Positions 1-64,000 of a stretch of DNA of 64,000 nucleotides are shown in pieces. Positions within the stretch are counted from its first letter, which is position 1, and every line of letters starts with the position of its first letter. Origin of the DNA: Oscillospiraceae bacterium (GTDB taxonomy: Bacteria > Bacillota > Clostridia > Oscillospirales > SIG627); NCBI GenBank assembly GCA_015065265.1, contig SVQQ01000007.1, positions 475 to 64,474 of the forward strand, given 5' to 3'. A program made the translations under genes and the position numbers. Under the pieces are notes generated by a model, which saw only the letters and a list, made by a program, of their open reading frames with translations, did not search any database and was not told the origin of the DNA.

Positions 1-594
1 TGGGGTGGGGGCTTTGCAGTATTCTCTGCCGAAAAGGACTATTCTGTGGCAAAAGTCGGACTGGTCTTCCTTTGGAATAAGGCGTGAAAGTTCCTTTTCG
101 CAGGTGACAGGGTCGGCTTTTGAAATAAGTCCCGTCTTATGTGAAATTCTGATACAATGGGTATCAGGCACGATTTTAGGGTCATGGAAGACGTCACCTA
201 ACATCAAATTTGCAATTTTCATACCAACGCCCGACAAATTTGTCAGGTCTTCGTATGTACTTGGTACTTCACCGTTATGCCTTTCGATAAGTTGTTTTGA
301 CATGCTTATAATGCTTTCGGCTTTTGTACGGAAAAGTCCGCAAGGGCGGATAATTTCTTCCACGTCCTTCTGCTCGGCAGTTGCAAATGCCTTAGCATCG
401 GGGAAGCGGACAAAGAGTTTTTTCGATACTTCATTCACTCTTTTATCGGTGCACTGTGCCGAAAGACGAGCCATTACAATGAGTTTAAAGGGGTCTTCTT
501 CATATTCCAGCGCACAAAGGGCATCGGGGTACTGCTCTTTTAGAAAAAGTGAAAATAGTTTTACCCTGTCGCTCTTTTTCGTGACTTTTGCCAT
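1..594 (-). CDS. nth: Endonuclease III (Nth), C-terminus cut by window edge
   Basis: Own minus-strand translation from the ATG at 594-592 gives MAKVTKKSDRVKLF...LTNLSGVGMKIANLMLG...FGREYCKA. This shows the helix-hairpin-helix motif and the start of the C-terminal Cys cluster. It is missing from the ORF track because no stop lies in the window. The + ORF 5..691 is its antisense shadow. Confidence 0.8.
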   Translation of the reverse strand, partial: MAKVTKKSDRVKLFSLFLKEQYPDALCALEYEEDPFKLIVMARLSAQCTDKRVNEVSKKLFVRFPDAKAFATAEQKDVEEIIRPCGLFRTKAESIISMSKQLIERHNGEVPSTYEDLTNLSGVGMKIANLMLGDVFHDPKIVPDTHCIRISHKTGLISKADPVTCEKELSRLIPKEDQSDFCHRIVLFGREYCKAPTP

Positions 595-614
595 TTTGGG
601 ACAAGTGGTTTTTT

Positions 615-1424
615 TCATTGTTCTTCCTTTACAAGTTCAAGGTTGCGTTTTATTACCTCTTCACCTCGCCAGGCGTACGCTCTTTTTTTAAATTCTCCGC
701 TTTCAAGAAGTTCAAAAAGGGTGTCACTATCCAGTCGGTGTATAACTTCCTCTTTAAAAAATGGAATTTCGCTCTTTTTTGCCCCTTTATTCATAGGGCA
801 CACCTTTTGACAAACATCACAACCCCAAAGAAACTTCGAGTCTTTTATGATTATTTCTTCTTCGGGAGTGATTTTCTTCTTTTGATTTATGTTTGACAGG
901 CATTTTCCCTTATCTTTTATGCCTCCCCAAAGACACGCCTTTTCACAGGCTCCGCAGTCAAGACAAAAGTGTCCTTTGTCTTTCGTTTTAAGGCCTTGGA
1001 AGATGGGGTGGGACATCTCTTTTGAAGAAAAGATTTCGCCGATAAAGACGAAACTTCCGTATTCTTCGTTAATGAGCAGTGAATGCTTACCAATAGAGCC
1101 AAGTCCCGACTTTACCGCACATTCCACTTCGTTTATAGGGGAAGTGTCGGCTACGACTTTAAGGTCCTGTCCGAAGGCGGAAGAAAGTCTTATTGAAAAG
1201 TCTTCGATATACAGGTGATAGTCTCTTGCATAGGCGTAAAGTGAGAGGTTTGAGTGCTCTTTTTCCCCTGTAAAATAGGGGATTAAAAAGGGGACGACCG
1301 TCCTGCAAGGCTTTTCTTTAAACATCCTTGATGCCCGACGCTCGTCTGTTACAGTAACTTCATCAAAGGGCAATATGGAGTACTGGGTAATATTTTCCTT
1401 TTTAAAAAAGTCAATTAAGGTCAT
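615..1424 (-). CDS. queG: Epoxyqueuosine reductase (QueG family, short form)
   Basis: Contains GLGSIGKHSLLINEEYGSFVFIGEIF and two ferredoxin-type Cys clusters (CLDCGACEKAC, GCDVCQKVCP). Confidence 0.7.
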   Translation of the reverse strand: MTLIDFFKKENITQYSILPFDEVTVTDERRASRMFKEKPCRTVVPFLIPYFTGEKEHSNLSLYAYARDYHLYIEDFSIRLSSAFGQDLKVVADTSPINEVECAVKSGLGSIGKHSLLINEEYGSFVFIGEIFSSKEMSHPIFQGLKTKDKGHFCLDCGACEKACLWGGIKDKGKCLSNINQKKKITPEEEIIIKDSKFLWGCDVCQKVCPMNKGAKKSEIPFFKEEVIHRLDSDTLFELLESGEFKKRAYAWRGEEVIKRNLELVKEEQ

Positions 1425-1864
1425 TCTTCGCTACTTTGGTGCTTGTCGCAGTGACAGCAATTCCCGTCGCAGAATTTAGTTTTGTCGTATTCGATTCCGT
1501 TTTTGTCGTAGTAGTCCTTAACTGCCGCTTTAACCGCCTCTTCGGCAAGTACTGAGCAGTGAATTTTATGAGTGGGAAGTCCGTCAAGGGCTTCTACTAC
1601 TGCACGATTGGTAAGTTCAAGGGCGTCGTCGATGCTTTTGCCTTTAATCATTTCGGTTGCCATTGAACTTGATGCAATTGCCGAACCGCAACCGAAGGTC
1701 TTGAACTTAACGTCTGTGATGATATTATTATCAACCTTAATATAGATTTTCATTATATCTCCGCACTTTACGTTACCTACTTCACCGATACCGTCGGCGT
1801 TCTCTATTTCTCCCACGTTTCTGGGATTTTTGAAATGGTCCATTACTTTTTCGCTATATAACAT
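1421..1864 (-). CDS. iscU: Fe-S cluster scaffold protein NifU/IscU
   Basis: N-terminus YSEKVMDHFKNPRNVG...VKCGDIM...TFGCGSAIASSS is the IscU signature. It overlaps queG by 4 nt. Confidence 0.85.
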   Translation of the reverse strand: MLYSEKVMDHFKNPRNVGEIENADGIGEVGNVKCGDIMKIYIKVDNNIITDVKFKTFGCGSAIASSSMATEMIKGKSIDDALELTNRAVVEALDGLPTHKIHCSVLAEEAVKAAVKDYYDKNGIEYDKTKFCDGNCCHCDKHQSSEE

Positions 1865-1876
1865 TTTTCTTTCTCC

Positions 1877-3064
1877 TTAAAGTATAAATTCCCTTTTTCC
1901 TGTTGTGAGTTCTTCCCATACGGGTGAAATCTCTCTCAAATACGCTACCACTTCGGCAACGGATTTTATAATATAGTCAATTTCTTCCTCGGTGTTTTCC
2001 TCGGTTATTGTAAGTCTGAGCGAACCGTGGGCAACGTCGTGGGGAAGTCCTATTGACAAAAGCACGTGGCTTGGGTCAAGTGAGCCTGAGGTACAAGCAG
2101 AGCCTGAAGAGGCTTCAATTCCTTTTTCGTCAAGGAGTAAAAGCAAACTTTCCCCCTCAATTCCTTCAAAACATACGTTTACGTTACCTGGGAGTCTCTT
2201 TTTTAGGTCTCCATTGATTTTAGAGTGAGGAATTTGTGAAAGTCCGTCTATAAGTTTCTGTCTTAAAGGAAGAAGAATTTCGGCGTTTTTATCTATATTT
2301 TCTACAGCCTCACTCATCGCGGCACACATTCCCCAAACGCCTGCAAGGTTTTCGGTTCCTGCTCTTTTATTTCTTTCCTGTGCACCACCTTCAATGAGAG
2401 AAGAAAGTATCACACCTCGTCTGCAATAGAGAAATCCCACTCCCTTAGGGCCATGGAATTTGTGTGCGGAAACCGAGAGCATATCAACTTGAAGTTCGTT
2501 TACGTCAATTTTCAGGTGTCCTGCCGCCTGAACAGCGTCTGTGTGGAAAACTACTCCTTTTTCTCGGCATATTTTTCCAATTTCGCCGATAGGCTGAATG
2601 GTTCCTATCTCGTTATTGGCGAACATTACTGTAACAAGGGCGGTGTCCTCTCTGATTGCCTTTGCCACGTCCTCGGCTTTTACAATTCCGTCTTCATTTA
2701 CGTCAACAAGCGTTATTTCAAAGCCCTGTCTTTCAAGTTTTTTCAGGGTATGGAGTACCGCGTGGTGCTCGAATTTTGTGGATACAATGTGCTTTTTATT
2801 CTTTTTAAGTCCGTTTTTGGCTGCCGAAAGGATTGCCTGATTGTCGGCTTCGCTTCCTCCTGAAGTGAAATAAATTTCTCTTGCCTCGGCACCGATAAGA
2901 CTTGCAATTTTATTTCTCGCAAGACTTAGTTCTTCTGCCGCTATCTGACCTGTTGTGTTAAGAGATGAGGGGTTTCCGTAAATTTTATCAAAATATGGGA
3001 GCATAGCGTCAATGGCGGTTTTGCTCATCTTTGTGGTTGCGGCGTTATCTGCATATATTCTCAT
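1877..3064 (-). CDS. nifS: Cysteine desulfurase NifS/IscS
   Basis: 395 aa class V aminotransferase with SAHKFHGPKG (PLP lysine) and SSGSACTS (active-site Cys). Confidence 0.9.
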   Translation of the reverse strand: MRIYADNAATTKMSKTAIDAMLPYFDKIYGNPSSLNTTGQIAAEELSLARNKIASLIGAEAREIYFTSGGSEADNQAILSAAKNGLKKNKKHIVSTKFEHHAVLHTLKKLERQGFEITLVDVNEDGIVKAEDVAKAIREDTALVTVMFANNEIGTIQPIGEIGKICREKGVVFHTDAVQAAGHLKIDVNELQVDMLSVSAHKFHGPKGVGFLYCRRGVILSSLIEGGAQERNKRAGTENLAGVWGMCAAMSEAVENIDKNAEILLPLRQKLIDGLSQIPHSKINGDLKKRLPGNVNVCFEGIEGESLLLLLDEKGIEASSGSACTSGSLDPSHVLLSIGLPHDVAHGSLRLTITEENTEEEIDYIIKSVAEVVAYLREISPVWEELTTGKREFIL

Positions 3065-3497
3065 TTATCTGTCCTTCTTTTGATATAGATTTTTCTTGAT
3101 TTACCACGTCTTCAAGGGTGGTTGAATCGATGTAGTCGTTTATGGTCTTGTTAAGTCCTTCCCAGAAAAAGAGGGTTGGGCAACAGTTACTGCTCTTGCA
3201 TCTGTTAGGGGAGTCCTCAACACAAGAAATAGGCGCCATTGAGCCTTCTGTCGCTCTTAAAATTTCGCCTACCGTGTATTCGCTTGGCGCTTTTGACAGT
3301 TTATAGCCTCCACTTTTTCCACGTGTGCTCTTTATCAGTTTTGAGCCAAGGAGCATTGTGATTATCTGTTCAAGATATTTTGCCGACACGTTTTGTCTTG
3401 TGGCTATTCCCTTTAAAGATACGTATTCTTCGCTATCCGATAGGGCGAGGTCAAGCATTATTTTAAGGGCGTATCTCCCTCTTGTCGAAATCTTCAT
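3045..3497 (-). CDS. Rrf2-family transcriptional regulator (IscR/CymR type)
   Basis: Begins MKISTRGRYALKIMLDLA with a winged-helix N-terminus and a C-terminal Cys cluster (CVEDSPNRCKSSNCC). It is the first gene of the nifS-nifU operon. Confidence 0.85.
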   Translation of the reverse strand: MKISTRGRYALKIMLDLALSDSEEYVSLKGIATRQNVSAKYLEQIITMLLGSKLIKSTRGKSGGYKLSKAPSEYTVGEILRATEGSMAPISCVEDSPNRCKSSNCCPTLFFWEGLNKTINDYIDSTTLEDVVNQEKSISKEGQINENICR

Positions 3498-3504
3498 CTG
3501 TTAT

Positions 3505-4151
3505 CCTTTCTTCGTCTCTTTATGTGCATTTTTGGTTAAAATACAGAAATGAAAAGATTATTAGAATTTTAATAAAACAAAATCATATACAAAAATTGAA
3601 TTTTTTATAGTTTTCTTTATATACAGTTTTCTGCGGAAAGAAATTCAAAGAATTTCTTGCAATTTTATCCAATTTCATTTCTTCGCGTGTTGCTCGGACT
3701 GCTGTACCCTTGTACAGCGACGCCGTCGCACTCCGCGATTTTTCCTCAAAAATGCTCTACTTTTTTGGGCTGTGGGCTGAGATTTAAAGATTAAAAATTT
3801 TATTTTCCCTCAAAGATACTCTCTCACTCTTTTCGGGTTGTGGGCTAATGTCTTTACAATGGATAGCAGAAGACGCGAGTACTAGCAAAAATCGTCTTTA
3901 ATCCTTGTATATAGGCTAATTTCAAATAAATTTATTGAAGATTTGCAAAGCAAATCAACCTTAATTCTGCATTTTGCATTTTGCATTCTGCATTTATAAT
4001 AATTGAAGATTTGCGAAGCAAATCAACCTTAATTTTACATTTGAGCGGGGGATTTTTGTGGTGTAGCGTTTAGCGGAACCTACAAAAATTCAAGCCATAC
4101 AGGGAGCGTAGCCAAGCATTTTGCGAGGCTAAAGCGAGTCGTACGGCATTT
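3505..4151 (+). repeat. Repeat locus A: m1 variant, m3, m4, two m5, m6, two half copies of the palindromic element, m7
   Basis: Direct matches to other loci. Region 3505-3732 resembles 49383-49610 and 4038-4151 resembles 49607-49721. Hairpins lie at 3638-3658 (AAGAAATTC/GAATTTCTT) and 3701-3718 (GCTGTAC/GTACAGC). m6 (3853-3919) resembles 34031-34098 inverted. Confidence 0.9.
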
Positions 4152-4172
4152 ACTGTTTCGTGCAACACATAT

Positions 4173-4201
4173 AATATACCATAGGTTTACTATGAATTCA
4201 A
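4173..4201 (-). promoter_or_regulatory. Candidate sigma-A promoter of the Rrf2-nifS-nifU operon
   Basis: The minus strand reads TTGAAT, a 17-nt spacer, then TGgTATATT (extended -10). Module m7 starts about 20 nt downstream. Confidence 0.4.
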
Positions 4202-4229
4202 TAGTGTTTTAATATATTTTGCAAAAAAA

Positions 4230-4258
4230 TTGACTTTTATTAAATGTTTTGATACAAT
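4230..4258 (+). promoter_or_regulatory. Candidate sigma-A promoter for the 4299 gene
   Basis: TTGACT (4230-4235), a 17-nt spacer, then TACAAT (4253-4258). The ORF-track start codon at 4230 is actually the -35 hexamer. Confidence 0.5.
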
Positions 4259-4298
4259 AATTTCAACGAAATTGACTTCTGTTTTGAAAGGACAAGGT

Positions 4299-4880
4299 AT
4301 GAATATAAATATTCCCGAAAATTACCGTGAAGAATTTGACCGTGCGGTAGATTTTGCCTTAGATAAGGAATACTTTACGCCAAAGGAACTTGCAGAATAT
4401 CTTGAAAAAAGTGTTCTGGTTGCCTCTATTATGATAGCCTATATGGAAAAGGCGTCCCTTATCACCGAGGGCAAAAACGACGAGGTGAGGCACACCCTTA
4501 TAACAAAGGGTAATTGGCAGTCAATCGGTGGGAAAATCGAGAACTTCACACCACCCCCAAAGGAAGAAAAGAAGACCTTTACCCCTGTTATTTTAGACAA
4601 GACGGCGGTGGATTTATCAGATATTTTTGAAGAAGCCTTTATTTTTGGAAAAATAGAGGTGTCTTATCTGAATCCAAACCTTTTCTTTTCAGGTGAAGAA
4701 GTGTGTCCCGATGAAATACAAAGTGTTTTAGTGGAAAAAGGCGGACTTTTCAAAAAAGGGCAACTGATTTTCACTCTTCTTTGCGGTGACGAAAAGAAAA
4801 TACCTTTAAAGAAGAAGGAATTTGACAAGGCCTTAAGGCTCAAAGTATTACTTGACGAAAAACTGGGACTCCAATATTGA
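4299..4880 (+). CDS. Hypothetical protein (weak resemblance of the N-terminal region to an FtsK-gamma-like winged helix)
   Basis: ATG at 4299 is preceded by GAAAGGACAAGGT. The ORF-track N-terminal extension overlaps the promoter. I recognise no confident domain. Confidence 0.5.
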   Translation: MNINIPENYREEFDRAVDFALDKEYFTPKELAEYLEKSVLVASIMIAYMEKASLITEGKNDEVRHTLITKGNWQSIGGKIENFTPPPKEEKKTFTPVILDKTAVDLSDIFEEAFIFGKIEVSYLNPNLFFSGEEVCPDEIQSVLVEKGGLFKKGQLIFTLLCGDEKKIPLKKKEFDKALRLKVLLDEKLGLQY

Positions 4881-4958
4881 CAAAATTGTGAATAAACTGT
4901 ATAATAGGACTGAATATATTTAGATGAACGTTTAGCGTTTATCTGAAAGGAGAAATAT

Positions 4959-5333
4959 ATGGCATTTTTTGAAGATTTTGGCAAAAAGTTATCTCAGGCA
5001 GGTCACAGTGCCATGCAGAAGGGCAAGGAACTTGCAGATATTACCAAACTTAACATTTCTGTTTCAGACGAAGAAAGAAAACTTGACGAGATTTACAAGA
5101 AAATCGGCAAACTTTTCGTTGAAAAGGTAGGAGACAGAAGTGAGGGCGACTTTCTTCCTCTTGTGACCGAAGTAAAAGAGGGTCAGAAGAAGATAGAAGA
5201 ACTCAAACAGCAGATAAAGGACATTAAGGGAATTGCAATTTGCCCTAAATGTAATGCTGAACTTCCCGCAGATGCAATTTTCTGCAACGTTTGTGGCGAA
5301 AAACTTCCCGAAAAACAAGAACAAGAACAGTAA
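4959..5333 (+). CDS. Zinc-ribbon domain protein
   Basis: C-terminal CPKCNAELPADAIFCNVCGEKL (CxxC-N10-CxxC). RBS is AAAGGAGA. Confidence 0.6.
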   Translation: MAFFEDFGKKLSQAGHSAMQKGKELADITKLNISVSDEERKLDEIYKKIGKLFVEKVGDRSEGDFLPLVTEVKEGQKKIEELKQQIKDIKGIAICPKCNAELPADAIFCNVCGEKLPEKQEQEQ

Positions 5334-5348
5334 TTAAGGAGACTTTTT

Positions 5349-5771
5349 ATGAAAACTAAACTTGGAATTTCAATCGGCGCTATGGCAGTTATCGTTTATC
5401 TGACAGCACTTTTCGGCGGATACATACCTCTTTTCCTTTTAGCAGGTTACGTTTTACTTGTTGAAGGCGACGAGTGGCTCAAGAGAATGAGCGTAAAGGC
5501 AGTTGTACTTGCTCTTACCGCTTCAACTCTTTATTGGCTCGTTGCTCTTATCCCCGACGTTATCGGTTTGATTAACGACCTTATCGTTATTTTCGACGGC
5601 AAGACAATTTACCTCGAATTCCTAAGCGAACTTGTAAACTTAATCCTTGCAGTTATTTCATTTGCTGAAACCGTCCTCTTCCTTCTTCTTTCGTTCAAGG
5701 CTTTGAAGAAATCTACTCTTTACATTCCCCTTGTTGACCCCATTGTAAACAAATTTTTGTCAGACAAATAA
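5349..5771 (+). CDS. Small integral membrane protein, unknown function
   Basis: Has 3-4 hydrophobic helices and the RBS TAAGGAGA. It lies 15 nt after the previous gene. Confidence 0.55.
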   Translation: MKTKLGISIGAMAVIVYLTALFGGYIPLFLLAGYVLLVEGDEWLKRMSVKAVVLALTASTLYWLVALIPDVIGLINDLIVIFDGKTIYLEFLSELVNLILAVISFAETVLFLLLSFKALKKSTLYIPLVDPIVNKFLSDK

Positions 5772-5790
5772 TTTTTAAGGAGAAAACACA

Positions 5791-5910
5791 ATCTTTTGTA
5801 CAAATTGTGGAAACAAAGTAGCAGACGATGCACTTTTCTGCACTTCTTGCGGTGAAAAACTTGCAAAAACAATGAACCTCATAAACAGAAGTTACAATTA
5901 TTACGGTTAA
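5791..5910 (+). CDS. 39-codon zinc-ribbon mini-ORF with an apparent ATC start
   Basis: AAGGAG at 5777-5782 lies 8 nt before ATC at 5791. The frame opens after TAA at 5776-5778 and has no ATG, GTG or TTG before the motif. It encodes IFCTNCGNKVADDALFCTSCGEKLAKTMNLINRSYNYYG, a paralog of the C-terminus of the 4959 protein. Confidence 0.35.
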   Translation: MFCTNCGNKVADDALFCTSCGEKLAKTMNLINRSYNYYG

Positions 5911-5914
5911 TTTT

Positions 5915-5950
5915 TTAAGAGGCTGACCGAAAAAAAGGTGAGCCTCTTAA
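5915..5950 (+). terminator. Hairpin after the zinc-ribbon cluster
   Basis: TTAAGAGGCT(G)ACC-GAAAAAAA-GGT(G)AGCCTCTTAA. The T tract is poor, so terminator function is uncertain. Confidence 0.35.
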
Positions 5951-5974
5951 GTTTAATAAGAAAGGTTAAAAACT

Positions 5975-7558
5975 ATGAACTCTTCAACAATACAGATACT
6001 TGTTGCCATGGTAATCTATATGGCAGCGGTAATCGGAATAGGTATTGCCTTTGCAAAGAGAGCAAATGCCAACTCCGAAAACTACTTCCTTGGCGGTAGA
6101 ACCCTTGGCCCTTGGGTTACTGCCATGAGTGCGGAAGCCTCCGATATGAGCGGTTGGCTCCTTATGGGTCTTCCCGGTGTCGCTTACTGGTGCGGACTTG
6201 CAGATGCTGCTTGGACCGCTATCGGTCTTGCGGTAGGTACATATTTCAACTGGTTGATTGTGTCAAAAAGACTTCGCCGTTACAGTGTCAGAGCCAACAA
6301 CTCTATTACACTTCCCGAATTCTTCTCTAACAGATTCAGAGAGAAAAAAGGCGTTGTAATGACGATTTCCGCCCTTTTCATTCTTGTTTTCTTTACCGTT
6401 TATGCGGCAAGTTGCTTTGTTACTTGCGGAAAACTCTTTTCCACGCTTTTCAATACGGATTACACCGATATGATGCTACTGGGTGCGGTATTCGTTCTCA
6501 TTTACACCTTACTTGGCGGATTCCTTGCAGAAAGTGCCTCTGACTTTATGCAGAGCATCGTTATGATTGTTGCTCTTTCTGTTGTGGTAATCGTAGGTAC
6601 TGTTAATGCAGGGGGTATTAGTGAAGTATTTGCCAATGCAAACAAAATCCCCGGCTTCCTTGAATTTTTCGGACTTGCAAATCCCGATGTTACCGACGGT
6701 GTGCAAAACGTAGTTAACGGTGCACCTGTTTTTAATGAAGCAAAGGAATACGGAGTTCTCACTATCGCATCTATGATGGCGTGGGGTCTTGGCTACTTCG
6801 GTATGCCTCAGGTACTTCTTCGCTTTATGGCAATAAGACGTGAAGACGAACTTAAACGTTCAAGAAGAATCGCTATGATCTGGGTTGTAATTTCTCTTGC
6901 AGTTGCAGTATTTATCGGTATTATCGGCAGAGTTATTGCAATAAACAATCCCGAACTTCTCAAAGGTGACGTTCTTCTTACAAAGGCAAGTGCCGAAAAC
7001 ATATTCATTCAACTTTCCACAAGTTTCTTGCCCCCCATTCTTGCAGGTTTCGTTATGGCGGGAATTCTTGCGGCGACAATTTCTTCTTCCGACTCATATC
7101 TTCTTATCGCAGCCTCTGCAGTTGCTAAAAACATCTATCAGGGCGTTGCAAAGAAGAAAGCCACAGACAAGCAGGTTATGATAGTTTCAAGAATAACACT
7201 TCTCGTTATTGCGGCAATCGCAGTAGTATTTGCCCTTGACGAAAACAGTGTAATTTTCTCCATCGTATCTTTTGCTTGGGCAGGTTTCGGTGCTACCTTC
7301 GGTCCTCTGATGCTGTTCTCGCTGTTCTGGAAGAGAACTACAAAGGCGGGTGCTATTGCAGGTATGGTAGGCGGCGCAGGTATGGTATTCCTGTGGAATC
7401 TGGTTATTTCAAAACTTGGTGGCGTTTTCGCTATCTACGAACTCCTCCCCGCCTTCATCTTCTCCTCTTTGTGTATCGTTGTAGTTTCACTCCTTACACC
7501 AAAGCCCAGTAAAGAAATCCTCGAAGACTTTGAGGCGGTTAAGAACAACACCCTGTAA
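5975..7558 (+). CDS. putP: Sodium/proline symporter (SSF family)
   Basis: 527 aa. YFLGGRTLGPWVTAMSAEASDMSGWLLMGLPG is typical of PutP, and the protein has about 13 TM helices. Confidence 0.85.
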   Translation: MNSSTIQILVAMVIYMAAVIGIGIAFAKRANANSENYFLGGRTLGPWVTAMSAEASDMSGWLLMGLPGVAYWCGLADAAWTAIGLAVGTYFNWLIVSKRLRRYSVRANNSITLPEFFSNRFREKKGVVMTISALFILVFFTVYAASCFVTCGKLFSTLFNTDYTDMMLLGAVFVLIYTLLGGFLAESASDFMQSIVMIVALSVVVIVGTVNAGGISEVFANANKIPGFLEFFGLANPDVTDGVQNVVNGAPVFNEAKEYGVLTIASMMAWGLGYFGMPQVLLRFMAIRREDELKRSRRIAMIWVVISLAVAVFIGIIGRVIAINNPELLKGDVLLTKASAENIFIQLSTSFLPPILAGFVMAGILAATISSSDSYLLIAASAVAKNIYQGVAKKKATDKQVMIVSRITLLVIAAIAVVFALDENSVIFSIVSFAWAGFGATFGPLMLFSLFWKRTTKAGAIAGMVGGAGMVFLWNLVISKLGGVFAIYELLPAFIFSSLCIVVVSLLTPKPSKEILEDFEAVKNNTL

Positions 7559-7574
7559 AAAGTAAAACTAAAAC

Positions 7575-7607
7575 AAAAAGAGTTCCAAAAATTTGGAACT
7601 CTTTTTT
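7575..7607. terminator. Bidirectional intrinsic terminator
   Basis: Perfect 15-bp arms AAAAAGAGTTCCAAA / TTTGGAACTCTTTTT, flanked by A and T runs. It serves putP (+) and the uxaC/small-ORF transcript (-). Confidence 0.8.
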
Positions 7608-7685
7608 CTTGCCTAAAATACGTAAAACCGTCGTTTTAGTTTTGAGTTTTATTAAAACATGGAGTCGCCGAATAAAACTCAAATT

Positions 7686-7832
7686 TTACCAGACGCTTTT
7701 CTCATTTATGGGAATGGTGGGGAGTTCTATAACTCCATCACCGCCACCGCTACTTGTGGTGATTATGTCTTCGACTTCTAAATATACGGTTTCCAGCGTT
7801 GGAGTCGTGTAAACTTCTTTTTCTTTATTCAT
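7686..7832 (-). CDS. 48-aa acidic small protein (below the ORF-track length cut-off)
   Basis: Own translation gives MNKEKEVYTTPTLETVYLEVEDIITTSSGGGDGVIELPTIPINEKSVW. GAAGGAGGA lies 6 nt before the ATG, and the ORF starts 36 nt after the uxaC stop. The + ORF 7609..7812 is antisense to it. Confidence 0.45.
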   Translation of the reverse strand: MNKEKEVYTTPTLETVYLEVEDIITTSSGGGDGVIELPTIPINEKSVW

Positions 7833-7868
7833 TTTTTCCTCCTTCTGTTGCCGTAAAAACTTTGCTAT

Positions 7869-9245
7869 TTACATTCCAAAATAGTTCTTTGCATTGTTAA
7901 GGCAGATGTCTGCAACAAGTTTGTCAAGCATCTTCGTATTGTTATCGAACTCACCGTTTTCCACAATTCTGCCTATTCTCTGACAGAGAATTCTTCTGAA
8001 ATATTCGTGTCTTGGATATGACAGGAATGAACGTGAGTCGGTAGTCATACCAACAAATGCAGCAAGAGCGCCTTCGCTTTCAAGGGCTTTGAGTTGTTCT
8101 CTCATTCCGTCAAGATGGTCGTTGAACCACCAAGCACTACCAAGTTGAATTTTACCCTTTATTCCGTCGCCCTGGAAGTTACCAAGCATTGTAGCGAGCA
8201 TATAGTTATCGTTGGGGTTAAGCGAGTACAAAATAGTCTTGGGTAGGTTGCCCTCAATCTCCATTGTGTCAAGCAGACGTGACAGGTTTTCCGCAAGTGA
8301 AAATACACCGATTGAATCGAAACCTGTGTCGGGGCCAAGGCGCTTGAACATTCTTGTATTATTGTTTCTGATAGCGCTCATATGAAGTTGCATAACAACG
8401 TCGCGTTTCTTGTATTCTCTTGCAAGGAAGAGGAGCATTGCGGTGCGATAAGCCTCAACTTCTTCGGTAGTGAGTGCCTTGTCTTTCATCGCCTTATCGA
8501 AAATCTTTGAAATTTCCTTGTCGCTCTTTATAACGAAAGGCACTGTAACAAGGGCGTGGTCTGAAATTCTACTGCCCATTGATACGAAATAGTCAAGTCT
8601 CTTTATAAGTTTATCCTTCAGGTCTTCAAAGGAGACTACTCCCGCCTTTTCCATATAAGGCTTGAAGTCGGGTGACTCGATAGCACAGGCTTTATCGGGG
8701 CGGAAAGTGGGCACAACTCTTGTTTTAAGTTTGCCTGATTCCTTTATTATCTTGTGGTATTCAAGGGTGTCAAAGGGGTCGTCGGTAGTGCCGATAAGTT
8801 CGACGTTTGACTGATTTATGGCAGTTTGTGCCGAGAAAGAAGTTGTCAGTACAGCATTTGCCTTTTCCCAGATTTCCTTTGCAGTATCAAGAGAAATAGG
8901 TGTATATATGCCGAAATAACGCTGAAGTTCAAGATGTGACCAGTGATAAAGAGGGTTACCGAAGGCATAACCTATACATTCACAGTATTTCTCAAACTTT
9001 TCATAGGGGTCAGCGTCTCCTGTCATATACCTTTCGTCAACACCCATAGAACGCATAAAACGCCACTTGTAGTGGTCTCCGCCGAGCCATATTTCAGTTA
9101 TATTGTTATACTTTTTATCCTCGGCAATTTCCTTGGGGTTCAAGTGACAGTGATAGTCGTATATAGGAAGTTCTTTTGCAACGTCAAAATAGAGATGCTT
9201 TGCTGTTTTGGTGTCCAGCAAGAAGTTTTCGTCTAAAAATGCCAT
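7869..9245 (-). CDS. uxaC: Glucuronate (uronate) isomerase
   Basis: 458 aa beginning MAFLDENFLLDTKTAKHLY...IYDYHCHL. It shows UxaC family signatures along the full length. Confidence 0.9.
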   Translation of the reverse strand: MAFLDENFLLDTKTAKHLYFDVAKELPIYDYHCHLNPKEIAEDKKYNNITEIWLGGDHYKWRFMRSMGVDERYMTGDADPYEKFEKYCECIGYAFGNPLYHWSHLELQRYFGIYTPISLDTAKEIWEKANAVLTTSFSAQTAINQSNVELIGTTDDPFDTLEYHKIIKESGKLKTRVVPTFRPDKACAIESPDFKPYMEKAGVVSFEDLKDKLIKRLDYFVSMGSRISDHALVTVPFVIKSDKEISKIFDKAMKDKALTTEEVEAYRTAMLLFLAREYKKRDVVMQLHMSAIRNNNTRMFKRLGPDTGFDSIGVFSLAENLSRLLDTMEIEGNLPKTILYSLNPNDNYMLATMLGNFQGDGIKGKIQLGSAWWFNDHLDGMREQLKALESEGALAAFVGMTTDSRSFLSYPRHEYFRRILCQRIGRIVENGEFDNNTKMLDKLVADICLNNAKNYFGM

Positions 9246-9394
9246 ACTTGTGTTCTCCTTTGTTTTGGTGATTTTTTAGCAAAATTTTCACACTTATATT
9301 ATATCAAACCTCAATTATATATGTCAAGTAAAAAGAGGTTAAAAAATATTTGTTTACCCTTTGTTTTCTTAATGGTAACAAATGGCAATTAAAA

Positions 9395-9410
9395 TGTTTC
9401 ACGTGAAACA
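9395..9410. promoter_or_regulatory. parS site
   Basis: TGTTTCACGTGAAACA is a perfect 16-bp palindrome matching the Firmicutes parS consensus TGTTNCACGTGAAACA. Confidence 0.85.
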
Positions 9411-9480
9411 TAGGATTTTTTAAAAATTAAAGGAAATACTATGATTTAATCAATAATCTTTCAGAAAAAGAGGAACGAAA

Positions 9481-10110
9481 GTGAAAAAGTACAAAAAAGC
9501 CATTTACGAACCTAATATGAAAACCGTTAAGGCTCTTATGATATCGGGACAGATAGAAGGACACACAATTTTACCCGAAGGGATTAAAGCAACTAAATAC
9601 GAAGAAGTTATACCTAAAATACTTGCATTTGAAGAAGATGACAGTGTCGGCGGAGTTTTGGTGCTACTGAACACCGTAGGCGGTGACGTAGAGGCGGGAC
9701 TTGCAATTGCGGAAGCCATCGCAGGTCTGTCAAAACCTACAGTTTCCCTTATTTTAGGTGGTGGTCACAGTATTGGAGTACCTTTGGCTGTCTCAGCCGA
9801 TAAATCCTATATAACTCACACTGCATCTATGATAATACACCCAGTAAGAATGAATGGCGTAGTTCTGGGAGTGGATCAGGCTTTTGACTACCTTTCACGT
9901 ATGCAGGACAGAATAAACTCTTTTATAGTTAAACATTCAAAGGTAAAAGAGGAAGTTTTAAGAAAACTTATGCTTAATACCACAGAAATGTCCTGTGATA
10001 TAGGGAGTATTCTGTACGGACAAGAGGCAGTAAATGCTGGAATTATAGATAGCGTAGGAAGTATGAGCGAGGCTCTCAGAGAACTAAAAAGAATGGTAAA
10101 TTCGCTGTGA
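9481..10110 (+). CDS. ClpP-family serine protease homolog (TepA-like)
   Basis: GTG start with AGAGGA 6 nt upstream. GGDVEAGLAIAEAI and the IHP motif region resemble the ClpP/TepA fold. Confidence 0.7.
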   Translation: MKKYKKAIYEPNMKTVKALMISGQIEGHTILPEGIKATKYEEVIPKILAFEEDDSVGGVLVLLNTVGGDVEAGLAIAEAIAGLSKPTVSLILGGGHSIGVPLAVSADKSYITHTASMIIHPVRMNGVVLGVDQAFDYLSRMQDRINSFIVKHSKVKEEVLRKLMLNTTEMSCDIGSILYGQEAVNAGIIDSVGSMSEALRELKRMVNSL

Positions 10111-10166
10111 TTTTGACATTTTTCTGCTTGGTTGCCCCTGTAAAATAGATGAAAAGGGGGATTTCT

Positions 10167-10931
10167 ATGGAATTTAAGAACATTAAGGCAGACAGAATCA
10201 TTTTGTCTGAAAAGAGCGCTCGGCACAAAAGCGGTGAAATTATAGCCCTTGCTCAAAGTATAAATTATTTCGGCCTTCTTTCGCCAATAACCGTGAGAGA
10301 ACTTGCCCATAGTGACAGATATGAGATTATATCCGGAAATAAGCGTTTTTATGCTTGTAGACTTGCAGGAATCGAAATAATTCCTTGCTATGTAACAACA
10401 GCACATCGAGAGATTGCACGTGTGGCATTAAAAAGAAAAGAAAAACAAGACTTTTTTCTTGAAGCAGACAACGTCAGAGATGCTATGTTATCTAAGAACA
10501 TATCTGCAGAAGAATTTGCAAGTGCCACCGGATACACTCCACCAGAAATTCTGGGAATGTTGCGCCTTGCCAATATGACGGATTTTGAGAGAGAAATGGT
10601 ACGTCGCAACGGTGTAAGTCGAGAAATAGCCCTTGAAATAGGACGTTTTGAGTATTTCATCACGAGAACCGAGTTGTTATCCGAGGTGGTAAAGGGTAGG
10701 CTAAAACTCGGAGAAACCGTCGCCATGTGCGAAAAAGAAAGACGTGGAAAAAGGCTCCCCGCAAAGCCAAAGGCGGTCAGAAGTCCGAAATTCAGGGATT
10801 TGAGGCTATTTGACAACACAATTTCACGAGCACTATCTATTTTAAAAGAGGCTGGTGTTCACGCAGAAGTAGAAACTTATTCAACTGACGGCGGAAAAGA
10901 ATATAAGATTGTAATAGCCGAAAAGGTATAA
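10167..10931 (+). CDS. ParB/Noc-like N-terminal-domain protein (divergent paralog)
   Basis: Contains LSPITVREL...YEIISGNKRFYACRLAG (ParB box region). I prefer the start at 10167 because AAAGGGGGA lies 5 nt upstream; the ORF track starts at 10149. Confidence 0.7.
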   Translation: MEFKNIKADRIILSEKSARHKSGEIIALAQSINYFGLLSPITVRELAHSDRYEIISGNKRFYACRLAGIEIIPCYVTTAHREIARVALKRKEKQDFFLEADNVRDAMLSKNISAEEFASATGYTPPEILGMLRLANMTDFEREMVRRNGVSREIALEIGRFEYFITRTELLSEVVKGRLKLGETVAMCEKERRGKRLPAKPKAVRSPKFRDLRLFDNTISRALSILKEAGVHAEVETYSTDGGKEYKIVIAEKV

Positions 10932-11052
10932 ATAAGGCTTAGCATCTCAAAACGGGGTCTAATACAGTAAAAAATAATTTCTTTTAAAAAACGAGATTAT
11001 GTTTTCATATCATCAACGAAGTCTTTTGCTACGTCTAACTATAAGAAGTCAA

Positions 11053-11068
11053 TGTTTCACGTGAAACA
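11053..11068. promoter_or_regulatory. parS site
   Basis: Second perfect TGTTTCACGTGAAACA, located upstream of soj. Confidence 0.85.
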
Positions 11069-11100
11069 TTGAAAAAACTATACATATTTTCTCTTTTCCA

Positions 11101-11129
11101 TTGACAATAGGGTAAAAAATTGATACAAT
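11101..11129 (+). promoter_or_regulatory. Candidate sigma-A promoter of soj-spo0J
   Basis: TTGACA, a 17-nt spacer, then TACAAT. Confidence 0.6.
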
Positions 11130-11226
11130 ATAATATATACTAATAAAGGAAGATTTTCGACAAAAACTCCTTTTGATGTAGTTTTCCTTAATGATATTAC
11201 AAAAACAGGATAAAAAGGGATTAAAA

Positions 11227-11994
11227 ATGAGTACAATAATAGCATTTGCCAATCAAAAAGGCGGTGTGGGAAAGACCACGTCTGCTGTTAATATTGCGGC
11301 AGATTTAGGGTGTTTGGGCAAAAAGACTCTTCTGGTAGACTGCGACCCTCAGGGGAACGCTTCCTCGGGTGTTGGTGCAGAAAATAGCGAAATTACCCTA
11401 TATGATATGCTTTTTTCGGGACTTGAAGCAAAAAAAGTGATACAAAAGACTAAATTCAAGAACCTTGACGTTATACCGTCAGATATGAACTTGGCGGCGG
11501 CAGATATTGCTCTTGCAGACGAAAAGAACAGAGAAAGTAAGTTAAAGGTGGCTTTTGACAGTATAAAAGAGGAATATGACTACATAATTCTTGACTGTCC
11601 GCCATCTCTTAGCCTTATTACACTTAACGCTCTCACAGCGTCGAATTACGTGGTAGTGCCTATGCAGTGTGAATATTTCGCTCTTGAAGGCTTATCACAA
11701 CTTGTTTTCACTATAAAGCAGGTAAGAAGGCTCTATAACCCAAACCTTGACCTTTTAGGCGTAATACTTACTATGTACGACGGAAGACTTAACCTCACCG
11801 TTCAGGTAATGGAAGAGGTTAAAAAGCACTTTCCAGGCAAGGTGTTCCGCAACTCCATTCCTCGAAACGTGAGACTTTCAGAAGCGCCAAGCCACTCTAA
11901 ACCCATTAACTATTACGATAAATTCTCAAGAGGTGCATTGAATTATATGGAAGTTGCCCGTGAGTTGATAGAGCGAGCAGAACACAATATATAG
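11227..11994 (+). CDS. soj: Chromosome partitioning ATPase ParA/Soj
   Basis: MSTIIAFANQKGGVGKTT is the deviant Walker A motif. The ORF-track start at 11191 is probably too early. Confidence 0.9.
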   Translation: MSTIIAFANQKGGVGKTTSAVNIAADLGCLGKKTLLVDCDPQGNASSGVGAENSEITLYDMLFSGLEAKKVIQKTKFKNLDVIPSDMNLAAADIALADEKNRESKLKVAFDSIKEEYDYIILDCPPSLSLITLNALTASNYVVVPMQCEYFALEGLSQLVFTIKQVRRLYNPNLDLLGVILTMYDGRLNLTVQVMEEVKKHFPGKVFRNSIPRNVRLSEAPSHSKPINYYDKFSRGALNYMEVARELIERAEHNI

Positions 11995-12048
11995 TGGTTC
12001 GCTTTAACTAAAACACAATATATAGTATATTATACATATAATTACGAG

Positions 12049-12954
12049 GTGGATATGGAAAAGAAAGGATTAGGAAAAGGACTTAACACGTTTTTCCTTG
12101 ATACAGGGATTGACGAAGGGGTAAAAGAAATTGAAATTTCAAAAATATTCCCCGACCCTGACCAACACAGAAAGACTTTTTCTCAAGAGACCATAAGAGA
12201 ACTTTCAGACTCAATAAAGGTACACGGTGTAATTCAACCTTTAATCGTCAGAAAAGACGGAGAGAATTACAAAATAGTTGCAGGAGAACGTCGCTATCGT
12301 GCGTCAATTCTTGCAGGACTTGAAAAACTCCCTGTTATCGTCAGAGACGACATATCCGACAGAGATGCTGCGGAAATTGCACTGATTGAGAACCTTCAAA
12401 GAGAAGACTTAAACCCTGTCGACGAGGCAAAAGGATACGAAAAACTCATTTCCGACTTCAACATAACGCAAGACGAGGCGGCTCAGAGAGTGGGCAAGTC
12501 CCGAGTTGCAGTAACAAATGCTCTAAGACTCTTAAAACTTCCCGACGAAGTGCTTGAACATCTTAGAAACGCCACAATTTCGGCAGGTCACGCAAGAGCC
12601 CTTTTACCTCTTAAAAACAAAGAGGATATTTTGGAAATGCTCTCGAGAATAATAAACGAAGGACTGTCTGTCAGAGATACGGAAAACGAAGTAAGGTGGA
12701 CTATAAACACCTTCATCGACACTCCCGTAGTAGAGGAAAAACCCCTTATAAAGAAGGGCTTTTCCATTAGTGACGAGTATTTGTTATCCGTACAGAAACT
12801 TATGGCAGAAAGGCTTTCAAGACGAGTAAAAATCAAGCAGAAACCAGGTAAAACTTCGGGAAAAATAACTCTCGATTACCATTCTTCTGACGACCTTGAA
12901 ACAATACTTTCCGCCCTTTGCGGAGAAGATTTTTTAGATTTACTTGACAAATAA
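12049..12954 (+). CDS. spo0J: Chromosome partitioning protein ParB/Spo0J
   Basis: Contains GVIQPLIVRK...IVAGERRYRASILAG and an HTH. The start could instead be the ATG at 12055. Confidence 0.9.
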   Translation: MDMEKKGLGKGLNTFFLDTGIDEGVKEIEISKIFPDPDQHRKTFSQETIRELSDSIKVHGVIQPLIVRKDGENYKIVAGERRYRASILAGLEKLPVIVRDDISDRDAAEIALIENLQREDLNPVDEAKGYEKLISDFNITQDEAAQRVGKSRVAVTNALRLLKLPDEVLEHLRNATISAGHARALLPLKNKEDILEMLSRIINEGLSVRDTENEVRWTINTFIDTPVVEEKPLIKKGFSISDEYLLSVQKLMAERLSRRVKIKQKPGKTSGKITLDYHSSDDLETILSALCGEDFLDLLDK

Positions 12955-12972
12955 CGAAAGGACATTAAAACA

Positions 12973-14247
12973 ATGCTGGACATTAAACTTATCAAAGAAA
13001 ACCCCGAAGAAATAAAGAAGAGACTTCTCACAAGAGGAAAGGATTTTTCCGAAGAAATAGACACACTTCTCGCCCTTGACACAGAGCGCAGAACACTTAT
13101 TGCCGACACAGAGAGCCGAAGAGCAAAGCAAAATCAGATTTCAAAGGAAATTCCCATGCTCAAGAAAGAAGGCAAGGACACAAGCCTTATTCTTGCGGAA
13201 ATGAAGGAACTTTCCGACCTTGTTAAAGCGGGAACAGAAAAGATTTCCGCCCTTGACGAAAAGATTGAAAACATACTTCTCTGTATGCCAAACACTCCTA
13301 ACGCCTCTGTTCCTGTGGGAAAAGACGATAGCGAAAACGTAGAAATCAGACGTTGGGGCACTCCAAAAGAGTTCTCTTTTGAACCTCAGGCGCACTGGGA
13401 TATAGGTAAAAACCTCGACATTCTCGACCCAGATACCGCAGCGAAGGTTACAGGTACACGTTTCCACTTCTATAAGGGACTTGGCGCAAGACTTGAAAGA
13501 GCAGTAATCAACTATTACCTTGACACCCACACAAAGAACGGATACACAGAAGTGTTCCCTCCCTATATGGTAAACCGTGATTCTATGAGAGGCACAGGAC
13601 AACTTCCCAAATTTGAAGAGGACGCTTTCAAGGTTGAAAATAACGGATATTTCCTTGTTCCTACCGCAGAAGTACCCGTTACCAATATGCACAGAAACGA
13701 AATTCTCGACGGTGACAAACTCACTATAAAATATTGCGCTTATTCTGCTTGTTTCAGAGCAGAGGCAGGAAGTGCGGGACGTGACCAGAGAGGTCTTATT
13801 CGTCAGCACCAATTTAACAAGGTAGAACTTGTAAAATTTGCAAAACCCGAGGAGTCTTACGACGAACTTGAGTCGCTTACAAAGGACGCCACAGGGGCTC
13901 TGGAAGGACTTGGTCTTCCTTACAGAGTGGTATGCCTTTCAACAGGTGATATGGGCTTCTCTTCAGCAAAAACCTACGACGTTGAAGTGTGGATGCCCTC
14001 TTATAACAGATACGTTGAGATTTCTTCTTGCTCTAACTTTGAAGATTATCAGGCACGTCGCGCAAATATCAAGTTTAAGGAAAGCGGAGATTCAAAGGCG
14101 CGTCTCGTTCACACTCTTAACGGTTCAGGTCTTGCAGTTGGCAGAACTGTTGCGGCAATTCTTGAAAACTACCAGAACGAAGACGGAACTGTTACCATTC
14201 CCGAAGCACTCGTTCCTTATATGCACTGCGACAAAATAGAAAAGTAA
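12973..14247 (+). CDS. serS: Seryl-tRNA synthetase
   Basis: 424 aa beginning [18 protein letters not shown], with class II motifs including [12 protein letters not shown]. Confidence 0.95.
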
Positions 14248-14248
14248 T

Positions 14249-14665
14249 ATGGACATAAGAACTATTACTGCCATCATATACTGCATTACAGGGGGTATTA
14301 CCCTTGGGTTTATACTGTCTCTTATTACGAGACTTTTTGTAGGCCCTTTTGTGAGCAGTATTTTAAACAGTGATGCAAAAGACGAAGACAGCGCCAAAAC
14401 CCTTAAAGAATTGAAGGTAAAAAGGGGAGTTTTACTGTCGCTTTTTATAAAAAGCAGTTCTACTTTAAAGAGAATTGTAAGTTCCGACAGTGAAAAAGAG
14501 CCCCTTTCAAAAAGGCGTTTCTGGATAGCGGAAGAATATACAAAAAAGGCGAAAAGCCTTTACGGAACTGAGAAAATCTCCCTTTTGTCAATCTTGATTT
14601 TCGCCCTTCTTCTCGCCCTTGTCGTTCTCCTTTGCACTCGTATTTTACCTATGATAGAAATATAA
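14249..14665 (+). CDS. Hypothetical membrane protein
   Basis: Has an N-terminal and a C-terminal TM helix and starts 1 nt after the serS stop. Confidence 0.5.
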   Translation: MDIRTITAIIYCITGGITLGFILSLITRLFVGPFVSSILNSDAKDEDSAKTLKELKVKRGVLLSLFIKSSSTLKRIVSSDSEKEPLSKRRFWIAEEYTKKAKSLYGTEKISLLSILIFALLLALVVLLCTRILPMIEI

Positions 14666-14679
14666 GGAGGTAGAAACAC

Positions 14680-15642
14680 TTGGCACAAGAAAAGAAACTT
14701 CATCCCCTTGGGGTAGTTTTTATAGTGGCACTTGCTTTGGTAATTGTTACCTTTACAGTGCTTTATACCGCTTTGGGATTGAGATACGTAAATGACAAGA
14801 CCCACGAACTCAAATTTGTAGGGCGTGTGGAAAACGGTGTTGCAGTGTCGGGAAAAATCTACTATTACGACGGTAGAGTCGGAACTCTCGATGCTGAGAA
14901 TAAGACTATTCTCTTTGAAAACGCCGACAAGTATTCAGGTGCACTTTCAGGGTATCTGCCTCACGGAAAAGGAACTCTTACAACTGCCGAGGGAACTATT
15001 TTTGAAGGTGATTTTTACGAAGGTTATTGCACAGGCAACGCTACAATTTCCTACAAAAACGGAGACGTTTATATAGGTGAAGTAAATCACTCCAAACGTG
15101 AAGGCTTCGGCAAATACATAAAGGCAGACGGAACAGTTTATGAGGGCTCTTTCAGAGACGGTGAGAAAAATGGAATCGGAAGAACCGCTTTTACCGATGG
15201 GTCTGTCTATATCGGTCAGTATAAAGACTCTATAAAGGACGGAGTGGGCGCTTATCTTTTTGATGATAGCGACATTTACGTGGGAGAATTCAAAGAGGAC
15301 AAACGTACAGGCAAAGGTATATACGTCTGGTCGAAGAGCGAAGCGTTTACAAGTGAGTTTGATACTCTCTTTAACGTAACTCTTGACGAAAGTTTTGTCT
15401 CTTCCTTTATTTCTTACTTTGAAGGGGACTTTAAAAATCACTTCAAAGATGCAGAATATACCGAGCCCGTTACAGAAAATCCCTTCTTTTTGTCCTTTGA
15501 AAACGTCCTTAAAAGAAGTCAGATTGAAATGTATATCGGTGATTTTTACGAAAATCAACTCACAGGTGAAGGAACTTACAGGTGGCTCTCGGGCAGAGTA
15601 TACTCCGGTACATTCAAAGACGGCGTAATTGTTGAGGAATGA
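14680..15642 (+). CDS. MORN-repeat protein with N-terminal membrane anchor
   Basis: TTG start 9 nt after AAGGAGG. It carries repeated Y(x)G(x)(x)(x)(x)GxxxGxG MORN units, for example YIGEVNHSKREGFGKY and YEGSFRDGEKNGIGRT. Confidence 0.75.
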   Translation: MAQEKKLHPLGVVFIVALALVIVTFTVLYTALGLRYVNDKTHELKFVGRVENGVAVSGKIYYYDGRVGTLDAENKTILFENADKYSGALSGYLPHGKGTLTTAEGTIFEGDFYEGYCTGNATISYKNGDVYIGEVNHSKREGFGKYIKADGTVYEGSFRDGEKNGIGRTAFTDGSVYIGQYKDSIKDGVGAYLFDDSDIYVGEFKEDKRTGKGIYVWSKSEAFTSEFDTLFNVTLDESFVSSFISYFEGDFKNHFKDAEYTEPVTENPFFLSFENVLKRSQIEMYIGDFYENQLTGEGTYRWLSGRVYSGTFKDGVIVEE

Positions 15643-15643
15643 C

Positions 15644-16210
15644 CGTCTTTTTGGTTAAAACAGTTAATATAGTGCAGAATGCAGAATGCAAAATGCTGAA
15701 TTAAGGTTGATTTGCTTCGCAAATCTTCATTCATATACGTTTAGCGGAAAATCCGCTAAACGCACATAAATCAATTCAAATGCGAAGCTTTTGTTCCTTT
15801 ATTCTGCATTTTGCATTTTGCACTCTGCATTTACAACATACACACTAGAATATCAAATATATAAAGCGTAGCCTATGAAAATAGACTACGCTTTACTATG
15901 TCTTTATAATATCATTTCATTTCGGTTTTCACCAAAGAGACGAAAACCTCCGCACACAACCCGAAAAGAAAAGAGTATCTTTGAGGGAAAATCAACGTTT
16001 TACGAAGCCGTCGGCGTACTTACGTACGGCAGTGCGAGTAAACGTTGAAGAAATGAAATTGGAATTGTTCAAAAGAAGTTCGCAGAACTTCTTACATTAG
16101 AAAATTGTTGATTTGAGTGGCAAATACAAAAGAAATAGCCTATAAAAAATAGGCTACACCTTATTAAAAAAACACAACCCCATTTCATTTCGCTTTTCAC
16201 CAAAGAGACG
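15644..16210 (-). repeat. Repeat locus B. From the S41 stop on the minus strand: m1-m2-m3-m4-m5-m1-m2-palindromic element. A truncated + oriented m1 abuts the MORN gene stop.
   Basis: m1 copies lie at 15644-15661 (+), 15914-15942 and 16181-16210 (-). m2 lies at 15862-15895 with a degenerate copy at 16131-16165. m3 is at 16073-16093, m4 at 16003-16060 and m5 at 15943-15993. Confidence 0.9.
15671..15832 (-). mobile_element. ~163-bp palindromic MITE-like element (full copy)
   Basis: Imperfect ~34-bp terminal inverted repeats made of TGCARAA heptamers flank three hairpins: GATTTGC/GCAAATC, GTTTAGCGGA/TCCGCTAAAC and CAAATGC/GCATTTG. Confidence 0.6.
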
Positions 16211-16211
16211 T

Positions 16212-17795
16212 TCATCTATAAATTCTCATCACATAATCGAGGACGGAAAAGGTTTGAAGGTACGCGCTCTTCTCCATCATTTCTATCTCTGACATAATGG
16301 TAAAATAGGTTTCGTCATTAAGGGCTCCCGTAACGTCAAGCCCAAAGGCTATCTGGAAAGCAATTATTGCCGAAGTGGTATCTTTATCAAAGGTACTGTC
16401 AGACTTTGCGGGATTTAAAAAGTCCAGTATTTCAAGGCGCATTTCAAGTCCTTTAACCCACTTGTTTGTACTGCCTTCTACTGCATTTTTGTAGTTCTGG
16501 TAGGTAAAGGTGGGAAGATTTTCGGGAAGGTGATATTTCTCAAATTCGTCCTCTACCTTTTCGTCGGGAATTATACCCTTTTCGTTATAGGTGTTTCCCT
16601 CAATATCATATGCCACAAAAGACGTAATGCCTGAAGTTGTTTTATCAATAAAAGTGGTAACCTTCTGTGCGACGCCTTTTCCGTAGGTTGTAGTTCCGTA
16701 AATTCTTGCGCCAGACACAAGTCGCAAAGTGTTTGCAAAAATTTCGGAGGCAGAGGCGGTACCTTTATTTACCATAATGCCGATTTCTTCAAAATCGTAA
16801 CCGTTGCCAATAGAATGGTATACGCTGTAATTCTTTATTCCCTCTCTGCCCATAGAAAAGAGCGCTTGGCGGTCGTTGCCTGTAAACTTAGACATAATAG
16901 ACCCTGCAACAGACAGGTCTCCTCCCGAATTGTTCCTCAAATCAACAATAATCTTGCGGTATCCCGCCCCCCACGCCTTGTCAAGTTCTGCGCTGACTTC
17001 GGTTACTGTTTCGTCGTACATAAAACTGTTAATATCAAGGTAAATAAGGTTGTTTTCGGGATAAAGTTTTATAGTATATTCAGGGAAATACGACACTGTG
17101 CGAAGCAGAGTGTAACTTTTTATTTCCCCCTCTCTTTCAAGGGTAATGTCAAGGGTTTGAGCATCTTCTTCAACAGTTAAAATAATAGCGCTCATAGCGT
17201 TGAAGCCAACGCCTGAAACGTCGTATCCGTTAAAGGAAAGTATCTTGTCGCCTGGGAGAATTCCTGCACTTTCGGCGGGAGAGCCCTTCGCTACCATTTC
17301 AACAAAGATACCCTTGGAGTCGTATCCGTCGCTTTCCTCTCCCCATATCATAGAAATTCCTATTCCACGACTTGCGGTGGGAGAGAACATTTGCTGGGTG
17401 CGCTCTTCATTAGCGTAAAAACTGAATTTGTCAAGAAGTGCGAAAAGGGCGTTGTAGGTTTCGTCCATATTGTTTATGTCAATTTTATCTATGCTTGAAA
17501 TAAACTCATGAAAAAGTTTGTCACTGTCAAAGCCCTTGTAATAGTATGCGGGGATTACCTGTAAAAAATATTCAAGTTTCTTTGTCAAAATCTTGTTTTT
17601 ACTGTTATCCACAACGTTTAAAAGTGAGAAAAGTTGCTCGTACGTCATATCTTCCGTTACAGGAATCACGCCTTGATGCAGACTTTCATAAAAATCGGCG
17701 TCATATTCGGCGCTCACCGTTAAAAGCATGGTGGAAATAACTATTACCAGGGCAACAAGGGTTTTAAGGGTTCTTTTAATCATATTTTTCTCCAT
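16212..17795 (-). CDS. S41 family C-terminal processing peptidase with PDZ and peptidoglycan-binding domains
   Basis: Has an N-terminal signal anchor, a PDZ domain (GSPAESAGILPGDKILSFNG), the S41 core (NKGTASASEIF) and C-terminal PG_binding_1-like sequence (TTSAIIAFQIAFGLDVTG). Confidence 0.8.
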   Translation of the reverse strand: MEKNMIKRTLKTLVALVIVISTMLLTVSAEYDADFYESLHQGVIPVTEDMTYEQLFSLLNVVDNSKNKILTKKLEYFLQVIPAYYYKGFDSDKLFHEFISSIDKIDINNMDETYNALFALLDKFSFYANEERTQQMFSPTASRGIGISMIWGEESDGYDSKGIFVEMVAKGSPAESAGILPGDKILSFNGYDVSGVGFNAMSAIILTVEEDAQTLDITLEREGEIKSYTLLRTVSYFPEYTIKLYPENNLIYLDINSFMYDETVTEVSAELDKAWGAGYRKIIVDLRNNSGGDLSVAGSIMSKFTGNDRQALFSMGREGIKNYSVYHSIGNGYDFEEIGIMVNKGTASASEIFANTLRLVSGARIYGTTTYGKGVAQKVTTFIDKTTSGITSFVAYDIEGNTYNEKGIIPDEKVEDEFEKYHLPENLPTFTYQNYKNAVEGSTNKWVKGLEMRLEILDFLNPAKSDSTFDKDTTSAIIAFQIAFGLDVTGALNDETYFTIMSEIEMMEKSAYLQTFSVLDYVMRIYR

Positions 17796-17811
17796 TCATT
17801 TGGGTTGATGT

Positions 17812-18453
17812 TCAAAGACTTAAAAGTTCTGAAAAGTCGTATATATAGTGGTCTGCAACCTCTTTTATATCATCTACAAAGTCTCGGGAATACTCGTCGA
17901 AAACTCCGCACACTTTCATTCCCGCCTCTTTTGCGGTTTTGTCGGCAAGGAAGTTGTCGTCAAGGAAAAGTACGTCCCCCACGGGCACGTTCATACGCTT
18001 TGCCGCCATTTTGTATATGTTGGGGTCTGACTTTGTTGTAGAAAAGTCGTCACAGGACCACACGTTTTCAAAAAGGTCGAAAAGTCCCAGCCTTTTAAGG
18101 CAGGGGTCAAGGACTTTATGAGGACTTGCAGTCAAAACGTTAAGACTTGCGCCACGCTTTTTGAGTTCAAAGAGCACGTCTTTAACGTTGTTTTTTGCCT
18201 CAATTTTATAAAGGTAGAGGTCTTTTGCCCTTTCGTTCATAAAGGCGACAAGTTCCTCTTCGCTATTTTTTACGCCAAGTTCTCTGAAGTATCTTGCGCT
18301 GCCAAGGTATCCTAAAGGGGTAATTATTTTTACAATGTCACTTGTGTATTCTATCTTGTTTTCGTCAAGGATACCAAGCATTACCGACACAAAACTTGGC
18401 ATTGAGTCCACAAGTGTTCCGTCAAAATCAAATAGATAAGTCTTATAGTTCAT
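17812..18453 (-). CDS. HAD-superfamily hydrolase
   Basis: YLFDFDGTLVDS is HAD motif I, and a DD motif lies near the C-terminus. Confidence 0.8.
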   Translation of the reverse strand: MNYKTYLFDFDGTLVDSMPSFVSVMLGILDENKIEYTSDIVKIITPLGYLGSARYFRELGVKNSEEELVAFMNERAKDLYLYKIEAKNNVKDVLFELKKRGASLNVLTASPHKVLDPCLKRLGLFDLFENVWSCDDFSTTKSDPNIYKMAAKRMNVPVGDVLFLDDNFLADKTAKEAGMKVCGVFDEYSRDFVDDIKEVADHYIYDFSELLSL

Positions 18454-18706
18454 TTTTCACCTTCAAGGCGTTATTTTGTAAGTATTTTTTCTTTCAAGTG
18501 AACTTGTGCCGCCAAGGTACACCGACATATCGAAGTTTACGATAATTGTACGAATTGAAAGCACAACTATTGCAACTCCTACAATAACAGAGATAACTGA
18601 ACTCAAACATTTTGTCTTGAAGTTTTCATCTCATAGGTTTTCTCCTTTGAACTTCCCTTTTTTCATTATATCACAACGAAAAAGGAAAGTAAACGTTTTT
18701 AAAAAA

Positions 18707-18739
18707 ATAAGAGAGATTTTGCGACAAAATCTCTCTTAT
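18707..18739 (-). terminator. Intrinsic terminator of the permease gene
   Basis: AAGAGAGATTTTG-CGA-CAAAATCTCTCTT forms a 13-bp stem, followed on the minus strand by ATTTTTTT. Confidence 0.75.
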
Positions 18740-18757
18740 TTATATATTTATAAGGTT

Positions 18758-19990
18758 TTAAAATATGATTATAATCAGTTGAGCAATAATTACTACCGAA
18801 ACAAGTGCTATGGGGTAGGTTGCGGCATAGGCTGCGGCAACGTCCTCTGTCTTTGCAACTGAAATGAGTGTGCCCAGAGCAGGTGTACTTGTCATTCCCC
18901 CTGTAATTGAGCCGAGAGTGTTAAGTACGTTCATTTTAAGCACGTACTTTGCAAATATAAAGCCCACAATCATAGGAAGAACCGTCATAATTACGCCGTA
19001 AACGAAGTAACTTACCTTAAATTCTGCAACAAATCTTGCGCCACCTGCAATTCCTGCACCGATGAGGAAAAGCATAAGTCCCAGTTCTCTGAACACTTTA
19101 AGAGTGGTGGTACTTGGCATAAGGTTGATTTTTCCAAGCCTTCCGAAATGTCCGAAAACAAGGGCTGAAAGAAGGCAACCGCCTGTTGTGGTAAGAGAGA
19201 AGGTTGTTCCGTCAAAGCCTTTTGAAGTGAGAGGAATTTTAATCATTCCGATTAAGATTCCGATTACTGCGGCAATAGCGAAGGGGGCAATTCCAAAGTC
19301 GTCAAGGTCAATAAGTTTTACTTCTTTTTTCTTTGTCTTTTCACCTTCATTAAGGGATACGAGTTTCTGTCTTTCCTCGTCCATATTCACCTTTAAAATC
19401 TTCGGTAAAAGTTGAACGAATAAAACTACGCCGATAACGCCGAATATGTAAGCAATTCCGTAACCGACAGATACAAGTTGTTCAAGTTCCGGCGTTGCAA
19501 CAGATGCCTTTGCGGCGGAGAAAGCGGGGGTTGACGTCAGAGCCCCTGCGAAAAGTCCTGAAACCATGGCAGAGAGTTTTTCCATATCGGTTTCGCCCAT
19601 CATCTTACCGATATATACGCAAGAGATAGCACAAAGTCCGCCAACGATTACGATTACAAGCCCCAGCATTACGTAGGACTTAAAGTTTTTCTTCAAGTTT
19701 TCAAAGAACTTGGGCCCTGCAATAAATCCAACGGAAGAAACGAAAAGGATAAGTCCGATGTTTTCAACGATTTTCAGGGCGTTTGTGGTGTAGCCTTGAA
19801 GTTCTGCCCCAAGATTGTCATAAAAGAGACAACCGTATACAAGGGCTACAATGAATACTCCTGCGGTACCAAGGGAAACACCTTTTATAGTAATTCTTCC
19901 AAGAGCGTATCCTATCATGGAAATCGCAAAAACAGAGAACACCAAAAAGGTAACTCCCGTAATTGTCAATGCTCCTCCAAATAAAGTCAT
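18758..19990 (-). CDS. AAE-family (YidE/YbjL-like, Asp-Al_Ex) permease lacking the central RCK-C domains
   Basis: Has two homologous halves of 5-6 TM helices each, with GRITIKGVSLGTAGVFIVALVYG-type motifs. The central loop is short. Confidence 0.65.
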   Translation of the reverse strand: MTLFGGALTITGVTFLVFSVFAISMIGYALGRITIKGVSLGTAGVFIVALVYGCLFYDNLGAELQGYTTNALKIVENIGLILFVSSVGFIAGPKFFENLKKNFKSYVMLGLVIVIVGGLCAISCVYIGKMMGETDMEKLSAMVSGLFAGALTSTPAFSAAKASVATPELEQLVSVGYGIAYIFGVIGVVLFVQLLPKILKVNMDEERQKLVSLNEGEKTKKKEVKLIDLDDFGIAPFAIAAVIGILIGMIKIPLTSKGFDGTTFSLTTTGGCLLSALVFGHFGRLGKINLMPSTTTLKVFRELGLMLFLIGAGIAGGARFVAEFKVSYFVYGVIMTVLPMIVGFIFAKYVLKMNVLNTLGSITGGMTSTPALGTLISVAKTEDVAAAYAATYPIALVSVVIIAQLIIIIF

Positions 19991-20256
19991 TTTGTAAAAC
20001 CTCTTTTCTTAATTAAAAACAGTATAGCCCGTAGGCAACACCGCTTATTATACTACAATTATACATTGATGTCAAGTTTTGTCAGGGTGCTTTTCCTCTT
20101 TTTCCTTTGGAAAAGCGGGGTATAAAATAAAGGCGGTGAGGGACGCTATAAATTTACGAAAACTCTTTACTTTTTGATGATTTTTTGTTATAATTTAATT
20201 GGGTATATATTGCCTGAAAAAGTGACGTTTATTTGCTTTCTTTAAGGAGGAAAATT

Positions 20257-20787
20257 TTGAAAAAATTATTAGTTGTAACTATGTTGCTCACTATTGTTTT
20301 AACCCTTGCTTCTTGCTCAAAAAAGGAAGAAACAGGATTTCCCGAAGGTATGACCTATAGCGAAAACGATGCGGTTGATTTTATGTTTTTTTACCCTGAA
20401 GACTGGACCCTTGACAGAAATGACGGAATGGTAAGTGCAAGAGTTTCCGACAAAGACCACTCCAACGTGTCCGTTACAGTATTTACTTCGCCCGAGGGCG
20501 TTGTGGATATCGAAGGATATCTTAAAGACACCTATCTTGGCTACGTGAAGGAGAACTTCCCAGACCTTGAAATGCTTTCCGAGAACGAAAAGACGACTCT
20601 TGGCGGAGTAGATGCAAGACAGAACGTGTTTTCCGCAACCGTTGCAGGTGAAAAGTATCAGTTCCTTCAGGTTATTACCTACCGCTACGGATATATTTAC
20701 ATTCTCACCTATACGTCGACAGCCGAAGGTTTTGACTCTCACACAGAAGAAGTACAGAAGATTATAAAGGAATTTAAGTTTAATTAA
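20257..20787 (+). CDS. Lipoprotein, unknown function
   Basis: TTG at 20257 lies 6 nt after AAGGAGG and gives MKKLLVVTMLLTIVLTLASC (a lipobox). The ORF-track start at 20233 is probably too early. Confidence 0.6.
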   Translation: MKKLLVVTMLLTIVLTLASCSKKEETGFPEGMTYSENDAVDFMFFYPEDWTLDRNDGMVSARVSDKDHSNVSVTVFTSPEGVVDIEGYLKDTYLGYVKENFPDLEMLSENEKTTLGGVDARQNVFSATVAGEKYQFLQVITYRYGYIYILTYTSTAEGFDSHTEEVQKIIKEFKFN

Positions 20788-20797
20788 GGTATAAAAA

Positions 20798-21796
20798 ATG
20801 GCAAAAAGAGAAAAAAGGGCTTGTCCTACCGCAAATAACAGAGTTGGCGGACAGGCTGTGCTTGAAGGAGTTATGATGAAGCACAAGGATTTTTGTGCGA
20901 CAGCAGTAAGATGCCCCGACAAGACTATCGCTGTAGATAAAAGACAGGTTAAAAGTATAAAAGATAAATGTTTTCTGTTTCGTCTCCCCATAATACGAGG
21001 AGTTGTAAACTTCGTTGAGACCTTGCGTCTTTCGATGTCAACCCTCACCCTTTCGGCAGAACTGCAAGGAATTGAGGAAGAAAAGTCGGAATTTGAAAAG
21101 AAACTTGAGAAAAAACTCGGAAAAAGCATTATGGGTATTGCGGCAGTTATTGGCGGAATACTGGGAGTTGTAGTGGCTCTGGCGATGTTCTTCTATCTGC
21201 CTATGCTGGTGTCGAAGTTTGTGTCCCTTTTCGTTGATATGAACTTTGTCTTAAAGGCTATTGTTGAAGGCGTATCTAAATTTTCAATCTTTTTACTCTA
21301 CGTTTGGGCGGTGGCTTTTATGCCGGACATCAGACGTACCTATGAATACCACGGTGCAGAGCATAAATCCATTTTCTGCCACGAACAAGGACTCCCTCTC
21401 ACCGTTGAAAACGTAAAAAAACAGTCACGTTTCCATCCAAGATGCGGAACGAGTTTAATGTTCGTTATGCTACTGATTGGAATGCTCGTTTCTATGTGCC
21501 TTCCCGCAACCTTGTGGGATAACCTCTTTGTACGTTTCCTTGTGAAACTCTTAATCCTTCCCCTTGTGGTTGGCGTTGGATACGAATTCACCATATTTGC
21601 AGGAACACACGACAATTTTGTCCTACGTATTCTTACCGCGCCTGGATTATGGTTCCAGAGACTTACCACAAGAGAGCCTGACGCAAGACAGATTGAAGTG
21701 GCGATAGTCGCCTTAAAGTCTGCTATGCCTCACGTCTATCCCGAGGAAAGCGTATTTGATAATATTGAAAACAAAAAAGACGAGGGTGAACTTTGA
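20798..21796 (+). CDS. DUF1385-family membrane-associated protein
   Basis: VGGQAVLEGVMMK...YHGAEHK is typical of DUF1385, which is usually found next to prmC. Confidence 0.75.
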   Translation: MAKREKRACPTANNRVGGQAVLEGVMMKHKDFCATAVRCPDKTIAVDKRQVKSIKDKCFLFRLPIIRGVVNFVETLRLSMSTLTLSAELQGIEEEKSEFEKKLEKKLGKSIMGIAAVIGGILGVVVALAMFFYLPMLVSKFVSLFVDMNFVLKAIVEGVSKFSIFLLYVWAVAFMPDIRRTYEYHGAEHKSIFCHEQGLPLTVENVKKQSRFHPRCGTSLMFVMLLIGMLVSMCLPATLWDNLFVRFLVKLLILPLVVGVGYEFTIFAGTHDNFVLRILTAPGLWFQRLTTREPDARQIEVAIVALKSAMPHVYPEESVFDNIENKKDEGEL

Positions 21797-22596
21797 GAGA
21801 ACTGAAAAAGATTTGGGAAGAAAGTGAATTTGCAAGAGAGAACCTGTCTTTTCACGAGACCCTTTCCCTGATTCTTGAAAAGAAGGGATATACCCTTGAC
21901 CACCTGCTTCTTGAAAAGGAAATTGACAAGGAAAGCCTTGAGGAGATTACCTCTCTATTCAAAAGGGCGGTAAACGGAGAAGTCCTCGGTTACCTTTTGG
22001 GAAAAGTTCCTTTTTATGACAGTGAATTTTTCGTAAAAGAAGGGGTGCTCGTTCCAAGGCGTGACAGTGAGACCCTTGTAGAGTGCGCCATAGAAAACGT
22101 TCCGAAGAACGCACACTTTATAGATATGTGTACAGGTAGCGGTTGTATAGGACTTTCAATACTTTTAAAAAGAGACGACCTTACTGCAACCCTCTGTGAT
22201 ATATCACCTGTCAGTGAAGAGGTAGCAAAAGAGAATATTTCCCGTTTATCCCTTAAAGACAGATGTTCTTTTTGCTCCTTTGACCTCTTTTCAGACCGCC
22301 TTGAAAGTCTCGGGGACTTTTCAGCAATAGTTATGAACCCCCCGTATATCACAACAGAACAGATGAAAGCGCTCCCCGAAAACGTAAAAAAAGAACCTGC
22401 TCTTGCCCTTGACGGTGGACCTGACGGACTTAAATTTTACCGTTTTCTTGCAGAAAAGAAAGATACTTTACGTGGAAAGACCTTGATTTTTGAAATAGGC
22501 TATGATGAGGGGGAAAGCCTTGTATCTCTTTTCGGCGGCGGGAAAATCATAAAAGACCTATCAAAAAACGACAGAGTCTTTATAATTAAACTTTGA
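21793..22596 (+). CDS. prmC: Release-factor glutamine N5-methyltransferase
   Basis: Contains [10 protein letters not shown] (SAM motif) and the catalytic motif VMNPPYI. Confidence 0.85.
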
Positions 22597-22621
22597 AAAA
22601 TTAAAAAGTGAGGATATAAAA

Positions 22622-23731
22622 ATGGACGAGAAGAAGAAAAAAGCACAAGAACTCGACGGGGAAAACTCCTCATCGGGTAGAGAAGCGGCGAGAAAGAAAG
22701 CAATATCCCAGATTACAAAAAGATACGGACAAGGCTCAATTATGAGACTTGGTGACAACACCGATATGCAGATAAGCGCAATTCCCACAGGGTCACTTTC
22801 CCTTGACTTTGCTTTAGGGATTGGCGGTGTTCCCAAGGGAAGAATAGTTGAAATTTATGGGCCTGAGAGTTCAGGTAAGACCACTCTTGCTTTGCATATT
22901 GCGGCAGAGGCTCAGAAACTCGGCGGTTCGGCGGCGTTTATTGATGCGGAACACGCTCTTGACCCAGGTTATGCACAGGCAATCGGCGTTGACATTGACG
23001 ACCTTCTTGTAGCACAACCCGACAACGGTGAACAGGCTCTTGAAATTGCCGAAGCCCTTATCCGTTCTGACGCTATCGACGTAATTATTATCGACTCGGT
23101 TGCCGCCCTTGTTCCCAAGGCGGAAATTGAGGGTGATATGGGTCAGGCTATGGTAGGCGCTCATGCAAGACTTATGTCACAGGCACTTCGTAAACTCTCG
23201 GGCGCTATCGCCAAGAGTCAGTGTGTACTTATCTTCATAAACCAACTTCGTGAAAAGGTTGGTATCGTCTACGGAAACCCCGAGGTTACCACAGGCGGTA
23301 AGGCACTTAAATTCTACGCATCTGTAAGAATTGACGTCCGTCGTGGACAACAGATTAAAAACAAGAGTGACGTTGTGGGTAACCACACTAAATGTAAAGT
23401 TGTTAAAAACAAGGTTGCCGCTCCCTTTAAGTCGGCAGAGTTCGACATTATGTACGGAGAAGGCATTTCTTCCGACGGAGAACTTCTCGACCTCGGCGAA
23501 AGCCTTGGAATTGTCCAGAAGAGCGGTTCTTGGTACGGATACAACGGTCTTCGTCTCGGACAGGGTAAGGACAACTCGAAAATTTATCTTAAAGAGAACC
23601 CCGACATTCGTGAAGAAATCAAGTCTAAGATTTTAGCACAGGCAAACGAACTTCAAGGAAAACTCTCCTTTGGTGGAATAAGCGGTCTTGACGACGATGA
23701 CGACGAAATCGGCGACGGATTTGACGAATGA
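22622..23731 (+). CDS. recA: Recombinase RecA
   Basis: Contains [12 protein letters not shown] (Walker A) and shows RecA signatures along the full length. Confidence 0.97.
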
Positions 23732-24330
23732 AATTCATAAGAGCATATCACATACAGAAGAATAACGAAAGTGTTGTAGTCACCGACTGCGGTGAATTTC
23801 CCATATGGGTAAAGGACTTTGAAAAGTACTTTTCAAGCCTTTGTGCAGGTGACGAAATTGCAGAGGAAGAAACCCTTGTTACCCTTGCAGTACGCCGTGA
23901 CGTGAAGAAGACTGCTATCAGGCGACTTGCGGCGGGTGACGTGACGAAAAAGGCTCTTTCAAAAAAACTTATGTCGAAAAAGGTTTTCGGAAGATACCCC
24001 GAAAAAGAGTTTGTAGACTCTCTTCTTGACAAACTTGAAAAGGCAGGGTACATTGACGACGTATCTTTTGCAAAAAGGACCGTCAACAAGTGCGCTGAAA
24101 AAAACTGGGGAGAAATGAAAATCCGTGCCTATATGCAGGAAAAAGGGTTTTTAACAGAGCACATTAACCTTGCCCTTGAAGAAGAAAACCCCGATTTCGT
24201 AGGTATTGCCGAAACACTTATAAAGCGAGACTTTCTCTCCTGTGACAAGGACACCGTTTACCGACGCCTTTACACAAGAGGTTTTAAGGGCGACGAAATA
24301 GCAGAGGCTCTGGGAAGGATAGAAAAATAA
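23728..24330 (+). CDS. recX: RecA regulator RecX
   Basis: Overlaps recA by 4 nt. It has repeated helical modules with (Y/F)IDDxxFA motifs. Confidence 0.8.
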
Positions 24331-24334
24331 AAAA

Positions 24335-25663
24335 ATGAGTATAAAAGTTGGATTTGTGTCACTTGGCTGCCCCAAAAACACCTGTGACACCGAAGTGATG
24401 CTTGGTCTTATAAACGAGGCGGGAATGGAAATCGTAGAGGAAGACATTTATGCCGACGTTATGGTAATTAACACCTGCGCATTCATTCAGAGTGCAAAGG
24501 AAGAGGCAATAGAGACAATTCTCGACGTAAACTACCTCAAAGAGCATCACAACTTAAAGGGCATTGTGGTAACAGGTTGCCTTGCTACCCGATATGCCAA
24601 GGATATAGAGAAAAATCTGCCCGAAGTCGACGCCATTTTATCGGCAGGTGACGAAGGTAAAATATGTGAGGCGGTTGAGGCGGCTTACAGAGGGGAAAAG
24701 TATATTTCCTTTTCTCCCACCGAAAACCTCGCCTTTGGCGGTGACAGGGTAGTTACTACCCCCGAATACACCGCATATTTGAAAATTGCAGAGGGTTGCG
24801 ATAACCGTTGCGCCTACTGTTCTATTCCCAATATCAGAGGAAAGTTCAGAAGCCGTGAAGAAGAGGACATTGTGGCGGAAGCCCATACCCTTTTTGACCT
24901 TGGTGTCAGAGAACTCTGCCTTGTGGCTCAGGACACGACCCGTTGGGGACTTGACCTTTACGGTGAGTACAGACTCGACAAACTCGTTGAGAGACTTGCC
25001 ACCGAAGAGGGACTCGGTTTTAAGTGGATACGACTTCTCTACTGTTATCCCGACAAGATTACCGACTCACTTATCGACGTTATGGCAAAGTACAAAAACG
25101 TTGCAAAGTACATAGATATGCCAATTCAACACATAAACGACAGGGTACTGTCGGTTATGAACAGACACGGCGGAAGCGAAGTTATAAAGAGTGCAGTTCG
25201 TCGTTTAAGGGCGAAAATGCCTGATATAACTATAAGAACTACGGTTATAACGGGATTTCCCACAGAGACGGCAGAAGAATTTTACGAAATGCTTGACTTT
25301 GTAAAAGAGACACGTTTTTCGAGACTGGGGGCTTTCCCTTATTCAAGAGAAGAAGGCACTCCCGCTTATGATATGAAACAGGTGTCCGTGAAAAACCGTG
25401 AAAAACGTGCCGACGCCATAATGGAAGCGCAACACGATATACACGCCGAAAATAACGAAAAACTCATAGGAAAGACTATTGAAGTTCTGTCAGAGGGCTA
25501 CGACCCTGTTGCCGAAACCTATTTTGGCAGAAGTGAAATGGACGCCCCCGACATTGACTCCAAGGTGTATTTCTCGGCGAAAAGACGAATTCGAGACGGA
25601 GAGTTTATTAAAGTTGAAATTACAGGCTCTCTGGACTATGACCTTATAGGAAAACAAATATAG
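24335..25663 (+). CDS. rimO: Ribosomal protein S12 methylthiotransferase
   Basis: Begins VGFVSLGCPKN, has the radical-SAM motif CDNRCAYC, and ends in a TRAM domain. Confidence 0.9.
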   Translation: MSIKVGFVSLGCPKNTCDTEVMLGLINEAGMEIVEEDIYADVMVINTCAFIQSAKEEAIETILDVNYLKEHHNLKGIVVTGCLATRYAKDIEKNLPEVDAILSAGDEGKICEAVEAAYRGEKYISFSPTENLAFGGDRVVTTPEYTAYLKIAEGCDNRCAYCSIPNIRGKFRSREEEDIVAEAHTLFDLGVRELCLVAQDTTRWGLDLYGEYRLDKLVERLATEEGLGFKWIRLLYCYPDKITDSLIDVMAKYKNVAKYIDMPIQHINDRVLSVMNRHGGSEVIKSAVRRLRAKMPDITIRTTVITGFPTETAEEFYEMLDFVKETRFSRLGAFPYSREEGTPAYDMKQVSVKNREKRADAIMEAQHDIHAENNEKLIGKTIEVLSEGYDPVAETYFGRSEMDAPDIDSKVYFSAKRRIRDGEFIKVEITGSLDYDLIGKQI

Positions 25664-25681
25664 ATGCCGAAAGGAAACGTT

Positions 25682-26257
25682 ATGAGTAAAATCAATCTTC
25701 CAAACAAACTGACCGTTTTAAGAATGTGCCTTGTTCCTGTTGTAATGTTGTTTATTCTTTATCCCTCACTTACAGGGAACAACAGCGTACTTTACGGAAT
25801 TATCCCCGCACTTCTTTTCATCATTACCGCAATTACCGACTTCATTGACGGTAAAATCGCCCGTAAATACAATCTCATTACCGATTTCGGTAAATTTATG
25901 GACCCTGTTGCCGATAAGTTTATGGTTATAGGAACTCTTATGTCAATCACCTTCGCCAACGCGTCACTCCGTCCATATTTAGTATGGGTTACCATTATCG
26001 TTATCTTCCGTGAACTTGCAATCACTTCAATCAGACTTGTAGTTTCGGGAGAAGGTATCGTTGTGGCGGCAAACTGGCTTGGAAAGTGCAAGACTATGAC
26101 ACAGTCTATTGCAATAGTTGTCTTCCTTATCGAGCATCTTTTGTGGGACTATTATTATCTGTCATACGTAGGGCTTGTTGCAACAGCGGTGTTGACACTC
26201 TGGTCAGGCTTTAACTACATTAAGGAGTACTGGAAATACATTGACCCAACAAAATAA
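25682..26257 (+). CDS. pgsA: CDP-diacylglycerol--glycerol-3-phosphate 3-phosphatidyltransferase
   Basis: LPNKLTVLRM...DFIDGKIARKYNLITDFGKFMDPVADK is the CDP-alcohol phosphatidyltransferase motif. An alternative start is at 25664. Confidence 0.85.
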   Translation: MSKINLPNKLTVLRMCLVPVVMLFILYPSLTGNNSVLYGIIPALLFIITAITDFIDGKIARKYNLITDFGKFMDPVADKFMVIGTLMSITFANASLRPYLVWVTIIVIFRELAITSIRLVVSGEGIVVAANWLGKCKTMTQSIAIVVFLIEHLLWDYYYLSYVGLVATAVLTLWSGFNYIKEYWKYIDPTK

Positions 26258-27533
26258 TTTTAAAGAAACTCTCACGAAATCAAAATCAGGCGTGAGAATT
26301 TACTCTTTTCACACTCCCGTTCACAGTTTTTGTCTGTCCCTGTATATTCCTGCAGGGCCTATGTACGAAAAAAGTATTGAAGCGGGATATTCCCACTTTT
26401 TTGAGCATATGGTGTTCCGCAACGTAAACCGACTGATGTCGGGTGAACTCTATCGGGAACTTGACAAGTTTGGGTTAACCCTGTCGGGCACAACCTACAA
26501 CGAGTTTATTCAACTCTCAATTTGCGGTTCTCCCAAGTTTTTTAACAAGGCATCTGAAATTCTCACCCTTGCCCTTGAAGAAATCGTAGTTACAAAAGAG
26601 GAACTTTCAGGGGAAAGAGAAAGAGTTAAGAGGGAAATCCGTGAGGACACCTACTCTTCAACTATTGACGCTTTAAGTCAAAAGGCGGTATGGTGTGGCA
26701 CGTCTCTTTCGGAAACCATTACAGGCAGTGTGGGAAATCTCTCGAAAATTACTGTAAACAAACTTAAAAAGTTCAGTCAGACACTTATGTCTCGGAATAA
26801 TATATTTTTCTATCTTACAGGAGCGTTTTGTGAAGATAACGTGGATTTTCTCACCTCACTTGTAGATAAAAAGGAACTCCCCTTGTCCCCAAAACGACAG
26901 AATCTTGCACCTGTGCCACCCCTTTTCTTTAAAAGGGCGTGTGAGGTGAAGGCGAAGAGAGACGACGTGTGCAAGGTGAAACTTGCTTTCGACGTAGACA
27001 CCGAGAAGGTGAAAAAGCCTGTCCGCGACCTTATCTACGATATCCTTTTTCAAGGGGATACGTCACAGGTCTTTTTGGAACTTTCCGAAAAGAACGGTTA
27101 CGTATATTCCTATGATGCAAACTTTGAAGAATATCTGAACGTTGGGGTACTGACCCTCTCTTTTGAGACTTCAAAGGCGGATTTTTCAAAGGCTCTTGAA
27201 GTGGTGAAGGACATTTTTATATCTCTTCGAGAAAACGAAGAAGAGGACCGTCTCGCCCTTGCGAAAGTCCCTTATACCGAAAACTACCTCTTTATTCTCG
27301 ACGACGCCGAGGCTCTTAACTTCAATAAAGCGGTGGAGTCTCACTTTTTGGGCTTTGACTACAAAACCCTTGAAGAAAGACGCGCCTTTTATGAAAAGGT
27401 GACGGGAAATGACGTAAAAGAGGGGGCAAAGGAAATCTTCAAAAAGGAAAACCTCACCGTCTCTATAAAGCACAAAAATCCCGAGTTTGCCATAAAGGAA
27501 GTAAAACGTATATTTTTTGACGGTAATTTCTGA
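26241..27533 (+). CDS. M16 (insulinase/pitrilysin) family peptidase-like protein
   Basis: HFFEH is the inverted zinc motif HxxEH. TTG start overlaps the end of pgsA. Confidence 0.7.
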   Translation: MTQQNNFKETLTKSKSGVRIYSFHTPVHSFCLSLYIPAGPMYEKSIEAGYSHFFEHMVFRNVNRLMSGELYRELDKFGLTLSGTTYNEFIQLSICGSPKFFNKASEILTLALEEIVVTKEELSGERERVKREIREDTYSSTIDALSQKAVWCGTSLSETITGSVGNLSKITVNKLKKFSQTLMSRNNIFFYLTGAFCEDNVDFLTSLVDKKELPLSPKRQNLAPVPPLFFKRACEVKAKRDDVCKVKLAFDVDTEKVKKPVRDLIYDILFQGDTSQVFLELSEKNGYVYSYDANFEEYLNVGVLTLSFETSKADFSKALEVVKDIFISLRENEEEDRLALAKVPYTENYLFILDDAEALNFNKAVESHFLGFDYKTLEERRAFYEKVTGNDVKEGAKEIFKKENLTVSIKHKNPEFAIKEVKRIFFDGNF

Positions 27534-27558
27534 AAATTTATAAATAACGTAGGTCAAA

Positions 27559-28596
27559 ATGAGGAAAATTAGTTTTAAGAAAAAAGTTTTTTCGTTTCTC
27601 TTTTTATCCCTTGTTTTCCTGCTGTTTTCTTGCGGTGTAAATGAAGAAACCCCTGTCACACCAAAGGAAAAAGAAACGGTTAACACAAGTGAAAAAGAGT
27701 TTTTTGAAAAAATACTCACAAAAGTGCTCTCGGTTACCACCGACGTGTCGGGGGGTAGTGCCACCGTCTTTTATGAAGAGGGGGACGACCTTTACGCCGT
27801 AACGAACTGTCACGTGATTAAGGGAGCAGGAGAAATTTATCTCTCCGCCTTTTCTTATGAAAAAAAGAGACACCCTGCCGTATGTATTTGGAAGAGTGAA
27901 GAATACGACCTTGCCCTACTGAAAGCCGAAGGGCTGAAAAAGGAGTATCCCGCTTTAACTCCTGTGACCTTTATTAAAGAAGACAACACTTTTGTAGGGC
28001 AAAGGGTATATTTTGCAGGAAACTTCGAGTCTTCGGGTATATCCGTTGACTGCGCCAGGGTTGGAAGACTTGGTGAATACCTCTCACTTCCGACGTTAGA
28101 TAAAACGCTTCCTTTTATAAGACTTCGAGGGGATATCCCTCAAGGTGCGTCAGGCGGCCCTGTATTTGATGAAAACGGAGAGGTTTTGGGAATTGTCACC
28201 GCCCGTCGCACAGACACAAGCGAGGGCTACGCCCTTGACTCGTTCACGGTTCAATATGTTGTGTCAGAGGTAATAAAAAAAGGCTACGCCACCTGTTTTG
28301 ACTTCGGAATAGAGGTAAAAAACATTGGGGGAATAGTAAAAGACGAGCCAAATCAGATAGCGGTCTCAAGCCTTAAAATAGGCTCTCTTGCCTCCGCCTT
28401 TTTGAAAGTGGGCGACGTTATAAAGGCAATAAAGATAAATGATGAGACCTTTAGAGTTCCTTTTTCTCACGTTTTTTCAAGGCTTTTGTTGAATGTGAAG
28501 GAAGAAGATAACATAACAATAGAGTATATACGTGGCGGGAAAGATGAAAAGTACGCCTTTACCGTCCATAAACGTTATATAAAAGAAATAAATTGA
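27559..28596 (+). CDS. Trypsin-like (S1/HtrA-type) serine protease lipoprotein
   Basis: Lipobox LLFSCG. The triad context is TNCHVI (His), YDLALLK (Asp) and GASGGPVF (Ser). Confidence 0.75.
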   Translation: MRKISFKKKVFSFLFLSLVFLLFSCGVNEETPVTPKEKETVNTSEKEFFEKILTKVLSVTTDVSGGSATVFYEEGDDLYAVTNCHVIKGAGEIYLSAFSYEKKRHPAVCIWKSEEYDLALLKAEGLKKEYPALTPVTFIKEDNTFVGQRVYFAGNFESSGISVDCARVGRLGEYLSLPTLDKTLPFIRLRGDIPQGASGGPVFDENGEVLGIVTARRTDTSEGYALDSFTVQYVVSEVIKKGYATCFDFGIEVKNIGGIVKDEPNQIAVSSLKIGSLASAFLKVGDVIKAIKINDETFRVPFSHVFSRLLLNVKEEDNITIEYIRGGKDEKYAFTVHKRYIKEIN

Positions 28597-28615
28597 CTAA
28601 AAAAGGAGAAAAGAA

Positions 28616-30784
28616 ATGAAGATTGAATTGATTTTTATTGAACTTCTTTTGTTTTCCGTTTTGCTCGGCATATTTATTGCCCACAAAAAGAGCATCGGCG
28701 AAAGACTGGTACTGCTCGGAACAGTGCCTGTATCCTTCCTTGTTGCCTTTATTATAAGCAAAGCGGGAGCATTTGACTTCCTCGGTAAACTTATAGCAGA
28801 CGCCATTACAGGTATCCCGTCGGTGTCGGCGTACGTTGAAAATTCTATGGCAGTCAAAACAGGACTTGCGGGAATTATCTCGGCTTTTCTACGTCCTGTC
28901 TTCACTACCGTAATTTTCTGGATACTGCTTGTTGTAACAAAAATTGTTGCTTCGGCTATAATAAGTAAAAAGAAGAAAGAGGGCAAAGGGCTTTTCGAGG
29001 CAGGAAAAAAAGCATTTGACAAAAAGAACGTTTCCGCCTGTGCAATTTCTGCCCTTGGCGCATTCCTGATTTTTATGTTTTCATGTCTTCCCATAAACTT
29101 TTTGTCCACCGCCTTTGAAGATGCAATAATTAAGGCTGAGGGCGAAAAGTATGCGGACACCTGGGTTCAGGACACCGCCACTCGTATTTCAAAGACCTAT
29201 ATGCCCACCTCAAACGAAGAAGTTTTCGGTTCTATTCAGCGTTTTACAGGTATGAAGGCTATTCTTCGAGGGGCATCAAACTCTCTTGCCACAGTTACAC
29301 TTGAAACAAACGATGGAACGAAAGTTAAATTCAATGCCCTTGAACTTATGGGGATTATAGTTGGCGACGGAGTGGACGTACTCACCGTCTGGGAATATAT
29401 TACAAGTCCCGACCACCACACACTTTCCGATATTTCCATGGTTTCTACCCCCATTCGTACCCTTGCGGATTCGTCACTTATAATGTCACTTGTCTGCGAA
29501 GTGGTGCAGTCCTATGAAGACGGAGACAATCACGCACTTAACACCTTTATGGCGGCGGCAAAGGAAAACTATTCTCCAAAAGACTCACATCTTCTGGAAG
29601 AAGACATAAGACTTCTTGCAGACGCCATTGACGTTGTCATCGAGGCGGGTGGCGATGAAGAAATATACAGTGACCACCTTGTAGAACTATTCTTACATCC
29701 TCTCGAAGACGAGGAAACGTCATATCTCTTTATTGAAGAGTTGTCAAAGACAAGTATCTACTCAAAGGCTCTTGTTTCCTTTACGGAATACGGAGTGAGA
29801 CTCCTTTGTGACAAACTCCAGATAAGTGAAAACAGACTTGACGCTCTTGAAGATTTCAGATACGGAGTATTTGAAGGAGTGAACAACAGAAGCGAGGGTA
29901 CAATCGACCTTAGCCTTGCCGAAAAGTTCATCGTTTACTGTGCAAATAACTCTGTCAGGTCAAATTCATATACTGTAAAAGACGAAAACCACCTCACCTC
30001 TCGTGATATGGAATTCAAGAACTATCAGCGTTATATGACAAGAAAAGAGGAAATTGAGAGGGCGTTTACCGCTTACCACGTAGAAGACAGCGCTCTTCCC
30101 ACAGGTTTTGTTGCCTCTGACGGAACGGTTTATAAATATAATGAGACAAATTCAACCTGGTCAAAAAGCACTGCAAACAGTGTAAATTCACTTTCTCTGT
30201 TCTCGCATTTTCTCATTTCTCAGTCAAACGACAAGTTCAAAGCAGACCACAGTTTCACCTATGAAATGGAAGACGTTATAACCCTTGCTCACGAATATGA
30301 GAACAAGGCTCTCTCCCCAAGAGATATCTTTAACCGTTCAAAAGAGGCTGTGAAGGTTCTCTATAACGACGAAAACTACAATCCCGAAGGCATAACCTAT
30401 TCCGACGAGATAACCTCTCTTATAACTGACAAAAAAGTATTTGACCAAAAGGATAACCACGCCGCCGCAAAGGCAATTTCAAGCGGTGCGGCATTTGCGG
30501 TGAAGTTCTTTGAAGAAGAGGACAAGACCACAGTTGAGATAGTTTTATCTAACTTCTCACTTGTCGGCAGACTCCTTGACGCCTTGTGCGAATATGAAAT
30601 CACTTCAAAAGTTCCTGCAAAACTTCTCGTCGTTACCACGTCAAATCACGAGTTCGGAAAATATTTCGTTTCCGACAGTATTGTGAGAATTACCGAAAAG
30701 GTAAGCGTAGGTCTTTCAAGTTACGAAAACCTCTTTGGCTCGGTACAGGCAATTTACAACATTGTAGATAAAGTTATATTCTAA
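28616..30784 (+). CDS. 722-aa polytopic membrane protein with a large soluble domain, unknown function
   Basis: About 5 N-terminal TM helices (weakly CvpA-like) followed by about 530 aa with no motif I recognise. RBS is AAGGAGA. Confidence 0.6.
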   Translation: MKIELIFIELLLFSVLLGIFIAHKKSIGERLVLLGTVPVSFLVAFIISKAGAFDFLGKLIADAITGIPSVSAYVENSMAVKTGLAGIISAFLRPVFTTVIFWILLVVTKIVASAIISKKKKEGKGLFEAGKKAFDKKNVSACAISALGAFLIFMFSCLPINFLSTAFEDAIIKAEGEKYADTWVQDTATRISKTYMPTSNEEVFGSIQRFTGMKAILRGASNSLATVTLETNDGTKVKFNALELMGIIVGDGVDVLTVWEYITSPDHHTLSDISMVSTPIRTLADSSLIMSLVCEVVQSYEDGDNHALNTFMAAAKENYSPKDSHLLEEDIRLLADAIDVVIEAGGDEEIYSDHLVELFLHPLEDEETSYLFIEELSKTSIYSKALVSFTEYGVRLLCDKLQISENRLDALEDFRYGVFEGVNNRSEGTIDLSLAEKFIVYCANNSVRSNSYTVKDENHLTSRDMEFKNYQRYMTRKEEIERAFTAYHVEDSALPTGFVASDGTVYKYNETNSTWSKSTANSVNSLSLFSHFLISQSNDKFKADHSFTYEMEDVITLAHEYENKALSPRDIFNRSKEAVKVLYNDENYNPEGITYSDEITSLITDKKVFDQKDNHAAAKAISSGAAFAVKFFEEEDKTTVEIVLSNFSLVGRLLDALCEYEITSKVPAKLLVVTTSNHEFGKYFVSDSIVRITEKVSVGLSSYENLFGSVQAIYNIVDKVIF

Positions 30785-30800
30785 TTAAGGAGTAAAAAGG

Positions 30801-33800
30801 ATGAAAAAAGTTTTAATCTCACTGCTTTCACTTCTTGCAGTAGTTGCAGTCGTATTTACATCAATTCTTGTCTTTAACACCGTAAAAAAAGACTCCTTTG
30901 AAAACCCTTTCTCACTTTTCAGTGAAAAGGCGAACAGTTTTTCTCTTGACGTTAAAGTTGAGGGAGAGGGAAAAGTTGAGGGTGCTGAAAAGTACTACAA
31001 GAAAAACTCACTTGCTACCCTTGAAGCAAAGGCAAACGAAAACAGCGTTTTCTACGGTTGGTACGACGGTGAGGACAGATATCTGACCTCGTCTCCCGTA
31101 TATTCCTTTACAATTGACGAAAATGCCACAATCGTTGCAAAATTCGGTGACAAAGAAGACTCGCTGAACTGGTCTGTTGAGTCGGTTTCCTCACTTTCAA
31201 GCGTAAAAGATAATTTTACCTTTGAAATTGACTGCGACAGAGAAGATGCCGAAGAATACCTCAAAGAAAACCTTAAAGTCGTTCAGTCTCAGTTCGTCGG
31301 CACAGAATTCGAGGACGACGCAAGTAAAAAGGTTAAGATAGAAAAGATTGACGAGGGAAAATTCGAGGTTTCTCTTGAAGAGGGCGAACAGTACGAAAAG
31401 GGTGTGTCCTACACCGCAGTAATTGAGGAAGAAAAAGAAGAAGGCAAAGAAGAAGGCAAAGAAGAAGAAGATAAACCCGACAAAGAAGAACTCGATGCCT
31501 CAATTAACTTTACAGGCTCAAATGAGGGTGACTTCAAGGTAGAAAAAGAAGAAACCGAAGTTATCGAAGCAAAGAAGGGTATGACCTCTTTCAGTTTAAA
31601 AACCGAGGTTACAAAACTCGTTGACGACGGACTTTTTGAAGGGGATGCAGGCGACAAGGCAGACTACGTTGTAGTAACTGATACCAAAGGCATTGTAGCA
31701 GGCGAAGTATTCCTTGTATACGGTGGGGCAACCGAAGAGGAAGAAAACGAAAACTCCTTCTACGCAAAGGCAAAGAGCGTTGAAGGAAACAAGATTGTTT
31801 ATACACTTCCCGAACTTTCCGAAATCTTCGATAACCTTGATATCCATACAAATAACGAAATAGAACTTGACGGAATTGACTTTGATTCAAACCTTGTTGA
31901 AGGAGTAAAGGACGCTCTTTTAAACAACGAGAGTTTCATTCAGTTTGCAAATCTTTCCGAAAAGACTATCTCAAATCTTATAGACACAACAGGCTACGTA
32001 GTTGAGCCTTGTGCGAAATATCTTGGTGACAGGTTAAATATCAGCGTTGACTCTTACCTTAAAGACAAGACCACTGCCAAGGTAAAAATCGTTGCAACTC
32101 TTTTTGTTCCCATAACTAACGGTGAAAAGAGCACTTCTGTAGCGGTGAAGATGAATATTGAAAAGAATATTACACTTTCTCGCTATGCGAACCTTGTAAT
32201 TAGTTTATTTGGAGGAATTCCCTCATACGATTTCAGTGTCAGCATCACAGACGAAGAAATTTGTGACGTTAATATCCTTGTAGACCCCAACGCTCCCAAA
32301 GAAATTACCGCTGAGGTAGTGCGTGACAAATTCACTACAGAATATAACCACGTTGCAAAAGATGCCCTTTTACTTGAAAAGGTTGACACAGTTAGTGCTA
32401 CAAAGACTATTGACCTCTTTGAACTGTCTTTCACGTCAGGTATTTTAAAGTATTCTATCGACGTTGATATGGCTTTAAACCTTGACTTTACAGGCTCACT
32501 TAATTTGAAATCCACAACAACTAACACCGTTGAAGTGGGTGTTCGTTCAGAGGGTAGGTTAGGTATTCGTCCTTACACTAACCTTTACGGAAACGCAAAC
32601 GTTTCATCCCTTACCGCAGTGGGTGACTCCTCTTACTCCAACACAGTTTCCCTTAAAGCTGACGTAAGGTTTATGAACGTTATCCTTTCAAGATATATGA
32701 AAAAACTTTCCTTCTCTATTGAAGAAGGTCGCAACTTTGAGAGTGAGGGACTTGTGAACACCGTTTCGGGTCACGTGCTTGGAAACCTTGAAGTAACCTC
32801 CAACTATAAAGCCGCTGCTTCTTACAAACTCTTCTCGGCATCGGGCAACTGGTCAAGCAGTATTCAGGAACACTCCCTTGGTAAATACGGAAACGAAAAA
32901 GCGATTGTCTCCTATGTAAATCAAAGTGCCCTTACAAAAGAAAAGGCGACTGTGAACTTTATAGGTAGCACCTTCGACCTTCTTTCCTCCGACCTTTTGG
33001 ACGTGAGAGTTTATGACGCAAATTCAAACAAAATCACAAAAGAAAGTCTTGCCTCAGACAGCACAGACTACAAGGTGACTGTGACTACGGGAAAAGTTGG
33101 TATTTCCTATAAAGACGGAAAACTTTCTCTTGACGACCCCAAAGCCACTTATATCAAGGACACCGTTACAATAAAGGTTGAAAACAAGAATAAGGCATGG
33201 GGAAAATATAACAAGAACAAAGTTCCCACCTACCTTCCCGAAATTAAACTCTCGGTTGTCTACGGTAACGAAGACTTGTACTATGCAAGTATTGACAGCT
33301 CCCTTGAAAAAGAATTCAGACTTCTTTTCCGCAGTTACGACGATGAAAGTGCTGACGTGCTTCACTCTAACTTCTCAAATCTTGTAAATAACGTTATTTC
33401 AATCCCCGCTGAATACAACGACATCTTCTCTATAATTGCAGAAAGTTATATCAACAATATGTTTGGTGAAATAAGTTCTCTGAAGAAAATTGAAGACGAT
33501 AACAGAACTCAGGAAAACGCTTTTGTTAAAGCGGAATCGGCGGCATTTGAATACCTTATGAACTTCATTAACTCGGTAATCAGAGACAAGGGAGTTGACG
33601 CAGGCGAAGCAGAAGATATGATGGCTTATATTGCAAAATCAAGTGCAATGAAGAAGACCATTATCGAAACTTCCCGTTCTTCTTCAGGAAAGACCTTGTC
33701 AAGTTACTATAAGAAGGCTTCAAAGGAAACTCAACAGATGATTGACAAGGCGGTTACCGCTTGTGAAAACACCGCGTCCGAATATGGAATTTCAGACGTG

Positions 33801-33830
33801 GCAAGAGCATTCAGAAGACTTCTTTCTTAA
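30801..33830 (+). CDS. 1009-aa anchored or secreted protein with an InlB B-repeat-like domain and an acidic linker
   Basis: Has an N-terminal signal anchor. VKVEGEGKVEGAEKYYKKNSLATLEAKANENSVFYGWYDG...IVAKF matches the Listeria-Bacteroides/InlB B-repeat pattern. An EEEKEEGKEEGKEEEDKPDKEE linker follows, and the remainder is unknown. Confidence 0.6.
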   Translation: MKKVLISLLSLLAVVAVVFTSILVFNTVKKDSFENPFSLFSEKANSFSLDVKVEGEGKVEGAEKYYKKNSLATLEAKANENSVFYGWYDGEDRYLTSSPVYSFTIDENATIVAKFGDKEDSLNWSVESVSSLSSVKDNFTFEIDCDREDAEEYLKENLKVVQSQFVGTEFEDDASKKVKIEKIDEGKFEVSLEEGEQYEKGVSYTAVIEEEKEEGKEEGKEEEDKPDKEELDASINFTGSNEGDFKVEKEETEVIEAKKGMTSFSLKTEVTKLVDDGLFEGDAGDKADYVVVTDTKGIVAGEVFLVYGGATEEEENENSFYAKAKSVEGNKIVYTLPELSEIFDNLDIHTNNEIELDGIDFDSNLVEGVKDALLNNESFIQFANLSEKTISNLIDTTGYVVEPCAKYLGDRLNISVDSYLKDKTTAKVKIVATLFVPITNGEKSTSVAVKMNIEKNITLSRYANLVISLFGGIPSYDFSVSITDEEICDVNILVDPNAPKEITAEVVRDKFTTEYNHVAKDALLLEKVDTVSATKTIDLFELSFTSGILKYSIDVDMALNLDFTGSLNLKSTTTNTVEVGVRSEGRLGIRPYTNLYGNANVSSLTAVGDSSYSNTVSLKADVRFMNVILSRYMKKLSFSIEEGRNFESEGLVNTVSGHVLGNLEVTSNYKAAASYKLFSASGNWSSSIQEHSLGKYGNEKAIVSYVNQSALTKEKATVNFIGSTFDLLSSDLLDVRVYDANSNKITKESLASDSTDYKVTVTTGKVGISYKDGKLSLDDPKATYIKDTVTIKVENKNKAWGKYNKNKVPTYLPEIKLSVVYGNEDLYYASIDSSLEKEFRLLFRSYDDESADVLHSNFSNLVNNVISIPAEYNDIFSIIAESYINNMFGEISSLKKIEDDNRTQENAFVKAESAAFEYLMNFINSVIRDKGVDAGEAEDMMAYIAKSSAMKKTIIETSRSSSGKTLSSYYKKASKETQQMIDKAVTACENTASEYGISDVARAFRRLLS

Positions 33831-33847
33831 GAAAAGTTTTAAAAAGC

Positions 33848-33883
33848 AAAGGACAGAGAACTAATGTTCTCTGTCCTTTTTTT
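33848..33883 (+). terminator. Intrinsic terminator
   Basis: AAAGGACAGAGAAC-TAAT-GTTCTCTGTCCTTT forms a 14-bp stem followed by TTTT. Confidence 0.85.
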
Positions 33884-33901
33884 AGTTGTATAGAAAATGG
33901 A

Positions 33902-34427
33902 AAGTGCAGAATGCAGAATGCAAAATGCAGAATTAAGGAACAAATGCTTCGCATTTGAGTTGATTTTATTATAAGTTTAGCGGAAAATCCGCTAAACACT
34001 TAAAAAACTTAATCATTATAAAAGAGCGTTTTAGTCTATATACAAAGACTAAATCAACTTTTTGACAGTACTCACGTCTTCCGCTTTTTATTGTAAAAAC
34101 TTTAGTTCACAGCCCGTAAAAGCAAGAGTATCTTTGAGGGAAAATCGCTAATATAATTCAGAGTGCAGAATGATGAGTGCAGAGTTAAGGACGATTTGCT
34201 TTGCAAATCTTCAATAATTATAAGTTTAGCGGAAAATCCGCTAAACGCACATAAATCAATTCAAATGCGAAGCATTTGTTCCTTTATTCTGCATTTTGCA
34301 TTTTGCACTCTGCATTACAATATCCACAGAAGAATAGGCAACAAATAAAGCATAGTCCATTTTCATAGACTATGCTTTACTAAATCTCTTATAATGTCAT
34401 TTCATTTCGGTTTTCACCAAAGAGACG
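33902..34427 (-). repeat. Repeat locus C. From the RNHCP gene on the minus strand: m1-m2-palindromic element-m5-m6, then an inverted half element.
   Basis: m1 lies at 34397-34427, m2 at 34346-34379 (AAAGCATAGTC/GACTATGCTTT), m5 at 34101-34148 and m6 at 34031-34098. A half element (+ orientation) lies at 33902-33997. Confidence 0.9.
34157..34316 (-). mobile_element. ~163-bp palindromic MITE-like element (full copy)
   Basis: Near-identical to 57131-57293 and to the reverse complement of 52290-52452. Confidence 0.6.
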
Positions 34428-34741
34428 TCATTTTCAGGGTTCGTAAGTTTGATGAGGAGGGCAGTGTTGTCGTCGTCAGCACACTTATTGCGTACTATCT
34501 CACCGCACTTTTCACAGCGGAAGACTATTATAAAGCCTTTTTTCGCATCGGGCAGGGTCTGGACGGGGCGTAAAACTCCCCGACAGGTGTTCTTTCTGTC
34601 CCCCGGCATCACGTCCACGTGCAAAGAGGACAGACAATAGGGACAGTGATTGCGAGAGGTGTAATGAAGGGGTGAAACCTCTTTTTTACAAACTTCGCAG
34701 ATAAAACCGTTATCGTTTTTCTTAAATCTTTTTTCTTCCAT
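34397..34741 (-). CDS. RNHCP-domain zinc-binding protein
   Basis: Contains CEVCKKEV...YTSRNHCPYCLSSLH...CEKCG. The last ~10 codons (DVSLVKTEMK) are encoded by repeat module m1. Confidence 0.7.
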   Translation of the reverse strand: MEEKRFKKNDNGFICEVCKKEVSPLHYTSRNHCPYCLSSLHVDVMPGDRKNTCRGVLRPVQTLPDAKKGFIIVFRCEKCGEIVRNKCADDDNTALLIKLTNPENDVSLVKTEMK

Positions 34742-34751
34742 TTTTTCTCTC

Positions 34752-35240
34752 TTATTTATGATACTTTTTTCCGTTTATTATAGTGAAAGCCCTGTAAATC
34801 TGCTCGGACAAAATAACCCGCATAAGTTGATGAGGAAAGGTCATTTTTGAAAAGGAGAGTTTCATATCACACGCCTTTTTAACCGTGTCGGAAAGTCCGT
34901 GAGAAGAGCCTATAATAAAGGTAATCTTTGAAAAACCCCCATCGGCAGAGGCGGTGAAAATACCTGCAAACTCTTCAGAGGTTACCCCATTTCCCTCAAC
35001 ACAGAGGGCTATTTTTTTACTTCTCGGGTCAAGTTTTTCAAGTATCTTTTCCCCCTCTTCCAAAAGAACCTTTTCAATTTGGTTTTTCTGTGGTGAGTCG
35101 GGGAGATTTCCCTCTTTTATAAGTACGTCTTCAAACTTTCCAAAGGCGGAAATACGTTTTGAATATTCAAGGAAGGCTTCTTTTAAATATTTTTCTTTAA
35201 AGTCACCTACGTGTATTATGGTAACGTTCATTTTTGACAC
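34752..35240 (-). CDS. rlmH: 23S rRNA (pseudouridine1915-N3)-methyltransferase
   Basis: 162 aa SPOUT protein with a C-terminus typical of RlmH (FIIGSSHGLS...LSFSKMTFPHQLMRV). Confidence 0.9.
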   Translation of the reverse strand: MSKMNVTIIHVGDFKEKYLKEAFLEYSKRISAFGKFEDVLIKEGNLPDSPQKNQIEKVLLEEGEKILEKLDPRSKKIALCVEGNGVTSEEFAGIFTASADGGFSKITFIIGSSHGLSDTVKKACDMKLSFSKMTFPHQLMRVILSEQIYRAFTIINGKKYHK

Positions 35241-35301
35241 TTTCGTTAAAATTTATAGTTTTAAACTCTTCTTTTTAACAAAAACGTTAAAATTAAGAGT
35301 T

Positions 35302-36102
35302 TTAGAAAATCTCCACCTCTGTCGGTGAATAAGCCGAGGCAACTTTTAAGGAATAGTCATCTTTACCTATCAGAGCACCTCTGGCACTTTCAAGGGCAAG
35401 GGTGGGAAGATTATTTTCTTCTGAAAGGTGGGCGAGAGTGAAACTTCTGCAACCTGCCTCATATAACTCTTTTATAAACTCGGCACAGTCAAAGTTTGAC
35501 AAGTGTCCGCGAGGGGACAGAATTCTCTCTTTTAAATATTCGGGATAACTTCCACATTTAAGCATATTAACGTCGTGATTGCTCTCGATTATGATATTCT
35601 TTACGCCTATTAGCACCTGTCTCATATCGTCGGTAACCTGTCCGATGTCTGTGGCGTAACCAATACCTTTTTTGTCCTTTGTGGAGTTAAAGAGAAAACC
35701 GAGACTTGCCTCAACGTCGTGAGGGGTAGGAAAGGTGCGAATGGTCATTGTGCCGATTTCATAGGTCTTTCCTGCCTTTACAGTCATAACGTTTGATGCA
35801 AGAGTCTGACAGTCTTCAATAGTATTTGTATTTGTCGGCGTACATATGGCACGTGCAGTTTCCACTGTGGTGAAAATGCGGATACTATATTTTTTTACTA
35901 TGTGTTTTAAGGCTTTTATATGGTCTATATGTTGGTGAGTTACGAAAATTCCCTTTACGTTTTCAAGACTGTCGCCGAGTTTCTCTATATTCTCTTTAAT
36001 TCTTTTAAAACTGCCACCTGCATCAACTAAAATTGAGGTTTCCCCGTCTGAAATATAGGTGCAGTTTCCTTTTGAGCCAGAATAAAAAATATGCGTTTTC
36101 AT
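35302..36102 (-). CDS. MBL-fold metallo-hydrolase (YycJ-like)
   Basis: Contains the HxHxDH motif (HQHIDH). Confidence 0.8.
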   Translation of the reverse strand: MKTHIFYSGSKGNCTYISDGETSILVDAGGSFKRIKENIEKLGDSLENVKGIFVTHQHIDHIKALKHIVKKYSIRIFTTVETARAICTPTNTNTIEDCQTLASNVMTVKAGKTYEIGTMTIRTFPTPHDVEASLGFLFNSTKDKKGIGYATDIGQVTDDMRQVLIGVKNIIIESNHDVNMLKCGSYPEYLKERILSPRGHLSNFDCAEFIKELYEAGCRSFTLAHLSEENNLPTLALESARGALIGKDDYSLKVASAYSPTEVEIF

Positions 36103-36653
36103 TAAAATTCAAGTACCTTTACTTCAAGGTCTGAAATTTCCTCAAAGGTTGCAATAGTGCCTTTAACACTCACGCCACAGAAGCGGGATAAAATTTCAGA
36201 CAAATCAAAAAAATATACGTTTTCGGGGATATCCTTTCCCCTTTGACAGAAAACTCCGTCACCCGTCAGTTTTCCGTATGCCTCTTTCTTTACCCAAAGG
36301 GAGTAAAAATCTTCAAGGGTCAAAATTTCTTTTCTTTCCTTTTCGGTGAAAAAGGAATTTTTAAGTCGGGATATGTCACGCCCTAATACTTCTTCCGCAT
36401 CAATGCCACATTCCCCTTTATTAAGAAAGAGACAGAAAAGTTCTCCTGTGTGACTGACCGAAAAAGAATAGCCTTTTTCCTTTGTGAATACGGGTTTTCC
36501 TTTATCATTTTTTGAAAAAGGCTCGTCAAAGCCAAAATAATCGGCAATCGCCACCCTTTTCAGAGTGGCGGAGCCTGATTTTACCCTTTCACCTTTTAAA
36601 AGGTATAACGTGGGTTTATTCTTCATTTTCTTGTGTGTCGTCAGTTTCTTCAA
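36102..36653 (-). CDS. 4'-phosphopantetheinyl transferase (Sfp type, short)
   Basis: Contains FSVSHTG, GIDAEEV and [12 protein letters not shown] motifs. The 5' end overlaps the gyrA 3' end. Confidence 0.7.
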
Positions 36654-39177
36654 CTGTGTCGTCTGCTTCTTCTGTTTCGGGCAGGTCTTCTACTTCTTCG
36701 CTTTCGTCGAGAACCTCGTTACCCTCTTCGGTTTCCTCTGCCTGAACTCTTTGAAGTCCGACAATGGACTGTCCCTCGTTTAGTCTCATAAGAATTACAC
36801 CTGCCGACGCTCTGCCTGTGGTAGAAATCTGATCGGCTGGAATTCTGATAAGTATTCCTTCGTTGGTAATGAGCATAATGTCGTCTTCCCCGTTAATTTC
36901 GGTAATTCCTACAAGACTTCCTGTCTTTTCGGTTATCTTCTGACATCTTACTCCCTTACCGCCTCTGCCTGAAAGACGGAAGGTTTCAATTCTTGAACAT
37001 TTACCCATACCGTTTTCGGTAGCGGTGAGAAGGAGACTGTCATATTCTCCCTCGGCATTAGGTGTTGCGGTAATCATACCTACAACCTTTGCACCCTCTG
37101 TAAGTCTTATTGCTCTGACACCTCTTGCGGTACGTCCCATTACTCGAACCTTTTGTTCTTCAAACTTAATGGCAAGACCGTCACTTGTGGCAACGATAAT
37201 CTGACAGTTGCCTTCGGTCTTCTTAACGAAGAGGAGTTTGTCGTCTTCGTCAAGACGAATGGCGTTAACTCCCCCTCGTCTGATATGACGGAAGAGATTT
37301 AAGGGAGTTCTCTTAATTACGCCCTTTTCAGTAACCATCACCAGTGTTTCTTCGGTATTGATTTTACTAACCGATACGAAGGCGGTAATAAATTCACCTT
37401 GTGACAGTGGCAGAACGTTATTCATATGTGAGCCCTTAGCGGTTCTTGATGCCTCGGGAATTTCGTAGCACTTCTTGATATAGAGTCTGCCGAGATTTGA
37501 GAACATAAAGAGGTAATTGTGGCTGTGAGAGATGAAAATATCCTTAACGGAGTCTTCTTCTTTGGTCTTCATAGCCGCAAGACCCTTACCGCCTCTGTTC
37601 TGTGCGGTGTAGGCATCGGCAGGGATACGTTTAATATATCCGTCGTGGGTAATGGTAATTACACACTTATGCTTTTCGATAAGGTCTTCAAGTACGATAT
37701 CGTCTTCCGCTTCTTCAATAGCGGTGCGTCTGTCGTCCCCAAAACGCTTTTTAATCTCAAGCATTTCTTCCTTCATAATTTCTCTTATTCTGCTCTTGTT
37801 CTGAAGGATATCTTCAAAGTCTGCAATAAGGGCGTGAAGTCTTTCAAGTTCCTGCAAAATTGCATCAACTTCAAGAGAAGCAAGGTTTCCAAGAGGCATT
37901 TTAACAATAGCCTGTGCCTGTACGTCGGAAAAATCGAAGGCTTGAATTAAATTGTCTTTAGCGTCTTGTGAAGAACGGCTCTTTCTTATAATCTTGATAA
38001 CTTCGTCGATATTATCAATGGCAATCTTATAACCTTCGTAGATGTGAGCCTTTGCTCTCGCTTTTTCAAGGTCGAAGTTTACTCGTCTTGTGATAACCTG
38101 TTCTCTGTGTCTGATGTAGTGAACGAGAATTTGCTTCAAGTTCAGGGTTTTAGGCTCGTTATCAACCAGGGCGAGCATATTCATAGCGCAGGTGTCTTGA
38201 AGTTGAGTATATTTATAAAGTTGATTTGCGATAACAAGTTCGTTGGCGTCACGTTTAAGTTCCACCACAATTCTCATACCGTTTCTGCCCGATTCGTCAC
38301 GAATTTCGGAAATTCCCTCTACTCTCTTGTCTTTAACAAGGTCTGCAATAGATTTTACAAGGTTTGATTTATTTACAGAATAGGGAATTTCGGTATAAAC
38401 AAGGCTCTTGTGGTTCGCCTTTTCTTCAACGTGGTAAACAGCACGTACCATAACGTGACCTTTACCTGTAAGGTACGCCTGTTTAATGCCGGAAGTACCG
38501 TAAATCATAGCACTTGTGGGGAAGTCGGGGCCCTTGATATATTCCATAATATCAAGAACTTCACATTCGGGGTTCTCCATAACGAAGATCGTTCCGTCAA
38601 TTACTTCCGACAGGTTGTGAGGGGGAATGTAGGTCGCCATACCTACCGCAATTCCCACAGAACCGTTTACAAGAAGGTTAGGAAATCCTGAGGGAAGAAC
38701 GGTTGGTTCTTCAAGTTTATTATCGAAGTTGGGGGTAAAGTCAACTACGTTCTTTTCAATATCGGTAAGGAGTTCGGAAGCAATTTTCGACATTCTCGCT
38801 TCTGTATAACGGTAAGCCGCCGCACCGTCTCCGTCAATGTTACCGAAGTTACCCTGTCCGTCAATGAGGGTATAACGCATGGAGAAAGGCTGTGCCAGAC
38901 GTACCATTGCGTCATAAACCGAGGAGTCACCGTGAGGGTGATAGTGACCCAGCACGTTACCGACAGTGGTCGCCGACTTACGGTAGTCTTTATCGTGAGT
39001 CAGATTATCCTCATACATGGAGTAAAGTATTCTTCTGTGGACAGGTTTAAGTCCGTCACGTACGTCAGGCAGTGCTCTGGACACGATAACCGACATGGCA
39101 TATTCGATATAGGACTGCTTGACTTCTTTATTTATCTCTACCTGTTTGACGTTCTGTCCTTCAAGATATATATCCAT
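36616..39177 (-). CDS. gyrA: DNA gyrase subunit A
   Basis: Contains [28 protein letters not shown] and an acidic C-terminal tail. I prefer the start at 39177 because AAGAGGA lies upstream. The ORF-track extension to 39240 covers DnaA boxes. Confidence 0.95.
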
Positions 39178-39195
39178 TTTTATCTTTTCCTCTTT

Positions 39196-39431
39196 CTTTC
39201 CACAACTTTTCAAGAGACCTTTGTGGAAAACTTTTCTCAAAATTTTTATGTGGAAAATTTTAGTGTATTTAACTTTTGATTTTTATTTAATTTTTTTCAA
39301 AAATTTATTCTTTTGAAAATTTTACCTATAAGCCTTGACTTTTTTTGATTAAACTAAATTTGACAAAGTCCTTTTGTTACTTTTTTTGCTCCTAAAAGTT
39401 TTACACAGAGTTTTCCACAACCTGTGGAAAA
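39196..39431. promoter_or_regulatory. DnaA-box cluster in the gyrB-gyrA spacer
   Basis: Four exact TTTTCCACA boxes lie at 39222-39230 (-), 39249-39257 (-), 39411-39419 (+) and 39423-39431 (-). Weaker matches are CTTTCCACA (39196-39204) and TTTTACACA (39399-39407). The same 9-mer is used in the dnaA-dnaN oriC spacer. Confidence 0.6.
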
Positions 39432-39472
39432 CTTCAGCGAAAGGCAGTTTATGTCAGAGTTTGTCACAATTT

Positions 39473-41781
<2,309 letters not shown>

Positions 41782-41786
41782 AAAAT

Positions 41787-42869
41787 TTACACCTTTTTGT
41801 ATTTTCCTTTTTCAACGTAGATTTTTTCTCCCTTTAAAAACTCTGTGTCTTTTATGCAAGAAGTAATCATAACCTGTTTACCGTATAGTTTTGAGAGTAT
41901 ATACTCCTGCCTTTTTTCGTCAAGTTCTGACAGAATATCGTCAAACAGATAAATTGGAGAGGAGTTTGTCTTTTCTTCTATCAGTTCGCCTTCCGCAAGT
42001 TTCAAGGCTATTACCGCGCTTCTTTGCTGACCTTGTGAACCGTAGTGACGAAGGGGAATATCGTTTACAAAAATCTCGATATCGTCTTTAATAGCGCCTG
42101 CTGTAGCACATTTATAGTTGATATCTCTTTGTCTCATAGAGGGGATAAGAGTTGAATAGAATTCGAGAGCATCTTTCTTTTCAGATAAACCCGACATTTT
42201 AAATTCGTAACTTAACTTATCACCCGACATTTTTTCAAGGTGTACTTTTGCCCTTTCAAAAATCTCTCTTGCCCATTCTTTTCTTATTTCGGTGATTTTT
42301 CCGCCAAGTTTTATAAGACTGTCGTCATATACGTCGAGAAGTATATTTTGACTTTCTGTGCCCTTATAATCTTTTAAAAGGGCATTTTTTTCTCCCACCG
42401 TCTTTGAATGTTTAAAAAGAAGTGTTATATAACTCTTTTTAATCTGACAAAGTGAAGAATCCATAAGGGCTCTTCTCTCGCTTGGCCCGTTTTTAATAAT
42501 CTTCAAATGCTCGGGCACGAAAAGAACTGCTCTGAAATTTCCAAAAAAGTCGCTCATTTTTGAAATTTTTATTCCGTTGTAATAAAAACTTCTCTTTTCA
42601 TTCTTTGAAAAATTCACTTCATAGTTACAAATTCTTCCCATTTCTTCAAAAACTGCCACAATTTTCCCACTGTCTGCACCGAATTTTATCAGGTCGTGGT
42701 CTTGATTTGTGCGGAAACTTTTTGAATTTGCAAAATAGTATATTGCTTCAATTATATTTGTCTTTCCCTCGGCATTATTTCCATATATCAGATTGGTGTC
42801 GGGAGAAAATTCTATTGTTTCGTTTTCTATATTTCTGAAATTTTCAGCCTGAAGTTTTATTATTTTCAT
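41787..42869 (-). CDS. recF: DNA replication and repair protein RecF
   Basis: Contains GNNAEGKTN (Walker A) and an SMC-like signature (GSQGQQRS). Confidence 0.9.
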   Translation of the reverse strand: MKIIKLQAENFRNIENETIEFSPDTNLIYGNNAEGKTNIIEAIYYFANSKSFRTNQDHDLIKFGADSGKIVAVFEEMGRICNYEVNFSKNEKRSFYYNGIKISKMSDFFGNFRAVLFVPEHLKIIKNGPSERRALMDSSLCQIKKSYITLLFKHSKTVGEKNALLKDYKGTESQNILLDVYDDSLIKLGGKITEIRKEWAREIFERAKVHLEKMSGDKLSYEFKMSGLSEKKDALEFYSTLIPSMRQRDINYKCATAGAIKDDIEIFVNDIPLRHYGSQGQQRSAVIALKLAEGELIEEKTNSSPIYLFDDILSELDEKRQEYILSKLYGKQVMITSCIKDTEFLKGEKIYVEKGKYKKV

Positions 42870-43981
42870 TGTTCGTCGTTAAGTCTTACAGGCAGAACGA
42901 GATAGAAATAAGAATCGTGGTCAACAGGTTGAACACTCATTCCAACAAGAGAAGTTTTAAATCTTAATACAACCTCTTCATCGCCGCTAAGTGCCGCTGC
43001 ACGAAGGGCATCTAAAAGATATCTGTTGTTAAATCCTATTTCAAGGTCACCGCCTGTTACCTTTGCGGAAATTTCGTCACGAACCTTTCCGTTTACGCTA
43101 TCGCAGGACAAAAGAAGTCCGTCGGGCATAACTGTAATTTTAACAGGGCTCTTCACTCTTTCGTCTATTACAAGTCCTGCTCTTTCACAACTTGCGATAA
43201 TATCGTCAAGTTTTACACGAACTTCAATGGAAGTATCCTTGGGAATAGGCTTTAAATAATCTATATATTCGCCCTCAATAAGTCTTGAGAAGAAATAGAG
43301 ATTATCAAAATTCATAATTATATGTTTGTTTGTAAGTTCTGCTCTTACAACGTCGTCTGAATCGTCGAGAAGTTTAATAAGTTCCTGAAGTGTTTTACCC
43401 GGAACTATAAACTTCATAATTTCACTTGAATTTACAGTTTCGTGACGGATTGAAAGACGGAAGGCGTCACAACTTACAAGAGTCATTTTATCTGCATTTA
43501 TTTCAAAGTTAATACCGGTTAGCACAGGTCTCTTTTCATCAAGAGAAACAGAGAAGAGAAGTTGCTGACAGAGTTTTTTAAGAATTCCTTTTGGAATTTC
43601 AAAATATCTGTCACCTGAAAGTTCGGGAATTGAAGGATAACCTTCGGTAGAAAGTCCTAAAATTTCAAACTTGATTTTTCCTGAAATTATAGTAACCTTG
43701 TGATTCTGGTCGGCAGAAATTTCTACCATACCGTCGGGAAGCGCTCTTAAAATTGAAGTAAGTTTCTGAGCATTTAAAAGAAGTTCGCCCTCTTCTTCAA
43801 TATATATATCGGTTTCAGTCTTTACGCCTTTTGCAAGGTCGTAGCCTGTGACGGTGAGTTTTCCGTCACCTGCTTTAAAGAATATACATTCAAGTGCGGG
43901 AATAAGCGCCTTTGTAGAAAGTGCGCACAAGGTAGGGGTAACTGCTTCAAGTAAAGTTTTCTTTTCTGCTTTAATTTTCAT
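42866..43981 (-). CDS. dnaN: DNA polymerase III beta sliding clamp
   Basis: The three-domain clamp begins MKIKAEKKTLLEAV. I prefer the start at 43981 because GGGAG lies 6 nt upstream. Confidence 0.9.
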   Translation of the reverse strand: MKIKAEKKTLLEAVTPTLCALSTKALIPALECIFFKAGDGKLTVTGYDLAKGVKTETDIYIEEEGELLLNAQKLTSILRALPDGMVEISADQNHKVTIISGKIKFEILGLSTEGYPSIPELSGDRYFEIPKGILKKLCQQLLFSVSLDEKRPVLTGINFEINADKMTLVSCDAFRLSIRHETVNSSEIMKFIVPGKTLQELIKLLDDSDDVVRAELTNKHIIMNFDNLYFFSRLIEGEYIDYLKPIPKDTSIEVRVKLDDIIASCERAGLVIDERVKSPVKITVMPDGLLLSCDSVNGKVRDEISAKVTGGDLEIGFNNRYLLDALRAAALSGDEEVVLRFKTSLVGMSVQPVDHDSYFYLVLPVRLNDEQ

Positions 43982-44053
43982 TTTTAACTCCCTGTGTTCA
44001 AAGTTATAAACACACAATAATTATTTTTTTTATTCCTTCAAAAATAGGGTCGG

Positions 44054-44268
44054 ACTATATAATATATTATATATATTAAGTCGTAGTAGTAGGGGGTGTC
44101 GGAATTGTGGGAAAGTCTCAAAAGCCTTTTATTGTAAAGATAATTTCATTTTTTCCCTGTTAAAAATCTGTGGAAAAGGTGAGGTGACAATTTCAGACTT
44201 TTTCTGACACAAAAAATATCCTCAAAAACGGGTTGTGGAAAAGTGAGAAAAAACCACATTTAATCCAC
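44054..44268. other. oriC (dnaA-dnaN spacer): AT-rich DUE, DnaA-trios, GC cluster, DnaA boxes
   Basis: The AT-rich tract is at 44054-44079, TAGTAGTAG at 44083-44091 and GGGGG at 44091-44095. Boxes are TGTGGGAAA (44105-44113), TGTGGAAAA (44168-44176 and 44233-44241) and TAATCCACA (44260-44268). Confidence 0.7.
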
Positions 44269-44278
44269 AGAGTTTCTA

Positions 44279-45667
44279 TCATTTTCCTGTGAGTTCTCTT
44301 ATCATTGCATTTATTTCAAATTCAAGAGCAGGGTCGGTCTTTATATCTTCATAAATCTTTGAATATGCCGACATAACCGACGTGTGATGCATACCGAAGT
44401 AAGCGCCGATTTCGGTAAGTGACATATTGGTGATAGTTCTCATTATGTAAATTGTAACGTGTCTTGCGTTTGAAATTTTCTTTTCTCTCTTTCTGCCCTT
44501 GATTTCTTCAACGGGAACGGCATATTTTTTGCCTACCATTTCAAAAATTTCGTCAACTGTAATACCTGTAGGTACAGCGTTTGAGAAAAGGTCTTGTAGA
44601 CAGGATTTAACGGAATCCTGATCAAGACGTGTTCCGTTGAGCATACTTGCAGCCCTTAGTCTCTTTATTGCCCCCTCAAGTTGTCTTATGTTGCCTTTTA
44701 AGTTATCCGCAAGGAAAATAAGAATACTGTCGGGAATTGTAATATTCAGGCTTTGTGCCTTGTTTTTGAGTATTGCAAGACGGAGTTCGTAGTCGGGGGG
44801 TTGAACGTCAACGGAAAGACCCCATTCAAAGCGTGTGCGAAGACGTTCTTCAAGGTTAGGAATGTCCTTTGGAGGACGGTCGGAGGCAAGAATTATCTGC
44901 TTTTTGTCCTCGTGTAAGGCGTTGAAGGTGTGGAAGAATTCTTCCTGTGTTGAGGGCTTACCTGCTATAAACTGAATGTCGTCAACCAGAAGTACGTCGG
45001 CTTTTCTGTATCTGTCTCTGAAATATTGCATGGGTATTTTCTTTGACAGAGAGCGTATCAGTTCGTTTGCGAAATCCTCGCCTCGAACGTAAACAACGTT
45101 TGTATTCTCTCGACGGAGAAGTATCTCGTTTGTAATTGCATAAAGAAGGTGAGTTTTACCAAGACCCGAGTCCCCATATATGAAAAGGGGGTTATAGATG
45201 TGGTCGGCATTTTCCGCAATAGCACGACAGGCAGCGTGGGCAAATTTATTGGTATTTCCTACAACGAAGTTGTTAAAAGTATATTGTGGATTGTAGGTCA
45301 TATAAATTTCGCCACCGTCTCCAACTTCTCCCTGAATCCTCTCGTCACTTACCTCGTCGTCAAGTCTGAAAGCGGGACGTTCCACGATATTAACCTTTTC
45401 GTAGTCGGGCCTATCGTCGAAGATGTCAAGGTTGATTGCAACGTTAAAACCGATGACCTCGGCAAGATATTTTTCAAGGGTTGAAAGGTAGCGGGATGAC
45501 ACAATATCTTTTTTAAGTTGTGTCTTTGTATTTATCAGGGCAAAATCGTTGGTGAGTTTCACAAGTTCAAGGTCTCTGAACCACAAATTGTAGGTGGGTT
45601 CTGAGAATTCACCGCTCTCTGCTATTTTTGACAAAACGCAGGACCAAATTTCATTTAACGAATCCAT
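44279..45667 (-). CDS. dnaA: Chromosomal replication initiator DnaA
   Basis: 462 aa with an AAA+ domain (GDSGLGKTHLL) and the C-terminal DNA-binding signature (HTSVMSAYSKI). Confidence 0.97.
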   Translation of the reverse strand: MDSLNEIWSCVLSKIAESGEFSEPTYNLWFRDLELVKLTNDFALINTKTQLKKDIVSSRYLSTLEKYLAEVIGFNVAINLDIFDDRPDYEKVNIVERPAFRLDDEVSDERIQGEVGDGGEIYMTYNPQYTFNNFVVGNTNKFAHAACRAIAENADHIYNPLFIYGDSGLGKTHLLYAITNEILLRRENTNVVYVRGEDFANELIRSLSKKIPMQYFRDRYRKADVLLVDDIQFIAGKPSTQEEFFHTFNALHEDKKQIILASDRPPKDIPNLEERLRTRFEWGLSVDVQPPDYELRLAILKNKAQSLNITIPDSILIFLADNLKGNIRQLEGAIKRLRAASMLNGTRLDQDSVKSCLQDLFSNAVPTGITVDEIFEMVGKKYAVPVEEIKGRKREKKISNARHVTIYIMRTITNMSLTEIGAYFGMHHTSVMSAYSKIYEDIKTDPALEFEINAMIRELTGK

Positions 45668-45720
45668 TTATTTTTCCTTCCAAAAAATTTTCTACATATA
45701 TAATAATATTCAACAGTTAC

Positions 45721-45749
45721 ATTATAACACATTCTCCTCAATCTTGCAA
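45721..45749 (-). promoter_or_regulatory. Candidate sigma-A promoter of dnaA
   Basis: The minus strand reads TTGCAA, a 17-nt spacer, then TGtTATAAT (extended -10). A repeat module m1 starts 11 nt upstream of the -35. Confidence 0.55.
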
Positions 45750-45759
45750 GAGTTAAATT

Positions 45760-46125
45760 CGTATCTTTGGTTAAAAACGAAATGAAAAAACTACTTAATT
45801 TTTAATAGAGTGCACTTTGTTTTTATGGACTATACTTTGCTGTTCTCTTTCTTTTCGGGTTGTGTGCTTAAGTTTTTGTCTTTTTGGTTAAAAACGAAAT
45901 GATATCATATACGTTTAGCGGATTTTCCGCTAAACTTATATAATATTTAATTCAAATGCGAAGCATTTGTTCCTAAATTCAGCATTCAGCATTCTGCACT
46001 CTGCATTTAAGATGTTTAGCGGATTTTCCGCTAAACTTATATAAAAAAGTGCAGTCTATTTTTCATAGGCTACACTTTTTGAAGTTATATTAACTTTTTA
46101 TTTTTATGTTTTCACCAGAAAGACG
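45760..46125. repeat. Repeat locus D. Forward: m1, degenerate m2, m5, m1, half palindromic element, extra GTTTAGCGG hairpin, m2. An inverted m1 abuts the radical-SAM gene stop.
   Basis: m1 copies lie at 45760-45788 and 45877-45903 (+) and at 46095-46125 (-). The hairpin GTTTAGCGGATTTTCCGCTAAAC occurs at 45913-45935 and 46014-46036. A TIR lies at 45970-46008 and m2 at 46044-46080. Confidence 0.85.
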
Positions 46126-47084
46126 TCAACGGAAAATTCGTCAGACAACTTTTTGAGGTTAACCTTCTTTTGCCCAAGGTATTGGGACAGGAGTTTTTCA
46201 GGAACTTCAAGAAAGACCTTTTCACCTTTTTTAAGGTCCATTTTGCGAAGTTTTTCCCGCATTTCGTCAAGGCGTAACCGAGATAAAATTAACTCCCCTA
46301 TTGCATCGTGATAGTCTCCTGCAATAACGTCGTCGGAGTGTAAACCTTCTCCGGATTGAAGGCCTATTCGGATAACGTCGACGTTGTTTTTTAAAAAAAG
46401 ACCAACAACTTTTGCCCCACGCTCCACAGTTTCGTCAAGGGTAGGCGGTTGATACTTTCCCGAAAGATAAAGGTCACCAAGGGCGGTGGAACTAAATACG
46501 ACAGTGGGGTAAACTCGGGCGCTTGTAGCCCCGTGGGAGATTATGTCAAGGGCAGTCTGCCTTTCATTTTCCTCGTTTCCCCCAAACATACCCGTCATCA
46601 TCTGCCCTGTCAGTTCAAAACCCTCTTTTACAATCAAATCCATTGCGTAAAGTGAGGTTTTGGCGTCGTGACCTCTCTTGTTAAGGGTCAAAACTTCGTC
46701 GTTTGTAGACTGAATTCCAAGTTCGATATTTGCAACTTTGTAAAACTTTAAAATACTGAGTATCTCTTCGTCAATATAATCGGGTCTGGTGGAAAGTCTT
46801 ATGGACGAAACTCGCCCCTCTTTGATGAATTTATTTGCGGTTTCAAGAAGTTTTATCATAAGAGAACGCTCAATTCCTGTAAAACTTCCGCCAAAAAATG
46901 CCACTTGAGGCACAAAGGACGAAATTGTCCCAAGTGCCTTTTCGATTTCTTCTTCAACTCCGTCCACGTCAAAGGAAGTTCTTCCCGAAATAGTCCTTTG
47001 ATTACAGAAAACACAATCGTTGGGGCATCCTATGTGGGGTACGAAAATAGGGATATTGGCGTGACGTTTCATGCCCTCTTCCAC
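46104..47084 (-). CDS. Radical SAM protein (ELP3/COG1243-like)
   Basis: Contains IPIFVPHIGCPNDCVFCNQ (CxxxCxxC). The last 7 codons (DVFLVKT) are encoded by repeat module m1. It overlaps cysS by 16 nt. Confidence 0.75.
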   Translation of the reverse strand: MEEGMKRHANIPIFVPHIGCPNDCVFCNQRTISGRTSFDVDGVEEEIEKALGTISSFVPQVAFFGGSFTGIERSLMIKLLETANKFIKEGRVSSIRLSTRPDYIDEEILSILKFYKVANIELGIQSTNDEVLTLNKRGHDAKTSLYAMDLIVKEGFELTGQMMTGMFGGNEENERQTALDIISHGATSARVYPTVVFSSTALGDLYLSGKYQPPTLDETVERGAKVVGLFLKNNVDVIRIGLQSGEGLHSDDVIAGDYHDAIGELILSRLRLDEMREKLRKMDLKKGEKVFLEVPEKLLSQYLGQKKVNLKKLSDEFSVDVFLVKT

Positions 47085-48460
47085 TTAGTTCCCTGAGGGG
47101 TATCTTCAAGGACAATTCCCTTGTTTTTGAGTTCTTCTCTGATTTCGTCGGCTCTCGCATAGTTCTTTTCTTTCTTTGCCGAAATTCTCTCGGAAATCAG
47201 GTCTTCAATCCACTTTGTGTCCTCTTCTTCTTCGGGAACGAGGAAGCCCATAAGTCCTACAAGTTCCTTATATATAGCGTAAATTTCTTCAAGGTCGCCT
47301 TTTGTAAGAGAAGTGTCGGAAATAAGGGTGTTAATCTTTCTTATCATTTCAAAAATGGCAGAAATTCCGTCTGCGGTATTGAAATCGTCGTCCATTGCGA
47401 CAATGAATTTTTCGCGGTATTCACCCAGTGCATTTATGTCTTCGGTCTTTGTGACACCGCCTTCTTTTGCATTTTTAAGAGCGTACTTTATTCCGTTTTC
47501 ACAGTTGTACATACGTTCAAGAGAAGCCTTTGACTGCTCTAAAATGTCTGCAGAGAAGTTAATGGGACTTCTGTACTGAGCAGAGACAAGGAAAAAGCGA
47601 ATTGCAGGATAGGAGTACTTTGCCGCAGCGTCACGGACGGTGAAGAAATTGCCAAGAGACTTTGACATTTTCTTGTTATCCACGTTTATATATCCGTTGT
47701 GGATAAAGGCACGGCAGAAAGGAACGCCGAAAGCGGCTTCAGACTGTGCAACTTCGTTTTCGTGATGTGGGAAAGTCAGGTCCTGACCGCCTCCGTGAAG
47801 GTCGATTGTCTTTCCGAGATATTTATCAACCATTGCCGAGCACTCGATATGCCAACCCGGTCTTCCTTTTCCCCAAGGGGAGTCCCAATAGGGTTCACCC
47901 TCTTTGTACGCTTTCCACAGAGCGAAGTCAAGGGGGTCGTGTTTTACGTCGTTTACGTCAATTCTCGCTCCGCTTTCAAGGTCGTCTACGTCAAAACCGC
48001 CAAGTCTGCCATAGTCCTTGAATTTACGTGCCGAGAAGTAAACGTCACCGTTTTCGGCAGGGTAAGCGTAGCCTTTTTCGATAAGGATTTTAATGATATT
48101 TATAATTTCTTCCATATTTTCCGTGGCTCTTGGATGGAAGGTGGCGGGAGTTATGCCAAGGCCTTTTGCATCGGTGAAATATTCTTCAATATACTTGTCT
48201 GCAACTGCCTTGACTGTGGTGTTTTCTTCCTTTGCTCTCTTTATCATTTTGTCGTCGATATCGGTGAAATTCTGTACGAAAGTTACCTTGTTTCCTCTAT
48301 ATTCGAGGTATCGGCGAAGCAGGTCGAAAATAACGAAACAACGTGCGTTTCCTACGTGGAAATAGTTATAAACCGTGGGGCCACAGGCATACATTCTCAC
48401 GGTGTTATCCTTAAAAACAAGTTCCTCTTTTTTCTTTGTAAGTGAATTATAAAACTTCAT
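47069..48460 (-). CDS. cysS: Cysteinyl-tRNA synthetase
   Basis: Contains HVGNARC (HIGH) and KMSKS. Confidence 0.95.
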
Positions 48461-48461
48461 A

Positions 48462-49094
48462 TTATTCTCCTTTTTCCAGTGTCTCTATTTTCTTTTGTAG
48501 TTTTTCAATTTCCGCCCTCATTCTGCAAAGTTCTTGGGAAACGGGGTCGGGAATGTGTATCTGGTCAAGGTCGGATTGTCTCTGACCGTCCCTTTTTACA
48601 ACTCGTGCAGGAGCGCCAACAGCAGTTGAATCGGGGGGAATTTCGGTAAGAACCACTGACCCTGCGGCAATTTTTGCCCTGTCCCCTACTTTGAAAGGGC
48701 CAAGAACCTTTGCCCCTGCGCCAACGAGGACACCGTTACCTAAGGTGGGATGTCTCTTTCCAATATCTTTTCCCGTACCGCCAAGGGTTACTCCTTGGTA
48801 AAGTGTACATTCATCACCAATTTCGGCAGTTTCGCCAATAACTACCCCTGAACCGTGGTCAATGAACAGCCCTCTGCCAATAGTCGCACCGGGGTGTATT
48901 TCAATGCCTGTAAAAAATCTGCCCGTTTGGGAGATAAGTCTGGCAATAAAGAAAAGTCGGTGTCTATAAAAGAAATTCGCAATTCTGTAATAAATCAAGG
49001 CGTGAAAGCCTGAATACAGGAAGAAAATTTCAAAAATATTTCTCGCGGCGGGGTCGCGGGATTTAATCGACTTCAAATCCTCAAATATCTTCAT
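48462..49094 (-). CDS. cysE: Serine O-acetyltransferase
   Basis: Has hexapeptide repeats and GIEIHPGATIG. Confidence 0.9.
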   Translation of the reverse strand: MKIFEDLKSIKSRDPAARNIFEIFFLYSGFHALIYYRIANFFYRHRLFFIARLISQTGRFFTGIEIHPGATIGRGLFIDHGSGVVIGETAEIGDECTLYQGVTLGGTGKDIGKRHPTLGNGVLVGAGAKVLGPFKVGDRAKIAAGSVVLTEIPPDSTAVGAPARVVKRDGQRQSDLDQIHIPDPVSQELCRMRAEIEKLQKKIETLEKGE

Positions 49095-49101
49095 TTAGGT
49101 T

Positions 49102-49721
49102 CCTTTCTTCGTCTCTTTGGTGAAAAACGAAATGAAATTGGGTATAGAATATAGTAAGGCGTAATCTGTTTTTAAAGTTTATGCTTTGTTTGTCATCTGT
49201 TCCAATATATAATTTTTTCAAAGTAAGAAGTTCTGCGAACTTCTTTTCATCTATTTCAATTTCATTTCTTCGTTTCTTGCTCGGACTACTGTACATAAGT
49301 ACAGTTACGCCTTCGCAATAAACGATTTTCCCTCAAAGATACTCTCTCTTTTCATTTGGGTTATGTGTTGAAGGCTCAAAGTCCTTTCTTCGTCTCTTTG
49401 GTGTGCATTTTTGGTTAAAATACAGAAATGAAAAGGTTATTAAGTTTTTAATAAAACAAAAACCATTCACAAATCTTAACTTTTTCAAAGCATTCTATAT
49501 ATACAGTTTTCTTCGGAAAGAAATTCTACGAATTTCTCTTGAATTTTTTATTTCATTTCTTCGCGTGTTGCTCGGACTGGCGTACCATTGTACGCCGACG
49601 CCTTCGCACTTGAGCGGGGGATTTTTGTGGTGTAGCGTTTAGCGAAACCTACAAAAATTCAAGCCATACAGGGAGCGTAGCCGAGCAGTGTGTGAGGCTA
49701 AAGCGAGTCGGACTGCATTTT
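49102..49721 (+). repeat. Repeat locus E, lying between cysE and its T-box: m1, degenerate m2, m3, m4, m5, then an m1 variant, m3 variant, m4, m7
   Basis: m1 lies at 49110-49138 and 49391-49435, m3 at 49225-49245 and 49519-49537, m4 hairpins at 49288-49305 and 49579-49596, m5 at 49321-49382 and m7 at 49607-49721. Confidence 0.9.
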
Positions 49722-49771
49722 ACATATCTTCCTTATGTATTATATAAGGGGAAGCGGGTTTTGGGTAAAAT

Positions 49772-49990
49772 AAAAAACCGCCCTCTGTCAAGAGGCGCGG
49801 TTGCGCGGTTCCACTCTTATTTATAACTTTTTCTTTTTTGCTTGTCCCGATTTCTCGGCGGCCGCACTTTCACAAAATAAGCAATAGACGTTCACACCAA
49901 ACACGTCCTCTCTGAATTGCTTTTTTCTTGTTACTCTTGCCAAACAGACTATCCTCTGCCGACTTGCAATATATTAAATTCAAAGTAGTT
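49772..49990 (-). promoter_or_regulatory. T-box riboswitch leader, probably Cys-specific
   Basis: The minus strand reads AAGAG-TGGAACC-GCGC-AACC-GCGC-CTCTT. This is the canonical antiterminator with a 7-nt UGGNACC bulge, where N=A fits the tRNA-Cys discriminator U73. It overlaps the terminator CCGCG(C)CTCT-TGAC-AGAGGGCGG-TTTTTT. Upstream elements are AGAGAG and GGTG. A candidate UGC specifier lies at 49864-49866. Confidence 0.85.
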
Positions 49991-50349
49991 CAGTATGAGT
50001 ATAGCATATAATAATACAAAAAGCAAGTCACAGGAGCACCCTATACTTTATTTTTATTTACGATTATCCGTAATTTGTGTTTTTGGATTTTGGGGCAAAA
50101 AAACACAAGATATAGTGTCTTTCACTTAAAAATCGCTCCCAAAAACTCAACTTCACAGGTCGGCTTTGGCAAATTTGCGGAAGGATGAGCAAAAATTTTT
50201 AGCAAAGTGACAAAAATACAGGCTTGTTTTTGGGCAAAATTAAGAGGATTTGATAATATTTTTACGAAAACACGTAAAATTTAACAAAAAAGCGTCAAGA
50301 TTTTGGTGGAAAATTGACGGAAAAAGACGGGTCAGGAAAATATTGTGAT

Positions 50350-50378
50350 TTGATTTATTTTTGCCTTTATGATAAAAT
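50350..50378 (+). promoter_or_regulatory. Candidate sigma-A promoter of the M23 peptidase gene
   Basis: TTGATT, a 17-nt spacer, then TGaTAAAAT (extended -10). Confidence 0.5.
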
Positions 50379-50419
50379 AACTACACTAAGAAAGATATGC
50401 CATAAAGGAGGTGTTACCC

Positions 50420-52177
50420 ATGGGACAGGATAATCTCGAGAACTCTCAGACAGCGGAGTCTTCAACTATCAACGAAAGTGGAAGAAGACCTGCGAGAAGA
50501 CAGACTTTTACCGGTCTTTACCGTACGTTCAGGCGTTCGGGATTGGGTAAAATCGACTCGGCATTCAACGCTCTTTACATATGCCAGACCAACAGGTGTT
50601 GTCGTGAGAACTTGAATTCCAACAACGTGGGCGACGGATTCTTTAGTCATCCCACAGGTTATTACAGTTCCAAGGCAGAGAGCATCAGACGTGCGGCGAA
50701 AACAAGAACTCTTAGTTTTCTTGAAAGGGTTGCGAAAATTCTTTCCCCTCTTACAAGAAGTGTTGAGAAAAAGGGCAATTCACCTGTAATTTTCGACAAC
50801 AGTGAGGCTTGTCTTAAAAAGGCGCTCTGCTTGTTAAAACGCTCTTCAAAGGCGGTTTGTGTAACAGCTGCTGCACTGCTTTTCGCAATTTCCATTTACA
50901 TAAACAGTCAAAAGAACACAGTTGTGGAAGTTAAGATAGACGGTGTGGTAATTGGCGAAGTTAAGAGTCTTGAAACGGTAGACACCGCGCTCGACCGAGT
51001 TAATGCCAAGATTTCTTCTCTTATGGGCGAGGTTTTCACTTTCCCTCATGAAGTTTCCTTTACTATAAAGAACAAGAACAGTTCCGATTGTATGGATATA
51101 GACAGCGTTTGCGACGTTTTATATACTTACACTGAAGAATACATAACCACAGCCTATGGGTTGTACGTTGATTCTCATCTTATTGCGGTTTTGAATTCCA
51201 GAGACGATATTGTATCCGTCCTTGACACCGTTAAATCCGAGCACATGGCACTGACGGGTGAAGATGAGGATATTGCAAATAATATCGAGATAAAGTATCA
51301 GGAATACGCTAAAAACAGTATTATAGACAAGGAAACACTCGTTTCTATGTTCTCGGTTGTCCCTGAAAAGAAAGAGGATAACGCAAGAGTTGACGCGCTT
51401 CTTTCTTCTAACGAAAACGTTTCCTTTACTCTTGGCGGCGAGATTGTACCCCTCGGACAACGCCTTGCAGAAGCGGTATCCGGCGAAGAAGGACAAAACA
51501 CAATCGTCCTTGACTTTGTAACTTATGAAGAAGTAACTCTTCGAGAGACTGTTCCTTTTGAGACCGAGTATATTACCGACGACACTTATTATACAAGTCA
51601 GAAGGTTGTACAACGTTCAGGTAAAAACGGAAAGGCTAGTAACACTTACCGAGTAAAATACGTAAACGGAGTTGAAGACTCCCGAGTACTTATTAATTCT
51701 ACAACTATTCAGGAAGGACGTTCTTGCATTATAAAGGTTGGAACGAGAATTCTTCCCGAAACTATGACCCTTGATGAAAATGACGGAAAATATATGATAA
51801 ATCCTGTTCCCTTGGCGTATGTCAGCGACTACTTCGGTTGGCGTACACTTAACGGAAGACGTACTTATCACCAAGGTCTTGACCTTGCCGCCATGAAGGG
51901 AACTCCCATTTATGCTGCGGCATCGGGAGAAGTAATTTTGGCAAGTTACAGTTCTTCCTACGGATACGTAGTGAAAATTGAACATGCCGACGGACTTGTT
52001 ACCGTCTATGCCCATTCTTCAAAACTCCTTGTAAAAGTTGGAGACGTAGTTGAACAGGGCGAAGAAATCGCCAGAGTTGGCTCAACAGGTTATTCCTTTG
52101 GATACCACTGTCATTTTGAAGTTATAAAAGACGGAGAAAAGGTTGACCCTGAAGATTATATTTACACTCTTGAGTGA
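50420..52177 (+). CDS. M23 family metallopeptidase with G5 domain and membrane anchor
   Basis: ATG at 50420 lies 8 nt after AAGGAGG; the ORF-track GTG at 50411 is inside the RBS. The G5-like segment is QKVVQRSGKNGKASNTYRVKYVNG. The M23 motifs are HQGLDLAA...HFEV. Confidence 0.8.
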   Translation: MGQDNLENSQTAESSTINESGRRPARRQTFTGLYRTFRRSGLGKIDSAFNALYICQTNRCCRENLNSNNVGDGFFSHPTGYYSSKAESIRRAAKTRTLSFLERVAKILSPLTRSVEKKGNSPVIFDNSEACLKKALCLLKRSSKAVCVTAAALLFAISIYINSQKNTVVEVKIDGVVIGEVKSLETVDTALDRVNAKISSLMGEVFTFPHEVSFTIKNKNSSDCMDIDSVCDVLYTYTEEYITTAYGLYVDSHLIAVLNSRDDIVSVLDTVKSEHMALTGEDEDIANNIEIKYQEYAKNSIIDKETLVSMFSVVPEKKEDNARVDALLSSNENVSFTLGGEIVPLGQRLAEAVSGEEGQNTIVLDFVTYEEVTLRETVPFETEYITDDTYYTSQKVVQRSGKNGKASNTYRVKYVNGVEDSRVLINSTTIQEGRSCIIKVGTRILPETMTLDENDGKYMINPVPLAYVSDYFGWRTLNGRRTYHQGLDLAAMKGTPIYAAASGEVILASYSSSYGYVVKIEHADGLVTVYAHSSKLLVKVGDVVEQGEEIARVGSTGYSFGYHCHFEVIKDGEKVDPEDYIYTLE

Positions 52178-52178
52178 T

Positions 52179-52596
52179 TGTCTCTTTGGTGAAAATACAG
52201 AAATGAAATGATATTATAAAGACATAGTAAAGCGTAGTCTTTAAAAAAGGCTACGCTTTATATATTTGATATTCTAGTGTGTATGTTGTAAATGCAGAGT
52301 GCAAAATGCAAAATGCAGAATAAAGGAACAAATGCTTCGCATTTGAGTTAATTTTATTATACGTTTAGCGGATTTTCCGCTAAACTTATAATTATTGAAG
52401 ATTTGCAAAGCAAATCAACCTTAATTCTGCACTCATCATTCTGCACTCTGAATTATATTAGCGATTTTCCCTCAAAGATACTCTTCTCTTTTCATTTAGG
52501 CTGTGTGTTGAAAGTTTGAGTCTCTTTGGCTAAAACCGAAATGAAATTATAATAAATAGTAAAGCATAGTCTATAAAAATAGGCTATGCTTTATAT
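52179..52596 (+). repeat. Repeat locus F: m1-m2-palindromic element-m5-m1-m2, starting 2 nt after the M23 stop
   Basis: m1 lies at 52179-52209 and 52518-52547, m2 at 52228-52260 and 52560-52593, and m5 at 52461-52517. Confidence 0.9.
52290..52452 (+). mobile_element. ~163-bp palindromic MITE-like element (full copy, reference orientation)
   Basis: The left TIR is TGCAGAGTGCAAAATGCAAAATGCAGAATAAAGG. The right TIR, reverse-complemented, is TTCAGAGTGCAGAATGATGAGTGCAGAATTAAGG, matching at 27 of 34 positions. Three internal hairpins are centred on GTTTAGCGGATTTTCCGCTAAAC. Confidence 0.6.
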
Positions 52597-52614
52597 ATTT
52601 TCTTTTTTGTTTGG

Positions 52615-53358
52615 TTACATATCTAAAGTTTTGAAGGTATAGCCTTGGCTTTTTAACGTTCTAATAAACTCACCTAAAATTTTGGCATTGGTGGAAGAAG
52701 TGGGGTGGAGCAGAATTACAGCACCGTTGTGCATACGTGACAAAAGTTTATTTATGGCGGCATCGGGGGACATCTGTGCCTTTTCGTCCCAATCTGCATA
52801 GGCGAGACTCCAAAATACCGTTTTATAGCCTAATTCCTGCGCCCATTTCAGATTTTGTTCCGAAAATGCACCGCAAGGGGGTCGGTAAAACTTTGCCAAA
52901 TCTTTTCCCGTCTTTTCTTTAAAGTCCTTTTCAAGACCTTCTATTTCTTCCTTGAAACTTTCAAAGTCACTCATTTTTGTCATATCCTTGTGATGAGACG
53001 TGTGGTTCGCACATAAATGTCCGTCTGACACGATTGAGTCAAGGTATTCACCGTTTACTACGGTGTGTCGCAAGAGGAAAAAGGTTGCCTTTACGTCTTC
53101 CTCTTTCAAGGTGTCGATGATTTTTTTAACGTTTTCGTTTTCGTATCCTAAATCAAAGGTTAGATATACGCTTTTTTCATCTGGACCTATATAAAAACCG
53201 CCGTATTCGTCTAAAAAATGTCCCTCAACTGCCCCCGACGGACGAGTGTTGTCGCAGGTGGGGTTGTAGTACCACTCTATACGCTTTGTGCCTGTACTTG
53301 CTAAAACGCCTGTTGACAGAAGGCAGACACAAAGAAAAATATTGATAAGTTTTTTCAT
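52615..53358 (-). CDS. Polysaccharide deacetylase family protein (PdaA-like), secreted
   Basis: Has a signal peptide, an NodB-type motif (YLTFDLGYE) and the His motif CANHTSHH. Confidence 0.8.
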   Translation of the reverse strand: MKKLINIFLCVCLLSTGVLASTGTKRIEWYYNPTCDNTRPSGAVEGHFLDEYGGFYIGPDEKSVYLTFDLGYENENVKKIIDTLKEEDVKATFFLLRHTVVNGEYLDSIVSDGHLCANHTSHHKDMTKMSDFESFKEEIEGLEKDFKEKTGKDLAKFYRPPCGAFSEQNLKWAQELGYKTVFWSLAYADWDEKAQMSPDAAINKLLSRMHNGAVILLHPTSSTNAKILGEFIRTLKSQGYTFKTLDM

Positions 53359-53535
53359 TTTTTCACCTGTTGTTTTTACTTTTGGGGAACTTTTGTTCCC
53401 TTTTTATATTCTGCCCCGAAAGGAAAGATTGTTTCGTGACTTCTGTCAAAATCTCTTTTTTAAAAAACACTTTATTTTTGTAAAAAATTATGGTAAACTA
53501 CAAATATAAAAGAAAAGATAAAGGAAATTTTTGTT

Positions 53536-55569
53536 TTGAAAAAATGCGAACTTTTAGCCCCTGCAGGTTCATATGAAGCCTTTGTTGCGGCAATAAAAGC
53601 AGGTGCCGATGCCGTTTATCTCGGTACAGGAAGCCACAACGCCAGAATAGGCGCGAAAAACTTCACCGAAAATGAACTTGAAAGAGCCATCGGTGAAGCA
53701 CGTCTTTACAACAGAAAAGTTTATATAACTCTAAACACTCTTGTTTCCGACAGGGAAATGGGCGACGTTCTTTCTTCTGTTAAAACCCTTTTACAAATGG
53801 GCGCAGATGCCTTTATTGTACAGGATTTAGGACTTATTTCGGCAATAAAGGAAGCCTTCCCTTGTGCCGAAATTCATGCAAGTACCCAGTGTGTCACCCA
53901 TAGCTTAGAACAGATAAAAGCCCTTGAAACGCTGGGCGTTAAAAGAGTGGTTTTGTCACGTGAACTGGACAGGGACAACATAAGACATATTTGTCGTACG
54001 TCCAATTTAGAAATTGAAGTTTTCGTACACGGGGCGCTATGTGTCTCGCATAGCGGTGGATGTCTTTTCTCTTCTCTTGTAGGAGGGAGAAGCGGTAACA
54101 GAGGCGAATGTGCTCAGCCTTGCCGACTTCCCTATACAGTTAAAAACCTTGACAACAAATACCCTTTAAGTCTGCGTGACCTGACCTTGTCAGAGCACGT
54201 TGAAGAACTGCTTGAAATGGGAGTAAACTCCCTTAAAATAGAGGGTAGAATGAAAAGTCCCGACTACGTTTCGGGAGTTGTGTCGGTGTTCAGACGACTC
54301 CTTGACGAAAAGAGAAATGCAACGCCCCAAGAAGTAACAGAACTTGAAAAAATATTCAGCCGACAAGGCTTTACCGACGGTTATTTTAAGAAGCGTTTAG
54401 GACGGGATATGTTCGGTGTCAGACGTGACCTTGACAAAGAGAGGACAAGAGAGATAGAAAGCGTAACTCCCACTCTTCCTAAAATTCCCCTTCAGGCAAA
54501 ACTTGAGGTTCTTAAAGATGGCGGAAGCCTTTCTTTTGAAAGAGAAGGATATTTTGCAAAGGTTTCACTCCCCGCTCCAAGTCCTGCTGAAAAACTTGCC
54601 CTTGATTATAATTCCGCCTATGAACAGGTGTCAAAACTCGGCGCAACGCCCTTTGAAATAGAGACTTTCAACTTTTTTGCAGACGGTGAATACTTCTATC
54701 CAAAGTCTGTTTTGAATGGCGCAAGGCGAGAGGTGGCGGAGAAACTTTATAAAAACATCACAAAAAGAGAAGAAAACGTAAATCAAAATCCCCTTAAACC
54801 TATTTTGCCCGAAATGAGCGAAAAAAATGAAAACGTTTTGATTTTCGCTCCTCACAGAAAGGTGACAAACGAAGAGATTTCCTCTCTTCTAAGCCTTGAT
54901 ATCCAGAGAATTTACCTTCCTGCATTCAGATTCCCCGAGAAAATTAAAAACATAGGACAAATTGGTCTTGTGTTGCCTACAATTCTATTTGATTCTCAAA
55001 GGGAAGAATTTGAAAAGGAACTTGTAAGGCTTAAAAAGCTTGGCGTAAAGTATGCCTACACTGAAAATTTAGGTGTAGGGAAAATCGCCATAGAAAAAGG
55101 CTTTATTACTCTTGCGGGACCTCGCATGAACGCATATAATTCAAGGACTGTAAAAGTTCTGAAAGATATGGGATTTTCGGGGGCAATTCTCTCTCACGAG
55201 ATGCACCCTTCGGCAAGGCGTGACACAGTTAAGAGTATGCCGACAGGTGAGTTTATCTACGGTCGTGCACCCCTTATGACTATGGAAAACTGCGTTATGA
55301 ACATAAAGGACTCTTGCCAAGATAAATGCGACTGGCACACTTGTCAAAAGGGCTTGACTTTGCACGACAGAAAGGGTATCGACTTCCCCGTTTTCCCTGA
55401 ATTTTTCCATAGATGTCAGATTTATAACAGTGTGCCTACCTTTATTGCCGACAAAGAAAGTTTTGTAAATTACAGGGCAATTCTTATAACTGATGAAAAG
55501 AACGTTTTTGACACAGTTAAAAAGGTGTTGAATGGCATCTTGCCTGAAAGGTATACAAGAAAAGGATAG
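53536..55569 (+). CDS. U32 family peptidase/collagenase-like protein
   Basis: 677 aa. ELLAPAGSYEAFVAAIKAGADAVYLG and the conserved Cys cluster (ECAQPCRLPY) are typical of U32. Confidence 0.85.
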   Translation: MKKCELLAPAGSYEAFVAAIKAGADAVYLGTGSHNARIGAKNFTENELERAIGEARLYNRKVYITLNTLVSDREMGDVLSSVKTLLQMGADAFIVQDLGLISAIKEAFPCAEIHASTQCVTHSLEQIKALETLGVKRVVLSRELDRDNIRHICRTSNLEIEVFVHGALCVSHSGGCLFSSLVGGRSGNRGECAQPCRLPYTVKNLDNKYPLSLRDLTLSEHVEELLEMGVNSLKIEGRMKSPDYVSGVVSVFRRLLDEKRNATPQEVTELEKIFSRQGFTDGYFKKRLGRDMFGVRRDLDKERTREIESVTPTLPKIPLQAKLEVLKDGGSLSFEREGYFAKVSLPAPSPAEKLALDYNSAYEQVSKLGATPFEIETFNFFADGEYFYPKSVLNGARREVAEKLYKNITKREENVNQNPLKPILPEMSEKNENVLIFAPHRKVTNEEISSLLSLDIQRIYLPAFRFPEKIKNIGQIGLVLPTILFDSQREEFEKELVRLKKLGVKYAYTENLGVGKIAIEKGFITLAGPRMNAYNSRTVKVLKDMGFSGAILSHEMHPSARRDTVKSMPTGEFIYGRAPLMTMENCVMNIKDSCQDKCDWHTCQKGLTLHDRKGIDFPVFPEFFHRCQIYNSVPTFIADKESFVNYRAILITDEKNVFDTVKKVLNGILPERYTRKG

Positions 55570-55571
55570 TT

Positions 55572-56129
55572 ATGAAAATAATACTTGCTTCAAATTCCCC
55601 TCGCAGAAAAGAAATTCTTTCAAGTTTCGGCTTTGAGGTGGTGACAGTACCCTCTGCACCCGAAAATCCTCCGCCAGAAAACTTGACAGTGGAAGAAAAG
55701 GTGTCCTTCCTTGCCCTTGAGAAAGGACTTGACGCAGAAAAACTTTACCCCGATACTCCCGTTGTCTCTGCCGATACGGTGGTGGTTTTGGGGGAGAGTA
55801 TTATGGGAAAACCCAAAGACCGACAAAACGCCTTCGAGATGCTGCGCGCCCTTTCGGGCAAGACTCATAAGGTCATTACCGCCTATACTCTCTTTTATAA
55901 AGGGCAGAGGGTCAGCAGAAGCGTTGTTACCGACGTAACCTTTTATGAACTGACAGATGAGGAAATTTTAGATTACGTCGACACAGGAGAAGTTTATGAC
56001 AAGGCAGGTTCGTACGGTATTCAAGGAAAGGGCGCAGTTCTTGTGAAGGGCATACAAGGCGACTATCTTAACGTTGTGGGATTTCCTCTTTCTGATTTTT
56101 ATCGCTCTTATCTCTGGGCTGTCAAGTGA
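55572..56129 (+). CDS. maf: Maf-like nucleoside triphosphate pyrophosphatase
   Basis: Contains ILASNSPRRKEIL...SADTVV...DKAGSYGIQG. Confidence 0.9.
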   Translation: MKIILASNSPRRKEILSSFGFEVVTVPSAPENPPPENLTVEEKVSFLALEKGLDAEKLYPDTPVVSADTVVVLGESIMGKPKDRQNAFEMLRALSGKTHKVITAYTLFYKGQRVSRSVVTDVTFYELTDEEILDYVDTGEVYDKAGSYGIQGKGAVLVKGIQGDYLNVVGFPLSDFYRSYLWAVK

Positions 56130-56140
56130 GAAAAGAATAT

Positions 56141-56169
56141 AAAAAGTGCAGTTATAACTGCACTTTTTT
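56141..56169 (+). terminator. Intrinsic terminator after maf
   Basis: AAAAAGTGCAGTTA/TAACTGCACTTTTT palindrome followed by a T run. Confidence 0.8.
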
Positions 56170-56175
56170 GACACT

Positions 56176-56303
56176 TTTAGCGGAAAATCCGCTAAACACG
56201 GAGAATGTTTTTTCAAAAAAGAGACAAAAAAGTATAGCCTGTTTATATAGGCTATACTTTTTAAAATCTAAATAAACTTTTTTAGGCTTTAACCAAAGAG
56301 ACG
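56176..56303 (-). repeat. Repeat locus H (minimal): GTTTAGCGG-type hairpin, m2, partial m1 abutting the mgtC stop
   Basis: TTTAGCGGAAAATCCGCTAAA lies at 56176-56196. The m2 variant AAAAAGTATAGCCT/AGGCTATACTTTTT lies at 56227-56265. The m1 remnant GGCTTTAACCAAAGAGACG lies at 56285-56303. Confidence 0.8.
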
Positions 56304-57005
56304 TCAGAAACTAATTGCTTTGATTTCTTTTTCTGCATTAAAGAGATCAAGCACCTTCGCCGCATCAAGATCAGCATCTCCTGCAACCGACATAATAATA
56401 GTGAATACACCGTCGTCGCCAAGGGAAATTTTAGTGTCTCTTACGACGATATTGTTTTCTGCAAGAACTTCTTTAAGTCTTTCTATTGAAGCGTCGTTGT
56501 TTTCAAGTCTTATAACTACGTCAAAGGAATTGTCGTTGGCAAGGATTTTGTCAAATCCGATAAGGAAGGTATGGAAAAGAATCTGTATTACGATAATTAT
56601 AACCGTTGCCACAACACCCGTTATGTAAAGTCCGCAACCGATTGCGAGTCCTACGCCCGCTGTCGCCCAGATACCTGCCGCTGTGGTAAGACCTTTAATA
56701 TTTGTGCCTTTAACGAAAATCATACCTGCGCCAAGGAAGGATATTCCCGTTACAACGTTTGATGCAATTCTCGATGCGTCTGCTCGAAGTCCCTCAAACT
56801 GCAAGATATCAAAAAATCCGTATTTTGACACTATAATAATAAGGGCTGCGCCTAACGCAACGATTACGTGAGTTCTGAATCCTGCGTCTTTCTGTCTCAA
56901 AGTTCTTTCTATTCCTATTGCGCCACCGCAAAGACAGGCAATAAGTATTCTGATTATGTACATCCATTCGGAATTAACGTCTGTAAAAATCTTCAAAAAT
57001 TCCAA
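56304..57005 (-). CDS. mgtC: MgtC/SapB family membrane protein with C-terminal ACT-like domain
   Basis: Has 4-5 TM helices with GAIGIERTLRQKDAGFRTH, the MgtC family signature. Confidence 0.8.
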   Translation of the reverse strand: MEFLKIFTDVNSEWMYIIRILIACLCGGAIGIERTLRQKDAGFRTHVIVALGAALIIIVSKYGFFDILQFEGLRADASRIASNVVTGISFLGAGMIFVKGTNIKGLTTAAGIWATAGVGLAIGCGLYITGVVATVIIIVIQILFHTFLIGFDKILANDNSFDVVIRLENNDASIERLKEVLAENNIVVRDTKISLGDDGVFTIIMSVAGDADLDAAKVLDLFNAEKEIKAISF

Positions 57006-57102
57006 TTCTGCTTTCTCCTTTTAAAGTTTTATACATTGTAACATAAAAGAAAGCAAAATACAAGTGTTAAATCTATGTAAAATTATTTTTTTGTTATTTT
57101 TG

Positions 57103-57942
57103 TATTTTTGAGGGAAAATCGCTAATATAATTCAGAGTGCAGAATGATGAGTGCAGAATTAAGGTTGATTTGCTTTGCAAATCTTCAATAATTATAAGTT
57201 TAGCGGAAAATCCGCTAAACTTATATAAAAACCAACTCAAATGCGAAGCATTTGTTCCTTTATTCTGCATTTTGCATTTTGCACTCTGCATTTACAACAT
57301 ACACACTAGAATATCAAATATATAAAGCGTAGCATATTTTCATAAGCTACGCTTTACTAAATCTTTATACTAACTTTTCATTTCTGTATTTTCACCAAAG
57401 AGACGAAAATTTAAGCACACAGCCCGAAAAGAGAAGAGTATCTTTGAGGGAAAATCGCGGAGTGCGAAGGCGTCGGCGTACAATGGTACGCCAGTCCGAG
57501 CAACACGCGAAGAAATGAAATTGGAATAATTAAAAAGAAGTTCGTGAGAACTTCTTACATTAAAAGAGTTGTACAAAGAAAAAGAAAATAAATAAAGCGT
57601 AGCCTTTTTTAAAGACTACGCTTTACTATGTCTTTATAATATCATTTCATTTCTGTATTTTCACCAAAAAGACGAAAATTTAAGCACACAGTTTAAATGA
57701 AAAGAGAGAGTATTTTTGAGGGAAAATTCGCAATCCCGAAGCCCCGTCGCTGTACTTACGTACAGCAGTGCGAGGGAGGGCGAAAGAAATGAAAATAAAT
57801 CAAGAAAATTTCGAAGAAATTTTTTCATCAGAAGAAGTGTAAAATAACACAAAAAAACAAATAAAGCGTAGCATATTTTCATAAGCTACGCTTTACTAAA
57901 TCTTTATACTAACTTTTCATTTCGGTTTTAACCAAAAAGACG
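57103..57942 (-). repeat. Repeat locus G. From the fba stop on the minus strand: two full m1-m2-m3-m4-m5 units, then m1-m2-palindromic element-m5(partial).
   Basis: m1 copies lie at 57915-57942, 57641-57674 and 57375-57405, a period of about 270 bp. m2 lies at 57862-57895, 57593-57625 and 57323-57356. m4 hairpins lie at 57749-57766 and 57475-57492. m3 lies at 57802-57826 and 57535-57556. Confidence 0.92.
57131..57293 (-). mobile_element. ~163-bp palindromic MITE-like element (full copy)
   Basis: About 95% identical by eye to the reverse complement of 52290-52452. Confidence 0.6.
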
Positions 57943-57957
57943 ATAAAAGATACTAAA

Positions 57958-58821
57958 TTACGCTTTGTTGGCTGAGCCGAAGAGAGTGATCTTTTCCCTT
58001 ACAGTTTCCTTTATAGCCTCAACGCCGTCTGCAAGGAGTTTTCTGGGGTCAAAGCCCTTGCCCTGAAGGTCTTTTCCTGCTTCAACGTACTTGCGGGTAG
58101 CGGCAGCGAATGCAAGTTGGCACTCGGTGTTTACGTTAATCTTTGAAACGCCAAGGTCGATAGCCTTCTTAATCATTTCTGCAGGGATACCTGTACCGCC
58201 GTGAAGAACAAGGGGCATCTCTCCAACCTTTTCGTTTATCTTTTCAAGGGTGTCAAATCTTAAACCGCCCCAGTTTTCAGGATATTTACCGTGAATGTTA
58301 CCTATACCTGCGGCGAGCATTGAAACGCCAAGGTCGGCAATCATCTTACACTCGTCGGGGTCAGCGACTTCCCCGCCGCCAACAACTCCGTCTTCTTCGC
58401 CACCGATTGCACCAACTTCGGCTTCAAGGGAGAGACCCTTCTTTTCGCAAACTTCTACAAGTTCACGTGTCTTTGCGATATTCTCTTCGATGGGGTAGTG
58501 TGAACCGTCGAACATAATGGAAGAGAAACCTGCTTCGATACATTTATATGCGCCCTCGTAAGAGCCATGGTCAAGGTGGAGAGCAACGGGAACTGTGATG
58601 CCAAGTCCCTCAATCATACCTTCAACCATATTTACAACTGTTTTAAAACCGCACATATACTTTCCTGCTCCCTCTGAAACACCGAGGATTACAGGGGATT
58701 TCATTTCTTCTGCGGTGAGAAGGATAGCCTTTGTCCATTCAAGGTTATTGATATTGAACTGACCTACTGCGTAATGACCTTCTTTTGCTTTTTTGAGCAT
58801 TTCTTTTGCTGATACTAACAT
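57958..58821 (-). CDS. fba: Class II fructose-bisphosphate aldolase
   Basis: Begins MLVSAKEMLKKAKEGHYAVGQFNINN and contains HLDHG and LHGGTG. I prefer the start at 58821 because AGGAGA lies 7 nt upstream. Confidence 0.9.
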   Translation of the reverse strand: MLVSAKEMLKKAKEGHYAVGQFNINNLEWTKAILLTAEEMKSPVILGVSEGAGKYMCGFKTVVNMVEGMIEGLGITVPVALHLDHGSYEGAYKCIEAGFSSIMFDGSHYPIEENIAKTRELVEVCEKKGLSLEAEVGAIGGEEDGVVGGGEVADPDECKMIADLGVSMLAAGIGNIHGKYPENWGGLRFDTLEKINEKVGEMPLVLHGGTGIPAEMIKKAIDLGVSKINVNTECQLAFAAATRKYVEAGKDLQGKGFDPRKLLADGVEAIKETVREKITLFGSANKA

Positions 58822-58885
58822 AATCACATCTCCTAACATTTTTCTTTTTACATTATACAACAAAAACTACAAAAAATCAATATAT

Positions 58886-60229
58886 TTAACTTTTCTTTTC
58901 CATAAGAATAAAATAAACTGTGGCGAGAATTCCGTAGGGCAGAGGGCAAAACTCACCCGGATTTACCTGTGACATTAAAAACAGTCCCACGTATGACAAA
59001 AGGAAGGTCATATTAAGGGGAGAAGTATTTTTAAAATATATTTTTATTCTTACAAAAAGTTGATAGAGGAAAGCCAAAACTCCTACAAGTCCCATAGAGC
59101 CAAGTATTTGGGCGGTCCACATATGATACCAGTTCATAGCCCCGCTTTTTGGAGCATATATGTCGGAGTTTCCTGTGTATCCCAGTCCCACACCGAAAAT
59201 TTTGTTGGATTTAAAGTCTTCAAGTGCTCTCTTTAACAGTTTTCCTCTGCTCTCATTGGGGGAAGTGAAGAAGTTTTTAATGGCGTCAAAGGTTTCAGAG
59301 AGTCCAAAGTTTTCACTTCTCTGACTTGCATAAAGGACGTTTTCCACAATTTCGGGCAAAATCTTTAAAAAAACGTATCCCAAAGCCACAAGCACTGCGA
59401 TATAGAAGAACTTTAGGAGTTTCTTTCTTTCAAAAAAACATATGTAGCAAACAAAGATTATTATAAGTTCAAGTGTGGCAAAGATGATGGCGGCGCGTGA
59501 CGTACTGATTATGGCGCAAAAGTACATAAAGAGAGTTGCAAAAACGTCAACACCTCTCTTTTTCCCGAAGTACATAGGGAAAGGAAGAGAGAGCATTATA
59601 AAGGTGGAAAGGTTATTTGACGCTTGAAAAAGCAAGGTTTTGCTTTCATCTAAAAGGGTTTCTCTGTTCAGATACAAAAAGAGAAGAACGAGGAAGGACG
59701 CAAAGAGTCCCACGGCGTACATAATCTGGGCAAGGTGATAGGCGGAACTCTTTGAGAAGTGATTTGAAAAGAGCAGGTAAAAAAGAAGAGTTCCAAGCCC
59801 CAAAGAAAAAACGTAGTAAAGAGAGGTGGGGCTAAGGTATTCACCTCTTGAAATTGAGCCAAGCCCACCAAGAGTTACAGCAACCGTTACAGCCACAATT
59901 CCCGAAAAAGAGGGCCCGATTGTGATTTTTCTCTTATATTTTAAAAGGTGGAAAATTACCGCTGCCACAAGGAAAAGCCCGTAATACCACATAGATAAAA
60001 AGGTGGCGGCGGAGTCGTAACATTCGGTGACAAATGCCGAAAGCAAGAGGACAGGCAGAATTGAGGGGGTCAGGTCGGAAAAGAGTATTAGCGTGATACA
60101 GGTGATAAGTCCGAAAAAGATTGCCCCCGACACTTCTTGGTCGTTAATTGCAGTAAAGGCGGATAAAACAAACAGAGAGAAAATATAGACGTTCCAAAAA
60201 CTTTTTCTTTTTAAAAGGTTGTCGAGCAT
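58886..60229 (-). CDS. O-antigen ligase-like (Wzy_C) polytopic membrane protein
   Basis: Has about 11 TM helices and a central loop pattern typical of O-antigen polymerase/ligase-like proteins. The assignment is tentative. Confidence 0.6.
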   Translation of the reverse strand: MLDNLLKRKSFWNVYIFSLFVLSAFTAINDQEVSGAIFFGLITCITLILFSDLTPSILPVLLLSAFVTECYDSAATFLSMWYYGLFLVAAVIFHLLKYKRKITIGPSFSGIVAVTVAVTLGGLGSISRGEYLSPTSLYYVFSLGLGTLLFYLLFSNHFSKSSAYHLAQIMYAVGLFASFLVLLFLYLNRETLLDESKTLLFQASNNLSTFIMLSLPFPMYFGKKRGVDVFATLFMYFCAIISTSRAAIIFATLELIIIFVCYICFFERKKLLKFFYIAVLVALGYVFLKILPEIVENVLYASQRSENFGLSETFDAIKNFFTSPNESRGKLLKRALEDFKSNKIFGVGLGYTGNSDIYAPKSGAMNWYHMWTAQILGSMGLVGVLAFLYQLFVRIKIYFKNTSPLNMTFLLSYVGLFLMSQVNPGEFCPLPYGILATVYFILMEKKS

Positions 60230-60247
60230 TGAGTCTCTCCTTAAAGT

Positions 60248-61240
60248 TTAATATGTGAATTTTATAGTATTTTCCGTAAAGGAACCCATATTTTCCACAA
60301 TCAAGATTGCCACAGGGTCTTTTTCTTCTATAAGGGCTTCAAGCCCTGTGGGGTAAAAGCGTGGGTCAATTAAAATCACGTCGAAATGCTCTGCAAGAAA
60401 AGGGGCAAGAGCCGAAGCGAAACTGTCTCGCACCACAAGTAAAGTTTCTCTTTTCTCCCCTTGAAGTTCTATTGTTATATATGGGTTATTTCCCTTGAAA
60501 TAAACTGTATAGGGGTCAAAAGACGTCAGGCTTTTTAAGTCGTACATTCCCTCAAGGGTCACGTTATTAAGGTCACTGTCGTAGGGGAAGTTCACAAGTG
60601 TTGTAGTAAATTCAGTATAGTTTTCCGAGTAGTAAAGAGTTAAGGCGTCATAAACCTTTTTCTCTTTTATTTTATTGTAGTCACTGCCAAGATAGTTAAA
60701 AAGAGCAACTTCTTTTCTAAAAAAGTCTTCTTCAAGAGGAGTTTTTCCAAGGCTTGAAATTATCTTTCGGTAGGCAAGATATGCACCGTGTGATGTCCAG
60801 TGGTGGTCGGTAGCAAAGTACAGGTCTCCCACACTCTCACTCTTTGACGTGAAAATGCCCGTAAGGTCGATATAGTTTACGTCTGCCTTTTTACATTCAC
60901 TTTTTGCAAGGTCGAAAAGGCGCTTTGCGGGTTCTGTGGAAAAACCTTCGGGAAGAGAGGACAAGAGCACGTCCATTTTCCTTGGCGGAATTGCGAGAAA
61001 TACAGGCAGGTCACACTCTTTTCCAAAGTCGGTTATAACCGATAAATTCTTTAAAAAAGGTTCTTCTCCGTGAAAAGCGTAAAGGGAAATTATGTTTCCG
61101 TCGTCGGCAAGGTATACTCCGTTATATTTTTCTACAATTTTTTCTATTAACCGCTCTTCTTTCTGCTTTTCGGTGTGAAAAACCCCGAAGGCGACAAGAA
61201 TGAGGGCGAAAATCACAAATAAAAACCGTAACTTTTTCAT
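60248..61240 (-). CDS. DHHW family protein (AlgX/AlgJ-like SGNH fold), membrane-anchored
   Basis: Contains the signature FATDHHWTSHGAYLAY. Confidence 0.7.
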   Translation of the reverse strand: MKKLRFLFVIFALILVAFGVFHTEKQKEERLIEKIVEKYNGVYLADDGNIISLYAFHGEEPFLKNLSVITDFGKECDLPVFLAIPPRKMDVLLSSLPEGFSTEPAKRLFDLAKSECKKADVNYIDLTGIFTSKSESVGDLYFATDHHWTSHGAYLAYRKIISSLGKTPLEEDFFRKEVALFNYLGSDYNKIKEKKVYDALTLYYSENYTEFTTTLVNFPYDSDLNNVTLEGMYDLKSLTSFDPYTVYFKGNNPYITIELQGEKRETLLVVRDSFASALAPFLAEHFDVILIDPRFYPTGLEALIEEKDPVAILIVENMGSFTENTIKFTY

Positions 61241-62049
61241 TTTTTCCTCAATATAATAATATAAAAGTCGGCGGTGGTGTCAAAGGTGGACTGCTCCTTT
61301 ATTTTTTCAAGAGCACCTTTGGGTGTACGCCAGAAATAAGGGGTCATTGTGAAAAGATGTTCAAGGTCCTCAGAGTTTTCAAGGTGAATGGGGAAGGTTA
61401 CCCCTACTCTCTTTTCCTCGGTAAAGCCTTTGTATTCTATAAAACTTTCTTCGTTTTCATAAGGGTTTTCGTAGAGTAGTTCTTTTAACTCGAAAAGGTG
61501 TCTCGGGGCGGGAACTACGTAGAGAAGGGCACCGCCTTTTTTCAAAATTCTCAGGTACTCTTCATCTGCCATAGGCGAAAAGACACAGGTTATGAGGTCA
61601 ACGCTTTCGTCTTTAAGGGGTAGGTTGTAGACACTTGCTACCGAAAAGAGAGCCCTCTTTTCTTTTTTTGCCGACAGGTCGGCGGCAAACTTGGATATGT
61701 CAACGCCGAGGCAGTCGCAGGTGCCAAGTGCATCTATTACTCCCGAGGTGTAATACCCTGTACCGCACCCTGCATCAAAGTATAGGGAGTCTGGGGGAAG
61801 GGTGACGTCTTTTGCACATTGTGACAGGGCGAGTCTTAAAGGCTCGTAGTAGCCCTTTTTTAAAAACTCGTCCCGAGAGAGCACCATTTCCTTTGAGTCC
61901 CCAGGTGTTTTCGAGTTCATTTTCCCTGCAGGCAAAAGGTTTACGTAGCCCGATTTTGCCTTGTCGAAGGAGTGGTTTAAAGGGCATTTAAAACTCTTTT
62001 CTACAAGGGTTAATTCTTTTTTACATATAGGACACAGGAAGTTATTCAT
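61237..62049 (-). CDS. rlmA: 23S rRNA (guanine-N1)-methyltransferase RlmA-like
   Basis: Has an N-terminal zinc finger (CPICKKEL...CPLNHSFDKAKSGYVNLL) and the SAM motif DAGCGTGYY. The ATG at 62049 forms an ATGA overlap with the aroK stop. Confidence 0.7.
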   Translation of the reverse strand: MNNFLCPICKKELTLVEKSFKCPLNHSFDKAKSGYVNLLPAGKMNSKTPGDSKEMVLSRDEFLKKGYYEPLRLALSQCAKDVTLPPDSLYFDAGCGTGYYTSGVIDALGTCDCLGVDISKFAADLSAKKEKRALFSVASVYNLPLKDESVDLITCVFSPMADEEYLRILKKGGALLYVVPAPRHLFELKELLYENPYENEESFIEYKGFTEEKRVGVTFPIHLENSEDLEHLFTMTPYFWRTPKGALEKIKEQSTFDTTADFYIIILRKK

Positions 62050-62543
62050 ATCTGCTCCGAAATTGTACGAATTAGTGAGGTGACCGTTTCCGACATGGTA
62101 TCGAGACTGTCTTGGGTGACGTCTGCCCACTTTTCGTAAAGGGGCACTCTTTCGTTATACATATCAAGCAGGGTTTCGCCTTGTCTTTGTGCTATTCCTC
62201 TGTGGGAATAGTCGCCAAGTCTTTCTTTTAAGGTGTCGTAATCTATTTTTATGTATAAAACCTTGCCAAGACTTTTAAAATGCTTCATTGCCCGTTGGGA
62301 ATAGACCGCACTGCCACCTGTGGATATTATGGCGTTTTCGCTAAAGATTTCACAGTTAATTTCTTCTTCAAGGGCGAGGAAGTTTTCCACTCCTTTTTCA
62401 GCGATTATTTCGTGGAGAAGTTTTCCCGTCTTTTCTTGAATGACAAGGTCACAGTCTATGAATTTAAGTCCCAGTGCCTTGGCAAGAAGCACTCCCAGAG
62501 TGCTTTTTCCCGAGGAGGGAAGTCCGATAAGTGTAAGTGTCAT
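62046..62543 (-). CDS. aroK: Shikimate kinase
   Basis: MTLTLIGLPSSGKST is the P-loop. I prefer the start at 62543 because AAGGA lies 7 nt upstream. Confidence 0.85.
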   Translation of the reverse strand: MTLTLIGLPSSGKSTLGVLLAKALGLKFIDCDLVIQEKTGKLLHEIIAEKGVENFLALEEEINCEIFSENAIISTGGSAVYSQRAMKHFKSLGKVLYIKIDYDTLKERLGDYSHRGIAQRQGETLLDMYNERVPLYEKWADVTQDSLDTMSETVTSLIRTISEQI

Positions 62544-62676
62544 TTTTCTATCCTTAAAATATGTTTTCTTCATTATTTATAGTATAGCACATTCCTTCAA
62601 TTTTTCAAGCAAAGAATAGTTCTTTGCATATTTAAAACTTTTTTGATTAAGATAACCTTGAAGAAAGGGTGTTTTT

Positions 62677-63549
62677 ATGAAAAAGAGGATTTGGGAAATT
62701 TTGTTTATTCTGTCAGGCTCCTTGATTTTTTCCTTGTCGGTAGTATGGGTGGCGTCTCCTGTGGGACTTGTGACAGGGGGAGTGTCGGGCGTCGGTATAG
62801 TCGTAAAGGAAGTTACAGGGGGACTTGTTCCCATTTTCGTTACAAGTTTTCTTCTCAACGTGCCTCTTTTTGTCATTTCCCTTATTCAGCGGGGAGCAAG
62901 TTTTATCGCAAAGTCACTTTTCTCTTTTTTGGTAATGACCGTTTTTTTAGCCTTGTTCGAGTACTTTGCACCCCCCTTCAATTTTGAGGGAGACCTGATA
63001 ATTTCTACCCTTATATACGGTGTTTTAGCAGGTGTTGGGCTTGGCTTGATTTTAAGGTCGGGGGCGGTTTCAGGGGGTACGGATATGCTGGCTTCCATTA
63101 TTAAGTACAGGCACCCTCACCTACCTATTTCCCGCCTGATTGTGATAATCGACGTTGTAATAATCGGTGTTGGCGCCTTTGTTTTCGGGTTGAGAATAAG
63201 TGTTTATGCAATCGTTGCCCTTGTGCTTTCTGCCAAGATTATCGACCTTGTCATAAGTAGCGGTGAGTCGGCGAAGGCGGTGTTTATTGTTTCGGTGTGG
63301 TCGGGGGAAATTGCAAGTCGCATTTTCACAGACCTTAAAAGAGGGGCAACGGAAATTGACGGAAAAGGTATGTACACTGGGACGGTTAGGAAGATTCTCT
63401 TTACCGTGGTTTCCAAAAACGAGATACCTCGACTTCGTGAAATTGTCAGTGAAATTGACTCTGCCGCCTTTGTGACGGTAACCGACACGAGACAGGTTTT
63501 GGGCAAAGGTTTTGAGAAAATTGCCATCTCCAAAGACTCACTTTCTTGA
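62677..63549 (+). CDS. YitT family membrane protein (DUF2179 C-terminal domain)
   Basis: Has 5-6 TM helices with GGVSGVGIV and GGTDML motifs, and a C-terminal DUF2179-like domain (GATEIDGKGMYTG). Confidence 0.8.
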   Translation: MKKRIWEILFILSGSLIFSLSVVWVASPVGLVTGGVSGVGIVVKEVTGGLVPIFVTSFLLNVPLFVISLIQRGASFIAKSLFSFLVMTVFLALFEYFAPPFNFEGDLIISTLIYGVLAGVGLGLILRSGAVSGGTDMLASIIKYRHPHLPISRLIVIIDVVIIGVGAFVFGLRISVYAIVALVLSAKIIDLVISSGESAKAVFIVSVWSGEIASRIFTDLKRGATEIDGKGMYTGTVRKILFTVVSKNEIPRLREIVSEIDSAAFVTVTDTRQVLGKGFEKIAISKDSLS

Positions 63550-63639
63550 CGAAAAAGGTGTAAAAACGTCTAAAAAAACTCTATAATAAAGGGCTTTTCA
63601 GGGATTTTAAAAAAAGTTTCACTTTTTTAAAAAAAGGTA

Positions 63640-63668
63640 TTGCATTTTATTTTAACTTGTGCTATAAT
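63640..63668 (+). promoter_or_regulatory. Candidate sigma-A promoter of the 5S rRNA-tRNA transcription unit
   Basis: TTGCAT, a 17-nt spacer, then TATAAT. It lies 22 nt upstream of the 5S 5' end. Confidence 0.55.
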
Positions 63669-63690
63669 AAACAAGCCTTGAGAAAGGTTA

Positions 63691-63806
<116 letters not shown>

Positions 63807-63814
63807 TTTTATAT

Positions 63815-63840
63815 TCCTCCTTAGCTCAGTCGGTAGAGCG
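63815..63840 (+). pseudogene. Orphan 5' fragment of tRNA-Asn (acceptor arm plus D arm only)
   Basis: TCCTCCTTAGCTCAGTCGGTAGAGCG is identical to the first 26 nt of the tRNA at 63913. The downstream sequence cannot form anticodon or T arms. Confidence 0.6.
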
Positions 63841-63912
63841 ATTGAAAGCAAATAAACCGGAAAATTAGCTGCTAAAGAGGAGTCAAAAATAAATGCTGAT
63901 TTTCCACAATAT

Positions 63913-63988
<76 letters not shown>

Positions 63989-64000
63989 CAAAAAGACTTG

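Follow-up and report, generated by a model that had tools for sequence, protein, structure and literature searches.

We found that the leader sequence shared by the Rrf2-nifS-nifU and cysE-cysS operons consists, with a probability of about 0.85, of lineage-specific mosaic intergenic repeat modules that invaded the 5' UTRs of both operons in this species only. Each operon retains its own ancestral control, a genus-wide promoter with an operator-like spacer in the case of Rrf2 and a Cys T-box in the case of cysE-cysS, and approximately 650-680 nt of repeat modules now lie between this control element and the start codon of both operons. A preliminary description of this DNA had left two readings side by side, namely a shared cis-regulatory leader of cysteine operons and repeat hitch-hiking. 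The results spoke for the latter, with modules present at many unrelated loci, both leaders free of them in 15 of 15 congeners, and the nearest relatives of the cysE blocks located beside polA. The former did not hold up, since m7 adjoins genes of unrelated function, the modules are missing from the leaders of the 15 congeners, and the closest copies flank polA.

The window, the whole stretch of 64,000 nt that was analysed, corresponds to positions 475-64474 of contig C26 in a 1.65-Mb draft genome of 50 contigs with 39.8% G+C. Pfam supported the gene identities proposed earlier for Rrf2, nifS, nifU, cysE and cysS. The Rrf2 gene heads an operon of five genes (Rrf2-nifS-nifU-Fer4-HhH-GPD, hereafter the isc operon), and the genes downstream of it matched a class-V aminotransferase of the nifS/iscS type, NifU_N and a 4Fe-4S protein in Pfam. 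Wherever a congener has the isc operon, polA and cysES on one contig, 12-50 kb separate these loci. The features of the two leaders are listed in Table 1.

Table 1. Positions in the window of the two operon heads, their ancestral control elements and the repeat modules lying between them.
Feature	Position	Strand	Details
Rrf2-family regulator gene	3045..3497	(-)	Pfam PF02082, E 2.4e-37
AAGAGACGAAGAAAGGA before Rrf2	3504..3520	(-)	Outer end of m1 with Shine-Dalgarno-like GAAAGGA
Block 1, Rrf2 leader	3504..3732	(-)	Single repeat unit: m4, m3 hairpin, AT-only weak hairpin and m1 with 13-nt insert
Middle modules, Rrf2 leader	3733..4037	(-)	Families D1 and D16
m7, Rrf2 leader	4038..4151	(+)	Covariance model R1, 123.5 bits; + strand antisense to the operon
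Rrf2-operon promoter	4173..4201	(-)	TTGAAT-17-TATATT, upstream TG; conserved spacer is a candidate Rrf2 operator
cysS	47069-48460	(-)	Follows cysE; Pfam tRNA-synt_1e
cysE (serine acetyltransferase)	48462..49094	(-)	Pfam Hexapep, SATase_N
Proximal repeat unit, cysE leader	49095..49382	(-)	Decayed hairpin; m1 end yields AAGAGACGAAGAAAGGA at 49101-49117
Distal block 1, cysE leader	49383..49610	(-)	Ends in GAAGAAAGGA like other copies, without a gene after it
m7, cysE leader	49607..49721	(+)	98.2% identical to C26:336-448, 93.0% to the Rrf2-leader copy
Cys T-box leader with terminator	49772..49954	(-)	Ancestral regulator of cysE-cysS; RF00230, 59.9 bits (below the Rfam gathering score of 93), E 3.7e-12; match 49954-49788(-), model positions 1-219; UGC in specifier position

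The similarity of the two leaders was reproduced at the level of their modules. Block 1 upstream of Rrf2 (3504-3732) showed 84.9% identity to 49382-49610 over 232 nt, the second shared block, m7, showed 93% identity between 4038-4151 and 49607-49720 over 114 nt, and module order and orientation were identical before the two operons. Block 1 does not abut cysE, however, as an extra 288-nt repeat unit (49095-49382) lies in between. Compared with the copies flanking polA, block 1 of the Rrf2 leader was 85-87% identical by BLAST and 88.5-89.4% identical by pairwise alignment, and dozens of further copies at 68-80% (BLAST) were detected elsewhere in the genome. The middle modules of the Rrf2 leader matched C26:108-340, immediately beyond the left edge of the window, at 86% identity. 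Positions 3927-4062 of this leader contain a 68-nt module in tandem duplicate, with a TGCAGAAT-type heptad run and a GATTTGC..GCAAATC hairpin; the composite on the polA side has one copy fewer of this module. Rfam searches of both strands at E <= 1 returned no match in the Rrf2 leader (3400-4400), and the T-box was the only match in the cysE leader (49000-50500).

To determine how widely the second block is distributed, the whole genome was searched for m7. The preliminary description had reported m7 at these two loci only, which is correct inside the window; genome-wide it fails, as BLAST detected nine copies at seven loci, mutually 91-100% identical, and the same nine copies were recovered by a covariance model built from 42 copies. 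Apart from the two leaders, m7 was located just outside the window at the 3' end of the HhH-GPD repair gene at the far end of the isc operon (C26:336-448), as a tandem triple between a convergent gene pair of which one member is a Na/Pi cotransporter (Pfam), upstream of hisS and, in the opposite orientation, of a CNNM/CorC transporter, and between an aspartate aminotransferase gene and a convergent gene. These results do not bear out a specificity of m7 for cysteine operons: the element is found in either orientation beside many genes of unrelated function, frequently at their 3' ends. The genes adjoining m7 loci (hisS, CorC/CNNM, Na/Pi cotransporter, aspartate aminotransferase, HhH-GPD and polA) are not functionally related, both orientations are present within this genome, and m7 is joined to differing neighbour modules in different copies. 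It is always embedded in arrays, with junctions in short recurring strings such as CTGCATT, and a clean pair of empty and filled sites for m7 alone was not recovered. One observation counts against hitch-hiking: three of the seven m7 loci adjoin the isc or cysES operons and one congener carries m7 inside cysES, which exceeds uniform scatter, but the loci are clustered and the copies non-independent. An apparent enrichment of m7 in non-convergent contexts (5 of 7 loci, compared with about one third of all array loci) was judged too weak and non-independent to be used. The reading frame of the HhH-GPD gene, the last of the isc operon, continues into m7 (C26 427-448), with its last six or seven codons and the TAG stop coming from the repeat; in relatives, the end of this gene and the polA start are no more than a few bases apart.

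The covariance model was further applied to related genomes. Among 15 congeners, 11 were positive, with 2-31 copies per genome and approximately 120 matches in total. The model found no m7 in 35 genomes belonging to seven further genera of the family. Rrf2 is most diverged (62-64% identity) in the four congeners that lack m7. Gene contexts in relatives were assessed on about 40 copies excised with their flanks, and were convergent in about 15 cases, tandem antisense in about 13, tandem sense in about 8 and divergent in 2. The expectation that m7 or block 1 would be kept in orthologous leaders was contradicted, with neither element present in the Rrf2 or cysE leader of any of the 15 congeners. 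The single m7 within 1.5 kb of the Rrf2 or cysE genes in these genomes belongs to congener G009 (G009:C50 1296-1405), where it lies in opposite orientation in the 245-nt spacer between cysE and cysS, which are adjacent in this genome.

We then compared the native Rrf2 leader across the genus. The earlier proposal of a promoter about 20 nt from m7 was substantiated: 21 nt separate m7 from the end of the promoter-like site at 4201-4173(-), which is conserved in 16 of 16 genus genomes. This site belongs to the block TTGAATTC(A/C)TA(G/C)TAAACCTATGGTATAAT upstream of Rrf2 (window 4160-4210), whose spacer is likewise conserved and which was retained even where Rrf2 is only 62% identical. The invariant spacer between the -35 and -10 elements would be a good candidate operator for an autoregulating Rrf2 protein. 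Between the promoter block and the Rrf2 ATG lie 38-51 nt in 11 of the relatives and 101-194 nt in the other four; this genome has 690 nt. As this gap is short in the relatives and long here, the array of m7, middle modules and block 1 is an insertion between the ancestral promoter/operator and the ATG. The relatives with the 101-194-nt gap are L023, L025, L028 and L033, and TGCAGAAT-type repeat modules abut the Rrf2 ribosome-binding site in L023, L025 and L028. The Rrf2 leader has been invaded by repeats independently in several species. No second copy of the conserved promoter spacer was found near cysE. The only other intergenic match to the operator of the Rrf2 promoter, on contig C37 (2705-2755), proved to be an unrelated inverted repeat CTACCGTAGGTTTACTA..TAAACTAACGGTAGG, one arm of which probably resembles the spacer by chance; this inverted repeat sits between a transporter-like ORF and a gene that reads like an XRE-type HTH regulator.

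The cysE leader gave a corresponding result. As described earlier, m7 follows the T-box terminator, which lies at 49795-49772 with a T run, about 50 nt before m7. In this genome, the stretch from the terminator to cysE is made up of 677 nt of repeats, and in the relatives shown the T run of the terminator is followed directly by the cysE ribosome-binding site. A T-box also precedes cysE in G009. No T-box was found before hisS, before polA or in the CorC locus.

These comparisons bear directly on the possibility that m7, block 1 or both serve as an RNA element or a protein-binding site, such as an Rrf2/CymR operator, through which the operons for Fe-S assembly and cysteine supply are co-regulated. 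The equal order and orientation of the modules before both operons, the Rrf2 regulator encoded by one of them, the structured nature of m7 and its presence within cysES in one congener are all consistent with such an element. However, the majority of m7 loci have no connection with cysteine, and many copies are reversed or sit at the 3' ends of genes; both leaders lack the modules in all 15 congeners, which keep the ancestral promoter/operator, and the relatives shown keep the T-box terminator just before cysE. In addition, the nearest block copies flank polA, the Rrf2 promoter spacer lacks a second copy near cysE, the mRNA of both leaders carries the weaker-folding strand of m7, and no Rfam match was obtained. 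Taken together, we consider co-regulation through this leader to be very improbable, and m7 is not a cysteine sensor.

The copies around polA bear on the origin of the cysE-leader blocks. On the 2.9-kb contig C17, an 855-codon ORF reads, judging by its length and N-terminal sequence, as DNA polymerase I. Inverted copies of block 1 flank it (C17 1-113 and 2682-2925), one of them just past the stop codon, and an inversion of polA between these copies could in principle occur. In at least four related genomes, polA shares contig and strand with the isc operon and is located approximately 3.5 kb downstream of the Rrf2 start, and in 7 genomes the stop of a gene on the same strand falls within 3-25 nt of the start of polA. 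The right end of C17, the left end of C26 and the right end of C12 share a perfect 127-mer at which the assembly breaks; therefore, polA was positioned beside the left end of C26 by synteny in relatives and not by the assembly. The array found there, with m7 at 336-448, middle modules and block 1, is most likely the polA leader. The composites on the Rrf2 side and the polA side constitute direct repeats around the five-gene operon. The cysE leader was closer to polA than to Rrf2 in both shared blocks: by pairwise alignment, its m7 was 98.2% identical to the polA-side copy versus 93.0% to the Rrf2-leader copy, and its block 1 was 95.5-97.2% identical to the polA-side copies versus 87.7% to the Rrf2-leader copy. 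Modules would have been copied between neighbouring loci, and the cysE blocks are near-copies of the polA-flanking blocks.

To place the two leaders within the repeat population, all repeat-bearing loci were examined. The module family occupies 38 loci with a total of 16.6 kb and was divided into families D1-D16. Of these loci, 21 lie between convergent genes, and the only ones between divergent genes are the two leaders and one 90-bp locus. Predicted folding of the 70 nt beside the m1 end differed according to the neighbouring gene end: units abutting stop codons had a median of about -16 kcal/mol (n = 25), whereas the five units abutting start codons (Rrf2, polA, cysE, hisS and the gene downstream of hisS) ranged from -3.1 to -12.5 kcal/mol, with -6.3 kcal/mol for block 1 of the Rrf2 leader and -3.1 kcal/mol for the proximal cysE unit (Mann-Whitney P = 0.0007, a value that overstates the contrast given the few, related copies). 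The same weak-hairpin variant is also present 3' of the polA stop codon, which counts against our main reading. No sense-strand terminator was predicted inside either leader array, and transcription presumably reads through both. We propose that the position between promoter or T-box and ATG would tolerate only modules without a working terminator hairpin, and that such a filter would select the same subfamily of weak-hairpin units together with m7. The two leaders would thus be alike because of local copying combined with this terminator-free filter. Regarding mobilisation, no enzyme linked to the modules was found in this genome, a further point against the main reading. A RAYT/IS200 route was rejected, as the sole Y1_Tnp gene (C3:5090-5542) has IS200-type flanks without any module; this IS200-like Y1 transposase gene has its own GC-rich end hairpin, and a partial second copy lies 3.8 kb away (C3:1286-1562).

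The ribosome-binding context shared by the two operons was verified, with AAGAGACGAAGAAAGGA located exactly 6 nt before both the Rrf2 ATG (3497) and the cysE ATG (49094; string at 49101-49117). The same string lies 6 nt before the polA ATG, with the same m1 variant carrying the 13-nt insert, and the ribosome-binding string lies 9 nt before the hisS ATG. The core GACGAAGAAAGGA occurs five times in the genome: four occurrences precede Rrf2, cysE, polA and hisS, and the fifth is in the interior of the cysE array, where no gene follows, and therefore the string travels with the repeat. The spacer and ATG lie outside the repeat and differ between loci, and relatives have other ribosome-binding contexts at these genes. 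Given its position 6-9 nt before the four start codons, the repeat-borne GAAAGGA is most likely now the Shine-Dalgarno sequence of Rrf2, cysE, polA and hisS. In some relatives, the native context of polA (ACGAAAGGATTA) is similar to the repeat end, which may derive from it. The gene downstream of hisS has an m1 end AAAGAGACGAAAAAAGGAG (C45 492-520) 8 nt ahead of its ATG, which makes it the fifth gene whose ribosome-binding site abuts a repeat end.

This arrangement raises the question of whether the weak-hairpin unit with its Shine-Dalgarno end is a portable 5'-UTR cassette like Neisseria REP2, co-opted as a translation-initiation or mRNA-stability module that would give Rrf2, cysE, polA and hisS a shared post-transcriptional behaviour unrelated to cysteine. 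The identical GACGAAGAAAGGA 6-9 nt before four start codons with a fifth copy inside an array, the differing Shine-Dalgarno contexts of these genes in relatives, and the precedent of repeats bearing a ribosome-binding site (REP2; PMC3184786) argue for such a cassette. Nevertheless, no promoter-like site was found within block 1, the ATG and spacer are outside the repeat, and the likeness of the relatives' polA context ACGAAAGGATTA to the repeat end indicates that the string may be a captured flank and not a designed part. A co-opted cassette therefore appears distinctly unlikely. A weak promoter site matching 9 of 12 positions in the proximal cysE unit (49176-49148(-)) was within chance expectation.

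To evaluate the structure of m7, 42 copies were analysed with RNAalifold and a covariation analysis was run. The consensus, about 109 nt in length, forms two independent stem-loops, that is, two hairpin domains with 26 pairs in total, and compensatory changes were observed in 17 of the 26. Paired cells amounted to 97.3%, compared with 85.3% in column shuffles and 23-40% with the partners slid, and 138 cells were changed on both sides versus 40 expected. Both stems drawn in the preliminary description, the 12-bp stem and the TAGCC/GGCTA stem, were supported by covariation. One pair was G.U in 30 of the 42 copies, unpaired stretches were conserved along with this G.U pair, and tandem G.A mismatches were present. 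The + strand folded better than the operon-mRNA strand in both leaders (Rrf2 leader: -36.6 versus -31.7 kcal/mol; cysE leader: -33.6 versus -24.8 kcal/mol). A T run after the m7 stems was absent on either strand, and m7 had no Rfam match at E <= 1.

These features are compatible with m7 being a stand-alone structured RNA gene, or an antisense element made from the better-folding + strand, that acts on neighbouring transcripts. The strong covariation (97.3% of cells paired, compensatory changes in 17 of 26 pairs), the conserved unpaired stretches and G.U pair, and the better fold of the + strand agree with an RNA gene. Against it, promoter, orientation and gene context are all inconsistent between copies; m7 occurs in tandem arrays and at contig breaks as DNA repeats do; it is confined to part of one genus at 2-31 copies per genome; and repeats that depend on a hairpin for mobilisation, such as bcr1, typically show conservation of structure as well (PMC3184786). 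We regard an RNA gene of this kind as improbable, indeed a little more so than the cassette discussed above. A further reading, to which we give a small chance, is that m7 is an undescribed structured RNA of about 109 nt with two domains and conserved unpaired motifs which acts at the RNA level and which, together with the Shine-Dalgarno-bearing repeat end, would have rewired the 5' UTRs of several housekeeping operons in this lineage; it may, for example, serve as a module for mRNA processing or stability or as an antisense RNA from the better-folding strand. Within the repeat-invasion reading, the shape of m7 is most likely kept by compensatory change since the structure is needed for spread or persistence.

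The case is a neat but ordinary example of repeats hitch-hiking in 5' UTRs. The results remove a tempting false lead, in that similar leaders before functionally related operons are no evidence of co-regulation when the genome is rich in mosaic repeats. They also provide a clean natural example of 5'-UTR colonisation, with about 650-680 nt placed between a conserved promoter/operator or T-box and the ATG, terminator-free modules only, and a ribosome-binding site apparently derived from the repeat end. If confirmed by experiment, this lineage could serve for studying how riboswitch- or repressor-controlled operons tolerate long structured insertions, and could reveal the way in which translation signals are captured and spread by repeats. 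For the Rrf2 regulator of this genus, the conserved promoter block offers a ready candidate operator.

Several known systems can be compared with these leaders. Firmicutes Cys T-box leaders of cysE-cysS (RF00230) share with this locus the UGC specifier and an intrinsic terminator upstream of cysE-cysS, and differ in that 677 nt of repeats lie here between terminator and cysE, whereas the terminator abuts the ribosome-binding site in the relatives shown. Neisseria REP2 (PMC3184786) resembles the repeats described here in having a repeat end with a ribosome-binding-site-like sequence directly before several start codons, and among known systems it comes nearest to the regulatory reading of the preliminary description. 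In contrast to REP2, the genes served here (Rrf2, cysE, polA and hisS) are functionally unrelated, the unit has no promoter, and the ATG lies outside the repeat; the ribosome-binding-site-like GAAAGGA is the only feature of REP2-type expression repeats present, and REP2-style co-regulation of the four genes is unlikely.

With regard to dispersed repeats, the BIMEs and REP clusters of enterobacteria and the BOX elements of Streptococcus pneumoniae (Croucher et al. 2011, PMC3049150; Delihas 2011, PMC3184786) consist, as here, of short hairpin modules combined in variable intergenic order. They are also alike in their lineage-restricted, variable copy number and positions, in the many copies at gene 3' ends and in tandem arrays that break assemblies. 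The differences are that the module sequences are unrelated, that no RAYT-type transposase is linked to the modules here, and that the arrays here also lie between promoter or T-box and start codon. Membership among REP elements in the strict, RAYT-mobilised sense is not indicated, as no repeat-flanked transposase was present. The bcr1 element of the Bacillus cereus group is an approximately 155-bp, transcribed repeat with a two-stem-loop RNA kept by compensatory changes (PMC3184786). Like m7, it is dispersed, has two stem-loops maintained by compensatory substitutions, and occupies positions not conserved between related species; unlike bcr1, m7 has no visible flanking direct repeats, being embedded in mosaic arrays, and is unrelated in sequence. 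Dispersed modular intergenic copies, compensated hairpin stems, and lineage restriction with non-orthologous positions were all found here, and the repeat family is of the BIME, BOX or bcr1 kind (PMC3049150, PMC3184786).

Follow-up and report, generated by a model that had tools for sequence, protein, structure and literature searches.

The cysE operon and its T-box leader

The DNA analysed here, a 64,000-nt stretch of contig SVQQ01000007.1 from an uncultured gut Oscillospiraceae bacterium (the window, ~40% G+C), carries on its minus strand an operon of cysE, cysS and a radical-SAM gene, preceded by a T-box leader and a long spacer of repeated modules (Table 1). NCBIfam matches identify cysE (TIGR01172 at 2.2e-70; the protein is MBE6700949.1) and cysS (TIGR00435 at 1.4e-174). 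The neighbours of cysE include dnaA (44279-45667, minus strand) and an M23 peptidase gene that diverges from it at 50411.

Table 1. Features of the cysE leader and operon and of the paralogous iscR leader. Positions are those of the window; m1, m2 and so on are repeat modules.
Feature	Position	Strand	Basis and remarks
Probable T-box leader promoter	49998..50026	-	TTGCTT, 17-nt spacer, TGc-TATACT (extended -10); read from sequence
Cys T-box leader: stem I, specifier, T-box sequence	49788..49954	-	RF00230, 59.9 bits
T-box intrinsic terminator	49767..49799	-	Terminator scans and folding
Unmatched 46-nt segment with small hairpin and perfect TATAAT (49744-49739), poor -35	49721..49766	-	
m7 module, left end of cassette; dispersed, two hairpins	49610..49720	-	94% identical to 4041-4151
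Rest of cassette: m4, m3 variant, decayed m2, m1 variant	49382..49609	-	85% identical to iscR leader 3504-3732
Cassette sub-parts: m4 hairpin; m3 variant hairpin; fully decayed m2	49550-49609; ~49516-49538; 49446-49490		
Cassette m1 variant end, GAGACGAAGAAAGGA	49382-49396	-	Internal SD-like copy
Proximal unit, distal part: m5 49323-49372, m4 hairpin 49259-49319, m3 hairpin 49225-49245	49197..49381	-	
Decayed m2 hairpin of proximal unit	49149..49193	-	nhmmer, folding, pair count
Proximal m1, end GAGACGAAGAAAGGA bearing the cysE Shine-Dalgarno	49101..49143	-	AAAGGA 49106-49101, then 6-nt ACCTAA, ATG 49094
Regulated operon: cysE 48462-49094, cysS 47069-48460, radical-SAM gene 46104-47084	46104..49094	-	
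Intact m2-type hairpin then TTTTTTAT, right after the radical-SAM stop; probable operon terminator	46043..46085	-	23.5 bits, -15.7 kcal/mol on the minus strand
iscR leader, paralogous case	3504..4201	-	Conserved promoter/operator 4201-4173, iscR ATG 3497

An earlier note, made from the sequence alone, had described a canonical Cys T-box at this position and proposed a search with RF00230 as a check. We ran an Rfam search with permissive filters, which matched the T-box model to the region upstream of cysE with E-values of 3.8e-12 (1.5 kb searched) and 3.1e-11 (12.4 kb searched), and the expected UGC specifier was seen. A Cys T-box with its antiterminator and terminator is therefore present, but the word canonical is too strong, as the score of 59.9 bits lies below the RF00230 gathering score of 93, which is set for the full architecture with stem II, IIA/B and stem III, and the leader goes unlisted in a default Rfam scan. 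The cysE leaders of the six closest relatives score 49-60.5 bits against the same model, one of them (L001) directly abutting cysE, so that the compact architecture is a clade-wide property and not a product of decay. Compared with a full RF00230 T-box, this clade has a reduced stem II/IIA-B and stem III; more distant orthologous leaders reach 85.7 and 98.8 bits.

The individual elements of the T-box are in place. Stem I contains the AGTA box (GA/K-turn), the AGAGA box (AG bulge) and the GGUGNGA distal loop, which in the window reads GGUGUGA, and AAGAGUAA, CAGAGA and UUGGUGUGA are invariant in an alignment of 7 T-box leaders. The specifier region is GAA-AG-UGC-G, with UGC at 49866-49864, and the pattern GAA-RG-UGC-R is kept in L001-L006. 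The T-box sequence (49822-49803, minus strand) includes a UGGA bulge at 49813-49810, read from sequence, the A of which fits U73, the discriminator base of tRNA-Cys. The antiterminator, AAGAG[UGGAACC]GCGC-AACC-GCGC-CUCUU, folds at -8.8 kcal/mol as against -18.4 to -19.3 kcal/mol for the terminator, and the 3' arm is common to both. Two scans found the terminator, which consists of a stem at 49799-49778 followed by TTTTTTATTTT, with the T-run at 49777-49772 and then ATTTT.

Compensatory changes occur at 16 of the 30 consensus pairs in the 7-leader alignment, two of them in the window's own stem I, and the stem I helices covary. The window T-box matches 86 of the 95 columns that are invariant in relatives, which in a leave-one-out comparison is no worse than L001 or L006. 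Its probable promoter aligns with the TTGAC-N17-TGnTAnAAT promoters of L001-L006; a consensus scan missed it because its -35 matches at only 3/6 positions. The cysE leader is a real, Cys-specific T-box, a compact member of RF00230 by its features and not by its score. For annotators this means that compact T-boxes can fall below the Rfam cut-off.

The spacer between T-box and cysE is long and derived

The earlier note had placed 677 nt between the T-box terminator and the cysE start codon, where T-box leaders normally end within tens of nucleotides of the ORF, and both statements hold. The distance from the T-run to the ATG is 677 nt (49095-49771), or 672 nt when counted by script to the end of the T-rich run. 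We fetched 80 related cysE loci, 36 of which have a recognisable T-box motif and T-run upstream of cysE, and in these 36 the same script put the median distance at 52 nt and the longest at 515 nt. In the comparison with relatives that the note had suggested, the closest ones range from 19 to 515 nt, the T-run of L001 being 19 nt from the start codon with no insert. The window spacer is longer than any among the 36.

Seven of these loci exceed 100 nt, four of them belonging to the nearest relatives of the window species, and their inserts are unrelated to one another. The L006 insert is a compact inverted-repeat element with heptamer-repeat ends, heptamer-repeat ends in L002 flank a PF05635 gene, and the spacers of L003 and L004 contain other hairpin modules. 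In L003 a terminator-like hairpin with seven Ts lies inside the insert between T-box and cysE, showing that inserts at this spacer do not always avoid hairpins. None of the modules of the window spacer occurs in the 80 related cysE loci. The spacer is a derived insertion.

Assembly error does not explain the arrangement. An identical CysE is encoded on 23 contigs from independent ENA and JGI samples, and five loci fetched from these contigs (L081-L085) share at least 99.97% identity with the window across as much as 3.5 kb, T-box and spacer included. This near-identity also leaves no polymorphism by which the insertions could be dated or ordered. A search for closer relatives through the CysS 90% cluster led back to the species of L001-L006 or similar ones, and to no intermediate states.

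The spacer is built from a family of modular repeats

As the earlier note had proposed, the spacer is made of m7, m4, m3, m1 and m5 repeat modules, and 504 of its 677 nt have matches at other places in the window (E<0.01). Along the cysE sense strand, it begins with a 46-nt unmatched segment (49766-49721), followed by m7 (49720-49610), by m4, an m3 variant, a dead m2 and an m1 variant (49609-49382), and by a second, proximal unit of ~285 nt composed of m5, m4, m3, a decayed m2 and m1. The stretch from m7 to the m1 variant forms a cassette of ~340 nt. Cassette and proximal unit both end in GAGACGAAGAAAGGA, and the proximal one is followed by ACCTAA and the ATG.

The 64-kb window contains 42 direct-repeat families, short and intergenic. 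A multi-module unit of ~270 nt forms tandem arrays, for example at 57316-57957, and the proximal unit in the cysE leader is ~75% identical overall to other units. With many intergenic copies in variable module combinations, and more copies in the 20 kb of flanks, these are modular interspersed repeats. For the flanks we extended the sequence 10 kb past each window end, for a total of 83 kb examined. In these 83 kb m7 has 4 copies at unrelated loci and in both orientations relative to genes, one being upstream of a CNNM transporter gene; m7 is also present in a different species (L089-L091), its helices there covarying with those of the window copies, and a copy lies between cysE and cysS in another species. 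An Rfam search of the repeat regions at permissive thresholds returned spurious miRNA-type hairpin matches and no known RNA family for any module. The m1 anchor pattern gave one unrelated chance match (L086) in a metagenome collection without this species, and scans of viral contigs with the m7 core and m1 gave no matches.

Folding of the cysE leader (-155 kcal/mol, z = -3.8 against shuffles) yields a series of local hairpins, among which those of m3 and m4 are intact; within one unit, GAAGAAAUGAAAU pairs with AUUUCAUUUC around m3-m2. Three small spacer ORFs (71, 51 and 79 aa) were considered as genes and rejected as spurious on the grounds that they have neither a Pfam match nor a Shine-Dalgarno (SD) sequence. 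Annotators should regard ORFs called inside such repeats as likely to be spurious. The first ~160 nt of the leader are C-rich and G-poor, and an untranslated leader of 677 nt could be prone to Rho-dependent termination.

Related cassettes precede iscR and polA

The cassette at 49720-49382 is a paralogue of the iscR leader at 4151-3504, to which it is 85-94% identical apart from a middle block of ~310 nt found in the iscR copy. Five related species keep the iscR promoter/operator, TTGAATTC.TA.TAAACCTATGGTATAAT, 25-35 nt from the iscR start, except that in one of the five (L095/L096) the promoter-to-start distance is ~150 nt. In the window the promoter is ~670 nt from the iscR ATG, and cassette plus middle block account for the gap. 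Since the promoter is conserved and close to the ATG in relatives, the cassette was inserted between the promoter and the ribosome-binding site (RBS).

A third copy (L100:11451-12020) lies just outside the window, between an nth-like gene (HhH-GPD) and polA. It is 97-99% identical to cysE 49382-49720, with m7 ~99% identical to L100:11451-11564 and the rest ~97%. In the relative L102, nth and polA are 3 nt apart and the polA SD lies inside the upstream ORF; in the window genome the ORF upstream of polA now ends inside m7, and the cassette terminus stands directly 5' of AAAGGA, 6 nt before the real polA start (MEKLLIVDGNS). None of the relatives examined has the cassette in its orthologous leaders, and the orthologous sites are empty or differently filled for cysE (L001 and others), iscR (L093, L097-L099) and nth-polA (L102), as for a miniature element present or absent at a given site. 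No target-site duplication was seen at the three cassette junctions, and clear full-length terminal inverted repeats of the cassette were not found. Since it follows the iscR promoter and also lies within the nth-polA operon, the cassette is evidently tolerated in transcribed positions.

The repeat terminus is fixed relative to translation signals. GAGACGAAGAAAGGA occurs 4 times in the 83 kb, three times exactly 6 nt before an ATG (cysE, iscR and polA) and once internally in the cysE leader. At five further genes or more, the m1 terminus is found 0-4 nt from the stop codon. The occurrence of the m1 terminus (..ACCAAAGAGACG) immediately 5' of the SD core at three unrelated genes raises the idea, which we hold to be rather unlikely, that the repeat family or its mobilising machinery targets ORF boundaries. 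At polA, within an operon, the cassette has taken the place of the final codons of the preceding ORF. If boundaries were targeted, the family would represent a type of non-coding element that enters at translation signals and can remodel 5' UTRs without silencing the gene.

The cassette might instead be a functional leader element, an RNA- or protein-binding platform for common post-transcriptional control of cysE, iscRSU and polA. Its identical orientation and 6-nt SD-to-ATG geometry at the three genes would suit such a role, as would the cross-species conservation and covariation of m7 and a leader that folds better than shuffled sequence. We nevertheless consider this improbable, given that m7 lies in both orientations at unrelated loci, that relatives have no cassette in the orthologous leaders, that the three genes share no obvious regulon and that no Rfam family matches. 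A narrower version, in which m7 is a cysteine- or Fe-S-specific regulator, was prompted by its presence at cysE, at iscR and in a cysE-cysS spacer elsewhere. It was rejected because copies also lie upstream of polA and near the CNNM gene, in both orientations, and none is found at the iscR genes of relatives.

The m2 hairpin is intact near gene 3' ends and dead in leaders

Copies of m2, the terminator-like module of the unit, were found with an nhmmer profile and then folded. Ten intact copies are in the window (at 15855, 16136, 34339, 46043, 52211, 52554, 56222, 57316, 57586 and 57855) and four in L100 (14925, 15308, 17018 and 17384). They have 10-12 Watson-Crick pairs out of 13, fold at -10 to -22 kcal/mol in both orientations and score 28-55 bits, the 46043 copy scoring 23.5. 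The stem has a covariation score of 0.259, against 0.160 in shuffles, and 0 of 500 shuffles attained the observed value. Each of the 14 intact copies is found in an intergenic region with a gene 3' end, and the three m2 copies in divergent 5'/5' regions are all dead. An independent scan for terminator-like sites, which include m2 copies, found 7 in a 3'-end region where 1.4 were expected. The module is a stable hairpin with a U-rich tract enriched at 3' ends, and terminator activity is predicted for it.

In the leaders of cysE and iscR, m2 has 6-9 of the 13 pairs and an interrupted GC core. The proximal cysE copy, at 9.3 bits, has nine Watson-Crick pairs and four mismatches with a longest run of 3, and folds at -0.9 kcal/mol on the cysE-sense strand and at -13.4 kcal/mol on the opposite strand through G.U pairs. 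We rejected the retention of antisense G.U pairs in this copy as a signal, as it involves only 2-3 substitutions and is not significant. In the polA cassette no m2 was detected at E up to 1. One further dead copy, at 45806-45841, is upstream of a strong predicted dnaA promoter (45749-45721) and hence is not in a leader.

The earlier note had described the proximal m2 as degenerate with a broken stem, and the stems at gene 3' ends as intact, which agrees with these counts; it was wrong in giving the second unit no m2 at all, since a fully decayed remnant is present at 49446-49490. Its further suggestion, selection against termination inside a leader, is supported in part. Both leader copies are dead and the 14 copies beside gene 3' ends are intact, and selection would be an inferred cause of that difference. 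The statistics of m2 by context rest on 2-3 independent events. Because the dead m2 is common to all three cassette copies, the distal loss is one inherited event; the module came to cysE already dead. The proximal m2 shows no clear sign of having evolved faster than its unit, an old one that is itself only ~75% identical to others, and an argument from relative rates, in which m2 decayed faster than its neighbour modules, is weakened accordingly.

These last two observations would also be expected if the loss were neutral, with m2 decaying wherever no terminator is needed, or with a cassette founder that already lacked it and repeats that hitch-hiked to positions upstream of genes. The dead copy outside any leader fits relaxed selection equally well, and in L003 the corresponding spacer accommodates a terminator-like hairpin. 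Neutral decay accounts less readily for the old, diverged copies at 16136, 46043 and 56222, which keep their stem through compensatory changes, for the intact m3 and m4 hairpins in the same leader units, or for the division by context, with 14 of 14 intact copies in 3'-end regions and 3 of 3 copies in divergent regions dead. We give neutral loss a substantial chance, if one well short of even. The most economical and most likely reading of the m2 pattern is a filter through which only variants without the terminator survive upstream of genes.

Proposed read-through from the T-box to cysE

Our preferred reading, to which we assign a probability of about 60%, is that an ordinary Cys T-box attenuator of cysE-cysS(-radical SAM) has had its short spacer filled with 677 nt of species-specific repeats, m2 being filtered upstream of genes. 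An ancestral spacer of ~20-60 nt between T-run and start codon would have been filled with modular intergenic repeats. When tRNA-Cys is uncharged the antiterminator would form, and RNA polymerase would cross the whole repeat leader to reach cysE. The read-through leader is predicted to fold as a local hairpin chain with no strong terminator on that strand, and the AAAGGA at the repeat end would supply the Shine-Dalgarno, with 6 nt between it and the ATG. The m2 module, sole terminator-like module of the unit, would be non-functional in both leader units and kept intact where it probably serves as a bidirectional terminator at gene 3' ends. Read-through and continued T-box control of cysE are predictions from sequence. 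Consistent with them, two scans for a strong sense-strand terminator in the spacer found none other than that of the T-box itself.

The conservation of the T-box may not prove its continued function, as the cysE and polA cassettes are 97-99% identical and the insertion is possibly too recent for decay to have set in. The inserted repeats could carry, or have created, a promoter that makes cysE-cysS largely T-box-independent, leaving the T-box recently orphaned or partly effective. Two weak candidates are present in the spacer, a perfect TATAAT 28 nt past the T-run (49744-49739) and TTTAAA-17-TATATT in the decayed m2 (49176-49148), ~54 nt from the cysE ATG, and the cassettes before polA, inside an operon, and before iscR would be compatible with a portable promoter. 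Promoter-like sites in the cysE region are, however, no more frequent than chance (4 found against 4.3 expected), the TATAAT has a -35 matching at 3/6 positions and no TG extension, and no promoter-like site is common to the three cassette copies. Both the iscR promoter/operator and the T-box are retained upstream of the cassettes, and stem I of the T-box lineage shows compensatory changes. T-box-independent transcription of cysE from the spacer is possible but unsupported, and we think a repeat-borne promoter of this kind unlikely.

The cysE leader is a natural test case for how far from its gene an attenuator can still work, for how selection filters mobile repeats by their transcriptional side-effects, and for whether some bacterial repeats target gene boundaries.

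Comparison with known leaders and repeats

In Bacillus subtilis, cysE-cysS has a Cys-specific T-box leader. The window resembles the Firmicutes Cys T-boxes of cysES/cysS in its genes, UGC specifier, UGGA bulge and terminator/antiterminator logic; it differs in that their terminators lie tens of nucleotides from the ORF, as against 677 nt here. T-box(Cys) genes have been described in Clostridium perfringens, T-box control of cysES is the usual Firmicutes arrangement, and UGC is the usual Cys specifier (PMC2940859; cf. PMC2494555). Repeats in T-box leaders are known as well: the trp T-box leader of Streptococcus pneumoniae holds a BOX element that is co-transcribed in a leader of nearly 1 kb, with regulation apparently retained (Croucher et al. 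2011, PMC3049150). Both cases place a modular interspersed repeat within a T-box-controlled 5' UTR, but the pneumococcal BOX sits between two tandem T-boxes, whereas the window repeats lie between a single T-box terminator and the RBS. The two repeat families are unrelated in sequence, and the window repeats end precisely at the Shine-Dalgarno. Since T-box control of cysES and repeats in T-box leaders are both already known, the regulatory logic has precedents; the unusual features are the scale of the spacer, the recurrence of the cassette, in constant SD geometry, before three genes that are essential or housekeeping, and the disabled terminator-like module.

In structure and position m2 is like SPRITE, a pneumococcal repeat that resembles a Rho-independent terminator and is enriched at 3' ends (PMC3049150), both having a hairpin with a U-rich tail that is enriched beside the 3' ends of convergent genes. 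The window family as a whole combines short modules into a mosaic, as BIMEs and BOX do. REP/BIME are mosaic elements of enterobacteria. Unlike SPRITE and REP/BIME, m2 belongs to a multi-module unit of ~270 nt that occurs in tandem arrays. No sequence similarity to these families was seen, and no transposase or RAYT partner was identified for the window repeats.

The Correia elements of Neisseria are MITEs that alter the expression of neighbouring genes. Like MITEs such as these, the window cassette is non-coding, multi-copy, present or absent at orthologous sites and close to gene starts. It differs from them in the missing target-site duplications and clear full-length terminal inverted repeats, and in a repeat terminus that is fixed immediately 5' of the SD core at three genes or 0-4 nt from the stop codon at five.

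Repeat arrays at gene boundaries

Stop codons of flanking genes lie 0-4 nt from the terminus of repeat module m1 (..ACCAAAGAGACG), both in the window and in L100, the sequence of the same genome extended beyond it, and in one case the ORF itself, that of a CNNM gene (L100:15358), extends approximately 35 nt into m1. Since m1 termini sit at stop codons and a fixed 6-nt SD geometry is found at three start codons, these observations suggest that ORF boundaries are docking sites for the repeat arrays.

The approximately 340-nt cassette of the cysE spacer (m7, m4, m3 variant, decayed m2, m1 variant) is also present at two other places: in the nth-polA gap, immediately to the left of position 1 of the window, and ahead of iscR, which it separates from its conserved promoter. 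Both of these copies have an extra middle block of 210-310 nt. The corresponding distances in relatives are 3 nt for nth-polA and 25-35 nt from the iscR promoter to iscR. At the polA site the last ~8 codons of the upstream ORF have been replaced, and this ORF now ends inside m7.

Module m7 is a dispersed element of approximately 110 nt with two hairpins, which covary across species (TAGCC/GGCTA vs TATCC/GGATA). Conserved blocks, CAAAAATTCAAGCC.T.CAGGGAGC and GCGAGTCG, make up single-stranded parts of the element. It has no match in Rfam, and its copies lie in either orientation with respect to genes.

A second repeat family has inverted ends built from 3-4 heptamer repeats (GCAGAAT-like), after which come AAGGTTG and a short hairpin. 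Between these ends, the copies in the window have a central TTTAGCGGAAAATCCGCTAAAC hairpin. Across species the architecture is kept and the heptamer and hairpin sequences differ. In the cysE locus of one close relative (L002), ends of the same kind enclose a 117-aa PF05635 gene (23S rRNA intervening-sequence protein) within the T-box-cysE interval.

Coordinates of repeat copies and associated features (L002, L003 and L006, cysE loci of close relatives; L087, a relative; L089, a locus of another species)
Feature	Window	Other sequences	Remark
m7	4041-4151, 49610-49720	L100:11451-11564, 17169-17273; L089:3347-3465	
m1 terminus near stop codon	16181-16214, 56274-56306, 52175-52208	L100:17436-17468, 14593-14642, 15358-15393	
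Abutted stop codon	TGA at 16212, 56304, 52177	L100: TAA at 17466; TAG of polA	
Cassette with middle block	3504-4201	L100:11451-12020	iscR; nth-polA
Second family	3927-4062, 15648-15831, 33880-33999, 34132-34316, 45908-46038, 52290-52454, 57106-57292	L006:2466-2594; L002:3487-3985	
Terminator-like hairpin with T7		L003:3905-3950	T-box-cysE interval
Hairpin-rich inserts		L087:3350-3500; L089:3256-3500	cysE-cysS interval, 151-245 nt
Radical-SAM gene-dnaA spacer	45668-46103		
Intact m2-type terminator	46043-46085		within this spacer
Decayed m2	45806-45841		within this spacer
Strong promoter-like site for dnaA	45749-45721		TTGCAA-17-TGnTATAAT
71-aa ORF	49081-49296 (-)		
Palindromes	50103-50118, 50058-50073		ACACTATATCTTGTGT, TTACGGATAATCGTAA

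The cys operon and the dnaA spacer

Repeat inserts inside the operon are present in relatives too (L003, L087 and L089), and in the window cysE and cysS are adjacent, unlike in L087 and L089. In the radical-SAM gene-dnaA spacer, a heptamer element and two copies of m1 accompany the two m2 copies and the dnaA promoter-like site.

The 71-aa ORF that overlaps the cysE start is annotated as a gene in public metagenomes (same-species contigs L081 and L083-L085). It lies wholly within repeat modules, has neither an SD nor a Pfam match, and is probably a spurious gene call.

Upstream of the T-box promoter are two palindromes whose conservation extends to the corresponding stretches of L004-L006 (cysE loci of close relatives); they are possible operators of this promoter or of the divergent M23 peptidase gene.

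Follow-up and report, generated by a model that had tools for sequence, protein, structure and literature searches.

The locus raises the question of whether short hairpins that recur in intergenic DNA with differing stem sequences are selected as structures and, if so, on which strand and in which nucleic acid they act. A preliminary description of the window (a 64,000-nt stretch of one contig from an Oscillospiraceae bacterium) reported three such hairpins, m2, m3 and m4, with compensated stem changes, and proposed selection possibly at the RNA level and in one orientation. The window also forms part of the JGI metagenome contig Ga0257091_10001748. In the present analysis it was combined with 9.4 kb upstream and 9.5 kb downstream from identical contigs into a composite of 83 kb, in which negative coordinates lie upstream of the window; the evidence base is one clonal genome. 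Strand B is the strand on which the modules follow the order X box, m2, m3 and m4, and strand A is its complement.

Mosaic repeats at gene boundaries

A repeat family was identified by self-comparison in 11 regions, all intergenic, that occupy about 6.1 kb of the 83 kb (about 7%) and contain nine copies of m4, nine of m3 and 15 of m2. A typical unit on strand B consists of a stop codon, the X box (GTCTCTTTGGTGAAAA..GAAATGAAA), m2, m3 and the m4 domain. Other modules include a box related to the X box (GTATCTTTGAGGGAAAAT), the hairpins hA (GTTTAGCGGA-www-TCCGCTAAAC) and hB, runs of the heptamer CTGCATT, and E114, a module of about 110 nt located at 49611-49720 (+) with a second copy at 4042-4151. 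The combination, order, content and orientation of the modules differ from site to site, and three units of about 270 bp form a tandem array at 57316-57960. E114 truncates the m4 unit at 49551-49628 and is inserted exactly after the m4 hairpin in another unit upstream of the window, so the modules nest within one another. The repeat units are 75-96% alike, with no identical copies. The hairpins are modules of a lineage-restricted mosaic family of intergenic repeats of the REP/BIME/BOX type. The family is new; its kind (REP/BIME-like) is already known, and no new principle is involved.

The repeats are closely fitted to the ends and starts of genes. For ten X boxes, the distance to the stop codon of a co-directional gene ranges from -35 to +16 nt. 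The X box GTCTCTTTGGTGAAAA at 52180-52195 (+) is found 2 nt after a stop codon, and other stop-adjacent X boxes are present at 15645-15660 (+), 16194-16209 (-), 34411-34426 (-), 46109-46124 (-), 56287-56302 (-) and 57926-57941 (-). Four genes end inside repeat sequence, namely a CNNM-type gene, an RNHCP gene, a radical SAM gene and the gene for an HhH-GPD glycosylase. At the other end of genes, the reverse-complement X box together with AAGAAAGGA supplies a Shine-Dalgarno sequence 6-7 nt ahead of the ATG of polA, rrf2 and cysE. This module is located at 49095-49126 (-) before cysE, where the distance is 6 nt, at 3498-3540 before rrf2, and upstream of the window before polA.

The leader of the cysE-cysS operon contains a T-box with a UGC (Cys) specifier at 49788-49954 (-), detected with an E value of about 1e-12 and a score that falls short of the Rfam gathering score. 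About 690 nt of repeats lie between the T-box terminator and the cysE start. Expression of the operon therefore requires transcription through strand A of two m4 units, unless an internal promoter now drives it; one such promoter is predicted at 49176-49148. The repeats can thus colonise tight gene boundaries, where they provide new stop codons for four genes and a seat between a T-box and its operon.

Two related species with seryl-tRNA synthetases (SerRS) 83-84% identical to that of this genome were compared. Judged from these sequences, the repeats are secondary insertions, because the gap between the HhH-GPD glycosylase gene and polA is 4 nt and 2 nt in the two relatives and is filled here with 522 nt of repeats. 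In the present genome the glycosylase has gained a C-terminal tail, the end of which lies within E114. The loci of the relatives have compact intergenic regions containing none of the repeat modules.

Covariation of the hairpin stems

The m4 core GTACNNNNGTAC has six matches in the 64-kb window, compared with 0.26 expected, and six or more matches were obtained in none of 100 shuffles. All six m4 hairpins of the preliminary description were found again with the arms and loops that it gave, including the single-mismatch copy at 16013-16030, where the mismatch is G.G on the + strand and C.C on the other. The hairpin itself is P4, the tip of an imperfect palindrome of about 60 nt with four helices (P1-P4). 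When the nine units were aligned, the stretches on either side of m4 proved to pair with each other, in base pairs that vary by unit type. The commonest type has TCGCG..CGCGA, unit 49291 has TCGTTT..AAACGA, unit 57752 has TTCGC..GCGAA, and units 16016 and -5859 have TCAACGTTTAC..GTAAA(A)CGTTGA.

Each m4 copy folds alone into one common four-helix rod. The copy with the hairpin at 49579-49596 as its P4 spans 49551-49628 (58.5 bits), and its 3' half on the + strand is lost to E114. The domain at 49260-49332 has P4 at 49288-49305 (ACTGTAC/GTACAGT) and P1 formed by TCGTTT/AAACGA, and that at 3673-3745 has P4 at 3701-3718 (GCTGTAC/GTACAGC). The mismatched P4 at 16013-16030 belongs to the domain at 15985-16058, in which P1 and P2 are formed by TCAACGTTT.AC/GTAAACGTTGA. 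In the tandem array, the domain at 57448-57520 has P4 at 57475-57492 (GGCGTAC/GTACGCC), and that at 57720-57794 has P4 at 57749-57766, P1 as TTCGC/GCGAA and P2 as TCCC/GGGA.

In an alignment of the seven distinct m4 sequences, 91.2% of the cells are paired versus 74.3% in shuffles, none of 500 of which reached 91.2%, and controls with slid pairing gave 27-50%. Both sides have changed in 11 of the 21 pairs, with covariation in every helix. The unpaired bases between the helices (CGAAG, CGTC, AGT and CGAG) are nearly invariant, and CGTC lies directly 5' of P4 on strand A in eight of the nine copies. Covariation of stems around fixed loops is the classical mark of a structure that functions single-stranded. 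With four helices, 11 covarying pairs and nine copies in one genome, the m4 domain is well suited to structure probing and to a search for its binding protein. A search against Rfam 15 returned nothing over the m4 domain even at E values up to 5, and at gathering scores only the 5S rRNA and one tRNA were found; the one relevant hit was the T-box beside the repeats, which is unrelated to them. The GAA/GA internal loop was also weighed as a K-turn, a reading rejected since the G-A that must follow the bulge is missing from the bulged strand. A restriction-avoidance role for GTAC was rejected too, the tetranucleotide not being depleted (observed/expected 0.82).

The m3 hairpin shows the same kind of compensation. 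In the alignment of its seven distinct sequences, 96.8% of the cells are paired, and both sides have changed in three of the nine pairs and one side only in none. The sole broken pair is the outermost one, which in two types is A.C on strand B. The stem switch from AAGAAGTTC/GAACTTCTT to AGAAATTC/GAATTTCT noted previously is present: the former stem occurs at 16073-16093 (-) and 49225-49245 (+) and the latter at 49517-49539 (+), the sign denoting the strand of orientation B. Further copies include AAGAAATTC-aaa-GAATTTCTT at 3638-3658 (+) and a hairpin followed by a T-run at 57535-57556 (-). Two additional compensated variants were identified, AAGAAACTC/GAGTTTCTT upstream of the window and AAAAATTTC/GAAATTTT at 57803-57825 (-). 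The hairpin hB compensates as well, with GATTTGC/GCAAATC and CAAATGC/GCATTTG in an identical sequence context.

The m2 variants described earlier are likewise present, with GCGTAG/CTACGC changed to GCATAG/CTATGC at 34344-34381 (-) and 52560-52593 (+) and to GTATAG/CTATAC at 56227-56262 (-). The copy at 34344-34381 carries a T.G pair at position 12 and lies 16 nt past the stop codon of the RNHCP gene. The T.G pair at position 10, which had been reported for five copies, is confirmed at 52560-52593, at 52228-52260 (+), 50 nt past the stop codon of an M23 peptidase gene, at 15862-15895 (-) and at 57593-57625 (-), and it is also found in three copies outside the window. It does not hold for the copy at 46044-46080 (-), in which the flanks enclose the inner stem and loop in inverted orientation and the flank-defined strand has C.A at position 10 and a different T.G at position 7. 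The remaining copies in the window include those at 57323-57356 (-), the first of three in the tandem array, and 57862-57895 (-), 60 nt past the stop codon of an aldolase gene, a short m2-like terminator hairpin at 16136-16156 (-), 55 nt past the stop codon of an S41 peptidase gene, and a decayed copy at 49153-49190 (+) in the cysE 5' leader. In the enlarged set of nine m4, nine m3 and 15 m2 copies from 83 kb, compensated changes far outnumber disruptive ones. The hairpins are therefore conserved as structures, and more strongly than had been claimed, given the four-helix covariation of m4 and the compensation in m3 and hB.

Distribution and comparable repeat families

A covariance model of m4 applied to 196 kb, of which 70 kb came from related species, found the nine known copies only. 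A search pattern built on the m4 flanks, which included the flank TTTCATTTC, recovers eight of the nine copies here and gave chance matches only in 185,579 species genomes (one per GTDB species). Only chance matches were likewise obtained in JGI metagenome contigs, in a scan that missed the window's own contig and its identical copies and is accordingly weak. Nothing real was found for the repeat in viral contigs. As protein baits, the six-frame concatenate of the repeat gave nothing among the matches listed, a doubtful result, and the sole open reading frame called inside the repeats (71 aa) matched only itself. The distribution is suggestive of a family confined, as far as searched, to one uncultured lineage of gut-type Clostridia.

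The SerRS of the genome is 83-88% identical to its closest proteins and 76-78% identical to proteins of Clostridia or Ruminococcaceae/Oscillospiraceae MAGs. Relatives with SerRS identities of 88% and 99% are represented by short, compact contigs only. In at least 10 further samples, contigs are present that match at 100% identity wherever they overlap. Longer contigs of this organism, 125-304 kb in length, are found in JGI samples 3300031555 and 3300032167 and in ENA assemblies. One contig (L037) differs upstream of 56664 by an unrelated sequence of higher GC content and is probably a chimera. The interpretation of TAnnTTTG-like boxes as Bacteroidetes promoters, or of the repeats as Bacteroides sRNA families, was rejected since the SerRS groups with Clostridia/Oscillospiraceae MAGs.

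The family resembles the REP/BIME elements of E. coli and its relatives, which are high-copy, extragenic imperfect palindromes arranged in mosaics with short motifs in variable order and orientation. The present palindromes likewise occur in many copies, all extragenic, and in mosaic combination with other motifs. Both are located mostly just downstream of coding regions and are plausibly transcribed, and REPs are thought to terminate or stabilise mRNA. The CGTC that adjoins the m4 hairpin resembles that of CGTC-tagged REPs (PMC3733652). The GTAG- and CGTC-tagged REP superfamilies have been reported mainly in Proteobacteria, and the CGTC REPs follow rules of a stem of 8-9 bp with A/T in the first two positions (PMC3733652), whereas the m4 stem is 7 bp long and starts with G-C. 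The present family also differs from REP/BIME in its lack of sequence similarity, in its Firmicute host and in the four-helix, 60-nt palindrome with conserved internal loops formed by m4, and no RAYT gene was seen in the 83 kb.

BOX elements of Streptococcus pneumoniae and bcr elements of the Bacillus cereus group are modular intergenic repeats of Firmicutes that are predicted to form stable RNA folds and that influence the expression of neighbouring genes. The present repeats are similarly modular, intergenic, gene-adjacent and predicted to fold in a Firmicute, but their modules and sequences are unrelated to BOX and bcr, they occur in one uncultured lineage as far as searched, and only a few bases separate their units from stop and start codons. 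Terminal inverted repeats and target duplications characterise the single-unit MITEs known as Correia elements in Neisseria and ERIC elements in enterobacteria. These are small inserted sequences with functional promoter, terminator or processing signals, and their effect varies with orientation to the host transcript, features that the present repeats would share; the architecture of the present repeats is mosaic. With regard to MITE features, the HhH-GPD/polA junction is empty in the relatives and the unit contains inverted X/X' boxes, and no target duplication was identified. An integron attC reading was rejected because the flanks of the m4 domain (GGGAAAAT.. and ..AAGAAATGAAA) lack RYYYAAC ... 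GTTRRRY core sites and the neighbours are housekeeping genes in both orientations.

Orientation, mode of action and alternative explanations

The case for an RNA-level role in one orientation is carried by m2. With strand B set by the flanking modules of each copy, the cells of the 15 m2 copies comprise 210 Watson-Crick pairs, 22 G.T, two C.A and five others on that strand. The G.T pairs occur at several positions and in several subtypes, in at least nine site/subtype combinations compared with two for the opposite strand. Every m2 copy is followed on strand B by a T-rich tail with 3-7 T in 8 nt. A consensus scan gave terminator-like flags for m2 and m3 on strand B only; those for m2 include calls as intrinsic terminators at 57627-57591, 15896-15861 and 16157-16135, and the m3 hairpin at 57535-57556 was flagged on the minus strand. 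Fourteen of the 15 copies run in the same direction as an upstream gene, only the decayed copy in the cysE leader not doing so, and the 5' leaders of polA, rrf2 and cysE have either a decayed m2 or none. Like intrinsic terminators in general, m2 has an A-tract, a G+C-containing stem of 14-17 bp and a T-rich tail, and it resembles the unique terminators of the same contig at 7575-7606, 33848-33879 and 56141-56168. It differs from ordinary intrinsic terminators in being a repeated, related family inside a larger unit and in having a tail broken by A residues. An RNA-level role of m2 in one orientation, as a predicted intrinsic terminator, is well supported, because of the G.T bias, the T-rich tails, the flags restricted to strand B and the co-direction with genes. 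Strand-biased mutation of C to T in the coding strand, or amplification of one master copy, could account for part of the G.T bias.

The proposal of one RNA orientation is thus supported for m2 (22 G.T versus two C.A, T-rich tail, 14 of 15 co-directional) and is not supported as an orientation common to m2, m3 and m4. Strands A and B of the m4 domain fold equally well with similar z-scores of the folding energy (-2.4 to -5.4), so that energy gives no strand preference. The only two wobble pairs of the m4 domain favour strand A, and both occur in one copy interrupted by E114. In four of the nine m4 units (-395, 3704, 49291 and 49582) strand B is opposed to the adjacent gene; these units are found in the 5' leaders of polA, rrf2 and cysE.

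The best overall explanation, to which we assign about even chances, is that these are gene-boundary mosaic repeats whose hairpins act single-stranded, chiefly as strand-B RNA. On strand B, m2, m3 and then the whole m4 domain are each trailed by T-rich sequence, and the stack would form intrinsic-terminator or 3'-end-protecting structures right behind genes. Strand A of the unit is without T-tails and would let transcription pass, and its -10-like box and Shine-Dalgarno sequence may make it tolerated in 5' leaders. The stems would need foldability only, so that copies could drift by compensated changes, and part of the compensation may be made in one DNA-level step by template switching or conversion between copies. 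The invariant m4 loops (CGAAG/CGAG, a possible tandem G.A motif, and CGTC/AGT) suggest a candidate protein partner in addition. Several points weigh against this explanation: four of the nine m4 units cannot terminate the adjacent gene, as their strand B points away from it; a terminator role leaves the invariant m4 internal loops unexplained; the wobble pairs of the m4 domain favour strand A, and the A.C at the outermost m3 pair lies on strand B; and the T-tails after m3 and m4 are short. A rather unlikely extension holds either that the m4 domain is a new structured motif with a dedicated protein partner and the mosaic a Firmicute counterpart of REP-RAYT, or that the repeats form a mobile gene-boundary cassette, which would carry along a stop codon, a terminator, a promoter and a ribosome-binding site and could so insert harmlessly into the 2-4-nt gaps between essential genes.

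REPs are substrates of RAYT, and the subterminal hairpins of IS200/IS605 are substrates of TnpA. Selection of the present hairpins as single-stranded DNA, as recognition and cleavage substrates of an HUH/Y1 transposase that spreads them and with the m4 loops as protein contacts, is an unlikely alternative to which several features nevertheless point. The secondary insertions are placed precisely at gene boundaries, the modules are nested, the m4 internal loops are kept while the stems vary, and the two m4 strands fold equally well; the CGTC 5' of P4 on strand A also recalls the CGTC-tagged REPs (PMC3733652). No transposase of any kind was called among the genes of the 83 kb, however, the 75-96% likeness of the units leaves no identical copies that would mark recent movement, the m4 stem departs from the CGTC REP rules on stem length and the first two positions, and the orientation bias of m2 and the T-tails fit RNA better. 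Were each unit instead an sRNA gene, with a promoter, a body of m4 and m3 and an m2 terminator, the units would be a paralogous sRNA family. The -10-like boxes (TATAAT, TATTAT) between the X box and m2, some promoter-like matches and the resemblance of m4 to a structured RNA, with covarying stems, conserved loops and the folding z-scores given above, are consistent with such genes. The promoter-like matches are no commoner than in shuffles, however, and none lies upstream of the m4 domain on either strand; the predicted strand-B start just before m2 would give a transcript of about 45 nt without m4, the order and content of the modules vary by site, and Rfam contains no match. An sRNA family is accordingly very improbable, and the reading as gene-boundary repeats acting chiefly as strand-B RNA is preferred.

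DNA-level processes have also left their mark on the repeats. The m2 copies at -5994 (TGTTTATATG) and 56227 (TATATAAACA) have the same flanks and inverted loops, which match in nine of 10 positions as reverse complements, and the inner stem and loop of the copy at 46044 are the inverse of those at 15862. Two classes of m4 loop can be told apart, T-rich and GTAA/ATAA, and units 3704 and 49582 differ in four of six outer stem bases but in one of about 40 flank bases. Footprints of such an inverted or compensated kind have been described for template-switch mutation (PMC8794818). Inverted loops with identical flanks imply that DNA-level processes contribute and that compensation is possible without RNA selection. 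Template switching, or conversion between oppositely oriented copies, is a contributor, and some of the compensation arose in one step. It is quite unlikely, on the other hand, that the palindromes have no structural function and are kept by intrastrand template switching at quasi-palindromes, in which one arm is copied onto the other, and by gene conversion among hundreds of copies. The inverted loops within the same flanks, the m4 loop classes, the simultaneous difference of several adjacent pairs between identical-flank units (3704 and 49582) and the published mechanism (PMC8794818) would all be accounted for in that way. Template switching perfects palindromes, however, and here asymmetric loops stay unpaired and invariant while four helices covary; the one-strand G.T pairs persist across diverged m2 subtypes, and the presence or absence of m2 tracks the 3' or 5' gene context. 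The invariant asymmetric loops and the one-sided G.T excess are left unexplained by DNA-level processes. As compensated stems and inverted loops coexist in one family, the repeats offer covariation tests on repeated DNA a natural case in which to tell selection on RNA structure apart from template-switch mutation.

Elements of the mosaic repeat family

Besides the hairpins m2, m3 and m4, the intergenic repeats include an element of about 100-110 nt, E114, which begins TGAGCGGGGGATTTTTGTGG and ends GGCTAAAGCGAGTCGGA. Its four copies are all on the + strand, at 4042-4151 and 49611-49720 of the window and at -134 to -21 and -5844 to -5744 of the 83-kb composite sequence, in which negative coordinates lie upstream of the window. 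The copies are inserted within m4 units or adjoin them. Folding with alifold was better on the + strand (-32) than on the other strand (-21), and no match to E114 was found in Rfam.

A second composite element (15668-15835, 33902-33999, 34150-34320, 52290-52455 and 57125-57292) is a long imperfect palindrome containing the hairpins hB1, hA and hB2, bordered by runs of the heptamer GCAGAAT/CTGCATT. Since hB1 and hB2 cannot pair with each other, a long stem bearing three local hairpins is expected. Rfam returned only weak plant-miRNA-like matches to this element (E 1e-5), far below gathering.

Coding sequences and a leader in contact with repeats

The genes encoding RNHCP, a radical SAM protein and a CNNM-type transporter run into an X box, a repeat module often found beside stop codons, and terminate within it (window 34397-34741 (-) and 46104-47084 (-), and composite -5312 to -3933 (+)); their final 7-12 codons are thus repeat-derived. 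The stop and last 8 codons of the HhH-GPD glycosylase gene come from the end of E114. A module 3' of the X box (3549-3575, 45779-45805 and 49428-49454) contains a putative seven-codon mini-ORF encoding MKRLLEF, MKKLLNF or MKRLLSF followed by a stop, with synonymous variation of the Leu codons (CTA/TTA, CTT/TTA). The equivalent ATG at other X boxes leads to ATG-AAA-TGA, and no clear Shine-Dalgarno sequence was found for the putative mini-ORFs.

An Rfam match of 59.9 bits (E about 1e-12), below the gathering score of 93, identifies a T-box leader at 49788-49954 (-); its specifier is UGC (Cys), and it carries the motif AGAGUGGAACCGCGC. The genes cysE (48462-49094) and cysS (47069-48460) lie downstream, and the gap of about 690 nt between leader and cysE is made of repeats.

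Genomic setting

Across the whole composite, the palindromic tetramers CTAG, GATC, GGCC, CCGG, AGCT, CATG and CGCG are strongly under-represented (observed/expected 0.09-0.33), a pattern suggestive of heavy pressure from restriction-modification. No such depletion affects GTAC (0.82) or ACGT (1.12). CGCG, though depleted, is present twice in the commonest P1 helix of the four-helix m4 domain.

The ENA contig L037 matches the window from 56664 onward with 1 mismatch in 7.3 kb. Its upstream part (1-2764) is unrelated, higher-GC sequence, the switch falling within the mgtC gene; the contig as a whole probably represents an assembly chimera or a recombinant.

Two sets of parA/parB-like genes were identified, at 10149-12954 of the window and, just past its end, at 11539-13246 of contig L031. 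One set adjoins serS, near dnaA, dnaN, recF, gyrB and gyrA (39.5-45.7 kb, origin region); the other follows the 5S rRNA and tRNA genes at 63.7-64 kb. The block that holds this other set, together with Gp49- and SpaA-type genes, is free of the repeats and varies between samples, and is therefore probably an integrated mobile element.

Follow-up and report, generated by a model that had tools for sequence, protein, structure and literature searches.

Mosaic intergenic repeats with termini at gene boundaries and a predicted terminator hairpin in an uncultured gut Clostridia genome

The locus and its repeat family

The stretch of DNA examined here (64,000 nt, the window) comes from the genome of an uncultured gut member of the Clostridia and carries, among others, genes for an M23 peptidase, a MORN protein, an S41 peptidase, RNHCP, a radical SAM protein, MgtC, FBA, Rrf2, CysE and a polysaccharide deacetylase (names confirmed against Pfam). 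Interspersed with them are arrays of a previously undescribed mosaic intergenic repeat family, whose outward-facing end is the module denoted m1 (Table 1). Adding 28.7 kb of adjoining sequence of this genome to the window gave one contiguous region of 92.7 kb, and the repeats cover about 7% of the 93 kb examined. This region holds 25 m1 copies, 16 at array ends and nine internal; a 13-mer of m1 has 14 matches at two or fewer mismatches against 1.5 expected, a number reached in none of 100 shuffles, and the exact m1 pattern also matches JGI contigs L001-L004 and L006.

Table 1. Positions in the window of the repeat features discussed, with strand and genic context
Feature	Position	Strand	Context
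m1x (long m1 variant, CCTTTCTT extension)	3505..3572	+	antisense to Rrf2
array B	15643..16211	.	whole spacer of convergent MORN and S41 genes; outward m1 at both ends
m1 copy, terminal repeat only	15644..15663	+	1 nt past the working TGA of MORN
m1 copy	16178..16210	-	S41 peptidase: 1 nt past its working TGA (16212-16214)
m1 copy	34395..34427	-	RNHCP ORF reads through; TGA 34428-34430 out of frame
array D	45760..46125	.	spacer from the radical SAM stop to the start of gene 44279-45667
m1 copy	46093..46125	-	radical SAM ORF reads through
m1 copy antisense to cysE	49110..49142	+	gene strand: rc(m1)-AAGAAAGGA-ACCTAA-ATG (cysE start 49092-49094)
internal m1x copy, same CCTTTCTT extension	49391..49450	+	inside an array
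array F, m1m2-m4-m3-m4b-m5-m1m2	52178..52614	+	spacer of convergent M23 peptidase and polysaccharide deacetylase genes
m1 copy (TGTCTCTTTGGTGAAAATACAGAAATGAAATGA)	52179..52211	+	G5/M23 peptidase: 1 nt past its working TGA (52175-52177)
m2 hairpin GTAAAGCGTAGTC...GGCTACGCTTTAT, then ATATTTGATA	52227..52261	+	-20.5 kcal/mol
m1 copy	56271..56303	-	flush with the working TGA of MgtC (56304-56306)
array H	57102..57942	-	from the FBA stop to the MgtC promoter; three tandem units
m5 and linker, example	57407..57456	-	TTTTCCCTCAAAGATAC, an imperfect inverted repeat of m1

Module order is fixed in the 12 arrays across the 92.7 kb: units of about 225-300 nt run m1-m2-(spacer hairpin-mX, or m4-m3-m4b)-m5, drawn from at least nine module types with two alternative cores, and a conserved linker of about 33 nt chains them into arrays of 0.2-1 kb. 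The closing module, m5, repeats m1 in inverted and imperfect form, the outward m1 reading GTCTCTTTGG-TGAAAA[YC]CG and the reverse complement of m5 GTATCTTTGAGGGAAAATCG; they align as GT[C/A]TCTTTG[-/A]G[T/G]GAAAA[Y]CG and bound the units with terminal inverted repeats, as in miniature inverted-repeat elements (MITEs), and in the tabulated m5 example the outward reading is GTATCTTTGAGGGAAAA against GTCTCTTTGG-TGAAAA for m1. In one unit (15644-15942) m1 itself stands at both ends, the MORN-side copy occupying, in a minus-oriented unit, the far-end slot that is usually m5's. The tandem arrangement is plain in array H, with m1 at 57942, 57674 and 57405 (a period of about 269 nt), an intact m2 in each unit (57862-57895, 57591-57627 and 57323-57356) and an end exactly at the m5 terminal repeat (57102, ...CAAAAATAC). 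All nine internal m1 copies come after m5 and the linker, and each of the 16 array-terminal copies turns its 5' end towards the neighbouring gene, so that it reads in sense where the array follows a gene and in antisense where it precedes one (Rrf2, cysE, PolA). The gene-sense orientation of m1 at 3' ends, which the first-pass annotation had treated as a separate fact, thus follows from m1 being the outer terminal repeat.

The arrays have no conserved ORF, and the units are small, non-coding and multicopy, a further trait of MITEs. A protein search with a repeat-derived ORF gave no homologue, Rfam at the gathering threshold returned only 5S rRNA and a tRNA from the window and, at E<=1 over 45600-58000, only spurious miRNA-type matches on m2 and a sub-threshold T-box, and a literature search on the m1 sequence yielded only unrelated primer matches. 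Several readings of m1 were tried and discarded: a helix closing it (GUCUCUUU with AAAGAC) forms in the MFE structures of some copies but not in the consensus, and is not a family feature; a promoter (GTGAAA, 17 nt, TGnTATTAT) is present only in a few variants; and a mini-ORF (ATG AAA TGA) is of inconsistent length between copies and survives solely within the ribosome-footprint reading discussed below.

Junctions with gene 3' ends

In the window, m1 meets a gene 3' end seven times, and in six of these a TGA immediately precedes it, as the first-pass annotation had reported. The junctions read (slash, start of m1) GAG TGA T/TGTCTCTTTGGTG at the M23 peptidase, GAA TGA C/CGTCTT at MORN (TGA 15640-15642) and, on the minus strand, AGA TGA A/CGTCTC at the S41 peptidase, TTC TGA/CGTCTC at MgtC, AATGA/CGTCTC at RNHCP and GTTGA/CGTCTT at radical SAM (TGA 46126-46128); the seventh, at FBA, has TAA, 15 nt and then CGTCTT. 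The TGA was also correctly described as the functional stop in the first four and as out of frame in RNHCP and radical SAM, where the ORFs stop within m1 (34397 and 46104) and m1 encodes, in the same frame, the final 9-10 codons of the former (VSLVKTEMK-stop) and 6-7 of the latter (VFLVKT-stop). A TGA would end 0-1 nt upstream of a randomly chosen position with a background probability of 0.035, giving about 1e-8 (binomial) for six in seven, a count that covers m1-side contacts only. Arrays touch gene 3' ends in the window by other modules at three places (g30801 at 33830, the deacetylase at 52615, Maf at 56129), and docking is likewise not confined to m1 in one array whose mY end overlaps the final eight codons of the HhH-GPD gene. 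Internal m1 copies, claimed to lack the TGA, generally do so, except at 52519, where a TGA overlaps the boundary (TTTGA/GTCTC).

Five junctions outside the window broaden the picture: TAA/CGTCTC at g252, TAG tac/CGTCTC at PolA, TAA atgg/TGTCTT at an FGGY kinase, TGA TGA/CGTCTC at adh_short and, at CNNM, an ORF that continues for 12 codons within m1 past a relic TAA. Among the 12 junctions, all from one contiguous 93-kb region, eight have m1 0-4 nt past a working stop, three have an ORF that reads 7-12 codons into m1 (RNHCP, radical SAM, CNNM) and one has a stop-to-m1 gap of 15 nt (FBA). Could chance or gene calling produce this, ORFs running to the first stop and AT-rich repeat ends being rich in stop triplets? 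It is true that each of the three frames of m1 meets a stop codon within about 36 nt and that the background alone puts a stop triplet 0-4 nt away at a rate of 0.22, but 11 of 12 junctions have one (~6e-7, binomial), the pattern recurs in the five junctions outside the hypothesis-forming set, the working stops precede m1 and coincide with the C-terminal residue of the orthologues, and the triplets are missing from internal copies. Junction counts, background rate and orthologue stops have effectively refuted this explanation, to which we attach almost no credence.

Specificity for TGA, as claimed from the window, did not hold up: the outside junctions carry TAA, TAA, TAG, TGA-TGA and a relic TAA, and when stop identity was compared with local usage (TAA 43, TGA 24, TAG 7), TGA at 7/12 junctions, relics counted, was only marginally enriched over its 32% share (24/74; p ~0.05). 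We do not read m1 as a free-standing module seeking TGA, but as an outer terminal repeat. A related reading, which we consider unlikely, is that a transposase or recombinase sets the m1 terminus beside a T(G/A)A-like target, stops being the commonest tolerated targets and TGA/CGTCTC the preferred joint, the element possibly completing a TGACGTC motif. It would account for a TGA 0-1 nt before m1 in 7/12 junctions against 0.035 by chance, for the three TGAs without a stop function (at RNHCP, at radical SAM and, as the second of two, at adh_short, GTT TGA TGA/CGTCTC) and for the 7-mer TGACGTC common to four junctions; yet the triplet-to-m1 gap varies over 0-4 nt, four junctions have TAA or TAG, FBA has neither these nor TGA within 15 nt, no unit or array has a duplicate of the putative target at its opposite end, the TGA excess given stop docking is the marginal one above, and neither the mY-side overlap with HhH-GPD nor the equally precise placement at start codons is explained.

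Orthologues show that the stops belong to the genes and are not supplied by the repeat. PolA (...AKL versus ...AKQ) and adh_short (...AYSGV in all three) share their exact C-terminal position with their orthologues, MORN ends one residue earlier than its own, and these stops are native; in RNHCP and radical SAM, homology to orthologues ends where m1 begins. The earlier proposal of a mobile or recombining stop-plus-terminator cassette is accordingly retained for a repeated 3'-end cassette of mobile or recombining appearance, and given up, on the PolA, adh_short and MORN orthologues, for the element-supplied stop.

The same proximity might be functional, m1 being an RNA signal within the footprint of the terminating ribosome and kept beside the stop by selection, such that m2 folding or mRNA 3'-end stability is modulated, for instance, by ribosomes translating the upstream gene or an m1 mini-ORF (SD-like GGTGA, then ATG-AAA-TGA). 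We find this improbable. Besides the eight of 12 working stops 0-4 nt away, it can appeal to the near invariance of the first 16 nt of m1 as opposed to the 25 nt before m2, which are variable with indels, and to the presence in most copies of GGTGA, 8-10 nt and ATG, opening a mini-ORF of 2-3 codons in about 10/18. Constant termini around a variable interior are, however, the ordinary signature of a transposition filter; pairing of GUCU with AGAC occurs in some copies only and no m1 helix is conserved; nine internal and the antisense start-side copies keep m1 without a nearby stop; the mini-ORF can extend to about 39 codons (16210), and AT-rich sequence is in any case expected to contain short ORFs; and three genes tolerate translation through m1.

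The m2 hairpin as a predicted terminator

RNAalifold predicts the m2 stem as the only consensus helix, none that is conserved involving m1. This helix has 14 pairs, with 96% of cells paired and compensatory changes at five, its score being matched by none of 500 shuffles; it begins 42-49 nt inside the array terminus. In the sense direction the tail is TTTAT(A/T)T(A/G)TTT, with 5-8 T in 10 nt, interrupted (TTTATATATTT), several copies having been found by consensus scan, which scored those at 52227-52261 and 57591-57627 as terminator-like; the antisense tail is TTTACTATGTC. The intrinsic-terminator geometry ascribed to m2 is borne out as regards the hairpin, less clearly as regards the interrupted T-rich tail, and corrected as regards the stem, of 14-17 bp with A/U pairs instead of 10-11.

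Thirteen of 16 copies have predicted stabilities between -14 and -22 kcal/mol, the range of the 3'-end and internal copies, among them those of the S41 peptidase (~16135-16167, -14.1), RNHCP (34346-34379, -21.9), radical SAM (~46046-46082, -15.5) and MgtC (56227-56262, -17.3, T-rich on both sides). Two copies on the 5' side of genes are weaker, at -10.4 kcal/mol in the cysE leader (49155-49190, decayed) and -3.1 kcal/mol, the weakest hairpin, in the 5'-side m1/m2 copy of array D (45760-45838). An intact m2 lies past the stop in 10 of 12 3' junctions (the adh_short hairpin scored by a simple stem scan only), and the last m2 of array F (52559-52594) is about 15-20 nt from the deacetylase stop (52615-52617). 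It is absent at the PolA junction, which has the m1x variant, and from two arrays that must be read through, array A (3498-4151) and the HhH-GPD/PolA array. The integrity of m2 therefore depends on context, being strong and sense-oriented downstream of genes and absent or decayed where read-through is needed, the placement expected of a terminator, and transcripts may end at m2.

The start-codon side

An SD-like 9-mer, AAGAAAGGA, occurs five times in the 92.7 kb, four of them fused to the reverse complement of m1 and three of these four lying 6 nt before the ATG of a gene, Rrf2, cysE or PolA, the true start of PolA being set by its orthologue. On the Rrf2 strand the order is rc(m1x)-AAGAAAGGA-TAACAG-ATG (start 3495-3497). 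Since the internal m1x copy carries the same CCTTTCTT extension, the 9-mer is part of the repeat, not of the genes.

Relatives, distribution and mobility

None of m1, m2, m3, m5 and mX was found in about 220 kb sampled from relatives. The nearest of these (U32 peptidase 57-59% identical, GH2 87%) have rearranged neighbourhoods and, being so distant and devoid of the modules, are usable only for placing native stops. The exact m1 pattern had no match in genome, metagenome and viral contig collections, from which the organism is absent, making the result uninformative on distribution. At least six metagenome contigs of the species are all 100% identical and offer no empty site or strain polymorphism. 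Inspection of all termini found no unit or array bounded by a direct repeat, that is, no target-site duplication as MITEs have. The 92.7 kb has no transposase with matching ends, and none of the called genes of the fetched loci has a Y1_Tnp Pfam match. The architecture and lineage restriction of the repeats suggest that they may be mobile.

Comparison with known repeat systems

Docking flush with stops and terminator-like behaviour appear, by analogy, to have precedents in known repeat families (BOX, SPRITE, REP). SPRITE, a Firmicute interspersed repeat of one species group described in 2011, has a long stem followed by a U-rich tract, is terminator-like and enriched at CDS 3' ends, strongly so near those of convergent CDSs, and has been proposed as a co-opted terminator (PMC3049150); judged by description, it is a single hairpin, whereas here the hairpin is one module of a TIR-ended, arrayed unit, and it is described only as within 200 bp of genes, in contrast to a terminus 0-4 nt from the stop. 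The pneumococcal BOX (boxA-boxB(n)-boxC) is also modular, with a variable number of modules and terminal inverted repeats, and lies flush with CDS 3' ends, some ORFs running into it as they do here; 36 Streptococcus pneumoniae genes take their stop codon from it without truncation relative to orthologues (PMC3049150). It forms one tight structure without a terminator module, while the present family has at least nine module types and two alternative cores, and its neighbours' stops are native and mostly just outside the repeat (8/12). MITEs such as Correia/CREE, ERIC and RUP share the small non-coding units, imperfect inverted-repeat bounds and many intergenic copies, and can give neighbours terminators, promoters or processing sites (PMC10969869), but here no target-site duplication is detectable and units are joined by a conserved linker instead of being independently inserted.

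REP elements and their mosaic clusters, BIMEs, resemble the arrays in being clusters of hairpin modules in extragenic DNA, with proposed roles in termination and mRNA stability, and GTAG REP termini often supply a TAG stop (Di Nocera et al. 2013, PMC3733652). If m1 CGTC were the cleavage tag of a palindromic repeat moved by an IS200/IS605-like tyrosine transposase, the arrays would be strict BIMEs; the CGTC start of m1, the BIME-like mosaics, the absent target duplications, as Y1 transposases predict, and the frequent location of tagged REPs near or overlapping ORFs (PMC3733652) all speak for this. In tagged REPs, though, the tetranucleotide (GTAG/CGTC) is directly beside a 20-40-bp palindrome, whereas in m1 it is followed by unstructured TCTTTGGTGAAAA, m2, the closest helix, lying 42-49 nt away; the first base is C, T or A while GTCT is invariant; the pairing of m1 with m5 follows the logic of TIRs, not of REPs; the modules are AT-rich and much longer; and no RAYT gene was seen in the 92.7 kb. 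We rate this origin very unlikely.

Similar in placement are the MIRUs of mycobacteria, which Supply et al. are said to have described in 1997 as tandem intergenic repeats in operons, with ends overlapping the upstream stop and the downstream start. They are reportedly 40-100-bp direct repeats with short ORFs that couple translation. The arrays studied here similarly end at the stop of the upstream and the start of the downstream gene, but are hairpin-rich mosaics, mostly predicted to terminate transcription, and carry an SD only in the antisense orientation.

Discussion

We regard the family as lineage-restricted mosaic interspersed repeats co-opted as terminators, a kind already known of which this family is a new member. 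The explanation we prefer, at roughly even chances, is that m1 bounds a non-coding, MITE/BIME-like mosaic as its outer terminal repeat, the termini being docked at the selective limit and m2 serving as the terminator of the abutting gene. The arrays would have replaced whole intergenic regions, native terminators included, in this Ruminococcaceae/Oscillospirales genome, and their termini would now stand at the limit tolerated by selection on neighbour genes: 0-4 nt past the gene's own stop, whichever codon this is, or occasionally a few codons within a dispensable C-terminus. In the opposite orientation, the element-borne SD-like AAGAAAGGA would be set 6 nt before a start codon, and the m2 hairpin and T-tract would act as intrinsic terminator of the abutting gene. 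Flush docking would result from insertion near gene ends and subsequent loss of the redundant native flank down to the selective limit, possibly through transposase-mediated adjacent deletions. The repeats thereby appear to have overwritten native terminators, the HhH-GPD/PolA operon junction (the two genes overlap in a relative) and the T-box/cysE riboswitch-to-gene spacer. A relative's adh_short has its own terminator 10 nt past the stop, absent in this genome.

A trimming ratchet alone does not predict 8/12 junctions at 0-4 nt, and trimming leaves unexplained the non-functional TGAs that abut CGTCTC at RNHCP, at radical SAM and, as the second of two, at adh_short. These three could be relic or tandem stops, or could reflect a real sequence preference.

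A bolder account, for which we hold out little hope, makes the mosaic a mobile "plug-in intergenic region", its termini actively placed at translation boundaries, and not trimmed to them, through the stop-codon sequence (TGA/CGTCTC) or the translation or transcription machinery. If that were true, one face would bring a terminator after the stop and the other an SD 6 nt before the start, and a single selfish repeat system would have come to control 3'-end formation, and part of translation initiation, in many housekeeping genes (PolA, FBA, cysE, the Rrf2 operon). Tight stop and start placement that was mechanistic rather than selective would amount to a new targeting principle, which the present data do not require.

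The value of the family is mostly practical and evolutionary. Annotation of metagenome-assembled genomes has to reckon with ORFs that extend into repeats, as at the C-termini of RNHCP, radical SAM, CNNM and HhH-GPD and the N-terminus of PolA. More broadly, mosaic repeats can turn over intergenic regulatory DNA wholesale outside the well-studied Proteobacteria and streptococci.

Docking beside stop codons

Module m1 of the mosaic intergenic repeat family is marked by a 13-mer with 14 matches in the window at ≤2 mismatches, against 1.5 expected. Every named junction was re-read in the sequence, with Pfam confirming the identities of the genes concerned, and the first-pass annotation holds in that TGA precedes m1 at 6/7 junctions, is the working stop in all four genes for which this was claimed (M23 and S41 peptidases, MORN, MgtC), and lies out of frame (TGA-CGTCT) in the RNHCP and radical SAM genes, whose ORFs continue into m1 in one common frame (D-V-S/F-L-V-K-T...). 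Because a TGA ends 0-1 nt 5' of a random position in this DNA with a frequency of 0.035, this tally is far beyond chance.

Edge-gene look-ups and joining of the pieces provided 28.7 kb of extra DNA of the same genome, with no array in the right flank of the window and four further arrays, with five new gene-3' junctions, in the left. Across all 12 junctions the gap between working stop and m1 is 0-4 nt in eight and 15 nt in one, and the ORF enters m1 in three; a stop triplet lies 0-4 nt from m1 in 11/12, against a background of 0.22 (binomial ~6e-7). The placement of m1 beside stops is thus reproduced, unlike the specificity for TGA. Among local stops, TAA accounts for 43, TGA for 24 and TAG for 7; even with out-of-frame triplets taken as relics of stops, TGA at 7/12 junctions yields p ~0.05. 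A genuine sequence preference, with insertion directed to a TGA-like target beside the m1 end, would suit the three non-functional TGAs that immediately adjoin CGTCTC, and appears to us unlikely.

Positions and sequence context of junctions, modules and associated genes
Feature	Position	Context
M23 peptidase junction		TGA-T-TGTCTC; TGA is working stop
MORN junction		TGA-C-CGTCTT; TGA is working stop
S41 peptidase junction		TGA-A-CGTCTC; TGA is working stop
MgtC junction		TGA-CGTCTC; TGA is working stop
FBA junction		TAA, 15-nt gap, m1; seventh m1 junction
252-aa gene junction	left flank	TAA-CGTCTC
PolA 3' junction	left flank	TAG-tac-CGTCTC
FGGY kinase junction	left flank	TAA-atgg-TGTCTT
adh_short junction	left flank	TGA-TGA-CGTCTC
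CNNM junction	left flank	ORF extends 12 codons within m1; out-of-frame TAA 2 nt before m1
HhH-GPD/array overlap	window 1-594 + flank, -47..594	minus strand
PolA	L019 11995-14595; L023 16003-18603 (loci of same genome)	left flank of window
CCTTTCTT	window 3505-3512, 49102-49109, 49383-49390; flank -595..-588 (L019)	other strand of AAGAAAGGA, on 5' end of some m1 copies
m3 copies	window 15737-15762, 33973-33998, 34222-34247, 45911-45936, 46012-46037, 52361-52386, 56176-56198, 57196-57221	palindrome
m4/m4b heptad copies	window 15671-15721, 33901-33966, 52288-52354, 57130-57179, others; L015 1508-1574	
mY, host copies	window 4041-4151 (+), 49610-49720 (+); L019 11446-11566 (-), 17164-17274 (-)	
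mY, relative	L015 8222-8330 (-)	one copy; U32 peptidase of relative 59% identical; nhmmer E = 4e-16
Candidate T-box leader	window 49788-49954 (-)	5' of cysE
cysE	window 48462-49094 (-)	
5S rRNA gene	window 63691-63807	RNA genes within 63691-63985

Origin of the stops

The proposal that the element supplies the stops fails on comparison of gene 3' ends with orthologues from two relatives, whose loci place the stops as native. PolA ends at the same final residue position as its orthologue (...AKL-stop versus ...AKQ-stop), adh_short at the same final residue in 3/3 (...AYSGV-stop), and MORN one residue earlier; in RNHCP homology ends at ...NPEN and the last 10 residues are encoded by m1, as are the last 6-7 of radical SAM. 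In a relative, a hairpin terminator native to adh_short lies 10 nt 3' of the stop; no such native terminator is left here. Native stops with a lost native terminator indicate that the arrays replaced native 3' flanks.

Docking at other ends

In the HhH-GPD (endonuclease III-like) gene, mY, read in reverse complement, encodes the last eight codons and the stop, at an array end without m1; this gene and PolA overlap by 20 nt in a relative, and here a 520-nt array separates them. Inverted copies of m1x, the long m1 variant, bracket PolA, one per gene end, and gene callers add 11 N-terminal codons (MHTKETKKGLK) starting within m1x; the orthologue begins at the second Met, from which the true start is set at M12 of the called ORF. 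Antisense m1 bears an extension, AAGAAAGGA, a 9-mer found five times in 92.7 kb, 4/5 fused to reverse-complemented m1, and three of these four, at Rrf2, cysE and PolA, lie 6 nt 5' of ATG. From this position and its complementarity to the usual Firmicute 16S 3' tail, the repeat seems to provide the ribosome-binding sites of all three genes. Given the mY overlap and m1 at start codons, arrays lie flush with coding sequence at whichever end meets it, and docking is specific neither to m1 nor to stops.

Module order and the identity of m1

Read with HMMs of the visible modules, every array follows a strict order, m1m2 leading to either a spacer hairpin and mX or m4-m3-m4b, then to m5 and a conserved linker of ~33 nt that joins it to the next m1m2; a long unit variant reads m1x ... 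mX m5 m5 ... m4b mY. Outward readings of m5 (GTATCTTTGAGGGAAAATCG) and m1 (GTCTCTTTGG-TGAAAA(Y)CG) are imperfect inverted repeats, the unit at 15644-15942 is bounded by m1 itself on both sides, and array H (57102-57942, between FBA and MgtC) terminates exactly at an m5 repeat, which together identify m1 as the module that bounds a MITE/BIME-like unit on its outside. In a terminal copy, the 5' end of m1 necessarily faces the flanking gene, a rule kept by 16/16 terminal copies. The gene-sense orientation noted earlier is indeed seen at gene 3' ends but is a consequence of this geometry, terminal m1 being antisense at gene 5' ends; m5 and linker precede the nine internal copies.

A perfect palindrome of 10 bp, GTTTAGCGGA-NNNN-TCCGCTAAAC, makes up module m3; its 4-nt loop is AAAA or TTTT by copy, so that m3 takes either orientation even where the rest of an array is co-oriented. 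In modules m4/m4b, three to four copies of a heptad, TGCAGAA/TGCAAAA (read as TTCTGCA from the opposite strand), stand beside a short hairpin (CAAATGCTTCGCATTTG or TTGAAGATTTGCAAAGCAAATCAA) and might serve as an array of sites for a protein that binds RNA or DNA; a similar element in the relative's locus L015 lies 4 nt 3' of a stop codon. The ~110-nt mY, with four copies in 93 kb of genome (window copies 93% identical to each other), has a consensus fold of 31 pairs, five with compensatory changes in the relative, and no Rfam match; a conserved structured RNA, absorbed into the arrays, is one possible identity.

m2 as a predicted terminator

The m2 hairpin is real and conserved: its consensus helix has 14 pairs, five of them with compensatory changes, 96% of cells are paired, and 0/500 shuffles reach the score. 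No conserved structure includes m1, which speaks against its acting in translation-termination coupling, a role we think improbable. A consensus scan found several m2 copies terminator-like, and both internal copies and those behind genes fold at -14 to -22 kcal/mol, the weakest being two copies 5' of genes (-10.4 kcal/mol in the cysE leader, -3.1 kcal/mol at 45760). Both arrays needing read-through, array A (3498-4151) and the HhH-GPD/PolA array, lack m2; its tail is T-rich in sense (TTTATATATTT) and poorer in antisense (TTTACTATGTC), and array E, between T-box and cysE, is oriented so that m2 is a poor terminator. Such strength and placement are the pattern predicted by a functional, orientation-dependent terminator, as which m2 probably serves. 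The candidate T-box leader is sub-threshold, scoring 59.9 bits (E = 3e-11) where the gathering score is 93, and ~690 nt of array E, with a decayed m2 copy, separate it from cysE.

Proposed mechanism

We give about half of our credence to a scheme in which a mosaic repeat, mobile or once mobile, would have inserted close to gene ends, redundant native flank would then have been lost up to a limit imposed by selection, and m2 would have been co-opted as terminator of the neighbouring gene. Transposase-mediated adjacent deletions, established in IS biology, keep the element end exact while flanking DNA is removed, and would leave termini sharp and stop identity variable, let some ends overshoot slightly into dispensable C-termini, and make other array ends dock in an equivalent way. 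With no target duplications at the array or unit ends examined, no parent transposase in 92.7 kb of genome, no empty site in the metagenome contigs or relatives compared, and the abutting non-functional TGAs, full confidence in this scheme is not warranted.

Host lineage and relation to known repeats

Metagenome contigs, at least five from JGI and one from ENA, match the window (G+C 41%) at 100% identity over 11-15 kb. Its U32 peptidase is 40-46% identical to the nearest relatives among 185,579 species genomes, with a best match of 59% in a large protein collection, low values that point to an isolated, uncultured Clostridia lineage. After the 5S rRNA gene come two near-identical tRNA-like starts ~98 nt apart (63811, 63909), of which only 63909 reached the Rfam tRNA threshold.

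Neither Rfam, for the repeat family, nor the literature, for the m1 sequence, gave a match, and the family is absent from ~220 kb of relatives, except that one relative has modules resembling m4b and mY. The exact m1 pattern has 3-5 matches per JGI metagenome contig fetched by protein look-up; its zero matches in genome, metagenome and viral collections, where the organism is evidently not included, say nothing on distribution. Termini of GTAG-tagged REPs often supply a TAG stop (Di Nocera et al., PMC3733652). The family does not fit the definition of a tagged REP, no palindrome lying next to the tag, and a classic MITE would be expected to show target duplications, unlike this family. In pneumococci, the repeat SPRITE is terminator-like and enriched where convergent genes end, and 36 genes take their stop codon from a modular BOX element with no truncation (Croucher et al., PMC3049150). 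The m1 family resembles SPRITE in being terminator-like and at gene 3' ends, and BOX in being modular and at stops.
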